55,844 nt of DNA from a virus. Lineage: Duplodnaviria > Caudoviricetes. The stretch is from the IMG/VR virus record IMGVR_UViG_3300012231_000001, positions 1 to 55,844 of that record; one strand, given 5' to 3'. This document shows, piece by piece, positions 1-55,844 of the stretch. The notes under the pieces are model-generated. The model saw only the letters and a program-made list of their open reading frames with translations, did no database searches and had not been told where the DNA came from. The translations under genes were made by a program, and so were the position numbers. Position 1 is the first letter of the stretch. Each line of letters opens with the position of its first letter.

Positions 1-123
1 GGTGATATTGCTGCGGATGGTAACTGTTCTATCATTCTTGAAGGTGTGACAGAAGTAGAAGCGTTCAACCTTGTAGAAGATAGAAATGGTACTTTTGTTG
101 CGATAATCCCAACATCTATTACA
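1..123. repeat. Terminal direct repeat, copy 1 (assembly overlap of a circular or circularly permuted genome)
   Basis: nt 1-123 are identical to nt 55722-55844, and an ORF reads through the junction. Confidence 0.95.
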
Positions 124-219
124 TACAGCACAACTGCGGGAGCAGTGAAAGCAACAATGTTAGTAGCAATTAATGCTTCTACAACTGCTTTACACTTCTT
201 CGCAATTTGTAAAGTATAA
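1..219 (+). CDS. 3' part of a 115-aa virion-module protein that begins at 55593 and spans the circular junction
   Basis: The frame continuing from ATG 55593 stays open to TAA at 217-219; a terminator follows. Confidence 0.85.
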   Translation, partial: GDIAADGNCSIILEGVTEVEAFNLVEDRNGTFVAIIPTSITYSTTAGAVKATMLVAINASTTALHFFAICKV

Positions 220-223
220 AGTG

Positions 224-255
224 TGAGGGTGAGCAATCACCCTCATTATTTTTTC
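224..255 (+). terminator. Intrinsic terminator ending the capsid operon
   Basis: TGAGGGTGA-GCAA-TCACCCTCA (9-bp stem, GNRA loop) followed by TTATTTTTT. Confidence 0.9.
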
Positions 256-270
256 ATATAGGAGTAATAG

Positions 271-939
271 ATGACTTTTGGAAATTACATACTACGTTTA
301 CGTCAACGTCTGCAAGACCTCAGAACTCAATCTGGTACGGTTATTAGCACTATATCTGATAACGGTATCAGGTGGAGTGCTAATAATCTTATCGAAATAG
401 CTAATAGTTCAATTACACAAGCAGTTAGATTAATTAACCAGTATTCAGATTCAGATATAATGAAGATGCTGGGCAGAGGATTTTTTGAAGTAACTTCTTC
501 TGTAGTTATGACCGATGGCACAGGGCTTATACCAACAGGAGTTTTAACAATTAGTTCAGTTCACGGTGGTGAGGGGTCAGGCTTACGAACATTTAAGCCA
601 GTTTTGCCTGATAAATATGATGAAATGGTTAATGATGAGAGCCAGCCACGTACAGATATGTGGATTTATACTATTAGGTATAATTTAAGTTTAACACAAA
701 GAAGATTGTATGCACAAAAAGGGACATCCCCAGCGACAGGTTCATTAAGTATAACTGGTATTTATAATAAATCAGATTATGGTGTTGCCGATACTGCTGT
801 AGAAATATTTTTACAGGGGATAGATGATTTTTTATTAGACATTGGCGAAAGAGAATGCAGGGATAGAGAACATAATTGGGACAGGTCACAAATACTTGAC
901 ACTCGTATAGCTATTAAATTAGGGATTAAGAGGCAATAA
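271..939 (+). CDS. Putative head-tail adaptor / tail ring protein
   Basis: AGGAG RBS; follows the capsid genes; helical start (MTFGNYILRLRQRL) and size typical of podovirus adaptor rings; positional inference. Confidence 0.55.
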   Translation: MTFGNYILRLRQRLQDLRTQSGTVISTISDNGIRWSANNLIEIANSSITQAVRLINQYSDSDIMKMLGRGFFEVTSSVVMTDGTGLIPTGVLTISSVHGGEGSGLRTFKPVLPDKYDEMVNDESQPRTDMWIYTIRYNLSLTQRRLYAQKGTSPATGSLSITGIYNKSDYGVADTAVEIFLQGIDDFLLDIGERECRDREHNWDRSQILDTRIAIKLGIKRQ

Positions 940-1679
940 TGGCGAGGACACCTTCATATGATTTGTTAGCTAAAGATGCGATAGGGCAGGCTCTTGATAT
1001 ATCAGCAGTTAAAACCGTAGAAGACAGAGGGCAGAGAATTAATGATTATAATATGGCTGTATCTGAGATATATAACATATTGGGTTATATTGATACAGAA
1101 GCGTATATAATTACTAAAGATGGTGTAGATGGGTTAATGAATGGTTTTAATAAATGTGGGTATATAGATACGTCTATTGCAGATATGAAAAATCTGGACA
1201 AGATAATAGAGATTGAAGCATATGCAGCAATAGTCCAGCCAGGTGACTATATATCTTATGAAACATTTAAGATAAGTGAATCTGATTTTATTAAACATAA
1301 AAGACATAAAGTTGCTATTGACCCATATGACGAAACAATTATTTATGCTGTTAGAAACAATAGAGTGGATTATTTAATAGGTGAGTCGTTAGATATTCTT
1401 TTTAATAGCATAAGGTTTAATATTTTATATCGTAGACAGCCAACTATTTTAGTCATTAATAATTGGATTACAGAGAAAATAGATTTACCAGATAAATATT
1501 GGGCATTATTAGTTAATCGTATAGCATCTTTAATCGAGTATCGTAGTGGTATAGTTGATAAAGCATTAACTATGGTTAAAATGACTTATGAGCAATTATT
1601 AGTTAATGTAGATTCAACTGTTAAATCTACTTTCTTAAAGTCTCTTGACACACCACCTGGAGTTAGAAATGATATATGA
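939..1679 (+). CDS. Putative tail ring/adaptor protein
   Basis: Translationally coupled; C-terminal Y-R-R-Q-P...DLPDKYWALLV pattern resembles adaptor-family proteins. Confidence 0.5.
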   Translation: MARTPSYDLLAKDAIGQALDISAVKTVEDRGQRINDYNMAVSEIYNILGYIDTEAYIITKDGVDGLMNGFNKCGYIDTSIADMKNLDKIIEIEAYAAIVQPGDYISYETFKISESDFIKHKRHKVAIDPYDETIIYAVRNNRVDYLIGESLDILFNSIRFNILYRRQPTILVINNWITEKIDLPDKYWALLVNRIASLIEYRSGIVDKALTMVKMTYEQLLVNVDSTVKSTFLKSLDTPPGVRNDI

Positions 1680-2463
1680 ACAGTTAATTAGAAGAATAGC
1701 AGATAATATGAATATGCCGATAGCTAATGGAGTATTCCGAGCTACTGCAAGACGTGACATTTATGATGTTCTTAATCTGATTGGACGTAAATCTGAGTTT
1801 CCTAAAAAGTTATTTGAAGTAGTTATAGCAGATTCTGACGCTGGTATTGTTGGTGTTGACCCACCAGTACCTGTTAATAGTGTGAACTTACCTTCTGATT
1901 TTTATATACCAGTAGAAGTAATGTTTTTTGCTACAAGTGGTAACCGTTTTGCTGAGTTAGAAATGAGCAGGGAAACATATGAAAAATGGAATCCAAATGT
2001 ATTATTAGTGACAGAATCGTTTAATGATTTGGTAACAAGTGGCACACCATTAGAACTTATGTGGACTCAAGAAAACTTTGATTATGATGGTTACATTGGT
2101 TATCATTTTACAGAAACACAGCCACGTACTATTATATGGAAACCAGCTGCCAATGGTACACTTAAGGTATATTATACAACATTTGATGAACAGTTTCTTG
2201 CTAATCAATATAGTAATGTACCAAACATCCACGCAGTGTTTAGTGAAATTGTTGTAGATGGTGTCACTACTAAAATGTTAGTGAGGAAGTTAAAGACAGC
2301 TAAAACTGAAGTAGAGTTTTACGGACTTAAAACAGAATTAAATGAATACAAGGAAAAGTTTAAGGAAGGTGTAAATGATTTTGTTGGTTATACTCAGAAA
2401 AGAGCAACTTCACCAAGAATGGAACCGTTTGATTTTCTTAACGACCCAGATATGTTAATATGA
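1669..2463 (+). CDS. Putative tail ring/adaptor protein (probable ATG start at 1669)
   Basis: GGAG RBS before MIYEQLIRRI; LPSDF and WKPAANG...VYY...PNIH motifs typical of adaptor proteins. Confidence 0.55.
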   Translation: MIYEQLIRRIADNMNMPIANGVFRATARRDIYDVLNLIGRKSEFPKKLFEVVIADSDAGIVGVDPPVPVNSVNLPSDFYIPVEVMFFATSGNRFAELEMSRETYEKWNPNVLLVTESFNDLVTSGTPLELMWTQENFDYDGYIGYHFTETQPRTIIWKPAANGTLKVYYTTFDEQFLANQYSNVPNIHAVFSEIVVDGVTTKMLVRKLKTAKTEVEFYGLKTELNEYKEKFKEGVNDFVGYTQKRATSPRMEPFDFLNDPDMLI

Positions 2464-4997
2464 ATTTCTCATTAATACAACATAAAGGTTTCGAGAAGTG
2501 GATTCCACCATCTGATATAGATGAGATTGATGCTCCGCCAGGTGTGCTGACCAAAGCCTTGAATGTAAATTTTCGTAATGGTTATTTTGAAAATTCAGAA
2601 GCAGCAATAGGCGTTAGTCATCCAACAGAAATTCAAGATGATATAGATGATGGTTATGAATTATTGTCTATAAAAGGATTCAGCCATTCAGAAAAAGGTA
2701 ATACAACTATATATATATTATATAAATCTGATGTGGGTGGTCCACCGACCCATTTATTAAAATTTTGGCTTACAGGTGGTGGGGAAACTGCACCTAAGTT
2801 ATTAAATATAGATGAACAGAGCAGTGATATAGCTTGGTTAGGTAAACCCCACGACATTAATTATAATCTTGTGAACGACCAGTTAAAAATTAATTTGAAT
2901 TGTTCTGTTAAGTATAATGATATAGATAGTGGTACAGATGTATTGGCAAACCTAACTTTAATATATCTTGAAACTAAATCTTATGGTAATACTGGTTTGC
3001 CTATCGTAGAATTTGTGAGACCTGCTGGTTGGTATTTATTTCCACGATGGTTAGGATGGAATTATAATAATGTTGAGGTTGTTGGTGGTATATTAAATGG
3101 TGTGTTAAGTGAAGATTTTGAAGATATTAATTATGTGGATTGGTTGAGTGCTCCAAGTCCTATTAGTTGGGCACGAGTTAATCTTCCGAACAATAGACCG
3201 ACAGAAGAAGATAATGGTTATTATATATATGCAAGTAATAGTTTAGATTATTCGCAACCGAAAATGTTAGCATTTTTAGGTATAAGGCGTTTAGAAAAAT
3301 TAGAATTTGATGTAAGATGGGGTTATTCATTGACACCCCTTACCATTTCTCTTTATATAAAAGGAGAACTAACAGAACCAGGAAGATTAGTTGACAGAAT
3401 TGATGACATCCCATCTTTTACGCATTCTCACCGAGAGTTTGATTTATCGCAAGTAGAAATTAAAAGTAACGAATCATTACTTTTGGTGTTCCAGCTTGGG
3501 GCGACACAACCAGCAGCCTTTTCTTATGTGTCGATAGATAATCTTAAATTAGTGCCCATTGTAGATAGAAGTATTGTTGTCGCCAAATATGGTGATGGTC
3601 AAAGAGGTTTAATAGCAGGTAATCTTGAGTTCCCTATATTTGATAATATATATTTACAATTTCCATTAATAGAAATTGATTGGCGTGTTGATGTTTATGA
3701 GATATATTATAAAATAAGTGAAAATCTTTATTATTTATATAGTGAAGTCAGATTAGACTCGATATGGACACTTGCTTCTGGTGTAGTTAAGGGTTTAATT
3801 GGTGTGTATAATAGTGAAGAAAATGGAGTAGCCACGTTACCTTTCAGGTATGGTTTACCTGCAGATACACGAGTAGATAATCAACGTGATATACTTATGG
3901 AGGTTGAACATAAAGGTAGAATATTTTTTATTAATGAAGATTATAAAGTATATCAATCACATATATCTGCTAATTTAGCGATACAAGCAGACAGTTTCCC
4001 TTATGATGAAGAAGTTGGTTTTGGTTATTTTATAACAGCTCATAATAGAATTAATAAAGGTATAGCTGTTACACCTACTAATTATTTAGCGATATTCACA
4101 GATAGTGGTTTTTATGTGTACTTTATACAACCATCATCCACTGGTTCGTTTAAGTCATTAAGACTTTCAAGTGGTAGCATTGGTTTATCCAGTAGAAATA
4201 CAATTACAAGAGCATTGTCTGGTGACCCAGCGACAGATGGATTGTTTTGGATTGATGATAATGGTGTTTATTATTATACTGGTGATTCGCAACCACCTAA
4301 AAATTTGATATTGCTAACTCACGAAAAATATTGGAGAGAAGAAGTAACTGCTGAGGCTAAGGCTAATGCTGTTGGTTTTTATAACCCATTGAAAAGAGAA
4401 TACTGGCTTAAAGTAGATGGTGAAAATACAATCGCATATGAGTTACCTTATGATAATTGGAAAGAACAGGCATTCGCTAATCTTCCTATTGACGAATTTT
4501 ATGGAGTATTTGATAATGTTTTATATTATAGGTCTGGTAATCTGTTTGTTAAATTTGATATGAATATTAAGAGTGCTTTTAATATTGAAACAGCTTATAG
4601 TACTGGTTATATCACAGGAGAACAGAGTCATCAAGGAGTGATGCCTGAAATATATGATAAGATATTACAAGAAGTTTATATGGTATTCGCAGATGGTAAT
4701 GATTCGGCTCAGGTTGTTATGACTGTATTTGTTGATAAAGTTGTTGTTGGTTCATTTATTTTTAATACAACAGATATAATTACTAAGTTTTTAACACCAC
4801 TTGGTATACGGTTTAATCGTGTTAAGTTTAGAGTGTTAAATACAGAAGATAATAAAATTATCAGAGTAAAAGAATTTGGTTGCAGTTATACACCAGACAC
4901 TAAGGAACCATTAGGACAACAAATGGTTGATGACGAACCGATAACCGAACAGTATGGTTATGGTCGTTCTTATGGTAGAGCGTATGGAAGAAACTAA
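2460..4997 (+). CDS. Putative tail stabilisation/nozzle protein (P22 gp10 / T7 gp12-like role)
   Basis: 845 aa, beta-rich; N-terminal ALNVNFRNG and propeller-like LFWIDDNGVYYY; follows the ring genes. Confidence 0.55.
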   Translation: MNFSLIQHKGFEKWIPPSDIDEIDAPPGVLTKALNVNFRNGYFENSEAAIGVSHPTEIQDDIDDGYELLSIKGFSHSEKGNTTIYILYKSDVGGPPTHLLKFWLTGGGETAPKLLNIDEQSSDIAWLGKPHDINYNLVNDQLKINLNCSVKYNDIDSGTDVLANLTLIYLETKSYGNTGLPIVEFVRPAGWYLFPRWLGWNYNNVEVVGGILNGVLSEDFEDINYVDWLSAPSPISWARVNLPNNRPTEEDNGYYIYASNSLDYSQPKMLAFLGIRRLEKLEFDVRWGYSLTPLTISLYIKGELTEPGRLVDRIDDIPSFTHSHREFDLSQVEIKSNESLLLVFQLGATQPAAFSYVSIDNLKLVPIVDRSIVVAKYGDGQRGLIAGNLEFPIFDNIYLQFPLIEIDWRVDVYEIYYKISENLYYLYSEVRLDSIWTLASGVVKGLIGVYNSEENGVATLPFRYGLPADTRVDNQRDILMEVEHKGRIFFINEDYKVYQSHISANLAIQADSFPYDEEVGFGYFITAHNRINKGIAVTPTNYLAIFTDSGFYVYFIQPSSTGSFKSLRLSSGSIGLSSRNTITRALSGDPATDGLFWIDDNGVYYYTGDSQPPKNLILLTHEKYWREEVTAEAKANAVGFYNPLKREYWLKVDGENTIAYELPYDNWKEQAFANLPIDEFYGVFDNVLYYRSGNLFVKFDMNIKSAFNIETAYSTGYITGEQSHQGVMPEIYDKILQEVYMVFADGNDSAQVVMTVFVDKVVVGSFIFNTTDIITKFLTPLGIRFNRVKFRVLNTEDNKIIRVKEFGCSYTPDTKEPLGQQMVDDEPITEQYGYGRSYGRAYGRN

Positions 4998-5014
4998 AAT
5001 AATAAAGGAGTGAT

Positions 5015-5641
5015 ATGAAATATTTAATAATTTTGTTTGTTTTATGTACAATAAGTATATTTGCTCAAATAGAGCAAAGACCAGACCAGATGGAACAGCT
5101 TCTCTGGTGGGATTTATATACAACAGCAACTGCTAATGGTGGCGTTGTTGTGGTATCTGACACTGTTGCAGATGATAATATCACGGTGGGTAAGGCTGAT
5201 ACTGTTTATGCAAGATTGTTTGTTTCAGGCACAGTTGCTATTAAAAATATGGATGTAATATTACAGTATGGTTATTATCATAATTATCATCCTAATTCTT
5301 ATTATGGTAATAATTTAATATTAGATGCTATCGAGCTTGATTCAACTGCATTAGATTTGGTGACTACTCCTACTGGGACAGCACAGGTCACAAGTAATCT
5401 TACTTCTAAGAGAATTATGTTGAGTTATCTTAATAGTGGGATTATCGTTCTTGATAATAAATCTATTATGATATTAACATTTATAACATCGGCACAAGCT
5501 GGGCAACAAATATTAGGAGTTCCTTTATCAACAGATATTAGCCCTCACGGATATACACTTCGATATTGGACTGAGCTATTTAATGCGGCATTAAAACCGT
5601 TTTCAACTTGGGTACATAACACAACGATAGTGGTGGAATAA
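5015..5641 (+). CDS. Beta-rich tail-module protein with a predicted signal peptide
   Basis: MKYLIILFVLCTISIFA|Q N-terminus; AGGAG RBS. Confidence 0.7.
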   Translation: MKYLIILFVLCTISIFAQIEQRPDQMEQLLWWDLYTTATANGGVVVVSDTVADDNITVGKADTVYARLFVSGTVAIKNMDVILQYGYYHNYHPNSYYGNNLILDAIELDSTALDLVTTPTGTAQVTSNLTSKRIMLSYLNSGIIVLDNKSIMILTFITSAQAGQQILGVPLSTDISPHGYTLRYWTELFNAALKPFSTWVHNTTIVVE

Positions 5642-6609
5642 TGAAATATTTATTATTTGTATTTTTGTTAGTTGTTACTGTTGATTTGTTAGCACAAGAC
5701 ATACCAGCAAGCTATACACCTAATCTGGGGTTAAGGAAATATGACCTTGACGATTATCCTGGCTCAGATAGTCTTAATGCAAATTCTGATGCAATAGATG
5801 CTGGATATAAAAGAAATAAAGATTCACTTGCGATACACGCAGCAGATATTTATAGTGCTATTAAATATACTGGTGGTCTTAAAAACGCAGTAGTCGCAGC
5901 ATCTAATCTTGCTACATCTTTAGACACTAATTTAGTTAAGACTACAGGTACTGATAATATTTATGATAATAAAACTTTTTTAGGTGGTATAAGTACATTT
6001 AAGAATATACTGCCTGCTGTAACTGATGACCACGTATTAGGTTCTTATTTTAGTTTTTCTCAGTATAGATGGGAATGGTCAGCTATTAAATATTTATTGG
6101 TAGAAGAAATAATGTTAACGGCACCTAATTATATTAGCGATACTACTGCGGCAGCAATTTGGACATATGATGGAGCGAGTGTAAGTCTTAATAAACCTAT
6201 TGAGATAGATTCGTTTACTGTAAGAAAACATTTCGCAATGGATTCTGCAGCATCTTTCCAGTCATTCAAACTTGAACCTAATACCTATTCTATTGTTGAT
6301 GTTGGGGATACAGTTATAACAACTGCAAACTTAATGAGTAATATGCAATTAACGTTGCCAGGCGATGTTAGTAGCGGTATAGAGACTATAAATATGACTG
6401 GGGCTGCATCTGGGCATATATTGATAATATATACAACAGATATAGATGATAGTGTTCTTTTTGTAGATAGGGATATTGAAGCAGATGGCAATTTAGAAAT
6501 GGGAGGGAATCTTTGGTTAAGAGGTGGAGATAACATAGCTTTTCAATTTATTTATGACCAGCCTGCTCTTAGTTGGATTTGGATGGAATTATGGAGAAAG
6601 AATAATTAA
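5641..6609 (+). CDS. Tail fibre-like protein with a predicted signal peptide
   Basis: MKYLLFVFLLVVTVDLLA|Q; TPNLGLRK...LNANSDAID resembles a tail-fibre anchor; ends W-x-E-L-W-R like fibre tips. Confidence 0.6.
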   Translation: MKYLLFVFLLVVTVDLLAQDIPASYTPNLGLRKYDLDDYPGSDSLNANSDAIDAGYKRNKDSLAIHAADIYSAIKYTGGLKNAVVAASNLATSLDTNLVKTTGTDNIYDNKTFLGGISTFKNILPAVTDDHVLGSYFSFSQYRWEWSAIKYLLVEEIMLTAPNYISDTTAAAIWTYDGASVSLNKPIEIDSFTVRKHFAMDSAASFQSFKLEPNTYSIVDVGDTVITTANLMSNMQLTLPGDVSSGIETINMTGAASGHILIIYTTDIDDSVLFVDRDIEADGNLEMGGNLWLRGGDNIAFQFIYDQPALSWIWMELWRKNN

Positions 6610-6857
6610 TGCGTAAATTGGTTACACATCAACGTCAACCATTTAGGGATGATTATGAAATTGAACTTGGAATACAGCTTTCTAAAGGTATGACTATAGA
6701 ACGACAGAATATACAATTAGGCATAGTAAGCCAGATGATAGACGGTGAACCACGTATTGATATGGAGAATAATCGTAAAGTTACTAAGATAGATGGTAAA
6801 CTGTATAAAGAAGTTGTTGATGAAAACAGTGAGGTACGATATGCAGCTATTACATAA
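6609..6857 (+). CDS. Small tail-associated hypothetical protein
   Basis: Coupled (TAATG) to the upstream gene. Confidence 0.6.
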   Translation: MRKLVTHQRQPFRDDYEIELGIQLSKGMTIERQNIQLGIVSQMIDGEPRIDMENNRKVTKIDGKLYKEVVDENSEVRYAAIT

Positions 6858-7716
6858 AGTGTTGGGAGACAGGATTAAAAAAGCTGAGAAGTTACCTGTT
6901 TCTATTCCTACTGACCTTAGTGATATTTATACTAAAACAGAAGTTGATGATATTGTTGATGGAATACCTGCTGGTGGTGTTGAAGAAGCACCTATTGATA
7001 CTAAACAGTACGGTAGGAAAGATGGTATTTGGACTGAGGTTATTGCTGGTGGTCATACACAAAACACAGATACAGACTTAGGGGTTTTAGGCACAAAGAA
7101 CCCACCAATAGATGCAGACAAAGTAATCCATAGAGATTCAACAGCTTTTGACGGACTTGTGACTTCAACCTGGGCACAGGTAAAGGCATTTCTTAAAACT
7201 TATTTCGACACTATATACGAAAGTCTTTCAAATAAACAAACCGATTTAACTGCAAGTGCTACTAAGTATCCAACTGTTAACGCAGTTAATACGGGGTTGG
7301 CAACCAAAGATGCGGTAACGGGAGTTCTGACTGTAGCGACCAGCACAGACATAGAAGTAAATACTAATGCTATGGTACTGATAAATATAGAAGATGATTT
7401 AGAAGATAGGGTAGTAACTTTTTTTGATACTCCTCCTGATGGGACTAAATGTTTTGTGAGAGTCAAATTGATAACAGGCTCATCAACGGTAACATTAGAT
7501 TTTAATAATCTACTAAATGGCGGAGATGCTGACCCAATTTTAACAAGTGCCAATGAAGAAGAAGGATATATATTTGTATATCATAATCCTAATTGGCATC
7601 AAATAGATGAGCTAAAAACGGTTAATGGCTTTTCAATAAAAGGCAGTGGTAATTTAGTAATAAGCGGTTCTGGTTTATCACAGCCTCAAGTGATGGCAAG
7701 GAGTTTAGGATGTTAA
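6841..7716 (+). CDS. Tail fibre protein with a foldon-like motif (probable start 6841)
   Basis: EEAPIDTKQYGRKDGIW resembles the T4 fibritin foldon (EAPRDGQAYVRKDGEW); YTKTEVD and KTVNGFSIKGSGNL fibre motifs; GAGG RBS before 6841. Confidence 0.7.
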   Translation: MQLLHKVLGDRIKKAEKLPVSIPTDLSDIYTKTEVDDIVDGIPAGGVEEAPIDTKQYGRKDGIWTEVIAGGHTQNTDTDLGVLGTKNPPIDADKVIHRDSTAFDGLVTSTWAQVKAFLKTYFDTIYESLSNKQTDLTASATKYPTVNAVNTGLATKDAVTGVLTVATSTDIEVNTNAMVLINIEDDLEDRVVTFFDTPPDGTKCFVRVKLITGSSTVTLDFNNLLNGGDADPILTSANEEEGYIFVYHNPNWHQIDELKTVNGFSIKGSGNLVISGSGLSQPQVMARSLGC

Positions 7717-8591
7717 TATTAACAGAAGTAACAGACAAAATCCAAGTAGTCTTAGGTGGAGCTATAACTACAAACCAGATGCAATGCAAAACATCTTGGA
7801 GAGATATTACAACAACTGTTTATACTCCTGGCAGGACGGTTATAAATACAAATAACACAACTGATGTTGATATTGTTGGTTCACCTGGTGCAAGCACGCA
7901 AAGAGTTGTTGACTTAATAAATATTTATAATAACGATACAGTCTCTCAAACTTTAACAGTAAAATTCGATGCTAATGGGACTGAATACATTCTATGGAAA
8001 GGAGTGTTGACTTCTGGTGATTTGCTCTTTTATCAGGATGGTATGGGATGGAATGTATATGCCAAGAAATACGGAAGCATTTTATATAATGCAAGCGTAG
8101 CTCAACAAGGTGCTGGTTTTGCCACTGATACATATTTGATTGGTTCAAGTATTCCAATTCCGGACAGTTCGCTAAAGATTGGTTCAAGATTTTATTGTGT
8201 ATTTAATGTAACTAAAACGGGGGCAGGTACAGTAACACCAATTATAAATATAAGATTTGGCGTAAATGGTTCGACAGCCGATACAACGAGAGGAACATTG
8301 ACGTGGACAGCACAAACAGCAGCAGCAGATGAAGGTGTATATGAAATATGGGCTACTTTCAGAGCAGTTGGTTCTGGTACTTCAGCAGTTTTACAAACGC
8401 TTGGTCGTTTAACGCATAGATTAGTCGCTACTGGATTCGGTAACACAGCAGTTTCAGAACCAGAAATAGCAACAAGTGGTGGATTTGACTCAACAGTTTC
8501 AAATAGTATAATCGGGTTAAGCGTAAACGGCGGTACATCTGCAAGCTGGACGGTTCAATTAGTACAAGCACAATTAGAGAATTTAATTTAA
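7710..8591 (+). CDS. Tail/receptor-binding-associated structural protein
   Basis: Thr/Gly-rich beta protein coupled to the fibre gene; AGGAG RBS. Confidence 0.55.
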   Translation: MLILTEVTDKIQVVLGGAITTNQMQCKTSWRDITTTVYTPGRTVINTNNTTDVDIVGSPGASTQRVVDLINIYNNDTVSQTLTVKFDANGTEYILWKGVLTSGDLLFYQDGMGWNVYAKKYGSILYNASVAQQGAGFATDTYLIGSSIPIPDSSLKIGSRFYCVFNVTKTGAGTVTPIINIRFGVNGSTADTTRGTLTWTAQTAAADEGVYEIWATFRAVGSGTSAVLQTLGRLTHRLVATGFGNTAVSEPEIATSGGFDSTVSNSIIGLSVNGGTSASWTVQLVQAQLENLI

Positions 8592-8601
8592 GGAAAATAA
8601 T

Positions 8602-9246
8602 ATGGCAGAATATTATGGACAAGGTGGGACAGAGCCATCTGGTGGTTTTGACTTCGGAAGTTTTTTAACATCTTTGCCAGGTCTTGGTGCGGTTGGTGGT
8701 GGCTTATCATTATTAACCAGTATTTTTGGTTCACAAGATAGTCCACGAGACAGAGCTGTTGAAGAATTATTAAAACGACTTGACAGAGAATTAGAATATT
8801 TAAGGACACCATCATATACTAAAGGCGAAGTCGAAGGTAAGGTCGGTGAAATGAAACAGACAGTACGAGGTGCTGCTAATGTAGCTGCTACTACAACTGG
8901 TACTTCTTTAGCAGAAGCATTCGGTGCAGGCGGTACGCCATCTGGGCAACCGAAGGGAGAAATTTATACTGCTGCATTAGCACCGACAATAGCACAGGGC
9001 GAAAGAGATGCTGTCGGTGTAGAACAATTCGGTATGGAATTTTGGAATAAACTTGATGATGCTGCTAAGGGCAGAGTGTTAAGTGGATTAGGAATATTGG
9101 GTGATGCTTCTGCTATGCAACCAGATATGACTGGCATACAAAAAGGATTAGCTACATTTTTACAAACATTAAATTTATTCGCAACTGGTTTCGGTAATGT
9201 AGCACAAGGATATAAAGATATAACATATCAACCAATAAAACCATAA
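8602..9246 (+). CDS. Putative internal virion (ejection/pilot) protein
   Basis: Gly/Ala-rich with a hydrophobic GLGAVGGGLSLL segment; position typical of podovirus ejection genes. Confidence 0.55.
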   Translation: MAEYYGQGGTEPSGGFDFGSFLTSLPGLGAVGGGLSLLTSIFGSQDSPRDRAVEELLKRLDRELEYLRTPSYTKGEVEGKVGEMKQTVRGAANVAATTTGTSLAEAFGAGGTPSGQPKGEIYTAALAPTIAQGERDAVGVEQFGMEFWNKLDDAAKGRVLSGLGILGDASAMQPDMTGIQKGLATFLQTLNLFATGFGNVAQGYKDITYQPIKP

Positions 9247-9256
9247 GAGGTATAAA

Positions 9257-9490
9257 ATGAGTATATTTGGCAAGAAAGAAGATATCACAGCAATAGAAGA
9301 AAAACCTATTGATGTAGAATTATCAAAGTATAAAGTTGTGTCTATGGAAACAAAAATAGACAGCTTTTATCTATTTGAAAATACAATAAGTGATTTGATA
9401 AAAGAAGGTTGGATTCCTTTAGGTGGTATAGATGTTAAATCTATATCTGTGGCTGGCTGGCTATTAACACAAGCAATGATAAAAGAGTAA
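9257..9490 (+). CDS. DUF1737-like small protein
   Basis: GW-x-P-x-GGI ... QAMIK motif. Confidence 0.55.
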   Translation: MSIFGKKEDITAIEEKPIDVELSKYKVVSMETKIDSFYLFENTISDLIKEGWIPLGGIDVKSISVAGWLLTQAMIKE

Positions 9491-9492
9491 CA

Positions 9493-10830
9493 ATGTCAAC
9501 ATTCCTTGAACAACTTGCTGTATTAAATGAACAAAATTTTCTTGGCGGTGTGGCAAATTATGGTGCTGCTGTCAAAGAAAAGAAACAGAATGAATCTCTT
9601 GTCGAACTTTATAACAAGTTCAAAGCTGATAAGAATGAACTCCAGACCACAATGGAACAAACTGGAGATTTTAATAAGTTTCTTGGTACAACTGATACTG
9701 AACGTAAAGCTGGTGAAGTACCCAAAGATGTATTGGCAGCAGTAGATTTTATGCAAATAGCTAATCAAATGGGGGCATATACTAACCTTTATCAACCGTT
9801 TATATCTGCGTTTGTTACTCTTGGAGATGATGGTGTCAAAGTTGCTAATACTCTTTCAACTGAATTAGCACAGCAGTTACAAGTTGTAGAGCAAAAAGGA
9901 ATTGCTCCATTAAGGAATATAGAATATAAAGCATTAGCGACAGACTATTATTGGACACGTGATAAATTTGATTCTTGGATTAAAGATGAAGCATTAAGAC
10001 GTGATTCTATGGAAGCTACAGATTATATATTAAATTCACCTACATTTGATTTAATCGAAGGTGGGGATATTACAACAGCAAGTGGTGAAAGATTAAAGAA
10101 GCATAATATTGCTATTAAAACTGTTGTAGATAATGCTTTTGAACATTTTGGTGGTAAGATAAGCAAAGGTGCTATTACTGCTGGGTTGAAATTAGCTATG
10201 GATAACTCAGGTAAAAGTTTTAAGTTTAATGATTTAGCATTGTTATCTAAAGAAGCAGGACAAGGTATAACTGATATGGAATTAGAAGCTTATATGTCAA
10301 AGCTTAGGGGCTTGTCATCGGGTTTAATGAATATGAATGACCGACTAAAGGGGGCTTGGAGAAATTATGTTTCAAAGGGAACGTTGCCATCTAAAGAAGA
10401 ATTTGAAGCAGGTTTAGCACCTGACCCAGAGTTGGTTAAGGATATGGCTAAGATATATGGTCCAGGTGGTACTTATATGAATTATTATGCCTTAGTTTCT
10501 GGTATGATGCCAGGTGTTTTCGGTACAACCACAAAACGACCTATTGATAAAAATGACCCAGATAGTCAATTAATGAATTTGCCAGTAGAGGGTTTAGAAG
10601 ATATATATATGCCTGTCGGAGATTATGGTATTGTTAAAGGCGATTATCATTATAACCCTTATGATAGAATAGCATTAAATAAAAAATTAAAAGAAGAAAA
10701 AAATAAGATAACTTCTGGTAGCCTATGGGAGAATGCGTATTCAAGCGATAAGCCATATATAACATCAGAAGAATTTAAGTTATTGACAGCACCGAAGGTT
10801 TTACCTGAAAATGCTTTTTTACGTAAATAA
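9493..10830 (+). CDS. Putative internal virion (ejection) protein
   Basis: 445 aa, helical, between the pilot-like gene and the giant gene. Confidence 0.5.
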   Translation: MSTFLEQLAVLNEQNFLGGVANYGAAVKEKKQNESLVELYNKFKADKNELQTTMEQTGDFNKFLGTTDTERKAGEVPKDVLAAVDFMQIANQMGAYTNLYQPFISAFVTLGDDGVKVANTLSTELAQQLQVVEQKGIAPLRNIEYKALATDYYWTRDKFDSWIKDEALRRDSMEATDYILNSPTFDLIEGGDITTASGERLKKHNIAIKTVVDNAFEHFGGKISKGAITAGLKLAMDNSGKSFKFNDLALLSKEAGQGITDMELEAYMSKLRGLSSGLMNMNDRLKGAWRNYVSKGTLPSKEEFEAGLAPDPELVKDMAKIYGPGGTYMNYYALVSGMMPGVFGTTTKRPIDKNDPDSQLMNLPVEGLEDIYMPVGDYGIVKGDYHYNPYDRIALNKKLKEEKNKITSGSLWENAYSSDKPYITSEEFKLLTAPKVLPENAFLRK

Positions 10831-10835
10831 ATAAT

Positions 10836-13800
10836 ATGCCTGATAATTTTTTCGCAGATAGACCAAAACGATTTAATCCTAAAACGGATGTACCATTTCC
10901 ATTTACACCGGCATTGGCTACATTTCCAGGAGATATGCAAGATATTCAGGAAACTACAGAGTTTCTGAAATATTATAAAACACCACAAGACATAGAACAA
11001 TATAAGAACTTTATAATACATTCTCAATTTGGAGAAGTTGGTGTTGAATCGCCATTCAAAGAAACAGAAACTGGTAAAGCAGAATTTGATACTACTGCCA
11101 CATATTTACCATCTAAGGGAGATGAAACCCCAGAGCAGCGTACATTCAAAGAATTAAGAAATTATTTGGTGTTGAATAAAGGTAAAGTCGAACAGCCTAA
11201 TTTTATAATGAGAGCTGCTGGTAACTCAATGACATCTGGATGGGTAGAATTGCTTACTGGTGATAAATTAGGTGGTATATATAATCAATTCGATGTTACG
11301 GAAGATGGCATATTTTTAGGTAATAAAAAATTAAATCTTAATGATGTCCAATCTAAAATACTTTCTGATTTTATGGCACGTGTTAACGGACAAGATATTG
11401 ACAGGTCATTTTTTGATAAAGTAATTGAGACAGCAGCATCATTAACATTTGATTTACCATTACTTGCTTTAACTGGTGGTATATCCAGTGGGATAATGAA
11501 GGGTTCTCAGGTTACTCGTGCTTTAATGACTTCTACTGATTTAGCACCAAGATTTCTTGGACAGATATTACAACAAAGTGTTAACTTTAATTTATTAGGT
11601 GTTCCACAAACAGTAAATGCTTTAGAACAAAAAGGTGTTGGTGGAGCATTAAAATCTATATTCCATAGTGCGTTGATGGGCACATTAGCAGCAGGAACTG
11701 GTACTGCTGGTGTTGGTATCGGTAGAGGTGTTGGTAAATTGTTCCTTACTAAAAATCCTGCTATACGTGAAGAATTAGCTGGCTTAGGTGGTTCATTTGG
11801 TTTTGGTTATTTATCTGGTAAGTTTATGGGTGATAGTGATGAAGATGCAATAGCGACAGGTTTAGGATTTGCAGCTACTCATTTTACTAATCCACGTGCT
11901 TACTCTCGTGTAATACAGGAACAGAGAACTAAACCATTACGGATTGTCACTGATAAAGGTGAGTTTATCAATGGTCGTTTTAGCCCAGATTATTTTATTG
12001 AAGAAAAAGGTACATTACAGCAGATAGATAAACGAGCGTTTATGGAAGAAGGTAAACTTGTACCGATAGATGTTGAGCCATTACAGATTACACCAGAAAT
12101 TAAAGAAGGTATGGTTTATTATAACGAACTGCCCAATTATCAGAGATTATCTTATGGTGATGCTCTTAAACGTGACAGAGAACAACAGAATGGCAAGAAA
12201 CTATATGATAATATTGTTAAAGGTTTAGATGAAAATATTGTTAAAGAATATGGCAGTCGCTTAAGAACATTAGCAGAAGTAGTATCTTCTATTGTGGTTG
12301 GTGATAAGATACGCAAAACATTTGGTTCGTGGAAATTACCTGATGATATAGAATTACGTAAAGACCTTATAAGTATAACCAATAAAAATAAAATACCATA
12401 TGATGCTTTTAAGGAATGGTTAATAAATGACATCAAGGATTATATTATAGACCCAGTTAAGTACCAAGAAAGTTTAGAAACATATCAAAGATATGTGCCA
12501 ATATCTATTGCCCAGAAAATGGCATATAATCCGAAGATATTAAAAGATATGATTGGAGTGCTTGATAAATTACGTAACACTATTATGCCAAGTGAGAATC
12601 TTACAGATTATAATAATAGATTATTACCAGAATTTACATCTGACAAAATACGTTTACCTAATGGTATTATGTATGCTAAATCTAAACCAGCGATAAAAGA
12701 AGAAATCAAATCAGAGGCACTTAAAGTTGGTGATACGGTTAAATTTGAATCTGCCGGTCAAGAACAAAGTGGTAAAATTAAGAACTTCACAGATGAATAT
12801 AAAAACGTAGATGTGGAATTAGCTGATAAAAGAACAGTTAATATACCTGTTAATAAATTATTAGAAGCTAAAGATATCAAAGAAGAAAAGGTAGAGACAC
12901 CAGTTGAGAAGGTAGAAACAGAGAAAGTTGTAGAAGAACCAACCATAGAGACTAAAGTAGAAGAACCTGCTATAAAGTCTCTTGTAGAGGACGTAAAACC
13001 CGATAAAGAAGAAATTGAGGAAAATAAAAAAGTCGAAGATTTACCCGAAACGTCAAAACAAATTGAACCTACAAAGCCTATTAAAGAAATTTCTCAAGAG
13101 AGAATCAACACTACTTCACGAGAAATCGTTGAAGCCATTTCTAAGCGTAAAGGTAAAGGTTTTGATGTTAAGCAGGAAGAAATCGCTAAACCGTTAGCAG
13201 AGTTATATGAACTTGCACAAAGACAAGCAGATGCTAAGAATATTGAGTTAGAGAAAGCCCCTGATAATCTAACTAAGACAGGGAAGTTAAAAGAAAATAA
13301 GAAATACACTGCCGAAGATTATCTTATTAAAGCATTAGCTACTGGTGATGCTCGTTTGACATCTAATGAAATTGCTGTTATATTACAACAAATTAATCCA
13401 GATAAATATAGTGGTTACACTGGTAAAAATGTTGATGATGTGTTTAAGAGTGGTAAGTTAAAAGATGTACCAAGATACAGGGGTGTAAGTATTTTACCAG
13501 AGGTTAAACCTGAGATACCTATTGAATCAGAAGAAATTAAACAGGATATTTTAGAACAAACTCAAGGAACTGGTTTAGCTGTTAATGTCCCAGAAGCTGG
13601 CGGTACACGTGCGGAGATGATAGCAACAGAAAAAGCACGTGGTCAACTTAATAAAGAACTTGAAATTGAAGAATCTGTTACAAAGTTTACAGAGTGGGCA
13701 TTACCACGACAAGGTGAAGGTAAAACTGTCAAAGAGTTATTAGATGAAGCAGTTGAAGCAGGTATTATAAATAAAGCTGGTAGAGATTATGTCGCTGGTA

Positions 13801-16800
13801 TATATGGTAAAAATGTAGTTAATAAATATAGTATAACTGATGCTAATGCTGTCCGCACTAATATTAAAAGACGAACAGAAGTACAAAAAGTTATTGATGA
13901 ATTTAACACTACATTTGGGCAAGAATATGGGATAACAGCAAAGATAGAACTTATACCACAGGTAGCAACGGAAGGGCAACTTAAAGCAGCAAATATAGAG
14001 GGTGGGTTCAATATAGAAGGAGTCACTCGTATATCTTTGATAGACCCATCCAAAGATATAGAAATAGCTATTGACCCACGTTATGGCAAAACAAGAACTT
14101 TTGAGCACGAAAAATTCCACGGATTAAGTGAGTTGATATTAGATAAAAACACATATTATAATTTATTGAAGAAACGTGGATGGGATGGAGCTGGTGATAA
14201 GTATAATAAAAATGTAAGCAGAATCAGAGCAGAAGAATTAATAGCTGATGCTTATGCTGACTGGAGAGCAGGCACTGGACCACAATTAAGTGGATTTAAG
14301 AAGTTAAAAGCATTCTTTGAAAAGATGATGAATTTCTTTAAGGGTAATGAGTTTTTGACAAATGAATATGCTTTCTTCAGAGATTTAGCAAATGGTAAAA
14401 TACAACTGCGAAAACGTATTCATTCAAATGTTAAAAAATATTATGACCCTAAAACTGATAAAATGTCTATTGAAGATGTGCAAGAATTATTTTCTATCGC
14501 AGCAGCCCCATCACCAAAGGATACATATGTTCAAAAAGAAGCATTATACGAATGGGATAGGACAAGACCTGATAGATTAAACCCAGATAGAATGCTTGAT
14601 AAGATGTTAAAGTCAACATTATATTCAGATATACCAACTGCTGCGAAAGATAAGATTCGTGAGTTATGGCAATTAACTACTCCGCCAGCATATGCTAAAT
14701 ATAAGATGCCTAAGTTTGCTGATATTCGTGAGACTGGTGAAAATTGGATTATACGTAAAGCTGTTGAAGCAGGTAATCGTATCTGGAGAGAGAACTGGTT
14801 AATAAAAGAACAGGGCAAATCATTTTTCCGTAATCTTCCACAAGAAACACAAGAAGGATTAATGGGGAAATACCAGAAATATACTGAAGATATGTATGAA
14901 AGTAAAGGTGAGCCACTTACTGCTGATAAGTTATATAAAGAATATAAATTTACAGAACAAGAAATTAAAGTTGATAAAGCATATCAAGCTACTAAAGATA
15001 AAACTGTTGAGGTTCGTAAACTTGCTAATAAATATATTTTACAGAACTTCAAGAACGTTACAGAGTCATTAAACAAACGAAAGTTCACAGAATTTTTCCC
15101 AGAACTAAAAGATGACATAGCGAAAGGCGAAGAAATATCTAAAGAAACATATGGCAAAGCTAATGACATACTTGAAGCTGAACCAATGAGGAAAGAACAG
15201 GTTGTTGATTATTTGTCTGAAAAGATGTATGATTATGGTGATGCTCATTATCTTAATCTTGTTAGACCATCTACTCCTGATACTTGGATTATAGATATGG
15301 CTAATGCAGATGGTAAGCGTAGAAATATGTATGCGATAAATGAAAAAGATGCAAAGGCTAAAGTCGAAGAATGGCGTAGTAAAGGTTATGAAGTGACAGA
15401 ACAAGGTTTTTATAGGATAGGTGACATATTAAAACAAGGTGAATATTGGAATCGTTTGACAGCCAGACAGTTACAAAACTTAGCAGCATTGGGGCATATT
15501 CCTCTTGATAATCCGATTATCGCTAAATTGGAAGAATCATTAAAAGCAGGTACGTTTGAGCAGCATACTACCGAACGAGAATTTATACCTGGTATGGAAT
15601 TTACTTCGAGAGAATTAGAAGAAAATCTGGAACGATTTGTCCACGAAGGTTCAGGTTTATATCGTATGATTGGTAATATGGAAATGACACGTTCTATGGA
15701 AAGTTGGTTACAAGATTTGAATGTGTTAAATAAAAGTACAATGACACCTATTAGTGATGAATTAAGGAATAAATATGATATTAAAGGTAGTAGCCCGACA
15801 GATAGTGAACTAAAAAAATTACAATCTGAATATGATTATGCTACTAAGTATGTTAATAATATCACACATTCAGATAAGTCTATCGCTGATGGTATTAGGA
15901 AATATACTTATGCTTATTATCTTGCTATGAGAGCATCATTTATGTTCCAACAGCCATTCCAAGTATTTCAAAAGGTATTGCCTGTTGCAATGGCAGAGAG
16001 CAAAAATGGTAATAAGACATTTTGGAGCACATTAACAGAATCAGCTAAAGTAATGCAATTTATTCGTGCCAACCAAAAAGGACTTAGTGAGCAGGAAATT
16101 AGTAGTTTCGGGTATGGCAAAGAATTATATGATATATATAATACTTTAACTTATATGAAGAAGATGGGTAAGACTGGCGTTGAAGAACTTTCTGACCAGA
16201 TGGGTGAAATAGATTATCATTATGCGACTGGGCCAGGGAAGTGGTTAGAGTCTGCAATTAGAATGCTTAATATACCATCTGCTGGGTTAGAGAAGTTTAC
16301 TCGTGTTCAGTCTATGCTAACATTCTATAATATAGGTAAAGAAAAAGGATTGGCTGGTGAAAAATTAACTAATTATGTTGCAGACAAAATAGATGAAACA
16401 ATGGACCAGTGGGGTGTCGGTGGTAGAATACCATTGCTTGCGAGTAAGAAACCTCATACAAGACAAGAACCATTATTAAAAGCATTGGATAAATCGTTTA
16501 TTACATTTAAGACTTACGCAACACATAATCTTGCTTTATATGAGAAGTTAATGCGTAATCATCAATGGGGAGCATTAGGAGTTAAATTATTAGTGGGATT
16601 AGGTTTGCACGGTGCTACTAAATTCCCATTAATGGCAGGTATGTTTATGCTTGCTGATTTATTTACTGAAAACGATACAGAACACGAAGCATTACAGATG
16701 TTAGATGATTTGAATGGTATAGTACCAGGTCTTGGCAGTATTACAAGTCGTGGTGTATTTTCATTAGCAGATTTAGATGTTAGCAGGTTATTTGATGAAA

Positions 16801-17405
16801 GAACCATATTCCCGACTGATTTAGTTTCTAACTTAAAGTCATATTCTACAGAAGGTAAACTTGCAGAAGCAATGATAAGTGCACCTTATGGGTTTGTAAA
16901 AGATATAGTTGATGGTTCTCAGGGATTATATGAAGGATTAAAAACAGCAGTGTTAAATGAAGCTACAACAGATGTAGAGAGACGGCAAATTAAGAAAAAT
17001 CTTGTTAAAGTATTGCCATTATTTTTAAGAAATGTAGCTACTGTCGTTTATCAATGGGAGAAAGATGGTATAATGGTTAGAAATAATGTTATAGTTAAAA
17101 AAGAAGATTTAACTTGGAAAGATGTTTTATATAAGACATTAAGTTTCCAACCATTAGATGTGTCTAAAGCTGTAGAAAGGCAGATATATGGTTTGCCTAA
17201 TAAACTTAACAGAATAGAGGGAGAAATAAGTGAACTTAAAAAGATAAGAAAAGAAATAGCATCATCTACTGAATATGAAGCTATTGAAAAGACATTACAA
17301 TTACATAAGGTAGCTGAAATGTTAAGAGATGCTCAAGAACGTAAGATTAAGATGATGCGTACTAAGGAATATAAAGAAGCAGTTTCGACAGGTTTGTTAA
17401 ATTAG
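10836..17405 (+). CDS. Giant internal virion/ejection protein with a zincin-like metallopeptidase motif
   Basis: 2189 aa; Gly-rich hydrophobic N-region; KOW/SH3-like LKVGDTVKF; E/K/P linker; HEKFH...EELIAD motif near 14100-14250. Confidence 0.65.
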   Translation: MPDNFFADRPKRFNPKTDVPFPFTPALATFPGDMQDIQETTEFLKYYKTPQDIEQYKNFIIHSQFGEVGVESPFKETETGKAEFDTTATYLPSKGDETPEQRTFKELRNYLVLNKGKVEQPNFIMRAAGNSMTSGWVELLTGDKLGGIYNQFDVTEDGIFLGNKKLNLNDVQSKILSDFMARVNGQDIDRSFFDKVIETAASLTFDLPLLALTGGISSGIMKGSQVTRALMTSTDLAPRFLGQILQQSVNFNLLGVPQTVNALEQKGVGGALKSIFHSALMGTLAAGTGTAGVGIGRGVGKLFLTKNPAIREELAGLGGSFGFGYLSGKFMGDSDEDAIATGLGFAATHFTNPRAYSRVIQEQRTKPLRIVTDKGEFINGRFSPDYFIEEKGTLQQIDKRAFMEEGKLVPIDVEPLQITPEIKEGMVYYNELPNYQRLSYGDALKRDREQQNGKKLYDNIVKGLDENIVKEYGSRLRTLAEVVSSIVVGDKIRKTFGSWKLPDDIELRKDLISITNKNKIPYDAFKEWLINDIKDYIIDPVKYQESLETYQRYVPISIAQKMAYNPKILKDMIGVLDKLRNTIMPSENLTDYNNRLLPEFTSDKIRLPNGIMYAKSKPAIKEEIKSEALKVGDTVKFESAGQEQSGKIKNFTDEYKNVDVELADKRTVNIPVNKLLEAKDIKEEKVETPVEKVETEKVVEEPTIETKVEEPAIKSLVEDVKPDKEEIEENKKVEDLPETSKQIEPTKPIKEISQERINTTSREIVEAISKRKGKGFDVKQEEIAKPLAELYELAQRQADAKNIELEKAPDNLTKTGKLKENKKYTAEDYLIKALATGDARLTSNEIAVILQQINPDKYSGYTGKNVDDVFKSGKLKDVPRYRGVSILPEVKPEIPIESEEIKQDILEQTQGTGLAVNVPEAGGTRAEMIATEKARGQLNKELEIEESVTKFTEWALPRQGEGKTVKELLDEAVEAGIINKAGRDYVAGIYGKNVVNKYSITDANAVRTNIKRRTEVQKVIDEFNTTFGQEYGITAKIELIPQVATEGQLKAANIEGGFNIEGVTRISLIDPSKDIEIAIDPRYGKTRTFEHEKFHGLSELILDKNTYYNLLKKRGWDGAGDKYNKNVSRIRAEELIADAYADWRAGTGPQLSGFKKLKAFFEKMMNFFKGNEFLTNEYAFFRDLANGKIQLRKRIHSNVKKYYDPKTDKMSIEDVQELFSIAAAPSPKDTYVQKEALYEWDRTRPDRLNPDRMLDKMLKSTLYSDIPTAAKDKIRELWQLTTPPAYAKYKMPKFADIRETGENWIIRKAVEAGNRIWRENWLIKEQGKSFFRNLPQETQEGLMGKYQKYTEDMYESKGEPLTADKLYKEYKFTEQEIKVDKAYQATKDKTVEVRKLANKYILQNFKNVTESLNKRKFTEFFPELKDDIAKGEEISKETYGKANDILEAEPMRKEQVVDYLSEKMYDYGDAHYLNLVRPSTPDTWIIDMANADGKRRNMYAINEKDAKAKVEEWRSKGYEVTEQGFYRIGDILKQGEYWNRLTARQLQNLAALGHIPLDNPIIAKLEESLKAGTFEQHTTEREFIPGMEFTSRELEENLERFVHEGSGLYRMIGNMEMTRSMESWLQDLNVLNKSTMTPISDELRNKYDIKGSSPTDSELKKLQSEYDYATKYVNNITHSDKSIADGIRKYTYAYYLAMRASFMFQQPFQVFQKVLPVAMAESKNGNKTFWSTLTESAKVMQFIRANQKGLSEQEISSFGYGKELYDIYNTLTYMKKMGKTGVEELSDQMGEIDYHYATGPGKWLESAIRMLNIPSAGLEKFTRVQSMLTFYNIGKEKGLAGEKLTNYVADKIDETMDQWGVGGRIPLLASKKPHTRQEPLLKALDKSFITFKTYATHNLALYEKLMRNHQWGALGVKLLVGLGLHGATKFPLMAGMFMLADLFTENDTEHEALQMLDDLNGIVPGLGSITSRGVFSLADLDVSRLFDERTIFPTDLVSNLKSYSTEGKLAEAMISAPYGFVKDIVDGSQGLYEGLKTAVLNEATTDVERRQIKKNLVKVLPLFLRNVATVVYQWEKDGIMVRNNVIVKKEDLTWKDVLYKTLSFQPLDVSKAVERQIYGLPNKLNRIEGEISELKKIRKEIASSTEYEAIEKTLQLHKVAEMLRDAQERKIKMMRTKEYKEAVSTGLLN

Positions 17406-17424
17406 ATAAATTGTATTATATTTG
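17394..17424 (+). promoter_or_regulatory. Promoter TTGTTA-N17-TATATTTG
   Basis: Same spacing and -10/-7 box as the three other copies; upstream of 17446. Confidence 0.65.
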
Positions 17425-17445
17425 TAACATAAATAGGAGAACACA

Positions 17446-17832
17446 ATGAAAAAACTGATTGTATTTTTATTTCTGATGTTATCGGGGATAATATTTGCTC
17501 AACCATATGGAGAACATTGGACAAGGGTGGTAGCACCAGGTGATACTATTTTACCTGTAATAACACTTGAAAATGGTTTTTACCTATCGGCGGTGAAAGC
17601 ATCTGATAGCACTTTTAGTATTACAACTATCTCATTCAGGGTTGGCACACATCCAGATTCGCTTGCTATTCTTGAAGATGATGGCATTGTTGTTACTTAT
17701 TCTATTACAGCAGGTAGATGGACAGTCTTTGACCCATTGTTGTTTTATACATTTAAGTATGTTCAACCATTTTTTAATGAAGCAGATGATAGCTATACTA
17801 CTCAATGGAAACTTCTCAGTAAAAACTTTTAA
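17446..17832 (+). CDS. Secreted-type hypothetical protein
   Basis: MKKLIVFLFLMLSGIIFA|Q signal peptide; AGGAG RBS. Confidence 0.7.
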   Translation: MKKLIVFLFLMLSGIIFAQPYGEHWTRVVAPGDTILPVITLENGFYLSAVKASDSTFSITTISFRVGTHPDSLAILEDDGIVVTYSITAGRWTVFDPLLFYTFKYVQPFFNEADDSYTTQWKLLSKNF

Positions 17833-17840
17833 GGTATAAT

Positions 17841-20800
17841 ATGAAATATGTAATATTATTTATTTGTTTATTTATTACTACTGGACTTACTCAACCAGAT
17901 GAACATTATTTAAGGAATAAACAACTTCACATCTATGACCCAGTTTATCTCGGTTCTACACCTTCTGAAGATTTAGTAATATTTTCAGGTGCATATACTC
18001 AGACAAAAACAGAGAATGATTCTCTTGGAAGCAGCAGGAAACCTGCGAGATATATGGTATGGAGTTATGGGACAGTAGTGGGTGAAAAAATCTACAGTCA
18101 GATAAACAGAAATTTTGAAGTTGATGTGTTATATGAAAGTAATTTTAGTGTTGACGCTGATGGATGGGCTGTTGTAGAGGGTGGGACTTTAGCTGGTAAT
18201 ATTGATGGTATAAATGGTGTGAATGATGTTTTAAGATTTACAAGTGATGCGACTACACTTTACCATCGTTTTAATAAAACAGTATTATCCGGACACGCAA
18301 GTGGCGATCCTGTACAGTTGGAAATAAAAGGATATATCCCTACTGCTAATACTTCACTATATCAGTTACAAACTTGGGTTTCTATGACTGCGTTTGCACA
18401 TAATTCTTTTTTTGAAAACAGTAATTGGATTACAAGTAAGGAGAGAACTAATATCTGGCAGGCTTTACCACCTTTAATGCAAGGAAGAAACATTTCCAAT
18501 CAAAGCACATTCCCTGGTACAGCAGGTGATGTTGCATATATAAAAGATGTGAAGATTTCTTTATTCCCTAATTACACTAATGCCGGCAATCATTTATTTG
18601 ATTCTTCATCTACATTCAAACACGCAGGAACATATTCAGGCAGAATTGTTTCAACTGCGGCTGGAAGTTCCGCATCTAACCATATAAGATTCAGGTATTA
18701 TGGTGGAGCAGTAGGGTTTGTAGCCCCTCAGTTTATTGCATTTACTGCAGCTGAAATGGATTCAATTCATTTTTATGCGAAAGTACCATATTCAAATAAC
18801 GATACATTGTTTGTCAGTATAGGAACGCAGACGAAGGCTTTCAGTTTTTCCTCAACAAATTTTGAAGAAAAATTATGGCTCTTTACGCCAACCGTTAATG
18901 AACTTACAAGTGATATAAAATTTTATTTGAATAAAGCAGACACAGTTTATATAGATGATATGAGTATTGTTGGTACAGCAACTTTAGATTCTATCTCTGG
19001 CATTTCTAAGATATTACAAAATCCTATTGAAGATGCGTTATACAGAGCACGTCAGACAGTTTCATATACTTCAAAGGCTGGATATTTTTATTGGAAAACA
19101 ACTGCTTGGGATACTGTTTATACTTTAATAAATGCACCTGTAATAGAGCAGATAACAAGCGGCATTGATAGTGCAATTATTGTATGGCAAGATAATTCTG
19201 GTCAGGAAGTAAGACAGATTGTCCAAAGGAATACTGATGGAGGAGAAAGCTGGAATAATATTGATACTGTTGGTACAGATATACAACAATATGCTGATGT
19301 TACAATCACAGAGGGAGTAACTTATTATTACCGAATACGATGTGAAGGTAAGTATGCTGCTGTATCAGATAATTCAATAGCATATTCAGATGTATTTGCT
19401 TTTGAAACAGGAGATAAAACTTATGATTTAGTTTTTATCCCTTCCTCATTAGATTATGGTACGTTGGATTCGTTAGCAGCTCCAGGAGAAACGGCATCTG
19501 AACTTGTTGGTGATGCTGAAACAGGAGATGAAACTCAATTTAATGTTATAGATACAGATGCAGATAATATTTTTGATGCAAGAGATTCTGCTAAGCATCA
19601 AGGAGATTATGGATTTTTAGTTGCTTCCGGAGGAACTACTGATGATGCTTTCGGGCAGCATACTTATACTGGTAATCAAGATTCATTTTTTGTGAGAGCA
19701 TACCTGTATTTACCAAGCAACTATCCTAATGTTGACCAGGGTACTTTACAATCTTATGCCTTTATAGACTGCAGAGATGCTTCGGCGAGTAATTTTCTTT
19801 TACAGTTAAGATTTAATTCTTCTACTCACTATTTATACAGATTTCTTTATCGTACTGATGCAGGATTACAAACAGGTGCTTCGATTGCAGCAAACATAAC
19901 TATAAATGCCTGGCATTATATTGAACTGAGATGGAAGGTTGGAAGCGGTACAGGAGAAGTTGAAGTGTTTTTGGATGGTGTAAGCCAGCAGAAGGTAACT
20001 GGCTTAAGTAATACTGCTGTAACCGATATAACTAATATAAGAGCAGGGCAAGTATCAGCCGTGACTCCATTATTAGGTCAATATTTTTTCTTAGATGATG
20101 TGCTTGTTGATAATGCTTACATAGGAGTATATTCATCTTCGGGCAACAGTGATTCTACGATACAGGTGATAGTGCAAAACATAGGAAATCAAGATGTAGA
20201 AATTATAGGATTAGATGACCTCAGCTCTCCATTTAGTATTGATGAAAGCGGATTACCATTTACCATTCCTATTGGCAGTGAAGATACTATAAGCATTTCA
20301 TTTAATAGAAATTCTGTTGAAGGATTTTATGACGATACATTATCTGTTGATAAAACACTTGGTACAACTCAAACATATACAATGTCGGGAACTATATTTT
20401 TCCCTGAATTACTACCCCCAACAGATTTAGCGATAACTCATAATGCTGATACAAGTGCTTTTTTAATAACCTGGACTGATTGGGCTGGTGCAGATGGATT
20501 TGATTCTGTAAGAGTTTATTCAAGTCCTGATAATATTACTTTTGTTTATGCAGCTTCTGTTGACAGCGGTGTAGAGACTTATAATGATGGTGCTGGTTAT
20601 GGAGTATTAAGATATTTCAAATTAGGTTCTGTAAGAGATGGGCAAATATCTACTCTTACAGCATCGGTTGGTTATACGATGCCGGAAGCACCGACAGAAA
20701 CTTGTTTAGAGCCGAATATTACAATTACAAATGCTGTGACTACAGATATGGATGATTTCTGTTTCTGGATTCATCCGACTGATCCGGATTTATCTTTGAT

Positions 20801-23312
20801 AATAGATTCTGATAAAGGTTCAAGCAGAATATATGTGTTTGATTTGGATAACAATTTACTTCAAACTATAAATCCCTCTGGTGTACCAGGCAATATTGAT
20901 GTAAGATATGATTTCGGATTAGCTGGTACAGGAACTGATTTTGTGGCTGTGAATAACAGAACAACTAATTTCATACTATTTTATAAAATCAATCCAACGA
21001 CAAGAACATTAAGTGCAGCAGGTTCGATTGATGCAAGTGCTGTTTTGTCGCAAAATTATGGGCTTACACTTTATCGCTCACCTTATGATACAATCTATTA
21101 TGTGTTTGTATCAGACCAGGGCGGTACAGTAGCTCAATGGGAATTGGAAGATGAAGCTGGCAGTATTGCAGCAGTTGGAGATACTCATTTAAGAACCTGG
21201 GAAATGGGTTCTATAACTGAAGGTATGGTTTGTGATGATGAAACAGGTAAGATATATGTGGCAAGAGAAGATAATTATGTCAGAGAATTTGCAGCCGAAC
21301 CTGACAGTTCAACTACTTTTCAAACTCAGTTTGCTGACGTAGGTACAAATGGAGTTGCTGCTGACCTTGAAGGTATTGCAATTTATTACTATGGATATGG
21401 AACTGGCTATATAGCTCTTTGTTCACAAGGGAATAACAGCTTTAAGTTTTTCACAAGAGAACGACCACATACATTTGTTAAAACTGTAACTGTGCCAGGT
21501 TCGTCAGATGGTGATGGATTAGATATAATCAATGTTGCGTTCCCAAGTTATTTTCCTTATGGAATATTCGGAGTGCATTCAGGTGGTGATGCACTTATAA
21601 TGACAGATTACAGTTGCTTAGAATTGAATACAAGCACAACATATTGGAATCCGAGAATTGGATACACTCCTCCACCAAGCGATTCACTGTTCAGCTTTTC
21701 AACACCTTATTCATTTGGAGTTGTTGATTCTGGTTCTGGTATTATATCAGCAACAAGAATATTGACAAACAATTCAGGAATAACTTTGAACCTTACAAGT
21801 TTAACTGGATTAAGCTCACCATTTTCAGTTGTAAACAGAAGCAAGGCGGTTGACGATGGAGACACAGTTCAGGTTGTTATCAGGTTCAATACTAATTCTG
21901 GTTTAACCGGCAGCTTTGCCGATGATTTAATTATCACCGCAGAAAAAACTCAGACGCTTCACGTGTTGGGAGATATACAAAGTCCGCCACCGCCGCCACC
22001 AGTGGGGGGCGATGAAGATGGTATAAGAGACAGATTTATTGATCCACTTGCAACCGGACTTAATAACGGTACAAGCTGGACTAATGCGTGGACAAGTACA
22101 AGCAGTGTTGTTTGGGGAAGTGATTGGGATAGTTTATTCATTTCAGGCGGTACTACTTCACAAGTTTATACTACTGCATTAAGTATAGCAGGTAATGGTA
22201 CAGCTTCTCAATATAGAGTTGTTACAAAAGGTAAATCATCAGGACACAATGGAGAAGTGATATTCAGAAGAACTTCTAATCCTACCATTTCCCCAAGCGG
22301 TACACGTTCTTATGTAAGCATTGAAAATCTTACTGTTGATGGGCAAAGTATTGTGAGTGGTTCTTTAATAGATTTTTCAGGTTCATCAGCTTCTCACCAT
22401 CATTTACAATTTAAGAATCTTAGTTTGCCTTTAATAAGAGGATATACAGGTATGCGAGTAGGTGGAAGCACAGCATCAGTTCACAACATTACAATCAGGG
22501 ATTCTTATTTCAGACAGGATTCTGCTGCCGGAGACCAGACTGATATACATTTTTTACAAAGTTGTGATTCTGTTTATATAATTAACAATACTTATGTGAG
22601 CAGAAACAATGCACCCTCTCCTCATAGTGATGGCATTCAGATGAATCGTTCAAGTGATATATGGATTGAGGGTAATAGATTTCTTCACGCAAATAATAAA
22701 GGTGAATTTAATCAAGTCTGTTATTCAACAGAAAATTCAGGAAAGATATTTGTCTTAAATAACATATTCTATTTTGCTGCACCAAGCAGTACAGCACCTG
22801 TATTTGCACCGAGCAGAGTACCATTTGCTGGGAATGATTCAGCTTATGTAATTCAAAATACTATTGTAAGCAGAACTGCTGCAGGATGTGATTGGATTTG
22901 GTATGACCAGTTACCTTTCGTAGTCCAGTATAATAATGTAGCTGTTGAAACAGGAACTAAAGCAATACTGTTGATGATGGGTTCAGGTACAACAATGGTT
23001 TCTGATTATAACCAGGTATATAAACCTGGCTTTACAACTTCTACAAATTATTTTACAAGCTGGGGTGGAGGAAGAACCTTAACTAACTGGAGAAATGTAT
23101 CTGGCTCCGACCAGCACGATGAAAACACAGTTATATCTCAGCCAACATTTACAAACTTTGATTGGGCTTTTAACCAATGGGATAATGTTTATCTGAATAC
23201 CTATGACTTTACTATCCCATCAAGATTGTCTGGTAAATCAAGCGGACTGCCGGTGATAAAATTAGGTACACATACTTTTACCCCTGATGGGTTAATAGGT
23301 TCAGACCAATGA
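17841..23312 (+). CDS. Multidomain exported or virion-surface protein: FN3/Ig-like, LamG-like, beta-propeller phytase and pectate-lyase-like beta-helix domains
   Basis: Signal peptide; FN3-like segments (YYYRIR); WHYIELRW...VFLDG lectin fold; phytase motifs at about 20700-21660; polyPro linker; NGTSWTNAW and HSDGIQ beta-helix motifs. Confidence 0.8.
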   Translation: MKYVILFICLFITTGLTQPDEHYLRNKQLHIYDPVYLGSTPSEDLVIFSGAYTQTKTENDSLGSSRKPARYMVWSYGTVVGEKIYSQINRNFEVDVLYESNFSVDADGWAVVEGGTLAGNIDGINGVNDVLRFTSDATTLYHRFNKTVLSGHASGDPVQLEIKGYIPTANTSLYQLQTWVSMTAFAHNSFFENSNWITSKERTNIWQALPPLMQGRNISNQSTFPGTAGDVAYIKDVKISLFPNYTNAGNHLFDSSSTFKHAGTYSGRIVSTAAGSSASNHIRFRYYGGAVGFVAPQFIAFTAAEMDSIHFYAKVPYSNNDTLFVSIGTQTKAFSFSSTNFEEKLWLFTPTVNELTSDIKFYLNKADTVYIDDMSIVGTATLDSISGISKILQNPIEDALYRARQTVSYTSKAGYFYWKTTAWDTVYTLINAPVIEQITSGIDSAIIVWQDNSGQEVRQIVQRNTDGGESWNNIDTVGTDIQQYADVTITEGVTYYYRIRCEGKYAAVSDNSIAYSDVFAFETGDKTYDLVFIPSSLDYGTLDSLAAPGETASELVGDAETGDETQFNVIDTDADNIFDARDSAKHQGDYGFLVASGGTTDDAFGQHTYTGNQDSFFVRAYLYLPSNYPNVDQGTLQSYAFIDCRDASASNFLLQLRFNSSTHYLYRFLYRTDAGLQTGASIAANITINAWHYIELRWKVGSGTGEVEVFLDGVSQQKVTGLSNTAVTDITNIRAGQVSAVTPLLGQYFFLDDVLVDNAYIGVYSSSGNSDSTIQVIVQNIGNQDVEIIGLDDLSSPFSIDESGLPFTIPIGSEDTISISFNRNSVEGFYDDTLSVDKTLGTTQTYTMSGTIFFPELLPPTDLAITHNADTSAFLITWTDWAGADGFDSVRVYSSPDNITFVYAASVDSGVETYNDGAGYGVLRYFKLGSVRDGQISTLTASVGYTMPEAPTETCLEPNITITNAVTTDMDDFCFWIHPTDPDLSLIIDSDKGSSRIYVFDLDNNLLQTINPSGVPGNIDVRYDFGLAGTGTDFVAVNNRTTNFILFYKINPTTRTLSAAGSIDASAVLSQNYGLTLYRSPYDTIYYVFVSDQGGTVAQWELEDEAGSIAAVGDTHLRTWEMGSITEGMVCDDETGKIYVAREDNYVREFAAEPDSSTTFQTQFADVGTNGVAADLEGIAIYYYGYGTGYIALCSQGNNSFKFFTRERPHTFVKTVTVPGSSDGDGLDIINVAFPSYFPYGIFGVHSGGDALIMTDYSCLELNTSTTYWNPRIGYTPPPSDSLFSFSTPYSFGVVDSGSGIISATRILTNNSGITLNLTSLTGLSSPFSVVNRSKAVDDGDTVQVVIRFNTNSGLTGSFADDLIITAEKTQTLHVLGDIQSPPPPPPVGGDEDGIRDRFIDPLATGLNNGTSWTNAWTSTSSVVWGSDWDSLFISGGTTSQVYTTALSIAGNGTASQYRVVTKGKSSGHNGEVIFRRTSNPTISPSGTRSYVSIENLTVDGQSIVSGSLIDFSGSSASHHHLQFKNLSLPLIRGYTGMRVGGSTASVHNITIRDSYFRQDSAAGDQTDIHFLQSCDSVYIINNTYVSRNNAPSPHSDGIQMNRSSDIWIEGNRFLHANNKGEFNQVCYSTENSGKIFVLNNIFYFAAPSSTAPVFAPSRVPFAGNDSAYVIQNTIVSRTAAGCDWIWYDQLPFVVQYNNVAVETGTKAILLMMGSGTTMVSDYNQVYKPGFTTSTNYFTSWGGGRTLTNWRNVSGSDQHDENTVISQPTFTNFDWAFNQWDNVYLNTYDFTIPSRLSGKSSGLPVIKLGTHTFTPDGLIGSDQ

Positions 23313-23503
23313 TAAGAATAATTTTATTGTTTTTGATGTTCCTGAATACTCCTGCTGGTTGTTATAAATACTGTATTGATATTTATGAAACATTACAGGC
23401 ACACGAATCTGATGAAGGTCAAAGACAAGAATACTCTGATAAAATAACAGAAATAAAAAAACATCTATTTGAAATGGCTTGGAAAAGAGTGATGAAGAAA
23501 TGA
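23309..23503 (+). CDS. Small membrane/exported protein (possible lipoprotein)
   Basis: MIRIILLFLMFLNTPAGC hydrophobic N-terminus ending in Cys. Confidence 0.5.
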   Translation: MIRIILLFLMFLNTPAGCYKYCIDIYETLQAHESDEGQRQEYSDKITEIKKHLFEMAWKRVMKK

Positions 23504-23590
23504 TATTTATTTTAACGTGGATAGGTAAAATATTGATAATACTGGTTCTTGGTGTACCATTAACTATTTTAGCATTAGGAGCAAAGGTAT

Positions 23591-23932
23591 ATGATAACTA
23601 CACAAAGTAAACGATGGATATGGTTATTCTTGTATCTTATCGCAGTAAGTTATCGTGAAGTACAGATACTTATTGACAGAGGTAGCTGGACAGCAGCAGA
23701 AACGTGGATTCCATTATGGTATATTCATTGGCAATCGTTCTGGAAAGATTTCGACAGTTTTCATCTTATCCACGGATTAGCAATATTGTTTTTATTCCAA
23801 TTTGCAGTTCAACATCTACCGAAAGTTAGAATAAAATTCCTTGCAGAATGGTTTGATTATCAAATCTGGGTAATTTTATATTGGATAGCATTTTTCCAAT
23901 TAAGAAACTTATTTATACATCATATTTTTTGA
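23591..23932 (+). CDS. Membrane protein with about 3 TM segments
   Basis: Three hydrophobic Trp/Phe-rich segments. Confidence 0.6.
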   Translation: MITTQSKRWIWLFLYLIAVSYREVQILIDRGSWTAAETWIPLWYIHWQSFWKDFDSFHLIHGLAILFLFQFAVQHLPKVRIKFLAEWFDYQIWVILYWIAFFQLRNLFIHHIF

Positions 23933-23948
23933 AAATTCTGGAGAAAAA

Positions 23949-24191
23949 ATGGTCGAGATATTATTAACGGTTGCAACAACAGTATTAAGTTCGATTGCAT
24001 TATTGGTTCTGAAGCATATCACAAAAAAGATTGACAGGTCGAGTAACAGGGGAAGGCTAATGAATTACAAGATTGATTCCCTTGTTGAATGTACTTCTGA
24101 CCAATTTGGGAATGGTGATTTCAAAGATAAGTTTAATAATACACTTGAAAAAAAGATGAAGGAAGATGATTTCCTTTATAAAGAAATATGA
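23949..24191 (+). CDS. Single-TM lysis-region protein
   Basis: N-terminal TM with charged C-terminus; GGAG RBS. Confidence 0.6.
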   Translation: MVEILLTVATTVLSSIALLVLKHITKKIDRSSNRGRLMNYKIDSLVECTSDQFGNGDFKDKFNNTLEKKMKEDDFLYKEI

Positions 24192-24397
24192 AGTGGCTTT
24201 CTGAACATATTAAAACAGCTGTCGCAATTTTTACAATGGTTGGTTCTATTGTAGGATTTATCATTGGATTATATGTTTCACAGTTAACACTTAAAACAGA
24301 AATACAGGCGTTGAAACATAAACAAGAACAGGATTATGAATATACTATGAAAATGATGAGAGCTTCGGGGGCTTATTATCTCCCGCTGGAAGAATAA
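24188..24397 (+). CDS. Single-TM lysis-region protein
   Basis: N-terminal TM followed by a short coiled coil. Confidence 0.6.
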   Translation: MKWLSEHIKTAVAIFTMVGSIVGFIIGLYVSQLTLKTEIQALKHKQEQDYEYTMKMMRASGAYYLPLEE

Positions 24398-24421
24398 TCA
24401 CAAACTAAATAAAGGTGTAAT

Positions 24422-24616
24422 ATGAGTTGGGTAGTATGGTTACAAGGTAAGAAAACATATATTATTGTTGTTCTTGCTGCTGTGTTTAATATCGGGGTAG
24501 TGTTTGGTTTCTGGACAGTAGACAGCCAAATATGGGCATTCATTAATAGTATATTGGCATTCTTGGGTATTGGGACTCTAAGAGCTGGTGTATCAAATGA
24601 AGCTAAAAAGCCCTAA
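24422..24616 (+). CDS. Putative holin (2 TM)
   Basis: 64 aa; GKKTYI, two TM helices, GIGTLRAGV and a basic tail. Confidence 0.7.
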   Translation: MSWVVWLQGKKTYIIVVLAAVFNIGVVFGFWTVDSQIWAFINSILAFLGIGTLRAGVSNEAKKP

Positions 24617-24618
24617 AA

Positions 24619-25098
24619 ATGGACAATAAGATTTATACCCTGTCCCTGATTGGGGCAGGGATTGTCCTTATAATCATTGGTGGTCTTTTAGGTTGGAACT
24701 TAAAACCAGTTAAGGTATGCCCAATTATAATTGATAGTGTACTTGTGAAAGGAGACCCATATCCTGTTTATAGAGATACAACTATTTACATTACTTCATC
24801 TCAGCCAGCAGAAACTGTTAACGATAGTATTAAACAAACAACATTCACCGAGACAGTTGTGTCACATCAAGATACAATAACTATTACAAGCGTTGTAGAA
24901 TATAATCCTGTAAAAGATATTTTTAATTTAGCACAGAAGATTGACCATAAAGATTATTCTTTTAATAGAGTAGACACATTAAAAATAAAAGTAGTCGAAA
25001 CATTTTATATCCCTACTGAACAACCATTTTATGATACATTTTCATTTGGTTCAATACTTACATTAGTATTAGTTTTGATAGGTGTGTTAGTATTTTAA
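24619..25098 (+). CDS. Putative spanin-like protein
   Basis: N- and C-terminal hydrophobic segments flanking repeated RDT/DS-type beta strands; follows the holin. Confidence 0.5.
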   Translation: MDNKIYTLSLIGAGIVLIIIGGLLGWNLKPVKVCPIIIDSVLVKGDPYPVYRDTTIYITSSQPAETVNDSIKQTTFTETVVSHQDTITITSVVEYNPVKDIFNLAQKIDHKDYSFNRVDTLKIKVVETFYIPTEQPFYDTFSFGSILTLVLVLIGVLVF

Positions 25099-25469
25099 TC
25101 CCACTTTGCTTCTTTCCCCCTTATATCATAATGCACAAATCCAGGGTATGCGTGTAAACCTCCCATAAGCATATCACCCTTCTGGATTAAATATGCGATT
25201 TTACTTGCAAGTATTTCTGGACTAAAATTCTTTGTAGTTATATCAGCAGCTTTCCCAAGTAAATGCTGTGACTTTGGTTTACCACCAATCTTTGTATTAT
25301 GAGCAGTGCTTCTGTAACCAGAATTAATATGTATTGGCTCATTTATAAAATCTCTTAATACCTGCAACTGATTAGCAAGTAACTGTAAATTAAATAATAC
25401 ATCTGGTGGTGTAGGACTACCATCTTTAGATGCAAATTCTTCTGCTGTGAAATCTTTTGTTAAGTCCAT
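25095..25469 (-). CDS. Endolysin, peptidase M15 family
   Basis: INSGYRS, SQHLLGKAADI and FVHYDIRG zinc-peptidase motifs. Confidence 0.92.
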   Translation of the reverse strand: MDLTKDFTAEEFASKDGSPTPPDVLFNLQLLANQLQVLRDFINEPIHINSGYRSTAHNTKIGGKPKSQHLLGKAADITTKNFSPEILASKIAYLIQKGDMLMGGLHAYPGFVHYDIRGKEAKWD

Positions 25470-25472
25470 AGT

Positions 25473-25670
25473 TTACTTTGATTTTAATAATATTTTAATG
25501 GCTGTTAATTTTTTCTCCGCATCTTTCTTATACCTAAAAAAGTTTCCTGATTTGTAATAAGCCCGGTCAATAGAGTCTTCCGATGAAATATACTGGCTTA
25601 TGTAAGCCTCGCCACTAAAAATTTCTATACAAAAATATTCTTCGCCATATTTAGCTCTCCATTTTTTCAT
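25473..25670 (-). CDS. Hypothetical phage protein
   Basis: WRAKYGEEYF...GNFFRYKKDAE pattern; AAGGA RBS. Confidence 0.6.
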   Translation of the reverse strand: MKKWRAKYGEEYFCIEIFSGEAYISQYISSEDSIDRAYYKSGNFFRYKKDAEKKLTAIKILLKSK

Positions 25671-25713
25671 AATTTACTTTCCTTTCTTAAACTCCATTAT
25701 AAGAATTTATAGT

Positions 25714-26133
25714 TTACTTTGGTTCTGGTGAATTGAGAATCTCATTAAAGGTTTCTTTTATTCTTTTTACAACTTTGTTTTCTAACTCTTGTGGAGAATA
25801 ATTCCCTGCGAAAACAGATGGTTTGTTCCAATCACACACATCACCTTCTATTGTCCCAAGAGGTTTTTCTGTAAATGATATTAAACCATCAAGTATTTTC
25901 TTAAAATCTTTTTCTCTCTGGTCTTTCAAGAGTTGGGTGATGAGTGACTCTAACGCTGAGTTAATCCTTGCTACATCACTATCCTTCCCCTCTACACCAA
26001 GAGTGAGTATGTGTGCTTCTATACCGCTTACGCTAACCTTGATGTAAGGTAGTTTTTTATAATCTATAATCTCTTTTAATCTGTCTTGCCACATAGCTTT
26101 ACTCCTCTTTAAGTTGTTTGATGCGGTCATCAT
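25714..26133 (-). CDS. Hypothetical protein (true start possibly ATG near 26094)
   Basis: ORF within the operon; GAGGAG precedes MWQDRL. Confidence 0.6.
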   Translation of the reverse strand: MMTASNNLKRSKAMWQDRLKEIIDYKKLPYIKVSVSGIEAHILTLGVEGKDSDVARINSALESLITQLLKDQREKDFKKILDGLISFTEKPLGTIEGDVCDWNKPSVFAGNYSPQELENKVVKRIKETFNEILNSPEPK

Positions 26134-26356
26134 ACGGTTTAGTTAAAGCATCAAATATTTCAGGCTCTCTATAACTTCCATCTTCTTTTATCCTATATCG
26201 TTCTTTATGATATTTATTCTCATCAATCTTCGCTTGTTTGATTTGAGATTTGATAAATGACCATAGCATTTCCATCTTCTCTTTACCGACTTCTGTAAGA
26301 TTAGCCAGTCTGTAAAGTTTCTCAAACTGCTTTTTTACTTCTTCTAAGTTATCCAT
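26099..26356 (-). CDS. Hypothetical protein
   Basis: GGAGAGG RBS; coupled to the next gene. Confidence 0.6.
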   Translation of the reverse strand: MDNLEEVKKQFEKLYRLANLTEVGKEKMEMLWSFIKSQIKQAKIDENKYHKERYRIKEDGSYREPEIFDALTKPYDDRIKQLKEE

Positions 26357-26387
26357 TTCAGAACCTCTCCAAATAGTTTAAGAATAA

Positions 26388-26507
26388 TAACACCCAGTTC
26401 CCATAAGATATGTTATGACCATTAGACATAACTATCAACCTTTATTGTGGGACAATCCAGTACACCTATTTGAGAACCCACTTGATACTTATGCTATCTG
26501 GGTGTTA
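26388..26507 (-). ncRNA. Intergenic multibranch structured RNA candidate
   Basis: TAACACCCAG/CTGGGTGTTA 10-bp stem; nested CATAAG/CTTATG, TATCAA/TTGATA, GTGGG/CCCAC and GTTATG/CATAAC pairings. Confidence 0.55.
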
Positions 26508-26777
26508 AAATGTTAATTCTATCATAAATCTTATAAGCATTGCTGCTGTTTGTTTCGCTTCCTGTTGTTGTCTAAACAAACTGTATCTTTCTTTGTTAGG
26601 ATTGATTTTAATTTCTTCCCATAATTCATTAAATTCTTCAAGAATCACTCCATATGCTTCGTGACCATTATGAAAATTTTCTTTATGAATAGATTTAGCA
26701 CGTAATACTTCTTTTTTCACCATATCAAGTGCTAATGTTAAAGAACTCTCATTTACTTCTTTACTGTTATCTATCAT
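26505..26777 (-). CDS. MazG-like all-alpha NTP pyrophosphatase
   Basis: HEAYGVILEEFNELWEEIK...EAKQTAAM motif. Confidence 0.6.
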   Translation of the reverse strand: MIDNSKEVNESSLTLALDMVKKEVLRAKSIHKENFHNGHEAYGVILEEFNELWEEIKINPNKERYSLFRQQQEAKQTAAMLIRFMIELTF

Positions 26778-26962
26778 CTTTCCCTCAATATTGTTATTTC
26801 TCTGTTACAGTGCTTGCATTTATAAATAGCAGCACCTTTGAATTGCAGTATATTAAAATTTCTACAGCTTATACATCTAAAATGTAATGTATAAATATAA
26901 CCACCATTGATTGTATTATCTACTGGCTTTATTTCAACAGGCGACCTTCTAATAATTGACAT
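26774..26962 (-). CDS. Small zinc-ribbon protein
   Basis: CISC...CKHC. Confidence 0.6.
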   Translation of the reverse strand: MSIIRRSPVEIKPVDNTINGGYIYTLHFRCISCRNFNILQFKGAAIYKCKHCNREITILRER

Positions 26963-27108
26963 ATATCAGCTTCTTCATACGTAAACTTTTTAGTAGATTG
27001 TTACAATTTAGACTAAAAAACAAACAATTAAAAAACCACCTAATTTGTACAAGTTTTTTTACTCTTGACTAATAATAATAGCGTAGCGGGTTTGTATTGA
27101 AGTCTATA

Positions 27109-27582
27109 TTAAAGTAATTCAATCCTACCGTTTGATAATTCTCTGAGCCACTTATAATTCAAATATTTTTTGCATTCTTCCATATCTTCAAATATCTTAT
27201 TCGATTTCCATAAATTACAAATAGAACAAGCCATAACATAGTTATCTGATGGGTTAGATTGTAAATAAGAATAAGGTATTTGATGGTCAGCGTGGTATGC
27301 TAATGTCCTTACTCTCCCACTTTTATAATAATAAATGCCAAATTCATTACCACAATAAAAACATTTATTATCCTGTTTCTGTAATAAATATTTTTTACCT
27401 GTGACACTATAATTTTTTCTTTTGACCCCAGTAACAATTCGTTGACTTTCTATCTTTTCTCCATCATATTTAGTTTTACAGTATGTGCAAAGAAAATAAT
27501 TGTCACCACTTAAATTATATTCTCCACACTTAGGGCATAATAATCTGAATAATATTATTTTGCCTATTATTATTTTTTCCAT
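27109..27582 (-). CDS. HNH endonuclease with an N-terminal Zn ribbon
   Basis: CFYCG...ADHQIP...NYVMACSICNLWK; CPKC/CTYC N-terminal. Confidence 0.9.
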   Translation of the reverse strand: MEKIIIGKIILFRLLCPKCGEYNLSGDNYFLCTYCKTKYDGEKIESQRIVTGVKRKNYSVTGKKYLLQKQDNKCFYCGNEFGIYYYKSGRVRTLAYHADHQIPYSYLQSNPSDNYVMACSICNLWKSNKIFEDMEECKKYLNYKWLRELSNGRIELL

Positions 27583-27587
27583 TATAA

Positions 27588-27818
27588 TTAACTATCTTTC
27601 TTTTTCCTGAATCTGTCTCTATCAGGACAAGAAGTATAATGGTTTATATGATGAACCTTGTTATATAATACATTAATACCTGAGTCTAATCCTTTAATCT
27701 CATCTGTAGTTAATGAATCATATTCAACAGGAATACTACGATTAGTCTCTGAATTAATGAGAAATATAATCTTTTTGTCACAATGTTTACCACGACATTC
27801 TAATGGTTTACTGTTCAT
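27588..27818 (-). CDS. Zn-binding phage protein
   Basis: CRGKHC...HYTSCP motif. Confidence 0.6.
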   Translation of the reverse strand: MNSKPLECRGKHCDKKIIFLINSETNRSIPVEYDSLTTDEIKGLDSGINVLYNKVHHINHYTSCPDRDRFRKKKDS

Positions 27819-28291
27819 AACTTAAACTCCTCTAAATATATTTCTGTTCTTGGTGAAACATAATCTAAGACAACTCTGCTACCATCGTGACTGCCTATAA
27901 ATCTTATCGAATCGTCCTCAATGATCTGATATAAACTTTTAGGTATCTGCTCTTTCCATACACCGGCATTACCTGCAAGGACATCTTGTACACCCTCGTA
28001 TAATGCTGATAAATCTACTACTGTATTTCTGTCTAAATAGAATAAACATTTCAGATTAAATCTATCAGTTAATGGGAATGTTAATTCTGGATGTGTAGTC
28101 TTAAAATCAACACAAGATTTAATAGCATCCTTAGCCCAGTCTTTATAAACATCAGTATAATAATGTACTGGTCTATCACGTTCACGTAATCTACCAGATT
28201 TTTTATCTTTATAAAACAAAGATGTTTTAGCCCCATTCTTTTTAACTATGGCATTACTTTTAATTATTATCTTGATTGTTTCCATCTTCAA
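27815..28291 (-). CDS. rusA: RusA-like Holliday junction resolvase
   Basis: DLSALYEGVQDVL...IIEDDS and SPRTEIYL resemble the RusA acidic catalytic pattern. Confidence 0.7.
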   Translation of the reverse strand: MKMETIKIIIKSNAIVKKNGAKTSLFYKDKKSGRLRERDRPVHYYTDVYKDWAKDAIKSCVDFKTTHPELTFPLTDRFNLKCLFYLDRNTVVDLSALYEGVQDVLAGNAGVWKEQIPKSLYQIIEDDSIRFIGSHDGSRVVLDYVSPRTEIYLEEFKL

Positions 28292-28967
28292 ATAATTCCT
28301 CTTGATGTAAATTTTTAACTACAACACCTTCCATAACCATTTCTCGACTGACACGATTAGCAGCAATACTGCAATATGTCTCTGATAAATCACAACCTAA
28401 TCCTTTACGATTTAACATCTTAGCAGCAACTAAAGTTGTGCCACCACCAAGAAATGGGTCGAATACTAATTCTCTTTCTTTGGTGAAAGCATTTATGAAG
28501 AACATTAACAACTTCTCAGGTTTCGGACACGGATGTCCTTCTTTAACCATCTCTGGTTGTGCGTGTATAAAATCAGGTATTTCTCCATATACACTACCAT
28601 CGCCATAGATTAACACGTGTTCCCAATGACTAAAACCTACCATAGAACGAGTAGCGACAGCACCTTTGTACCAACATATATCCCAGTTAGGTTTTCTTTT
28701 ATCGAACCATTGTAATGTATTAGTATAACCACCAGGCGTCACAACTAATACTTTGCTAACACGTAATACATCTGTTAAAAGAAAATCCATCATTTGCTGA
28801 TAATACTCTTGTGTATCTTCAAATGGGCTATTATAATCTAAACCTATACCATATGGTGGGTCAGCAAAGGTTAATGGAATAGATTTATCTGGTAATCTTT
28901 TTATCAGTTCTCTACTGTCACCACAATAGATACGAATACCTTCTTCCTGATAATATAATTTACTCAT
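28260..28967 (-). CDS. Orphan DNA N6-adenine/N4-cytosine methyltransferase (beta class)
   Basis: DPPY catalytic motif precedes HPCPKP and the DPFLGGGTT SAM-binding motif. Confidence 0.93.
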   Translation of the reverse strand: MSKLYYQEEGIRIYCGDSRELIKRLPDKSIPLTFADPPYGIGLDYNSPFEDTQEYYQQMMDFLLTDVLRVSKVLVVTPGGYTNTLQWFDKRKPNWDICWYKGAVATRSMVGFSHWEHVLIYGDGSVYGEIPDFIHAQPEMVKEGHPCPKPEKLLMFFINAFTKERELVFDPFLGGGTTLVAAKMLNRKGLGCDLSETYCSIAANRVSREMVMEGVVVKNLHQEELFEDGNNQDNN

Positions 28968-29232
28968 TTATCAATGGCTGTAATGCTTCTTCTTCAAATT
29001 TAATTGAATCTCTGTTAAAAAGAATAGTTTGTATTAATTGTGCTTCGTGTGTTTTGAAAAGAGCCACTTCTAATTCAAGGACTTCCAGTATCAGACCAAA
29101 ATCATCTTGGTCATATCTTATTTTAATCTGTCCGAAGAATGCAAAATTTTGTTTACCTAATTTTTCAACACAAAACTTTTCCATTTTAATTATTTTGTCG
29201 TGTAGTTTTAAGTCATTAATAATAAATTTCAT
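28960..29232 (-). CDS. Hypothetical protein
   Basis: Coupled ORF with GGAG RBS. Confidence 0.55.
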   Translation of the reverse strand: MKFIINDLKLHDKIIKMEKFCVEKLGKQNFAFFGQIKIRYDQDDFGLILEVLELEVALFKTHEAQLIQTILFNRDSIKFEEEALQPLINE

Positions 29233-29480
29233 TTTTTCTCCATATAATTTTTAGTTACAGATATTCTTGCCATTCCTTTGGCTGTTGGATAATTCTTTTT
29301 TAACCATTTACCTTCTGGCATTTGTGCTTGTTGGTCTAATGCTGTAAAATATACTTTATACATACCGAATAAAAGATTATGATAATCTAACCAACTAAGA
29401 AATAACATATCATCATCATCTTCTGCAACAACAACTACTTCTGTGGCTGACGCTTCATTATTTTTCTTTAGTAGTATCAT
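29229..29480 (-). CDS. Hypothetical protein
   Basis: Coupled ORF within the operon. Confidence 0.55.
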   Translation of the reverse strand: MILLKKNNEASATEVVVVAEDDDDMLFLSWLDYHNLLFGMYKVYFTALDQQAQMPEGKWLKKNYPTAKGMARISVTKNYMEKK

Positions 29481-29685
29481 TCATAATCTCTTGGATAGTT
29501 TTATTAGATTTATAAGCAGCATATCTTGCTTTAATTCTGTTTTCTGTCATTAATTCTTGCAACAATTCGATTATATCAATTAACACCCAACCATCAAAAT
29601 TAGACATTATTTGTTTTTTAACTTCTTTTCTTTGTTCTGGTGAAGGATTTTTCATTTTGTCATTCCTCAAATAATGTTTGTTCAA
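29458..29685 (-). CDS. Hypothetical protein (probable start MKNPS)
   Basis: GAGG RBS upstream of MKNPS. Confidence 0.5.
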   Translation of the reverse strand: MNKHYLRNDKMKNPSPEQRKEVKKQIMSNFDGWVLIDIIELLQELMTENRIKARYAAYKSNKTIQEIMNDTTKEK

Positions 29686-31090
29686 TAGGGGCTACATAGT
29701 CCAACTTACCAAGCTGTTTTTTAGACATATCTGTAAATAAATTAAACTCTGGATTAAAGTGTAACATAACTTTACCAACACGACTAAATGATGATTTCTC
29801 AATAGATATTTGTATCTCATTTTCAGATGGTACAGTGCCTGGATTAATTAACTGGTCTTCCCAATCTCTGTATGGATACCATAATGCTAAAAACTCTCTA
29901 CTCACTTGATATAATACAGATGAACCATAAGCATCATAAAATCTTGGTGCTTTAATAATCCTATCAGAACGTGCTATCTCTTTATCTGCAACTTGTGACA
30001 CGTTTATAATAGAACAGTTAATATTTTTAGCAATCTTTTTCTGGAAATTAATCAGACCAGGTATATTACCTATCATATTGTTTAAGAACGTTCCATTTCC
30101 AGGATATTCAATAGCTTGTAAGTGGTCTATTATAATCATATCTGTATCGTTAATAGATGATAACAAATCAATCACATCTTTATATTTGTAAACAGTATCA
30201 TAAATCATTAATCTGTTTTGTAATTTATCTTTAACAAGTTGTATATGAGCATCTGTTATCTCTACTGTTTTCATTCTCATAGCTGTCGTAGAAATTTTAC
30301 AGAATAATGCTAAATATCTACGGTATTGTGTACCAGCATCTTCTTCCGGTGTAATCTTAACAATTCTTTTCACTTTATTATTAACGATACTATGGGCTGA
30401 GTTATAATCTAACCAACTACTTTTTGCGTGGGATGATTTAGCTATAACAGATGCTACATATTTACGAGTGAAACCACCAATGTAAGTATTTAACACTTGG
30501 GAAGATGTAGATATGTACTCATTTTTCAAATTTATTAAACTTTGTGCTTCGGCTAATTGGTCACGTTTTACATCTTTATTGTATAAAAGATTATGTACTT
30601 TCCAAATAGCACGAGCCTTGCCAAGTATTATATTTTTATAATTACTATGAGTTGCTGCATAACTGTTATAATACTTGACTTCATCTATCATATCCTCCAC
30701 AAATCTTACAAATGCTCGATTAGTGATTTCTAATTTAGCTTCTTCAAATAACTTATCAGATGTATCATACCCTGGTTCGTATAAAATATCGTGGAGCTGT
30801 TCATATGTCGGGAGTACAATCTTATGTCTTTTACAAAAAGCAACTAACTGTTCTTCTTCTGATTTACAATATAGAGCCATACTATCAACAGTTATAGCTG
30901 TTTTTAATTGCTTCAATCGTTTCATCAAAAAAACAATTAATCTGTAATTCTTATCCAAGAACACATTAGGATAAGTATCATCTAAATATTTATCTATCAG
31001 TTGCTCATTGTGGAAGAGTTTAAGTATGTAAGCCCTTTCAAAAACATCAGACCGTGGATATTCTTTCGATGTTGATATTTTCTCTGGCAA
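29660..31090 (-). CDS. dnaB: DnaB-like (SF4) replicative helicase
   Basis: N-terminal DnaB-like helical domain; Walker A-like AKSSHAKS, ITPEE, IIIDHLQ, VSQV and ISIEK motifs. Confidence 0.8.
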   Translation of the reverse strand: MPEKISTSKEYPRSDVFERAYILKLFHNEQLIDKYLDDTYPNVFLDKNYRLIVFLMKRLKQLKTAITVDSMALYCKSEEEQLVAFCKRHKIVLPTYEQLHDILYEPGYDTSDKLFEEAKLEITNRAFVRFVEDMIDEVKYYNSYAATHSNYKNIILGKARAIWKVHNLLYNKDVKRDQLAEAQSLINLKNEYISTSSQVLNTYIGGFTRKYVASVIAKSSHAKSSWLDYNSAHSIVNNKVKRIVKITPEEDAGTQYRRYLALFCKISTTAMRMKTVEITDAHIQLVKDKLQNRLMIYDTVYKYKDVIDLLSSINDTDMIIIDHLQAIEYPGNGTFLNNMIGNIPGLINFQKKIAKNINCSIINVSQVADKEIARSDRIIKAPRFYDAYGSSVLYQVSREFLALWYPYRDWEDQLINPGTVPSENEIQISIEKSSFSRVGKVMLHFNPEFNLFTDMSKKQLGKLDYVAPIEQTLFEE

Positions 31091-31538
31091 CCTGTTCGTT
31101 CTCCAATGGTTTAATCTGTATTTCCTCTACTTCAATAAAACTTGTTTCACTATCAGGTGGTATATTTAGTTTATCCATATTCCAAAACTGACAGGTATTA
31201 GATACAATTTCATTTAATGTAGGATGTTCTTCTTTGTTGTTTTTCGCACTCATATCATTTGGATATGTACAAGTTCGTGCGACATCGCATCTTCTCTCAC
31301 CAATAACTACGTTTGCGTCTGCAATGGCAGATGGTCCATCAAATACTCTTACTTTACTGCGTCCCCTCATATCTGATGATGTTAATATAATTCTTGCGAA
31401 TCCACAACCATTACAATGCTGTTCATATATTTCAATTTTTGTCTGGTAATAAATCTCATCAACACATTCTTTATCTTGTGGCAACTCTCGAAGATAATCC
31501 TGAACATCTTTTGACAAATGTTGAGAATTTAATGGCAT
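31047..31538 (-). CDS. Cys-containing replication-region protein
   Basis: CNGC...C...C; adjacent to the helicase; function uncertain. Confidence 0.5.
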   Translation of the reverse strand: MPLNSQHLSKDVQDYLRELPQDKECVDEIYYQTKIEIYEQHCNGCGFARIILTSSDMRGRSKVRVFDGPSAIADANVVIGERRCDVARTCTYPNDMSAKNNKEEHPTLNEIVSNTCQFWNMDKLNIPPDSETSFIEVEEIQIKPLENEQVARENINIERISTV

Positions 31539-31548
31539 TTTGTTTTCC

Positions 31549-31788
31549 TTAAATTACATCTTCGTTTGGTATTTTTTCATAAAATGTTCTGAAAAAATTA
31601 ACTTCTGCCGCAGTTAACTGCACGCATTCTTCACCCTTTACTGTAGCTCTGCCACGCTTAGATTCTTTATCTTCAAACTCACTGATATATTTATATACAC
31701 TTGAATTGTGTCCATAATGTTTAATCATTTTTTGTGCCACTTTTTGTAAACCTTTAAGTGGCAGAGCATACAGTTTATCATCACTCAT
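31549..31788 (-). CDS. Hypothetical protein
   Basis: Coupled ORF. Confidence 0.55.
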   Translation of the reverse strand: MSDDKLYALPLKGLQKVAQKMIKHYGHNSSVYKYISEFEDKESKRGRATVKGEECVQLTAAEVNFFRTFYEKIPNEDVI

Positions 31789-32555
31789 TTCATAAAGCTG
31801 CTTAAATCATCTTCACCACTTGCAGCACCAAGTTCATCAAAGTTTGTTTCTGGTGGTGTCTCAGCAACATATTCTTTATTGGATTTAGTAGCACGTTCAG
31901 CTTGTTCAAGACGCACTTTTGTTTCAACATCTTTTTCAAACTGTTGTAGTATCGGCAATGGGACACGTTTGCCATAATCAACTATTTCCAACGCACCTTC
32001 AATATAACGCTGTTTCTTTTCGCTATCAGGCTTGAAAGTTAATGTAAACTTACAAGGTAATCCATAATAAGCAGGGAAACCTGAATAAAAGATAGTTTTA
32101 TTAGCAGGATTTTTAGGGTTTGGCTGGATAATATTATACTTTGAATGTCCAGGTATAGCCCAGTTACCGAATGTTTTTGATAGTCCCCAAATTCTTTGTG
32201 GGTCAACTGATATATACATACCAAAGTATGTTTCAAACATTGGTCGAGGTGGTAATATTAAATTACCTGTTGGTGACACTACAATAATTTCTTCTTGTGT
32301 CGGCGCATTTGCACTACCTAAGAACTTAAATATCCATATAGGTAATTGATAATGGTCAAACTTAGCAAATGGTGTATCAGGCGTTGCAGACTTACCATCT
32401 GTCCCTTTGAACTTAGCACCAAGTTTACCAATAAACCCTAAGTATGTACCCACAGGGTGTTGATAGTATGAAAATTCTTCATACTCTTGTTTCGGTGGTG
32501 CTCCTTCTGGCATTTCGTAACCATAAGCACCTAAATCATCAATGAAATCTGCCAT
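31785..32555 (-). CDS. Putative single-stranded DNA-binding protein
   Basis: Aromatic-rich core with an acidic C-tail (EDDLSSFMK); lies between ERF and the helicase. Confidence 0.5.
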   Translation of the reverse strand: MADFIDDLGAYGYEMPEGAPPKQEYEEFSYYQHPVGTYLGFIGKLGAKFKGTDGKSATPDTPFAKFDHYQLPIWIFKFLGSANAPTQEEIIVVSPTGNLILPPRPMFETYFGMYISVDPQRIWGLSKTFGNWAIPGHSKYNIIQPNPKNPANKTIFYSGFPAYYGLPCKFTLTFKPDSEKKQRYIEGALEIVDYGKRVPLPILQQFEKDVETKVRLEQAERATKSNKEYVAETPPETNFDELGAASGEDDLSSFMK

Positions 32556-32565
32556 AACTTTACTC

Positions 32566-32781
32566 CTATTTTGTTGTTAATAATATAGCATTATCTAAAA
32601 TGATAATTAATTCTTTATCATCTTCATTACCAATGTCTCGCAGTGCTTTTACTAAAACTGCTACTATTTCTTTGTGAAAAACACAATAACCCTGGTCTGC
32701 TAAAAAATCTACACTGCCTTCAATAGCACCTTGAATTTCTTCTGGTTCTATTGGTTGGTTTTGTCCATTTATTATAGTCAT
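32566..32781 (-). CDS. Hypothetical acidic protein
   Basis: GAGG RBS; operon context. Confidence 0.55.
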   Translation of the reverse strand: MTIINGQNQPIEPEEIQGAIEGSVDFLADQGYCVFHKEIVAVLVKALRDIGNEDDKELIIILDNAILLTTK

Positions 32782-32783
32782 AA

Positions 32784-32969
32784 TTACCTCTTGTTAAAAT
32801 TTGGTGTCGGGGATACACCAACAGGTTTATCTGATTTTTCTAATGGTTCCTCGCCTACTATTCTTTTAGTTATGCAAGACAAATGGTCAATAGCCTCATT
32901 TAATCTGTTCACTGCATAAAATATTTGTAAATGTTTCATTTCTTCTTTAGCCACTGCATTTTGTGACAT
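32784..32969 (-). CDS. Hypothetical protein
   Basis: AAGGA RBS; operon context. Confidence 0.55.
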   Translation of the reverse strand: MSQNAVAKEEMKHLQIFYAVNRLNEAIDHLSCITKRIVGEEPLEKSDKPVGVSPTPNFNKR

Positions 32970-32973
32970 AATA

Positions 32974-33843
32974 TTATTCCTTTATTAGTTTTGATTGTGA
33001 TAATTTATTTAACCAGTCATCAGCACTGGTTGCTGTTTGTCTTTGGAAATCTGCCCATAGTTTAGAATGGGTTGGTCTATCAATTTTCTGTAATAGCTCT
33101 TTGAATTTAGTAAGCTGTTCAATATTTGGTAGAGTGTTAAAGAATTGATATAATGCAGCTTTACTTGTTATACCACTTTCTACTGTTCGTAAGTGGTCAT
33201 TAATCCACCATTCTTTTAATATCTCTGCAAATTTATTTTTAGCTTCATCATCAATAGCATCTGTATCATCATCCATAGTCATTATACCGAAAGCATTACA
33301 GAAAGCATATCGCTTAGCAAATGTAGTAGTAGCAGCTACGACTTGGGCATCTGACATTACACCTGTTTTAGTCATTAAAGGAACAATCATCACGCTTTCT
33401 TCTTCGTGCCCTGCTTTATGCCTTACAATACAAATAGCTTTTACTCTGCCAATAGCACCAGCAATCGAATCACTATTTATAAATTCTGTTTTAATAAGAT
33501 AGCTGAATCCATTTTGCCCTAATAATTCTTTAGATTGTGCAACAATAGATTCCAGTGGGGCATACATATAAGCAACTACTCCACCTTTAGTTTGCCCACC
33601 TTCCTTAGTCTTTTTAATGATAGGACATTGACTCTGGAAATTCATCATTGCTTCATCAAACGCTTTACGTGCTTGCTGGGCATCCCAATCTTTCTTTAAC
33701 ACCATTAATCTTTCAAGATGCTCAATAGGCAAGCCTTTATCTAAAGCAGTTTGAATCCAGTCATTTGGTGTTGATGCGTGGTAAACAGTAACTTCAGTTA
33801 ATGGTATTTCTTCCACTTTTATTTCGTCATCTAACTCAGCCAT
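32974..33843 (-). CDS. erf: ERF-family ssDNA annealing protein
   Basis: YAPLESI, HKAGHEE and Q-V-V-A-A-T-T-T-F-A-K-R-Y...GI...DDTD ERF signature. Confidence 0.9.
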   Translation of the reverse strand: MAELDDEIKVEEIPLTEVTVYHASTPNDWIQTALDKGLPIEHLERLMVLKKDWDAQQARKAFDEAMMNFQSQCPIIKKTKEGGQTKGGVVAYMYAPLESIVAQSKELLGQNGFSYLIKTEFINSDSIAGAIGRVKAICIVRHKAGHEEESVMIVPLMTKTGVMSDAQVVAATTTFAKRYAFCNAFGIMTMDDDTDAIDDEAKNKFAEILKEWWINDHLRTVESGITSKAALYQFFNTLPNIEQLTKFKELLQKIDRPTHSKLWADFQRQTATSADDWLNKLSQSKLIKE

Positions 33844-34499
33844 TGTGTCACCTTCTTATAGACAAAAAATGTTTTCCATATATCTGCACGACAATGTTCT
33901 TTTATTTTATCATACAGTCCAGCAGTGAACCACTCACCCACTTCACTACCATCGTTACTTAAATCTGTAGAACCCTTAAACACATAACCCCATTCTGATA
34001 GAGAACTATATTCTCCATAGTTTGGATTCAGTTTTTCATATAAATCTAAATGGACTCCGCTTGTATATCTTTGGATTAAGTCATATGGGTAAGGGACAAG
34101 ACCAGTTAATTTTTTGTATGGTGGTGGGACGCCTAAAATCATAGCACGTTTAATCAAATACGGTATATCGAACTTTTTACCATTATAAGTAACAATTCTA
34201 CCACCACTTTCTAATTCAGAATAGATACAATTCCACAAATAAGTTACTATATATGTTTCTGAATTACCATCTAACCCTATTAAAGTTTCAGCATATCCTT
34301 GCTCTACTGCATCGTTTGTCCAATCAGGAATAGGCTTATCACTTATCATACCAGCAAGTATAATCTTACCTGTATGTGCGTTTATTGACAGCTTATCTAA
34401 TGCAGCTTGTTTGTAATCTTCACGTTTTTTACCTGCAACCTTATACGCTATCAATGCTTCATCATCTGTCTTTACTGTTTCAATATCGAGCACTAACAT
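33831..34499 (-). CDS. DnaQ/PolB-like 3'-5' exonuclease
   Basis: ExoI LDIET, ExoII YNGKKFDIPYL, ExoIII HCRAD. Confidence 0.88.
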   Translation of the reverse strand: MLVLDIETVKTDDEALIAYKVAGKKREDYKQAALDKLSINAHTGKIILAGMISDKPIPDWTNDAVEQGYAETLIGLDGNSETYIVTYLWNCIYSELESGGRIVTYNGKKFDIPYLIKRAMILGVPPPYKKLTGLVPYPYDLIQRYTSGVHLDLYEKLNPNYGEYSSLSEWGYVFKGSTDLSNDGSEVGEWFTAGLYDKIKEHCRADIWKTFFVYKKVTQWLS

Positions 34500-34658
34500 A
34501 AAATGAACTCCTCTTACAATGTTGATAATAAAATGACTGCAAGTAATATCAGAATTATATCAAATATAAACCAGAACTTAACCATAGTTTACCTGCAAAT
34601 TAATAATTTTGGGGAAATAAGAAATGTAAATTCGTACATAGTGCAACCTAAATATGAA

Positions 34659-34697
34659 TAAAAACCCCAGCAGATATGTTATGTTTATCTGCCAGGG
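34659..34697 (-). terminator. Intrinsic terminator
   Basis: Minus strand CCCUGGCAGAUA...UAUCUGCUGGGG stem with G-U pairs, followed by UUUUU. Confidence 0.75.
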
Positions 34698-34721
34698 ATG
34701 GAGAACAAAAGATGCTGTTAG

Positions 34722-35165
34722 TTAAGCAGCAGCTTTTTCTTTCTTAGGTTGCCGAATGGGAATTGAAATTGTAACAGTCCCAAGTGGGATTAGTTTCTGA
34801 AGTTCATCTCTCCATTTGTAGCCCATATTGACTACCTCAATGTAACGAACTACATTGTCTGGGAGAACACCGATTTGTGCAGCTTTTTCGGCTGTATTAA
34901 GTGAAAATTGTTTACCAGTACCAGTAACTTTCTTACCAGCGACTTTATGAGCACCGTGAGCCTTGACGAAAGCTGTAAAATCTACTATGTCAACATCTGG
35001 GAACTCTGATGCGAACTTTTCAAGTTCACTTTCATAAACAACGAATCCTGTCTGTTGAACATTCGCATTTACCTGAGCGTCATCCATTAAACCAGCTTTG
35101 TAAGAATTATAAAATGCTCTTAAAGCTGCAAAACGAGTGGGGCGACTGCCTCTTTTCTTTGCCAT
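34722..35165 (-). CDS. Basic-ended hypothetical protein, monocistronic
   Basis: Has its own promoter (35224-35254), AAGGA RBS and terminator. Confidence 0.75.
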   Translation of the reverse strand: MAKKRGSRPTRFAALRAFYNSYKAGLMDDAQVNANVQQTGFVVYESELEKFASEFPDVDIVDFTAFVKAHGAHKVAGKKVTGTGKQFSLNTAEKAAQIGVLPDNVVRYIEVVNMGYKWRDELQKLIPLGTVTISIPIRQPKKEKAAA

Positions 35166-35223
35166 AATTATTCCTTTAGATTAAATGATTAAATAAATTA
35201 GAACTAAGTAAAAAATTAAGTTA

Positions 35224-35254
35224 CAAATATAATACTAAGTACCAAAAAAGTCAA
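35224..35254 (-). promoter_or_regulatory. Promoter TTGACT-N17-TATATTTG
   Basis: Exact motif on the minus strand, upstream of 35165. Confidence 0.8.
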
Positions 35255-35270
35255 GTACCTGCTAAAAGTT

Positions 35271-36353
35271 TTAAGATTTTTTCTGGACAGCATCTTCCTT
35301 TCTGTCATCTATCATATATGGTTCTTCATAATGGCCTATTTTTATCAGGAACTCATTCCAAGTGCCATCGTGACCATTAACGAGCACACCATCTTCTGAA
35401 ATTTCACAGTATGAATTATCTTTTAGATGCTGAATCCAATATGTACCATTAGCTACAACCATTGATACTTTATCGTGTAAATCTTTATCCAGCAAGATAG
35501 CTTTTTCTTTAACCTGTTTTATCATCTTTACTTCTTTTATAGGTGGTATATAATCTCCCATACCATATTCATTCATACCAAACCCAGAATAATCTTCAAA
35601 CATATCTAAAGTTTCTTCGGCTGTAAAACCTACATTTTTATCTGGGGAATCTTTAACATCATCCTTAAATGGTATGACAATTTCACCTTTACCATTAAAT
35701 ATTTTAAGCAGAGGATTATAATTTACATTCTTTACCCAAAACTTTCCGTTATGTGGATAAAAATTCTTACCATACCACGTTCCAGAACCATATCTTGGGT
35801 GCCATCCTTTTTTATGATTTGCCCCTTCTACAGCAGTTACTTTTTCTACCACTTCTTTTGGTTCATAGCATTTCTTTTTGACTTCATTATAAACCGCTGT
35901 ATTGTCATAATATGGGATAAGATTCACTTCCATATTAAGTGGAGTATCTAACTCAACACCACCTGCGTGTTTGTAATTAAGTTCAGCAAAATATTCGTGT
36001 TTACAGTTCACAATGATTGAAATTAAATATGGGAATAGCTTTAATGCTTTCCTAATCAATTCTTTATCAGTATTAGAAGCAAACACAGGAAAATTAACGT
36101 GACTATGCCATTGAACTACCATATCACTGATATCATAATCCTGTCTATGGATTATTTCATCGGGGAATGTATCTACTTCTGCTCCCTTCACTTCTTGTTT
36201 TAATAGTGGTGCCAGTTTGTAAATACCATCTTTCTTACTATAATGTCCCCAACCAGCTATTTCTGTACCGTGAATATGTGATGCGAAAGCAGCGTATTCA
36301 AACATTTGATACAATACTTTTGCATCTATCTGGATGTCTATTTTATCGCTCAT
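35271..36353 (-). CDS. JAB/MPN+ metallo-isopeptidase (deubiquitinase-like); probable start MSDKID
   Basis: EIAGWG plus WHSHVNFPVFASNTD equals the E...HxH-x7-S-x2-D JAMM motif; GGAG RBS; overlaps the E1 stop. Confidence 0.88.
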   Translation of the reverse strand: MSDKIDIQIDAKVLYQMFEYAAFASHIHGTEIAGWGHYSKKDGIYKLAPLLKQEVKGAEVDTFPDEIIHRQDYDISDMVVQWHSHVNFPVFASNTDKELIRKALKLFPYLISIIVNCKHEYFAELNYKHAGGVELDTPLNMEVNLIPYYDNTAVYNEVKKKCYEPKEVVEKVTAVEGANHKKGWHPRYGSGTWYGKNFYPHNGKFWVKNVNYNPLLKIFNGKGEIVIPFKDDVKDSPDKNVGFTAEETLDMFEDYSGFGMNEYGMGDYIPPIKEVKMIKQVKEKAILLDKDLHDKVSMVVANGTYWIQHLKDNSYCEISEDGVLVNGHDGTWNEFLIKIGHYEEPYMIDDRKEDAVQKKS

Positions 36354-37215
36354 CGTTATCTTCTCCGATTTCAAATGGGTTATCTTCCCCATCTTGCCTC
36401 TCTAAATTATCTGCGAAAGTTGGCATACCATCACCATCATCTGCCTCTCTTACAGCTTGTATTGGCTGTTTAGCTATTTCTTTAGGTATTATGATTCTCT
36501 CTGCTTCTGGTTTCTCTACATTTATCATTTTCATAATAGAAACTGTACCAACAATATAATCGTGGAAAGAATGTATAATGCGTACACTTTTATTCTGGAC
36601 ATATTCACGATATTTATGAATACAATCACTTACAACACCAAATGAGACATCTATAACAGCAGTGCCAGTACAAGGTAATGGTGCTGCATCTTTATTACTC
36701 CACAGATTTTTAGCATAATAATTAAATTCTTCTGATTTAGTTAATCTGCAACTGAATACATTAGCGAATGCACCACCAGTACGAGCATCAATAATAAGTT
36801 TAGTGCCTTCTTTAGCTTCATCAAATATCCATTTGCGTACGTTCATATCATCTACACAAACAAAAACAACATCGTAATACTGAACTTTAATATTTGCTGC
36901 TTCAATACGAGATGGGACAATATTAATTTTAGCTGTTGGCACTAAATATTTGATAGTTTCTTGTAATGCAACAACTTTAAGAAGTGATGGCTTATCTTGG
37001 ACAAGTTCAGCCATCAAACTTTCTGCGAAAAATTGATTCGGTAGATTATGTGCCTCTACTAAATCGTGGTCACAAATTGTAATTTCTTTTACACCCATTC
37101 GTGCTAAACCAAAGGCAAGATAACTGCCTATATGCCCACAACCAATAATTAATGGTTTCGGATGGGCTTTAGATGGGTCGAAGAAATCGAGCTGTCTCCA
37201 AACATCTGCTTTCAT
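36343..37215 (-). CDS. ThiF/E1-like Ubl-activating enzyme
   Basis: RQ, GCGHIG, DHDLVEAHNLPNQ, KV, CVDDMNVR and IDARTG motifs; candidate catalytic Cys in PLPCTG. Confidence 0.93.
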   Translation of the reverse strand: MKADVWRQLDFFDPSKAHPKPLIIGCGHIGSYLAFGLARMGVKEITICDHDLVEAHNLPNQFFAESLMAELVQDKPSLLKVVALQETIKYLVPTAKINIVPSRIEAANIKVQYYDVVFVCVDDMNVRKWIFDEAKEGTKLIIDARTGGAFANVFSCRLTKSEEFNYYAKNLWSNKDAAPLPCTGTAVIDVSFGVVSDCIHKYREYVQNKSVRIIHSFHDYIVGTVSIMKMINVEKPEAERIIIPKEIAKQPIQAVREADDGDGMPTFADNLERQDGEDNPFEIGEDNDER

Positions 37216-37229
37216 AACTATTCTCCATT

Positions 37230-38909
37230 TTATATTATTAATGAATCTCCTACAGCGTTACACTGAGGGATATTATAATTTACACAACTACTACTTGTGC
37301 AAGTGAATACTTTTGTAGCAACATCAAATTTTAAGTAATTCCCACATACATCACAAATACATTTATAAATGTATTCCCCAGCGTTATTAAATAAACGTGT
37401 ATTATTTATTTTACATCCTCTGGCAGTACAGTATAAATCATTATCCGATGTTTTGCTTAATTCTTTATTACCGCACGATGGGCAAACCCCTGGTATAAGC
37501 TCTATTGCTGCAGATTTTATTAACAATGCTTTAAGTTTTTTATCTTGTTCAATTTTTCCTGCTTCCCATTTTTTAGCAGCTTCCTCAGGGCTTATCCAGG
37601 GAGAATTGATTAAATCGAATGCACAATAAAATTGTTCATATGTTCTCCACTGGCTTAAAGTGTAACCACGACAACTTTTATCAACACAAGGATAACCAGA
37701 ACGAGTTAAACTTGGTCTGCCACAATGTCTGCAATATGGAGCTGTAACTCTATATGGATATTTAGGGCTTGCCATACATTGTTCATTATTACAAATCCAT
37801 TCAAACATTCTGGCATCTTCATCATAATCTCCGATAACACAATCTTGTTGACATTTAGAGCATTTTATATTAGCTTTTTCACAACCTTTACAACGAAGAT
37901 TAACACATCTACCTTCTTCATTAGTGATATAATCACAATGAGGGCAGAAAGAGTTACCTATGGTCTCTGCAAAATATCGTGAACTATTAATTTCTTTAGA
38001 TGAAGAATTACCATCTTTTGATAATTTAATGTCTATTAATTTATTCAGTAATCTTATTACTTCAGATATTTCTTTGACAGGTCTAAATGGAGCACCATCA
38101 TCGCCATCACCTGGATTATAAGAAAATAATGATTCTTTTAACACTTCTAATAAAAACGCATAAGAGCGTGATTCGATGTATAGCTGTACATCTGATACAC
38201 GGTTACCCCAACAGATAGAACCACCTGAACCGATATGAGGATGTAGAGAGCCTACCCTACTTATACCCCATCGAGTATCATACATAAATTTATTAAAATA
38301 ATAAATTGTATGCCTAAATGTATATTTTTCAGTCATAAACATTTGAATAGCTTTATACTGTAAATATCCTTCTATTTCATTACCACATCTTACATTCCGT
38401 ACAATGAATGAAATATCTTCACCAGCCCTGGCGACTTCTATTTTATATTTTTTACCTGCTTTGATTAAAGCATTTATATCAAATGGTTTATACCCAACCA
38501 TTTTAGAAGCAAATATTGAGAACTCCATCATTTTTGCTTCGTATGAGGTGGTATGCCTTATAATATCAAAAACATTGCTCAAATATTTTTGATAAATTGT
38601 AGCAAAACTGTTAATATCATTTTGATTACCATTAACACTAATAATATAGCAAGAACATAATAATAATATTTTATTCGTTTGTGTTGTAAATGGACAATAG
38701 AAAAAGTTTTCACTTACAAGAACACCTCCACCTGTCGGCAGTGTATAAGTTCTTATCTCTTTAGCAGTTAAAATATTTTGTTCCTGTATAGTTATAGGAA
38801 TGATTCGTGAGGAAAGTTTTAACATCTCAGACATTCGTGTATTCATCAGTATAGATGCTTCCATTGTTTCTGTCTGAGTAAACTCTAAAGGTGAAGATTG
38901 TATAATCAT
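37230..38909 (-). CDS. E2/UBC-like conjugating enzyme fused to C-terminal Zn-ribbon repeats
   Basis: HPHIGSGGSICWG at 38205-38243 matches the UBC HPN-x7-C pattern; five CxxC...Cx4C units follow. Confidence 0.75.
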   Translation of the reverse strand: MIIQSSPLEFTQTETMEASILMNTRMSEMLKLSSRIIPITIQEQNILTAKEIRTYTLPTGGGVLVSENFFYCPFTTQTNKILLLCSCYIISVNGNQNDINSFATIYQKYLSNVFDIIRHTTSYEAKMMEFSIFASKMVGYKPFDINALIKAGKKYKIEVARAGEDISFIVRNVRCGNEIEGYLQYKAIQMFMTEKYTFRHTIYYFNKFMYDTRWGISRVGSLHPHIGSGGSICWGNRVSDVQLYIESRSYAFLLEVLKESLFSYNPGDGDDGAPFRPVKEISEVIRLLNKLIDIKLSKDGNSSSKEINSSRYFAETIGNSFCPHCDYITNEEGRCVNLRCKGCEKANIKCSKCQQDCVIGDYDEDARMFEWICNNEQCMASPKYPYRVTAPYCRHCGRPSLTRSGYPCVDKSCRGYTLSQWRTYEQFYCAFDLINSPWISPEEAAKKWEAGKIEQDKKLKALLIKSAAIELIPGVCPSCGNKELSKTSDNDLYCTARGCKINNTRLFNNAGEYIYKCICDVCGNYLKFDVATKVFTCTSSSCVNYNIPQCNAVGDSLII

Positions 38910-39220
38910 TGCCAATCTCCTTCTTCGGCAGTTTGATATTCTTCACACCATTCTATTTCTTTACGAGACATCATTTGTGCCATTTTCCTTATTTTGAACA
39001 TTCGTTTTACTAACCAATGTTTACGATTAAATCTTTTACCAAACCAGCCGAACTCATCTTCCTCATTAACAGAAAATGGTTCAATTTTAATATTAAATGT
39101 ATATTTAATATACTGTAATGGTCTATAAATAGATGGTCTGAAGGCTTTACGCATAGCTTTAATATATGGATGTTTTTTTAATACATCCGTTATTATTTTA
39201 ACTTTTTCTTCTTCTGTCAT
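38906..39220 (-). CDS. Basic hypothetical protein inside the Ubl cassette
   Basis: GGAG RBS; its stop overlaps the E2 ATG (ATGA). Confidence 0.65.
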   Translation of the reverse strand: MTEEEKVKIITDVLKKHPYIKAMRKAFRPSIYRPLQYIKYTFNIKIEPFSVNEEDEFGWFGKRFNRKHWLVKRMFKIRKMAQMMSRKEIEWCEEYQTAEEGDWQ

Positions 39221-39239
39221 TTTTTATTCTCCATATTAT

Positions 39240-39265
39240 AAATTAATGGGGCATTTCTGCCCCAT
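39240..39265 (-). terminator. Hairpin after the Ubl gene (weak terminator or mRNA stabiliser)
   Basis: AUGGGGCA-GAAA-UGCCCCAU with an interrupted U tract. Confidence 0.6.
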
Positions 39266-39271
39266 AGCTAA

Positions 39272-39547
39272 CTAAGCATTTTTGGTTTTCAAACCAACAC
39301 GGATAGTATCACCTTTATTGATGACATTATCCATTATTGCTTCAGAGCCATTGTGAGAGACTACGTAATCTTTCAGATTGAAGTCTGATATAAAACTACG
39401 TACAGTAGTACCAGCTGCAATTTTTACATCTTCCGGTACACTACCTGGTTTATGTAAACTCAAGCTAACTTGAGCTGCTACTGCTTTCTTTGTAGATTTT
39501 ACAGTAGTCTTTTTTGTGCTGGTGCGTGTGCTTTTCTTTTTAGCCAC
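39272..39547 (-). CDS. Ubiquitin-like (ThiS/MoaD beta-grasp) protein with a Lys/Thr-rich N-tail
   Basis: GGAGG RBS before GTG 39547; GTTVRSF, VSHNG and INKGDTIRV beta-grasp pattern; C-terminus KTKNA. Confidence 0.8.
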   Translation of the reverse strand: MAKKKSTRTSTKKTTVKSTKKAVAAQVSLSLHKPGSVPEDVKIAAGTTVRSFISDFNLKDYVVSHNGSEAIMDNVINKGDTIRVGLKTKNA

Positions 39548-39585
39548 AGCTTCCTCCATTATATTAGTTATAAGATGGTTGTTAA

Positions 39586-40005
39586 TTAACACCCATTTAT
39601 AGTCTGGGTTATGGACTTTATAAGTTCATTAATTTCTTCATCTGTCAGGACTACTATTTTTTCAGTTGTCCCAGACACTTTAATTTCTGATAATTTTATT
39701 ACATCATAATATTGTTGTATACGTTTAATAAACATAATTGTACCAAAATTATTTAATGGATAATAAAATCTTTTAACACCATCATCAGTAGACATATACA
39801 TTTTTTTAATATGAGAGCCTATATTCCACTTATATCTATATTTATCATATCCATTATGGTCAGACATTCTTAATGACCTTAACCTACCATCTTTGAATTT
39901 AACATAGACACTATTAGTGGTAAAGGCTTCGTGATAAACATAAGGCTCTAAATGTTTTAAGTCAGATAGAACTGTTTGTAATGTTTTCTTAATTTTATTT
40001 GTCAT
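39586..40005 (-). CDS. Hypothetical phage protein
   Basis: SVYVKF...LRMSDH motif. Confidence 0.6.
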   Translation of the reverse strand: MTNKIKKTLQTVLSDLKHLEPYVYHEAFTTNSVYVKFKDGRLRSLRMSDHNGYDKYRYKWNIGSHIKKMYMSTDDGVKRFYYPLNNFGTIMFIKRIQQYYDVIKLSEIKVSGTTEKIVVLTDEEINELIKSITQTINGC

Positions 40006-40007
40006 TG

Positions 40008-40110
40008 AATTCCTGATAGGAATCGAACCTGTAAATGAACGGACTTCTTACAAACCAGTAATATAATTTGTAATTACACGCTTATGTTTTACCAATTAAA
40101 CTACAGGAAT
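40008..40110 (-). ncRNA. tRNA-like element with a non-canonical anticodon region
   Basis: Acceptor ATTCCTG/CAGGAAT, TA, D-arm GTTT-AATTGGTA-AAAC, T-arm ACAGG-TTCGATT-CCTAT; about 53 nt between the D- and T-arms; no CCA. Confidence 0.65.
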
Positions 40111-40128
40111 TACCAGCCATACAGCAAT

Positions 40129-40539
40129 TTAACCTTGCAATAATTTAACAATATGTTTTGCTTTTTGGATTGCAGTTAACATTTCTGTATCAACTGTTTT
40201 AAGTATCTGATATGCTTGATATTCTTCATAATTAAATAATTCTTCTCCAGTTTCTACAAGAAATGCTAATTTGTTTTCCTCAGCAACAATTTCTTCTCTC
40301 AGCTCGGTGATTCTCAGCTCTATATCTGTTTTTGTTGTTTCTACTAAAACAAAATCAGTGGTATAAACATTATATAAACTACCAGATTCGTTTTGGGCTA
40401 CGCAATCACCATATTGATTTGTGTTAATCTGCGTCAAAGTGACGACAGAACCAATAGTAAATCCGTGAGAGGCTTGATTCGCTGCAATCCTCACTTTCAT
40501 CCCAACCTTTACTTCTGGGTTTTTCTGTCTTTTTTTCAT
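40129..40539 (-). CDS. SH3/KOW-like plus coiled-coil protein
   Basis: KVGMKVRI...HGFTIGSVVTL followed by heptad repeats; GGAG RBS. Confidence 0.6.
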   Translation of the reverse strand: MKKRQKNPEVKVGMKVRIAANQASHGFTIGSVVTLTQINTNQYGDCVAQNESGSLYNVYTTDFVLVETTKTDIELRITELREEIVAEENKLAFLVETGEELFNYEEYQAYQILKTVDTEMLTAIQKAKHIVKLLQG

Positions 40540-40645
40540 AACGGTTTCTCCATTTTTTGTTGTTAGATATGTTAATTAGGACATTAAAGATTTACAAGTG
40601 CTAATATTATAGATATTAACACTAAAAGATTCCATAAAAAACGAT

Positions 40646-40927
40646 TCATTTTTTATTCTCCAAATATGTTATAATAACAGGGCGTATAAGCTGTTTAATA
40701 TTATTGAATAACCAACCACTCTTAAATTTGTTTAACACCTTAGCAATATCTGGATGTTGCTTCATCAAAACACCCCACTCATCATTAAATTTCCAAGCAG
40801 CCTCATTCAACGCAATTTCATCTATTAATGTGATGGGTTTTAACACCGATTGCTTCGGTGTGAACTGTTGAGTAATAGAACCATTCCCGTGGAACGTAGT
40901 CGTTACATCATAATTTGATGTGTCCAT
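40646..40927 (-). CDS. Early hypothetical protein
   Basis: GGAGG RBS. Confidence 0.6.
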   Translation of the reverse strand: MDTSNYDVTTTFHGNGSITQQFTPKQSVLKPITLIDEIALNEAAWKFNDEWGVLMKQHPDIAKVLNKFKSGWLFNNIKQLIRPVIITYLENKK

Positions 40928-41163
40928 TATAATCCTCCAGTTTTGAATAAATCATCTAATGATGTTTGATTATCTGTAACAATAGGTTCTGTATGCTCCG
41001 GCATTATACCAATAAGCAGACAATAATAATCTGATTCTTTATCGTGCTCTACACCTTTAACTTGAAACAATGTACCACCTGGCAGTTTCATTACTGCCAT
41101 TTGATTTTTACGTTTATCACTTAACGATTCCCATATTTGTTTATAAGTCATAAATCTATCCAA
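40927..41163 (-). CDS. Early hypothetical protein
   Basis: Coupled ORF. Confidence 0.55.
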   Translation of the reverse strand: MDRFMTYKQIWESLSDKRKNQMAVMKLPGGTLFQVKGVEHDKESDYYCLLIGIMPEHTEPIVTDNQTSLDDLFKTGGL

Positions 41164-41552
41164 TTTAATGTTGAAATATTTTGTCTATAAACGCCACCAT
41201 AATAATACTTATCATCAGGAAAATGTAAACTGCCACCATAATAACCATTAGATTCGTTACGATAATCTATGATTATATCACCCTTATCTGTCATTATTTT
41301 GAAGCCATAATAAGCTATTACGTCATATTTATCTGGAGAACCTAAATCAGGCATATGCAAATCTTCAGTAGATATTACTAATGCAGATAATCCATTTACA
41401 GGCAATTCTATATTTTCAATCCAAGTTGATGAGCAACAATCACCATCAACCTTTACTATGATTTCTTCTTTATCAGTAATAAACAACAGAGCTTTTTTAT
41501 CATCTGCTATTTTTATTTGTTTTATTGTGTGCCCTATCAAATAATTACTCAT
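41148..41552 (-). CDS. Conserved phage protein (DCC...NGYY family)
   Basis: GDCCSSTWIE and SNGYYGG motifs. Confidence 0.7.
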   Translation of the reverse strand: MSNYLIGHTIKQIKIADDKKALLFITDKEEIIVKVDGDCCSSTWIENIELPVNGLSALVISTEDLHMPDLGSPDKYDVIAYYGFKIMTDKGDIIIDYRNESNGYYGGSLHFPDDKYYYGGVYRQNISTLNWIDL

Positions 41553-41553
41553 T

Positions 41554-41781
41554 TTATTTTCCTTTCTGTATTAGTATTTTAGCATAACAATAAGCCATAT
41601 TAAAGATTGCCAACATACAAGCTATTATAAAACATATCATTGTGCCATAACGTAGAAAACCTGGTACATCGTAAACATTACGAAACAACTGGATTAAGAA
41701 TACAGCACATACTAATGCTCCATAGATAGATACCCATAAATGTTTTTTAAGTCTCTTTAGCTCCAGCTTATCCGCATCCAT
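41554..41781 (-). CDS. Two-TM early membrane protein
   Basis: Two hydrophobic helices. Confidence 0.6.
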   Translation of the reverse strand: MDADKLELKRLKKHLWVSIYGALVCAVFLIQLFRNVYDVPGFLRYGTMICFIIACMLAIFNMAYCYAKILIQKGK

Positions 41782-41933
41782 TTACCACCCATCTTTTTAG
41801 TTATGTCGGTTAATTTAGCATATTTTTTAATAGCCAGTTTTTTAAGTGCATCAATAGCATCTTTATCAGAACTATATTTTTTGTATACATTTTCTTTATT
41901 AAAACAGCCACAATATAGTATTTTATCACTCAT
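41757..41933 (-). CDS. Early hypothetical protein (probable start MSDKIL)
   Basis: ATG at 41933, just downstream of a structured leader. Confidence 0.45.
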   Translation of the reverse strand: MSDKILYCGCFNKENVYKKYSSDKDAIDALKKLAIKKYAKLTDITKKMGGKWMRISWS

Positions 41934-41945
41934 ATAAATATATAA

Positions 41946-42057
41946 GCAGATACAAGGTAACAATAACCATTGTTTATACAACAATGTACAGTAGGTGTTC
42001 GTATTGCATCCTGTAACTTTTCCGGTTTACCTTAGTATTATTACACATTGTATCTGC
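41946..42057 (-). ncRNA. Intergenic structured RNA candidate
   Basis: GCAGATACAA/TTGTATCTGC 10-bp inverted repeat, plus AAGGTAA/TTACCTT and CATTGTT/AACAATG pairings. Confidence 0.45.
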
Positions 42058-42063
42058 CGTTAA

Positions 42064-42351
42064 TTATTTAACCATTGATTTATCACATATTAAAACTGTA
42101 CCGACTATTACATCTGCATAACCAGCAGATTGGAATATCTCAGTAGCTGTCTCATTAACAGGTAAATGCTTCAGTTTGCCTTCTTCATCACATATTAGAT
42201 AATGTTCAGGTAAATGAAGCAATTCAACCATATTATTAGGGTCATTAGAACCATTGATGAATATACGTAATTCATCTAATGTAAAATCTGTACCATTAGC
42301 TGGTGTTACTTCAGCTATTGTACCATCTGTTTTATATACTTTTGCTGTCAT
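42064..42351 (-). CDS. DUF3846-like protein
   Basis: FTLDEL...DEEGKLKHLPVNETAT...DVIVGTVLI. Confidence 0.8.
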   Translation of the reverse strand: MTAKVYKTDGTIAEVTPANGTDFTLDELRIFINGSNDPNNMVELLHLPEHYLICDEEGKLKHLPVNETATEIFQSAGYADVIVGTVLICDKSMVK

Positions 42352-42449
42352 TCTGTAACCTTTACTATATATGCAATGATTAAATATATTATTAGTATAA
42401 TACCCATTAGTAATCCTGTATCTAAAAGAAAATCTGTAAATCTTTTCAT
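42348..42449 (-). CDS. 33-aa single-TM peptide (not in the ORF track)
   Basis: MKRFTDFLLDTGLLMGIILIIYLIIAYIVKVTE; coupled to neighbours at both ends. Confidence 0.5.
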   Translation of the reverse strand: MKRFTDFLLDTGLLMGIILIIYLIIAYIVKVTE

Positions 42450-42637
42450 TAGTTTAATATCACTTTATCTAATGTAAAACATTCATCTTTTAATATATCA
42501 GGGATAAAAGTAAACAATTTATTATAAAAATGGTATTTATAAGGTAGTTTACATTGACGTGATGTTTTACAATCAAATACACGTGGTTGATTGAATGTGG
42601 CATAAATAAATTTTGTATATTTACGTTTGATAATCAT
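42449..42637 (-). CDS. Early hypothetical protein
   Basis: Coupled ORF. Confidence 0.5.
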   Translation of the reverse strand: MIIKRKYTKFIYATFNQPRVFDCKTSRQCKLPYKYHFYNKLFTFIPDILKDECFTLDKVILN

Positions 42638-42858
42638 TTTGACATCTCTTTTAAGACGTGTTTAACATTTTTTTCTTTAATGTAAAACTTATCATTGGTA
42701 CATTTAACATATTTGCTCAAACGTTTAACCATTTCTTTATTATATGCAAGAAATGTAAAACGAATAATAGCAGTATACATAGCTTCGTTAACACCATCAT
42801 CGTCATCTAATCCTTTAACCATATTTTTAAGTATTGTGTTAGCTTCTCGCTTTGTCAT
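42634..42858 (-). CDS. Early hypothetical protein
   Basis: Coupled ORF. Confidence 0.55.
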   Translation of the reverse strand: MTKREANTILKNMVKGLDDDDGVNEAMYTAIIRFTFLAYNKEMVKRLSKYVKCTNDKFYIKEKNVKHVLKEMSK

Positions 42859-42980
42859 CTTGCCACCTTTTTGGGCTTTTTCTGTATGATTAGCAACAGT
42901 TTAGTAAAACCACAGGTAATACATTTACATTTCTTATTACCTGTAATCTTGCGAATATGACGGCATTTAGTACACATCAT
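42855..42980 (-). CDS. 41-aa Zn-ribbon peptide (not in the ORF track)
   Basis: GGAG RBS; MMCTKC...KCITCG; stop overlaps the next ATG. Confidence 0.55.
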   Translation of the reverse strand: MMCTKCRHIRKITGNKKCKCITCGFTKLLLIIQKKPKKVAR

Positions 42981-43031
42981 TGTACTCCATTTTAGTTGAG
43001 AATGAACCAGTAACCTTTGTATTTAATGATT

Positions 43032-43274
43032 TTAACCATTAACAACGTTAATAGCAATTTTACCTGCTGTCACCCAAATTTCAAATGGATAATGTTCTCC
43101 TTCTTCTTCGCATTGTGCCCCGTCAGTCCCAAATGATGGAATTAGATATTGCAAATCATCTTCTAACTCAGCATATTTTAGACTGTCCTCAATGTCAACG
43201 TGGACAACTATATCCCTGTCACCGTGCTCAGCGATAGATTGTGCTAATAGCTCAATCAGTTTTGTAGCTTTCAT
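43032..43274 (-). CDS. Early acidic hypothetical protein
   Basis: MKATKLIELL...HGD pattern seen in small phage early genes. Confidence 0.6.
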   Translation of the reverse strand: MKATKLIELLAQSIAEHGDRDIVVHVDIEDSLKYAELEDDLQYLIPSFGTDGAQCEEEGEHYPFEIWVTAGKIAINVVNG

Positions 43275-43463
43275 ATTAACCGTTATTTAAGTGTATAATA
43301 AATTGATACAAATAATAATATAGTCATTATTATTATAAATAATGGATGTAATAACATTTATTCTCCAATATGTTTATATTGTACTCTGTATTTTACAGGC
43401 TTGAAACTGTTTAACAATAAGTTAAGCTACATTAGCAATATAGGGTTGTGATAATCATATTTA

Positions 43464-44015
43464 TTATGATTGCTTCTCTTCTTTTGCATTTGCATCTTGC
43501 GTCACTTTGGATAAAGTGCCTTTTGCCCCAGTTCTGGTGTCCCAGTCTATATAGACTTTGAACTCTATGTATTTGGGTATTCCCAGACCGTGTATTCGCT
43601 CGTTAAAATCACGTACCATCTTGCGAAGTTTTGTTTCGCCATCTATGACGGCTGTTGCTACTGATTCGCTGAAGTTACACTCAGTGGACTTCTTAATCCA
43701 CTTGTCAGTTACGTCCTTTACAAAGCCCATTGATGAGCTGATTGCAAGGTTGCTGTTCAATTCACCCTTTAGACTGGTATAGCCGAAGGCTGTTTGTAAA
43801 CTTAGTAATTGTTTACTAAGTGCCTTAATATGGCTATTGGTTGAATCTGGGTGATATTGATAGACTAATGTCTGACCGTTCAGTGCCGACTTAGTGGTTA
43901 AATAGTTATTAAAGAGAGAATCTGCTATGACTTTATCGTTCATGCTCTCTAATTCAGCTATAATAACCTCTTCACCTGTAGCTTGTAATGCTTTGATAAT
44001 TAGAACTATTGCCAT
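43464..44015 (-). CDS. First gene of the leftward (early) arm, hypothetical; probable start 44015
   Basis: GGAG RBS before MAIVLI; the track's upstream extension runs into the control region. Confidence 0.65.
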   Translation of the reverse strand: MAIVLIIKALQATGEEVIIAELESMNDKVIADSLFNNYLTTKSALNGQTLVYQYHPDSTNSHIKALSKQLLSLQTAFGYTSLKGELNSNLAISSSMGFVKDVTDKWIKKSTECNFSESVATAVIDGETKLRKMVRDFNERIHGLGIPKYIEFKVYIDWDTRTGAKGTLSKVTQDANAKEEKQS

Positions 44016-44202
44016 TATATACTCCATTTTTCTAACTATCACAACCCTTGAGAAGCTGTTATATATTTTCAAAGAACTATAACGTGTAAACACGTTACAA
44101 TATAGTAATAATACGGAAATGGAGAAAAATTCCAATAGAAAATGGGATAGGGGGGGATGGTAGGAATAAAAAAATACAGGTCTGCATATATTCACTTGTG
44201 TA

Positions 44203-44308
44203 TTCCTCTAAAAAATTATACATTTTTTATACATATTAACTAATAATATTCTATTTTATTAAAAATAATGGTTATTCTCTAAAAATTATATAATTTTATA
44301 CATTATTT
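44203..44308. repeat. Imperfect AT-rich direct repeats in the divergence region
   Basis: TCTAAAAA(A)TTATA...TTTTATACAT occurs twice (about 44203-44237 and 44274-44308). Confidence 0.55.
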
Positions 44309-44531
44309 ACTAAAAAATAATACATATTTTATAAAAAACACTTACTAATTTTTATTATTTCTACCATAATGCACACAGGGTGGTGTGTGGAGTGTAATGA
44401 ACACAGAAGTTCAGTCTGAATAATCTGAATACATTATTATAATTGTATTATATGTATATATTATACTTATAATATATATTATATGTATAATAATAACGTT
44501 ATAGACCTTTTCTTTCGTTAGAGTCGTTGTT

Positions 44532-44560
44532 AACATACGAGTAGAACAATAAAAAGTCAA
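44532..44560 (-). promoter_or_regulatory. Leftward promoter TTGACT-N17-TATGTT
   Basis: sigma70-like boxes at 17-nt spacing, back to back with the rightward promoter. Confidence 0.55.
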
Positions 44561-44619
44561 GTAGCATTTGAAAAATAATAAAAATATATTTAAGTGTTGA
44601 TAAAAGTAAGAACAAATGG

Positions 44620-44650
44620 TTGACAAAATAAGGTTTTAATATTATATTTG
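44620..44650 (+). promoter_or_regulatory. Rightward promoter TTGACA-N17-TATATTTG
   Basis: Perfect -35 and the shared -10/-7 box, upstream of 44679. Confidence 0.85.
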
Positions 44651-44678
44651 TAGTATTAAACTAAAAGGATTTTAGGAA

Positions 44679-45275
44679 ATGACAGATTTCGATGATATAT
44701 TCGGTAGTGTAATCTCGGTAAAGGTAGCAGATGCTACTGTTGGTGACGCTTTAACTGATGAAGAAATACGGAAACGGAATCAGAAGTATGTAGATGAAGT
44801 TGTTATTATGGCTGGACCACCTAAAACAGTTACACCTGATGAAATGTTGTTAATGAGAGAACGAGCTGGTACAGAGAAAGCTAATGACCCTTACCCAGCT
44901 ACAATGGCTGGACCAGCGTTGACTGATGATATGAAAGAAAGGGTTAATGAAGATGGTACACTCAATTTTAATCAAGGTTATAATCCAGATGATTTCTTTA
45001 TTAAAGAAACTGGTACAGAACAGTTTATTAAAGATGTACAGTTAAAGATACGAACAATATATGATGCACCACATCGTATAGTTAATGGCAAGAAAGTATA
45101 TGATAGGTATTATTATAATGTTGAGGCTTGGTGTCTTGAGTTGTTTTTTGAAGCTATTAACTGGGATGTAAAAATAGTTGAGACTGTAATGCAAGAACAG
45201 AATAAGTCGTTGCAGAATGAAATCGCAGGTATTGGTTTTGCTACATTAGCTTATTGGGCACGTGGGAAGAAATGA
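44679..45275 (+). CDS. Hypothetical protein, first gene of the rightward arm
   Basis: AGGA RBS; directly downstream of the promoter. Confidence 0.7.
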   Translation: MTDFDDIFGSVISVKVADATVGDALTDEEIRKRNQKYVDEVVIMAGPPKTVTPDEMLLMRERAGTEKANDPYPATMAGPALTDDMKERVNEDGTLNFNQGYNPDDFFIKETGTEQFIKDVQLKIRTIYDAPHRIVNGKKVYDRYYYNVEAWCLELFFEAINWDVKIVETVMQEQNKSLQNEIAGIGFATLAYWARGKK

Positions 45276-45397
45276 AACAGAAAAGTAATATATGTAGTTT
45301 TTGTGGTTTCAGAATACGTGGTAAGCAACATCTACAAGGACAACATCATAACAGTAATGTACCAAGATTAAAAAATAAAAGGAAAAGACAGAGATGA
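45272..45397 (+). CDS. 41-aa C2H2-like basic peptide (not in the ORF track)
   Basis: CSFC...H...HH; ATGA coupling at both ends. Confidence 0.55.
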   Translation: MKQKSNICSFCGFRIRGKQHLQGQHHNSNVPRLKNKRKRQR

Positions 45398-45534
45398 GTA
45401 AGAAGAAAAAGACAGAAGAACCAGAAGAAAATGAAGGTTATGAAAAGGAAGAAGATATTGAGGATAGTACGATTGGCTATGAAGACAAAGATGAAGACGA
45501 TGATGATTTACCAGATGATTTGGTGTATATATGA
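45394..45534 (+). CDS. 46-aa highly acidic peptide (not in the ORF track)
   Basis: MSKKKKTEEPEENEGYEKEEDIEDSTIGYEDKDEDDDDLPDDLVYI; ATGA coupling at both ends. Confidence 0.6.
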   Translation: MSKKKKTEEPEENEGYEKEEDIEDSTIGYEDKDEDDDDLPDDLVYI

Positions 45535-45728
45535 GTGGTAAACGAACTAAAAGATTAAAGAAAACAGCTTTACAGATGGTTAAAGACCTTAAAGAAAAAC
45601 ATAATAAAGAAATTAAACTTGACAGCCTTCGTCTGAATAATAAAGGTGAGCCTAATCTGTTTAGACGAATTAAGAAAGATTACACAGCTAATAGAATTGA
45701 TAAATTATTAACACCAATAGGAGTATAG
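45531..45728 (+). CDS. Basic hypothetical protein
   Basis: MSGKRTKRLKK...FRRIKK; coupled. Confidence 0.6.
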   Translation: MSGKRTKRLKKTALQMVKDLKEKHNKEIKLDSLRLNNKGEPNLFRRIKKDYTANRIDKLLTPIGV

Positions 45729-45729
45729 T

Positions 45730-46086
45730 ATGGGTGAAGAACTTTTTCCATTAAATCTATTAAGTAATTATGTTGCGGTTGAAATGGTACCTAAGAAGAA
45801 AAGCGTTATTCTTACACCAGAAACTGTTAAACCAGCTTTAAACACTATGGAATTACGGATAGTAGCTATTAGTGATGAAAAAGAAAAAGATGGTACGCCT
45901 ATGGTTAGAATAGCTAAAGTAGGTGATAAAGTTATTCTAAATACTATGGTTCTTCATACAGGTCAAGAGATTATAATAGCGAAGAAACCATATGTAGTTG
46001 TACGTGAAACAGAACTGGTTGGTATATTCAGACCTGATTATGCCGAACCAGAAGAACAAGCACCAATATTAACACTTGTAAATTGA
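45730..46086 (+). CDS. groES: GroES/Cpn10-like co-chaperonin
   Basis: LLSNYVAVE, SVILTP mobile loop, IVAIS, KVGDKVI and YVVVRETELVG. Confidence 0.8.
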   Translation: MGEELFPLNLLSNYVAVEMVPKKKSVILTPETVKPALNTMELRIVAISDEKEKDGTPMVRIAKVGDKVILNTMVLHTGQEIIIAKKPYVVVRETELVGIFRPDYAEPEEQAPILTLVN

Positions 46087-46217
46087 GAAAATTAAAGAAC
46101 AAATATAAATGGCGAGAGAAAGAATTACATTTTAGAACTCCTGATTTTATTTTGTTTGGGTTAAAGCCATTTAACAATCCATTGTTAAAGTTATTATATG
46201 AGAAAACTAAAACATAA
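46083..46217 (+). CDS. 44-aa peptide whose N-terminus duplicates that of the next gene
   Basis: TTG start overlapping the groES stop; MRKLKNKYKW versus MRKLKHKYKW. Confidence 0.45.
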   Translation: MRKLKNKYKWREKELHFRTPDFILFGLKPFNNPLLKLLYEKTKT

Positions 46218-46569
46218 ATATAAATGGCATAATAGGAATAGCCATCTTCTTGAACTTGAAAGAGAAAAGAGATTACGAGAACTGTATGGTAGAACTTGGG
46301 AATATGGGTTTAGGGGTGTACAGATGCGTAATCATATGGGGATGATGAGTCACATAGGTTCACAATGGACAGATAAAGAATTAAAACGAATTAAAGATAG
46401 TATGGATTTGCAAACTATTGGTTTACAAGTAAGACCAATAGATTTACATCACGAATTACCACGCTGCAGCCTCGCTGATAAGAGTGCTTTGGATAAGGTA
46501 TCTGGTACGACCAACCCAGACTTAAAGGATTCTTATCACTTATCAGATGGGTTTGAAAAGGGATTATGA
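46198..46569 (+). CDS. Hypothetical protein
   Basis: ORF within the operon. Confidence 0.55.
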   Translation: MRKLKHKYKWHNRNSHLLELEREKRLRELYGRTWEYGFRGVQMRNHMGMMSHIGSQWTDKELKRIKDSMDLQTIGLQVRPIDLHHELPRCSLADKSALDKVSGTTNPDLKDSYHLSDGFEKGL

Positions 46570-46793
46570 AAATAACAGGTTATAAAAGATATCACTTCGG
46601 TGATTGGTTGATTACAATTACAATCTTACAAGGTTGTTTATATTGTGTTATGGCATATAATGTTTCAAGGGATTATTCTGTCATATTAGATAAAACTTGG
46701 GCAATAGAAAACGATGCTATGAAAGCTATAACAGATAGATTACGTTTAATGGCTATTGGTACGGTACACGAACAAACAAAGGTAATGAAATGA
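46566..46793 (+). CDS. Hypothetical protein
   Basis: ATGA-coupled. Confidence 0.55.
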   Translation: MKITGYKRYHFGDWLITITILQGCLYCVMAYNVSRDYSVILDKTWAIENDAMKAITDRLRLMAIGTVHEQTKVMK

Positions 46794-47194
46794 ATGGATG
46801 GGTAGGCGTTGATTTGGATGGTACGTTGGCAATATATAATGGGTGGAACGATGGTTTAATAGGTGAGCCCATTCCCTTAATGGTTGGAAGGGTGAAATTA
46901 TGGCTTAGGGAAGGTAAAGATGTGCGTATAGTAACTGCCAGAGTGGCTAAAACTTTATTACGCAACACAGACACTGGGACAGATGATACTATTATGTTTG
47001 CGAACCATCAAGAAAAACTTATTAAACAATGGTGTAAAGAGCATATCGGGATAGAGTTAAAAGTTACTGCCACTAAAGATTTTGGTATGATTGAATTATG
47101 GGATGATAGATGTGTACAGGTAATCCCTAATACTGGGTTGGCTTTAGATAAATCTCTTAATATTAAATTAAAGGTTTTTGATGCGAGTAATTAA
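46790..47194 (+). CDS. HAD-superfamily (PNKP phosphatase-like) hydrolase
   Basis: VDLDGTLA, IVTAR, K and WDDR HAD motifs. Confidence 0.85.
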   Translation: MNGWVGVDLDGTLAIYNGWNDGLIGEPIPLMVGRVKLWLREGKDVRIVTARVAKTLLRNTDTGTDDTIMFANHQEKLIKQWCKEHIGIELKVTATKDFGMIELWDDRCVQVIPNTGLALDKSLNIKLKVFDASN

Positions 47195-48299
47195 CATTAG
47201 TGAAAAAGATTCTTCTGCTATGTGTTACTCTCAGATACCACAACCTATGTATGTATATCATAGCCAAGAAGAATTTTTAGCGAATGTTCGGGCTACACGA
47301 CAGCTTGTAACTGGTCCAGCAGATTATTATGATTTTATAACTCGTAACAATCTTGATTTAACATATAACAGTAATAATAAATATGTAAATGTAGTAGATT
47401 TAGATATATGGATTAAGACGATTGATAAGTTTGTACCCTCTCACGCAGACTTCTCAGGTTTAGTACATCACGTTGGTGAAGAAGAAAACAATCTTATCCC
47501 TACCGATGGGGTTTACATACAGTTATTCTTTATTACTCCTACGCCTACAAGACATGTATTGTTTACATCTTCTGGTGTTCATAGTGTTGGTATGACTAAA
47601 TGGCAACCGACAGGTGCTATACGTTATAATTACTCACAGGAGAGTGACCCACGAAGGGGTATGGATAAAAGTGAGATATATAAAGAAAGGCTTGAAAAGA
47701 TATTACGTAAACGAGCACAAAGCGTTCAATCAGTTAAGATTGTAATGGCTTTGTTTAATCCAATATCGAAATACTTTTGTGATTTTGATGGGATTATGAA
47801 ACGAGTAGTCCCCTGGATTAAAGCAGATGACAGACAAAAATATTTACAAACAGAATCATTTAGGAGCACAATTATGGCAGTATTCAAAATTTTATATCCA
47901 GAACTTGCCCCAGCGGTAAGAGAAAAACATAGTCCAGAAGTAATGGCTGCTAAACTTGAAGATATGTTTGAGATAGCTAAAAAATCTGGTAATATCAAAG
48001 ATATGGTATTGGTGTATGAAAAAATAGTTGCTTTGGGTTATGAAGAAAATGCACTTATTAATGATACGACTGGTAAAGTTATAAAGTCTGGTTATGTCCA
48101 ATTACCGGAGAATGCAGAGTCTGCTAAACAACCTCTTTCTGTGTCAGATACAGATAAGTTTCTTGATAATAAAGATGGTGCTATGACCGCTATGATACCT
48201 GGTATAGAGTTATCTGAAGAAGAAGTAAAAGCCAGTTATCCAAGTTCATTTATTGAAGCAGACCCAGATGAAATATTAAAAAGTCTTCAAGATGAATAG
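47178..48299 (+). CDS. Hypothetical protein, possibly terminase small subunit
   Basis: Abuts TerL; helical C-half with an acidic tail; positional inference only. Confidence 0.4.
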   Translation: MMRVINISEKDSSAMCYSQIPQPMYVYHSQEEFLANVRATRQLVTGPADYYDFITRNNLDLTYNSNNKYVNVVDLDIWIKTIDKFVPSHADFSGLVHHVGEEENNLIPTDGVYIQLFFITPTPTRHVLFTSSGVHSVGMTKWQPTGAIRYNYSQESDPRRGMDKSEIYKERLEKILRKRAQSVQSVKIVMALFNPISKYFCDFDGIMKRVVPWIKADDRQKYLQTESFRSTIMAVFKILYPELAPAVREKHSPEVMAAKLEDMFEIAKKSGNIKDMVLVYEKIVALGYEENALINDTTGKVIKSGYVQLPENAESAKQPLSVSDTDKFLDNKDGAMTAMIPGIELSEEEVKASYPSSFIEADPDEILKSLQDE

Positions 48300-50119
48300 T
48301 GAATATAAACTTAAAGACAGTTCCTAAGTTAGAGTTCCGCAAAACACCCACGAATGAGCTCCTCCCTTATTTGAATAGATGGTGTCAAAATAACGGCAGA
48401 GACGATTTAGGTGTCTGCCGTTTTATTTTTGACTTACATTTTCTCAGCTTACAAAAAGGTTATCCTGTTTTACTAAGAGATTTCAAGCCTAAGTTTGGTG
48501 TGGCACCGTGGGCTAAAGATGCTCTTGGATTATATTATACCTATGTCGATGGTATGACTGTTGAAGATAGGACATATGGTATTCTTACATATCGTAGTGG
48601 CTCAAAAACCTTTTGGTTCACATTTGTTTCGCCTTTTTATGAAGGCACTGTTGGAGAATATGGTATATTCCATAATGGTACAATCCTGCCTGATATTGAT
48701 TATCAAGTATTACGTGCTAAAAATGGCCCGGTCGCTCAGAAACTCTTAATGAACTTATCTTCTTTCCTTAATAAACCCATTGTCAAAGATTTCTTCGGAG
48801 ACCTAAAACCCACCTATAAAGAAGTTAAAGATAAAGATGCTAAAGATACAGGTAAGTTACTTATACTTTCTAACCAACATATATATGAAGCTGCCAGTAT
48901 AGACCAACCAGTTAGGGGAATGAATATATTCCAGATGCGACCTAAAAAGATATTGTTTGATGATGTGCAGAATAGAGAGAATGTTAAAACTGTAGAAAGG
49001 CGTAGGCAATGTGATAAAGAAGTGATGGAAGAATCATATCCAGCCTTAGCAGATGATGGAGTAATGGTATATATATGTAATAGAGTACATCTTGATGATA
49101 CTGGTGGCAAGATAACCCATCCTAAGAACACCCAATGGAAGAAACAATTTCATACTCTTACTGTTAAGATAATTGATGGTAAAAAATATCCAGGCGTTGG
49201 TGACTTAGATAATGAAGTACCAGAGTGGCCACAACGATGGTCTATGGAACGTATTAAGAAGATGCGAGATTGGTGGGTATTGCAGCCAACGCTTGGTGGT
49301 ATGAGTGGTTGGTTAAAAGAAAAGTATAATCTGATTAAATCTGAAGCAGAATATCAGCTTAAATATCACGATGCTAAATATCTTAGAGCATTTGGGCATA
49401 ACTGGTTAGTGTTTAATGATAGGGAATATGTGAATGTAGATATAGTTGTTTCGTGTGACCCAGCTATATCTGAGAAGAAAGATTCATCTGATGCAGTCAT
49501 AACAGCTATCGCATTTACTCCAGACAAAAGAAGGTTTGTGATAGAAGAATCATCTGGTAAGTATGATATTAATGATAGATTCACTGATATAAATTATAAG
49601 CCACTTAATGGTATAGTTGCATTAGGGGATGAAGTCGCTAATATCAGACGTAAGGGTGCTGTTGGTGAGATGATACGAATGATAATAAAGTATAATGCTT
49701 TCGGGGTATCTGTTGAAACCGCTGGGCAGCAAGGAACATTTTTCCAAGAATTATGTGCAGCCCTTGATAAACTTGCTATTAGTTGTGTTAAGTTCCCATA
49801 TACAGGTGGGCAAGAGAAAAAAACTGAAAAGAATAAAGAATGCCCATTAGCATTTTTTGAACTTGGTCTATATTACATACGACCAGAAATGAACAAATTA
49901 AAATCTGAAGTAGATGCTTTCCCTATGGTTAAGCAAGACCGTCTTGATGCTTTACGGATAGGAGAGCAATTACGAAGATTCCCAGAGTTTATTAAATATG
50001 ACCCACTTGGGATAAATAGAAAATCTGCTGAATTTGAACCTACCGAACCTGCTATTGTATATAATAGTCAAGAAGGAAATCGTACCAGAGAAATAGAAAG
50101 TTGGTTGACAGGAGCATAG
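48299..50119 (+). CDS. terL: Terminase large subunit
   Basis: Walker A-like YRSGSKT, VRG, Walker B ILFDD, ICN...H.DD, WPQRW, nuclease CDPA...D and DRLDA. Confidence 0.9.
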   Translation: MNINLKTVPKLEFRKTPTNELLPYLNRWCQNNGRDDLGVCRFIFDLHFLSLQKGYPVLLRDFKPKFGVAPWAKDALGLYYTYVDGMTVEDRTYGILTYRSGSKTFWFTFVSPFYEGTVGEYGIFHNGTILPDIDYQVLRAKNGPVAQKLLMNLSSFLNKPIVKDFFGDLKPTYKEVKDKDAKDTGKLLILSNQHIYEAASIDQPVRGMNIFQMRPKKILFDDVQNRENVKTVERRRQCDKEVMEESYPALADDGVMVYICNRVHLDDTGGKITHPKNTQWKKQFHTLTVKIIDGKKYPGVGDLDNEVPEWPQRWSMERIKKMRDWWVLQPTLGGMSGWLKEKYNLIKSEAEYQLKYHDAKYLRAFGHNWLVFNDREYVNVDIVVSCDPAISEKKDSSDAVITAIAFTPDKRRFVIEESSGKYDINDRFTDINYKPLNGIVALGDEVANIRRKGAVGEMIRMIIKYNAFGVSVETAGQQGTFFQELCAALDKLAISCVKFPYTGGQEKKTEKNKECPLAFFELGLYYIRPEMNKLKSEVDAFPMVKQDRLDALRIGEQLRRFPEFIKYDPLGINRKSAEFEPTEPAIVYNSQEGNRTREIESWLTGA

Positions 50120-50152
50120 ACTCGTCTGGTTAGACGAAGTGTAACCGGCAGC

Positions 50153-50183
50153 TTGACTTTTTAGATTTCATCTACTATATTTG
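50153..50183 (+). promoter_or_regulatory. Promoter TTGACT-N17-TATATTTG
   Basis: Exact motif upstream of the portal gene. Confidence 0.8.
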
Positions 50184-50229
50184 TGTTTAAGTCAAAAAAT
50201 ATTTTTAGCATCTTAACACAGAGTGTAGA

Positions 50230-52179
50230 TTGAAAAGACAGTGGACGACTGAAATAGCCAGCGAAAATTTCAAACTGTATAAAGAGAATCGTAGCGCACG
50301 CAGAGCGTGGGAAATAGATGCGATACGGTTTGATGATTTCCGATATAGCATCCACTTTTCAAAAGCAGAAGAAAAAGAGATGTTAGCCTTTCGCCAAGCC
50401 CCTCTACCTATATCAATAACAACTGCTATTTGTGATACCGCAGAAGCTATGATGATAGCTTCTAAACCAACTATCCGAGTTGCCCCGATTATAAATCCTT
50501 TTGATGATGCTGCTACACAACTTTCTAAAGATGTCGCTGCTCGTTTTCAATATCTTATCCAAAAAGCCTGGTATGATTCTCTTGGTGGGCTACAGCACGA
50601 TAGAGTAGTCCGTGATTCATCTAATGTCGGTCACGGATTTTATTATGTTGTACCACGTAGAGAGTTTGGAGAGTTTAATGTAGACATTAAACATCTTAGC
50701 TGGCGTTACGTCTATCCTCATTCTCAGACTAAAGACCCATTTTATAGAGATATGGATAACTGCATAGTGGCTATGCGTGTTTCCAGAGATTATGGCTATC
50801 GTTTTATAAAAGGTCTTGAACCAGACATCACAAGAGAATGGTATGACGAAGAATGTGTAAAAGGCAACATTGGCACGACAGATGCTGGTGAACCGATTAC
50901 GAGATATTCACCTAATTCAATTCGTGGTTATGGTGTTTTATTCGTTAAGCGTATGGTTCTTGAAGAACATACAGCATATTTAGTCGTACCTCAAGGCAAA
51001 GATTCTATCGGCAGGACAGAGGTTAAATTCTATCCAGAGAAAACACCAGAGATGATAGCACAAGAACGCAAAGGTGAGATAATTATAAAAGAAAGCAAAG
51101 CATTTTTCTTAACAGAATATACATCTGTCGGCAATAAGGGCTATAAAGAAGTTTATCCTATACGTAAATATAATCTAATCCCATTAGTTTATGACCACAG
51201 AGATACTCCATACCCACTTGGTAGAATCTGGTATTTGTACCCATTACAGAGGGCATTAAATAAATTTATTATGGTAGCTTTACTTAATGGTTCTTTAATG
51301 AATGGGATAAGAATGTTAGCAGAAGAAAACTCTTTGGTCAACGAACACGAATGGGCTAAGAATTTTGCGATACCAGGTTCTAAGTTATTCTATAAACTCC
51401 CGATACCAGGTCAGTCTAAACCACCTCAAATAATTGAAGGTAAACCACTTGGTGAACAATGGTTAAAGTTCCCACAATATCTTGCTTATATTATGGGAAT
51501 GGTATCTGGTATATTTGGAGTAATGATGGGAGATAGTAGAGAAACCCCAGATGTATTTTCTACAGTTGCTTCATTACAATCTGCTGGTGGGTTAAAGATG
51601 AAACGTAGATTAGCACAGGCAGACGCTACATTATCAGTAGTTGGTGAAGTTGTTGGTGAGTTTTACAGAGAATATGCTCCTATCAATGGTTATAGTACGA
51701 TGATAAATGAAAATGGTGAAGAACAACCACCAATGACATATAATGTAATCGAGGCTGATAAAAACAATCCACAGAAAATAGCAATGAGACCAGAAACAGA
51801 TTTATCTCGTGGGTTTAAGTCTATACGTTTTACTACTCAGCCATCTCAAGGTTTTGAATCTGGTACAGAAGCTGCATTATTAACTAATTTAGCCACTCAG
51901 CTTAAAGTGCCACAGCTTGTACCGTTAATATTAAAGAGATTAAATATCCCTGATGTTGATAAGATAGTTGACCAGCTTTCTTTGGTTAATCAGCAAGCAT
52001 CTACTATCGAACAATTAACAGGCACGATTAAAGATTTAGATAAGAGAACAACTAATTTAGCCAATCAAATAACACAAAAACAGTTTGAAGTCAGCAAAGC
52101 ACAATTTGATTCTTGGTTCGCCAAATATAAAGCTGATATACAATCTGGAACGGAGGTAGTAGGCGGTAATGGCAGATAA
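50230..52179 (+). CDS. Portal protein (P22-like)
   Basis: 649 aa after TerL; G-H-G-F-Y-Y, PLQRALNK and SGI...MG patterns; C-terminal coiled coil. Confidence 0.85.
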   Translation: MKRQWTTEIASENFKLYKENRSARRAWEIDAIRFDDFRYSIHFSKAEEKEMLAFRQAPLPISITTAICDTAEAMMIASKPTIRVAPIINPFDDAATQLSKDVAARFQYLIQKAWYDSLGGLQHDRVVRDSSNVGHGFYYVVPRREFGEFNVDIKHLSWRYVYPHSQTKDPFYRDMDNCIVAMRVSRDYGYRFIKGLEPDITREWYDEECVKGNIGTTDAGEPITRYSPNSIRGYGVLFVKRMVLEEHTAYLVVPQGKDSIGRTEVKFYPEKTPEMIAQERKGEIIIKESKAFFLTEYTSVGNKGYKEVYPIRKYNLIPLVYDHRDTPYPLGRIWYLYPLQRALNKFIMVALLNGSLMNGIRMLAEENSLVNEHEWAKNFAIPGSKLFYKLPIPGQSKPPQIIEGKPLGEQWLKFPQYLAYIMGMVSGIFGVMMGDSRETPDVFSTVASLQSAGGLKMKRRLAQADATLSVVGEVVGEFYREYAPINGYSTMINENGEEQPPMTYNVIEADKNNPQKIAMRPETDLSRGFKSIRFTTQPSQGFESGTEAALLTNLATQLKVPQLVPLILKRLNIPDVDKIVDQLSLVNQQASTIEQLTGTIKDLDKRTTNLANQITQKQFEVSKAQFDSWFAKYKADIQSGTEVVGGNGR

Positions 52180-53392
52180 AGATAATGGTACGATAAATAG
52201 TCCTGATGGCATCTTAACAGAAGAAAGCACTTCTACTAAGCATCGTGGTTCGATGGGCAGTATGGTAGATAAAATTATGAAAGATGCTGCAGATGCTGGC
52301 GTAAAGATTATTGGGGTAAAAGATGATAATGGTGGAATCGCTAAACCAGACCCAGTTAAGCCAACTGATACGAAATTTGATTTTAGTACATTTAAGGAAA
52401 TAAATGATAAAGATTATCAAGAGATAGATTCTTATCTTAAAGAGAATAAAGCTGAGAACCCAGCTATACGACATAGGATAGCATCACATCTTGATGATAT
52501 TAAGAAACAACAGAAACTTGCTTCGGAACGTGGTGTTAAAATTACAGAACTTGAAAAAGCTGGCGTTAGAGAAGTTGAGGTTGATAAGAAATTTAATGAG
52601 TTCGTTAATAATTTGAAGTCAGATTTCTTTGGTACTTATGATAAGGTACAGAAAGAATATAAATTACCTGATATATCATCAATAGCTAAAATGGTAGCGA
52701 CAGGTAATACGCTTCAAGCCAGGGTATCGCAGTATCAAAAAGATGTGCTTGAGAAAGATATTGAAAAACAGTTTAATATCCCAGAAGGTACGTTTGTGTT
52801 TGATGCTGGTGAGGCTTGGAAAGCTGGTACACCTTCATATGAGTTCCGTGTAAAGACTGCTTCTAAAGAAAATGAACTGAGAAGCGAATCAAGCAATCGT
52901 GATACAGAGATTAGAAAAGCTGCTGATGATATGATTAAAGTACGTAATCAGCAGATAATAGAACTTAAAGATATGTATTATCCTATTAGTGCTAAAGAAG
53001 GTACTCCAGAATATGAAGCTAATGTAAAAGCACAGGATGAGGCATATCAAACTAAATTAAAAGTTTTTGATTCTGTTTATGACAGGATGCAAAAAGGGGA
53101 GATTATCCCCCCTGAACAAAACCCATTTATCTTCAAGAACATCTTTCGTGGGCTTTTCTTTGATGATTTGGTAAAGATAGAAATGTCTAAAATTGCTAAT
53201 GGGATACATCAGCAATATAGAAAACACGGACTATTTTTACCAGCGAATGAAATGCCAACAGATGTGACGAGTATGAAGGGTGCTATCGCAGATGGTGAAT
53301 CTGGGAAGTTCAAAGTAGGTGACACGTCTTTCAGTCCTCAAAACAGAATGTTGAAAAGGGTCGAAGGACAGTTGAATAAAATTAACCAATAG
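52169..53392 (+). CDS. Putative scaffolding protein
   Basis: Charged helical protein between portal and capsid; GGAGG RBS. Confidence 0.55.
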   Translation: MADKDNGTINSPDGILTEESTSTKHRGSMGSMVDKIMKDAADAGVKIIGVKDDNGGIAKPDPVKPTDTKFDFSTFKEINDKDYQEIDSYLKENKAENPAIRHRIASHLDDIKKQQKLASERGVKITELEKAGVREVEVDKKFNEFVNNLKSDFFGTYDKVQKEYKLPDISSIAKMVATGNTLQARVSQYQKDVLEKDIEKQFNIPEGTFVFDAGEAWKAGTPSYEFRVKTASKENELRSESSNRDTEIRKAADDMIKVRNQQIIELKDMYYPISAKEGTPEYEANVKAQDEAYQTKLKVFDSVYDRMQKGEIIPPEQNPFIFKNIFRGLFFDDLVKIEMSKIANGIHQQYRKHGLFLPANEMPTDVTSMKGAIADGESGKFKVGDTSFSPQNRMLKRVEGQLNKINQ

Positions 53393-53401
53393 GAGTTACA
53401 A

Positions 53402-53770
53402 ATGGCAGTATCGAATATTTCGATTGCCCAGATTTCAGGTGCTAACCTGATAATTGATACTACTAACGGCAACACACCTGTTGCAGTAAAAGGTTCAAGT
53501 GGCATTATACACGAACTTGAACTTGATAACTCTGCCAATGGTGCCGCAACTTACTTTAAGTTATTTAACGTTGCTGCTGGTTCAGTTGTTATGGGGACTA
53601 CAGACCCAGATATGACAATATTAGTTCCGGCTGCGACTAAGATAACTATGGTGTTCCCAGATGGCTTAACATTTGGAACGGCTATAGCGATGGCATCTGT
53701 TACTGGCAAAGCAGCGAGTTCAGCTGTAGCACCAGTGTCAGCCTTTGTAGTTAAAATGGTTTATGTTTAA
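53402..53770 (+). CDS. Small beta-sandwich virion protein
   Basis: AGGAG RBS; YFKLFN...GTTDPD...GLTFGTAI pattern. Confidence 0.6.
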   Translation: MAVSNISIAQISGANLIIDTTNGNTPVAVKGSSGIIHELELDNSANGAATYFKLFNVAAGSVVMGTTDPDMTILVPAATKITMVFPDGLTFGTAIAMASVTGKAASSAVAPVSAFVVKMVYV

Positions 53771-53791
53771 TTAATTTTGTAGGAGTAAATT

Positions 53792-55198
53792 ATGGCAGGC
53801 GCAGATTCAACTATCTATCGTGGTTTTTATGATACACCACACATACAAGATAGATTGAGATTGTATGGGCAGCAAGAGAAAATCTTCCAGCTCATAGCTT
53901 TACGCCAGGTCAATCCTCTTTCTATATTAACAGTTCTTTCAGAGAAGTTCGGTGTAGTTGGTGCTAATATGATTACCGACTGGAGATTCCGTTATCAGGA
54001 ATTTGATGAGTTACCATACTCATATCTTCTTGCTTTGGCATCTGTACGACCAGTGTCTGGTTCTCTTGTTGACTATCTCAAAGTTACAAATAGCTTTGCG
54101 AATGGTCTTAATACCAACCACAGACTACTCTTTACAGGAACTTTTATGGGCAGAGATTTGTCTGGTGGTGCAACGACAAGTAATGTCGGCACAACATTTG
54201 ATGTTACTGATAGACCACTTAATGAGATAGCTAAAATACTTGGTATCGGTGAGAATAGTGCGGCTTACGAAGGTAATGCTGCGAATGCAGGTTTTACGTG
54301 GGTTAAAGTGCAGAGAGCACATCCTGCTGCAACCGTTACTGGTCAGATAGCTGCAGTCCCGACTGCTACTTATATCAAAATAGTGAATACAGTAGCAAAA
54401 ACTAATCAAAGACCAAATGCTCCAGTTACTCAGAATGGTAGTTATCTGGAAAACGTAGTTCAGATTAGTCGTGAGTCTTATGGTGTTGGCGAACATATGA
54501 AACAGGGTGGTGGTATTAAAACACTTCTGCTTCAGAATGGTGCGGCACAACTTGACCTTAATTATGAATTAGTACAGTTAAGACTGATGAAGATTATCGA
54601 AAGGTCATTACTTGTTGGTCGTAGATACGCAACAGAATCAGGTAACGAATCAGAATATGAAACTGGTGGAATACTTGAGTTCATTCTTGGTGCTAACTAT
54701 ATCAACGCAGGTGGTATCTTAAATGTTGCAAGGATTAATAATATTGTAGCAACAGCTCTTGATACTTCTGGTGTACGAGAATTGTTTATGTTCGGTGGTT
54801 CAACATTTACAAAGAACCTCGCAGAAGCATATGAAAACAAACGTGGATTTGGTGAAGTACAGAATCTTTCAATGAAATACGGTCTTAAAGTATTTAGCAT
54901 TGAAGGTACTGGTCGTGACGGTATTGTTTACTATGCTAATGCTCCAATTTTGAGTGAGATAGGTCTGGATAATCAGGCATTAATTCTTAATCTTACAGAG
55001 TACAATTACGATGAAGGAAATCCTTATGGAGCATTCCAAATCGCAGAAAAAGTACCTATGCTTGATTTACCAGAAAGAGCTGAATCATACGAAGAAAACT
55101 CAGGATTCAGAGGGCAATGGAGAGAAATGTATTATGCTTATGGTTTAATACGCAGACTCCAAGCTACTCATTTCCGAGTTTACGGCGTAACATCATAA
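53792..55198 (+). CDS. Major capsid protein
   Basis: 468 aa; RFRYQEFDE, ENVVQISRESY, IERSLLVG and TGGILEFI resemble SU10/crAss-type HK97-fold capsids with an insertion domain. Confidence 0.85.
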   Translation: MAGADSTIYRGFYDTPHIQDRLRLYGQQEKIFQLIALRQVNPLSILTVLSEKFGVVGANMITDWRFRYQEFDELPYSYLLALASVRPVSGSLVDYLKVTNSFANGLNTNHRLLFTGTFMGRDLSGGATTSNVGTTFDVTDRPLNEIAKILGIGENSAAYEGNAANAGFTWVKVQRAHPAATVTGQIAAVPTATYIKIVNTVAKTNQRPNAPVTQNGSYLENVVQISRESYGVGEHMKQGGGIKTLLLQNGAAQLDLNYELVQLRLMKIIERSLLVGRRYATESGNESEYETGGILEFILGANYINAGGILNVARINNIVATALDTSGVRELFMFGGSTFTKNLAEAYENKRGFGEVQNLSMKYGLKVFSIEGTGRDGIVYYANAPILSEIGLDNQALILNLTEYNYDEGNPYGAFQIAEKVPMLDLPERAESYEENSGFRGQWREMYYAYGLIRRLQATHFRVYGVTS

Positions 55199-55216
55199 GG
55201 AAAGGAGTAAAATAAT

Positions 55217-55582
55217 ATGCCAGTAAATCAAAGTTATAATCTTTTTGGGCTTATACCAGAAGCCTCTAACAATGAGAACAACAGACCAGGTATACATCTT
55301 CTTGAGTATTTTCAGGTAGTAGCGACTATCGGTACTAATGAAGGTGATGTCGAAGTGCCTACTCAGCTTGATGATTGTATCGGTGTACTAAATCTTTGTT
55401 TTTCAAGCGTATTCGCCGCAGGCGATAAATTGCTTGATGTGACAACAGATGGTGTAATAACCACTGGTGCGGTCACGGTAAGAGTAAGCACGGTGTCAAT
55501 AGCTGATGGTGCTTTAACTATCAGAGGTTATCTGGTTGGTACAAAGAGAAGTACAACCGTATTACTTAATGACCCAGAATAA
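55217..55582 (+). CDS. Putative capsid decoration/auxiliary protein
   Basis: AGGAG RBS; directly after the MCP; beta-rich. Confidence 0.55.
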   Translation: MPVNQSYNLFGLIPEASNNENNRPGIHLLEYFQVVATIGTNEGDVEVPTQLDDCIGVLNLCFSSVFAAGDKLLDVTTDGVITTGAVTVRVSTVSIADGALTIRGYLVGTKRSTTVLLNDPE

Positions 55583-55592
55583 GGAGGAATAA

Positions 55593-55844
55593 ATGGGAGA
55601 TTCAACATTCACGGCCAGTTTAAGTGGTAATTCCGCCCTTATTATGAATGGCAAAAACGCCTATCAACCCTATCTGGAGAAAGATACTTTATGGTTTTCA
55701 GATAGGCTTGTTGTGGCAGATGGTGATATTGCTGCGGATGGTAACTGTTCTATCATTCTTGAAGGTGTGACAGAAGTAGAAGCGTTCAACCTTGTAGAAG
55801 ATAGAAATGGTACTTTTGTTGCGATAATCCCAACATCTATTACA
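55593..55844 (+). CDS. 5' part of the 115-aa virion protein that continues to nt 219 across the junction
   Basis: AGGAGG RBS; MGDSTFTASLSG open through the repeat. Confidence 0.85.
   Translation, partial: MGDSTFTASLSGNSALIMNGKNAYQPYLEKDTLWFSDRLVVADGDIAADGNCSIILEGVTEVEAFNLVEDRNGTFVAIIPTSIT
55722..55844. repeat. Terminal direct repeat, copy 2
   Basis: Identical to nt 1-123. Confidence 0.95.

Follow-up and report, generated by a model that had tools for sequence, protein, structure and literature searches.

An E2-like protein with a zinc-ribbon tail of variable length in a putative ubiquitin-like conjugation cassette of uncultured tailed phages

Which function may be assigned to a phage protein in which an E2-like domain is followed by a row of zinc ribbons, and could these ribbons take the place of an E3? 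The question is raised by a gene in the 55,844 nt stretch of DNA which was analysed here as a whole and which is subsequently called the window. The window is the complete genome of an uncultured tailed phage. The underlying record, IMGVR_UViG_3300012231_000001, is a virus with direct terminal repeats and a completeness rating of 100%. It codes for a large terminase, a portal protein, a DnaB-like helicase, an Erf-type annealing protein and an exonuclease, and the cassette to which the E2-like gene belongs is located in the leftward early/recombination block of this phage genome. An earlier note, prepared from the bare letters, had considered the ribbons as a possible built-in E3 or substrate adaptor.

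The gene for the E2-like protein with its zinc-ribbon tail occupies 37230..38915 on the minus strand and, when read from a TTG, codes for 561 aa. The true start probably is the ATG at 38909, resulting in 559 aa. It is preferred because it overlaps the upstream stop in an ATGA, has a GGAG 7 nt upstream and coincides with the start of the database copy. Residue numbers follow the 561 aa TTG version throughout. Residues 1-137 (38505..38915, minus strand) comprise an α/β domain and a long helix with no assigned fold. They are followed by a UBC/E2-fold core, residues 142-300 (38016..38492, minus strand), which contains an HPH motif at residues 225-227 (38235-38243) and the putative catalytic Cys235 (38211-38213). 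The unassigned stretch ahead of the E2 motif, initially put at about 200 aa, actually measures about 140 aa as the modelled UBC fold begins near residue 142. We incline to the view that the protein is composed of three parts: the UBC core is preceded by an N-terminal domain peculiar to the family and followed, towards the C-terminus, by a row of C4 zinc ribbons which are independent of each other; this division belongs to an explanation which, taken as a whole, we rate slightly above even.

Is the core indeed an E2? An AlphaFold2 model of the protein, calculated from an alignment of 62 sequences, has a mean pLDDT of 84. The modelled core starts with a helix (147-156), continues with strands 160-164, 167-179, 183-194 and 200-206, passes through the HPH loop with Cys235 and closes with helices 237-248, 252-264 and 280-300. 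This order of elements is the canonical UBC topology and places the core in the UBC fold. Structure prediction had been proposed earlier as a check. A Foldseek search with the model returned nothing at E ≤ 1e-3, but E2 enzymes make up most of the top ranks; the matches include Ube2K (the best), UBE2O and BIRC6, and the alignment with Ube2K extends beyond the core as far as residue 336. When a profile built from the core only (7 sequences) was run against 177,635 PDB sequences at E ≤ 10, it produced two matches, both to UBE2W with E = 1. In this alignment, which covers about 40 residues, the two HPH motifs coincide and the invariant Cys is placed at the active-site Cys of the E2.

An HPN-type motif is present ahead of the Cys in the form HPH-x(3-8)-C, i.e., with His in place of Asn at the third position. 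H225, P226, H227, C235 and G237 are found in 55/55 members carrying the catalytic Cys and a tail, and the consensus of the core is F.NVK.GN..EGYI.YK ... LHPHI-x(2-7)-C.GNR..D...Y ... Y.P. Four divergent family members are without the catalytic Cys. The curated E2 models of Pfam (searched to E ≤ 1), NCBIfam, PADLOC and PHROG do not match the E2-like protein, and an E2 family is absent from the 25 most frequent Pfam families across the 62 members. The Atlas names Prok-E2_D and UQ_con, as leads only (0.77). The initial designation as an E2-like domain is supported by fold, motif and gene context. Based on the AlphaFold2 fold, the UBE2W profile alignment and the gene neighbours described below, we consider the E2 assignment of the core highly probable.

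The 62 sequences stem from a HMMER search against 1.84 billion representatives at E ≤ 1e-3, the E2-like protein itself included. They are 106-627 aa long; 51 are at E ≤ 1e-10 and nine at E ≤ 1e-30. The ten family clusters which were checked carry no other name than 'hypothetical protein' and are all from metagenomic contigs of ≤46 kb. The nearest Atlas clusters of the E2-like protein are 100% viral, and in BFVD its structural matches, four with E ≤ 1e-3, come from uncultured tailed phages and are uncharacterised. With tblastn no match was found in 50,697 phage records, a word-index search of 5.8 billion proteins returned the protein itself only, and phmmer against the PDB solely TiaS (E 0.24). 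The full-family profile retrieved from the PDB only Cys-rich zinc-finger proteins at E ≥ 0.0088; these matches were judged compositional and were rejected. Across related loci the E2 scores 57-112 bits over 561 aa versus 119-207 bits over 290 aa for the E1, i.e., judged from these alignments the E2 diverges faster than its E1.

Which genes accompany the E2? The order Ubl-E2-E1-JAB is kept in 8/8 related loci from viral and metagenome contigs; the eight loci represent seven contigs, L001 and L005 being located on a single one, and L008 and L009 have identical scores. In the window the Ubl gene is located at 39272..39592 (minus strand), with a likely ATG at 39559 and a product of 95 aa with a Lys/Thr-rich N-terminal tail. 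Ubl homologues of 95-106 aa, none with a family hit, are positioned directly upstream of the E2 in 8/8 loci. In the window these two genes are separated by an ORF of 104 aa (38906..39220, minus strand), the stop of which overlaps the E2 ATG. Homologues of this ORF are absent from the eight related loci; it is thus specific for the window, and it is without match in Pfam, PADLOC and PHROG.

The product of the E1 gene (36343..37215, minus strand) is of ThiF type, comprises 290 aa and contains a Gly-rich loop as well as the motif LPC[TS]G, the Cys of which (Cys182) is invariant. It matches Pfam ThiF at 4.7e-23; in PADLOC the best matches are CBASS E1-E2 models (9.3e-16), and matches to ThiF/MoeB in NCBIfam are all below cut-off. 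An additional E2-binding domain was not detected in this minimal E1 with Pfam and NCBIfam. Next comes a JAMM/JAB metallopeptidase (35271..36392, minus strand), which measures 373 aa, a long extension at its C-terminus included. Its Pfam Prok-JAB match (0.0039, 17.5 bits) is below the cut-off of 25; the JAMM residues E...HxH...S...D are conserved in 7/7 sequences and the gene is present in 8/8 loci. A separate E3 gene is found neither in the cassette of the window nor in those of the eight related loci; the window ORFs, Pfam and the related loci bear out the corresponding statement of the earlier note. On the 3' side of the cassette, where contigs extend far enough, the same 147-aa protein, exonuclease, Erf and 256-aa protein (p256) recur. 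The view we lean to is that the cassette is part of a conserved early/recombination module in a clade of uncultured tailed phages.

In the window the Ubl terminates with ...RVGLKTKNA, without Gly-Gly. A tail GD.[VI]R[VI]G[VL].TKN[NA] is present in 7/7 sequences, one with an extra Arg, and a conserved Gly is located 6 residues upstream. A terminus other than Gly is unusual for E1 chemistry; the JAB peptidase may trim the Ubl after its conserved Gly. The predicted E1-Ubl complex has an ipSAE of 0.71 compared to 0.12 for the best control and passes the controls; that mark is reached by 58/80 solved complexes and 2/110 mismatched pairs. Contact agreement between runs is ≥95% and partner pLDDT ≥91. 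In the model the whole Ubl tail up to residue 95 is placed against the E1, including the Gly-rich loop, with Ubl residues 87 and 89-95 contacting E1 residues 25, 27-30, 119-124, 127 and 144-152. Since MoeB-MoaD and ThiF-ThiS complexes have already been solved, this result signifies likeness, not proof of binding.

Five CxxC...Cx4C units had been reported after the E2 motif, and all of them were found with the motifs and at the places given. On the minus strand, they are located at 37890..37946 (unit 1: C324/C327/C337/C342, pLDDT 88-97), 37776..37862 (unit 2: C352/C355/C375/C380, with a β hairpin 358-375, pLDDT ~94), 37671..37733 (unit 3: C395/C398/C410/C415, pLDDT ~80-84), 37413..37484 (unit 4: C478/C481/C496/C501, after a helical linker 443-464) and 37284..37355 (unit 5: C521/C524/C539/C544); units 4 and 5 are lineage-specific. 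The last 241 residues contain 25 Cys (10.4%) compared to 0.79% in the 31 ORFs of ≥150 aa in the window. In 20,000 shuffles of the Cys-rich tail five units never appeared, the maximum being four, once. Because of the Cys enrichment, the shuffles and the alignment of the Cys in homologues, the five-unit pattern is more than chance. When folded alone, the tail has a mean pLDDT of 71.

Conservation of the units was examined in 55 homologues with the catalytic Cys and ≥60 aa after it. All four Cys are aligned in 48/55 for unit 1 and in 41/55 for unit 2. The first three Cys of unit 3 are common to 38-40/55, the fourth to 9/55. For units 4 and 5 all four Cys are aligned in 1/55 and 3/55, respectively; unit 4 also occurs in the closest relative, P0003. 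The five extra Cys of the tail (345, 359, 431, 519, 552) are not conserved, and no conserved Cys or His beyond the four ligands per unit was found in the family. In two homologues, L002 and L007, unit 1 stands alone, which argues for sequential units as opposed to cross-braced ones. A RING/U-box cross-brace, including one formed by units 1 and 2, was considered and rejected in view of the lone unit 1, the four Cys per unit, the missing conserved His and the ribbon-type Pfam hits. A Pfam scan of the 62 members resulted in weak zinc-ribbon families only, led by the NAD-ligase zinc finger PF03119 (6/62 members at E ≤ 1, best E 2e-4), with the E2 of the window being without match. These weak hits, together with L002 and L007, agree with the original impression that the Cys spacing is ribbon-like, not RING-like.

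How stable is the number of ribbons? The comparison among homologues, suggested at the outset, was carried out by counting knuckles in 53 members with a complete N-terminal part. It resulted in a range of 0 to about 6 units: none in eight members, one in five, two in ten, three in 17, four in five, five in seven and six in one. Some of the representatives without ribbons may be truncated metagenomic ORFs. L009 is an untruncated E2 of 289 aa without any Cys after the core and with the E1 gene directly next to it; it retains full Ubl, E1 and JAB genes. L008 and L009 are ribbon-less members with full cassettes; hence the chemistry does not need ribbons. A tree of the core with 52 tips (52/62 sequences, fragments and Cys-less members being dropped) requires at least 23 changes in ribbon number, compared to 31.3 on average and never fewer than 26 after label shuffling, indicating that ribbon number is inherited but labile. 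In this tree P0003 and P0014 (five units) and P0004 (four units) fall into one group with the E2 of the window. As part of the overall explanation, to which we give somewhat better than even chances, the first two or three ribbons would be a fixed part of the family and the distal ones would have been gained and lost between lineages.

How might the cassette operate? According to the E1-Ubl model, the E1 would adenylate the C-terminus of the Ubl, here Asn-Ala or Asn-Asn instead of Gly-Gly. The Ubl would then move via Cys182 of the E1 to Cys235 of the E2, positioned 8-10 residues after HPH as in UBE2W. The E2 would discharge the Ubl straight onto targets without an E3, and the JAMM peptidase would undo the conjugation. 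The ribbon array would select a target or partner protein of the host or the phage. On balance, we thus favour an E2 of a self-contained Ubl cassette, with a ribbon array which most likely binds proteins and with the E2 acting as its own E3. For the narrower proposal that the ribbon tail is a protein-binding module which substitutes for an E3, inferred from the architecture and its variability, we would go no further than to call it nearly an even matter.

The main rival explanation assigns to the ribbons a constant duty, i.e., they would be docking or scaffold modules which hold the E1 or bind the Ubl non-covalently for chain building. UBA or NZF-type modules act in this way on some eukaryotic enzymes. 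It is in line with the retention of units 1 and 2 and of three Cys of unit 3 in the majority of homologues as enumerated above, with the pLDDT of units 1 and 2, the highest in the tail, with the minimal E1 in which no ubiquitin-fold domain or extra E2-binding domain was detected, and with Ube2K as best structural match, the alignment of which runs beyond the core. Yet the ribbon-less members keep full cassettes, and a constant role does not explain the freely varying distal units. We consider docking as an explanation for the whole array unlikely. With respect to the conserved units 1 and 2, a constant role such as E1/Ubl docking or stability, as opposed to variable target choice, may apply.

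Could the ribbons recognize nucleic acids, as the earlier note had offered as one possibility? The array would then bind DNA or RNA and recruit the E2 to the replisome, the nucleoid or phage DNA. Ribbon arrays of topoisomerase I and NAD-ligase do bind DNA. Unlike these, the tails of the phage E2 family are mostly acidic: 40/46 members have a net negative tail, only four a positive one, and the medians are -9.5 for the charge and 5.05 for the pI. The tail of the window's E2 itself is slightly basic (+3, pI 8.8). The acidity of the tails argues against a general role in nucleic-acid binding, and the structural and Pfam matches, including those to the C-terminal C4 ribbons of topoisomerase I and to PF03119, are all at noise level. 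Recognition of nucleic acids is therefore disfavoured, and we regard it as rather improbable.

Another explanation does away with conjugation altogether: the cassette would be a sulfur-carrier/adenylation system of the ThiS/MoaD-ThiF type, and the 'E2' a non-catalytic UBC/RWD-like scaffold. The E1 indeed has ThiF and MoeB as best family matches, the best PDB match of the Ubl profile is MoaD (1vjk, E = 0.067), and the four family members without Cys would fit a scaffold. On the other hand, HPH...C is present in 55/55 members with tails, an intact JAMM peptidase is always present, and a rhodanese or sulfurtransferase gene is not among the cassette ORFs. Furthermore, ThiS/MoaD sulfur carriers possess a C-terminal Gly-Gly which the phage Ubl lacks in 7/7 sequences. 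We consider this explanation very improbable. Least probable of all is that the ribbons are an RBR/IBR-like module with a catalytic Cys of its own, i.e., a true fused E3: the HOIL-1 RBR region is the best non-KRAB PDB match of the family profile (E = 0.0094) and RBR chains of Parkin and HOIP top the Foldseek list of the tail (E 0.78-3, probability 0.02-0.07), but these scores are non-significant and driven by Cys content, conserved Cys or His beyond four ligands per unit are missing, a RING1-type cross-brace is absent and single-unit homologues exist.

The eukaryotic UBE2W, which has HPH for HPN, shares with the phage E2 the UBC fold and the HPH...Cys alignment (E = 1 as stated). UBE2W prefers N-terminal amino groups. 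It lacks both an N-terminal domain and zinc ribbons, two parts which the phage E2 possesses. UBE2K with its UBA domain, UBE2O and BIRC6 combine, like the phage E2, a UBC core with extra domains in one chain, and UBE2O and BIRC6 are E2/E3 hybrids. The appended domains of these three proteins are unrelated to zinc ribbons.

Among bacterial systems the closest in content is BilABCD, an ISG15-like system of operon class 6d (Iyer, Burroughs and Aravind 2006), which comprises the same four activities, Ubl, E2, JAB and E1. Bil conjugates with E1 and E2 alone and without an E3 (10.1101/2023.09.26.559546); on this basis the missing E3 is not special to the phage cassette. The differences are several. 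Bil is a bacterial anti-phage system, and the present cassette resides in phage genomes. Class 6d E2s are described as having no canonical upstream His and a conserved His after the Cys (PMC1779556); the phage E2 family, with its invariant upstream HPH, differs in this respect and is not a Bil E2. BilA is trimmed by the JAB to a reactive C-terminal Gly (10.1101/2023.09.26.559546); the phage Ubl would differ, its encoded terminus being NA, NN or NNR. The Bil descriptions compared report no zinc ribbons on the E2, in contrast to the phage protein. Set against Bil, the E1 of the phage cassette is a minimal ThiF-type enzyme.

Cap2 of type II CBASS is an E1-E2 fusion which conjugates a CD-NTase. 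The phage cassette, in the window as well as in 8/8 loci, has one gene for the E1 and another for the E2, accompanied by a dedicated small Ubl, and a fused E1-E2 form is not found among the 62 family proteins. Phage-encoded Ubl and JAB proteins have been described in lambda/T1 tail assembly, i.e., TAPI and TAPK (PMC1779556). This pair belongs to a tail module and has neither E1 nor E2, whereas the present cassette has both enzymes and is part of an early/recombination module. In the literature searched, mostly outside subscription journals and supplements, a phage-encoded Ubl/E1/E2/JAB cassette or an E2-zinc ribbon fusion is not reported. Phage copies might be found among the homologues of Bil, Bub or CBASS which are listed in supplementary material.

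Which benefit could a phage derive from such a cassette? It may serve in counter-defence, in the exclusion of other phages or in the control of phage replication/recombination proteins. We also entertain, as a tentative and rather doubtful proposition, that the phage Ubl pathway is an offensive tool which uses a Ubl with a C-terminus other than Gly to tag host proteins, e.g., of defence or the nucleoid, or proteins of rival phages early in infection, and that the distal ribbons, being interchangeable, provide a specificity which coevolves with the host in a manner similar to receptor-binding proteins. Should this apply, no bacterial virus would have been known before to possess an E2/E3-hybrid tagging system, and the pathway would mirror Bil on the viral side.

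Bil and type II CBASS are weapons of the host against phages. Here, a complete Ubl conjugation cassette appears to be a fixed constituent of the early core genes in a phage clade. Unusual are an E2 family which, though unmatched by curated models, retains an HPH...C site of eukaryotic type, a tail built from zero to about six zinc-ribbon modules, and a Ubl without a terminal glycine. These features are relevant to research on phage-host conflict and on ubiquitin-like pathways of bacteria. Should target selection be the task of the ribbons, this family would offer a naturally occurring set of E2s which differ by exchangeable specificity modules, and a tractable system for studying substrate choice by E3-independent E2s. 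It would then also mean that bacterial viruses, like eukaryotic viruses, exploit ubiquitin-type tagging for their own ends.

The Ubl of the cassette does not terminate in Gly-Gly. This holds for all seven sequences compared, i.e., the Ubl of the window (C-terminus at 39275-39292) and those of the related loci L001, L002, L004, L006, L007, and L009. Instead, the terminal motif is uniformly G[VL].TKN[NA], with an extra Arg in a single sequence. The tail past the last strand has the same length as in the MoaD alignment. In the predicted E1-Ubl complex the entire tail contacts the active-site loops of the E1. An E1 which adenylates a terminal Asn or Ala would be unusual; an obligatory trimming of the Ubl by the JAB peptidase would equally be a departure.

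At its opposite end the Ubl carries a tail rich in Lys, Thr and Ser (39470-39559 in the window). All homologues share it, the length varying from 0 to 30 aa. Probably, this N-terminal tail is disordered. It could be a source of acceptor lysines for chain formation or could bind nucleic acids.

Within the 62-protein E2 family the catalytic Cys is missing from four divergent members (P0057, P0058, P0059, and P0061). These proteins are 251 to 319 aa long and possess no ribbons; in some of them HPH is missing as well. They may be inactive, UEV-like versions of the E2.

The jumbo Xanthomonas phage PhiXhv-15 (L010, PV764602.1) has an analogous gene trio at 811-4690, adjoining its topoisomerase genes. 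One product of the trio is a 141-aa protein with a C-terminal Gly-Gly; another is 892 aa long and contains 36 Cys as well as an HPH...C motif; the remaining one is an E1 of the ThiF type with 27% identity to that of the window. The profile of the E2 family did not find the 892-aa protein at E<=10, and therefore any kinship is unproven. In Dulem virus 41 (L011, PP511520.1; 2916-4624) a 338-aa protein with a JAMM HxH...S..D motif is directly followed by a ThiF-family gene, and this pair is located within a replication module.

In the window itself, the rightward late region contains two giant ORFs of 2189 aa (10836-17405) and 1823 aa (17841-23312). Between the Ubl and E2 genes lies a 104-aa ORF on the minus strand (38906-39220), and the start of the E2 is translationally coupled to its stop; when compared with eight related loci this ORF is found in the window phage only. 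The JAB protein (35271-36392, minus strand) extends about 220 aa past the peptidase domain. Apart from one short YIPP-like patch, this extension shows little conservation. The JAB gene is followed by a gene for a 147-aa protein with basic ends (34722-35165), as is the case in five related loci (L002, L004, L006, L007, and L009). Searches of Pfam, PHROGs, and NCBIfam yielded no family match for this protein, which is a candidate partner or target.
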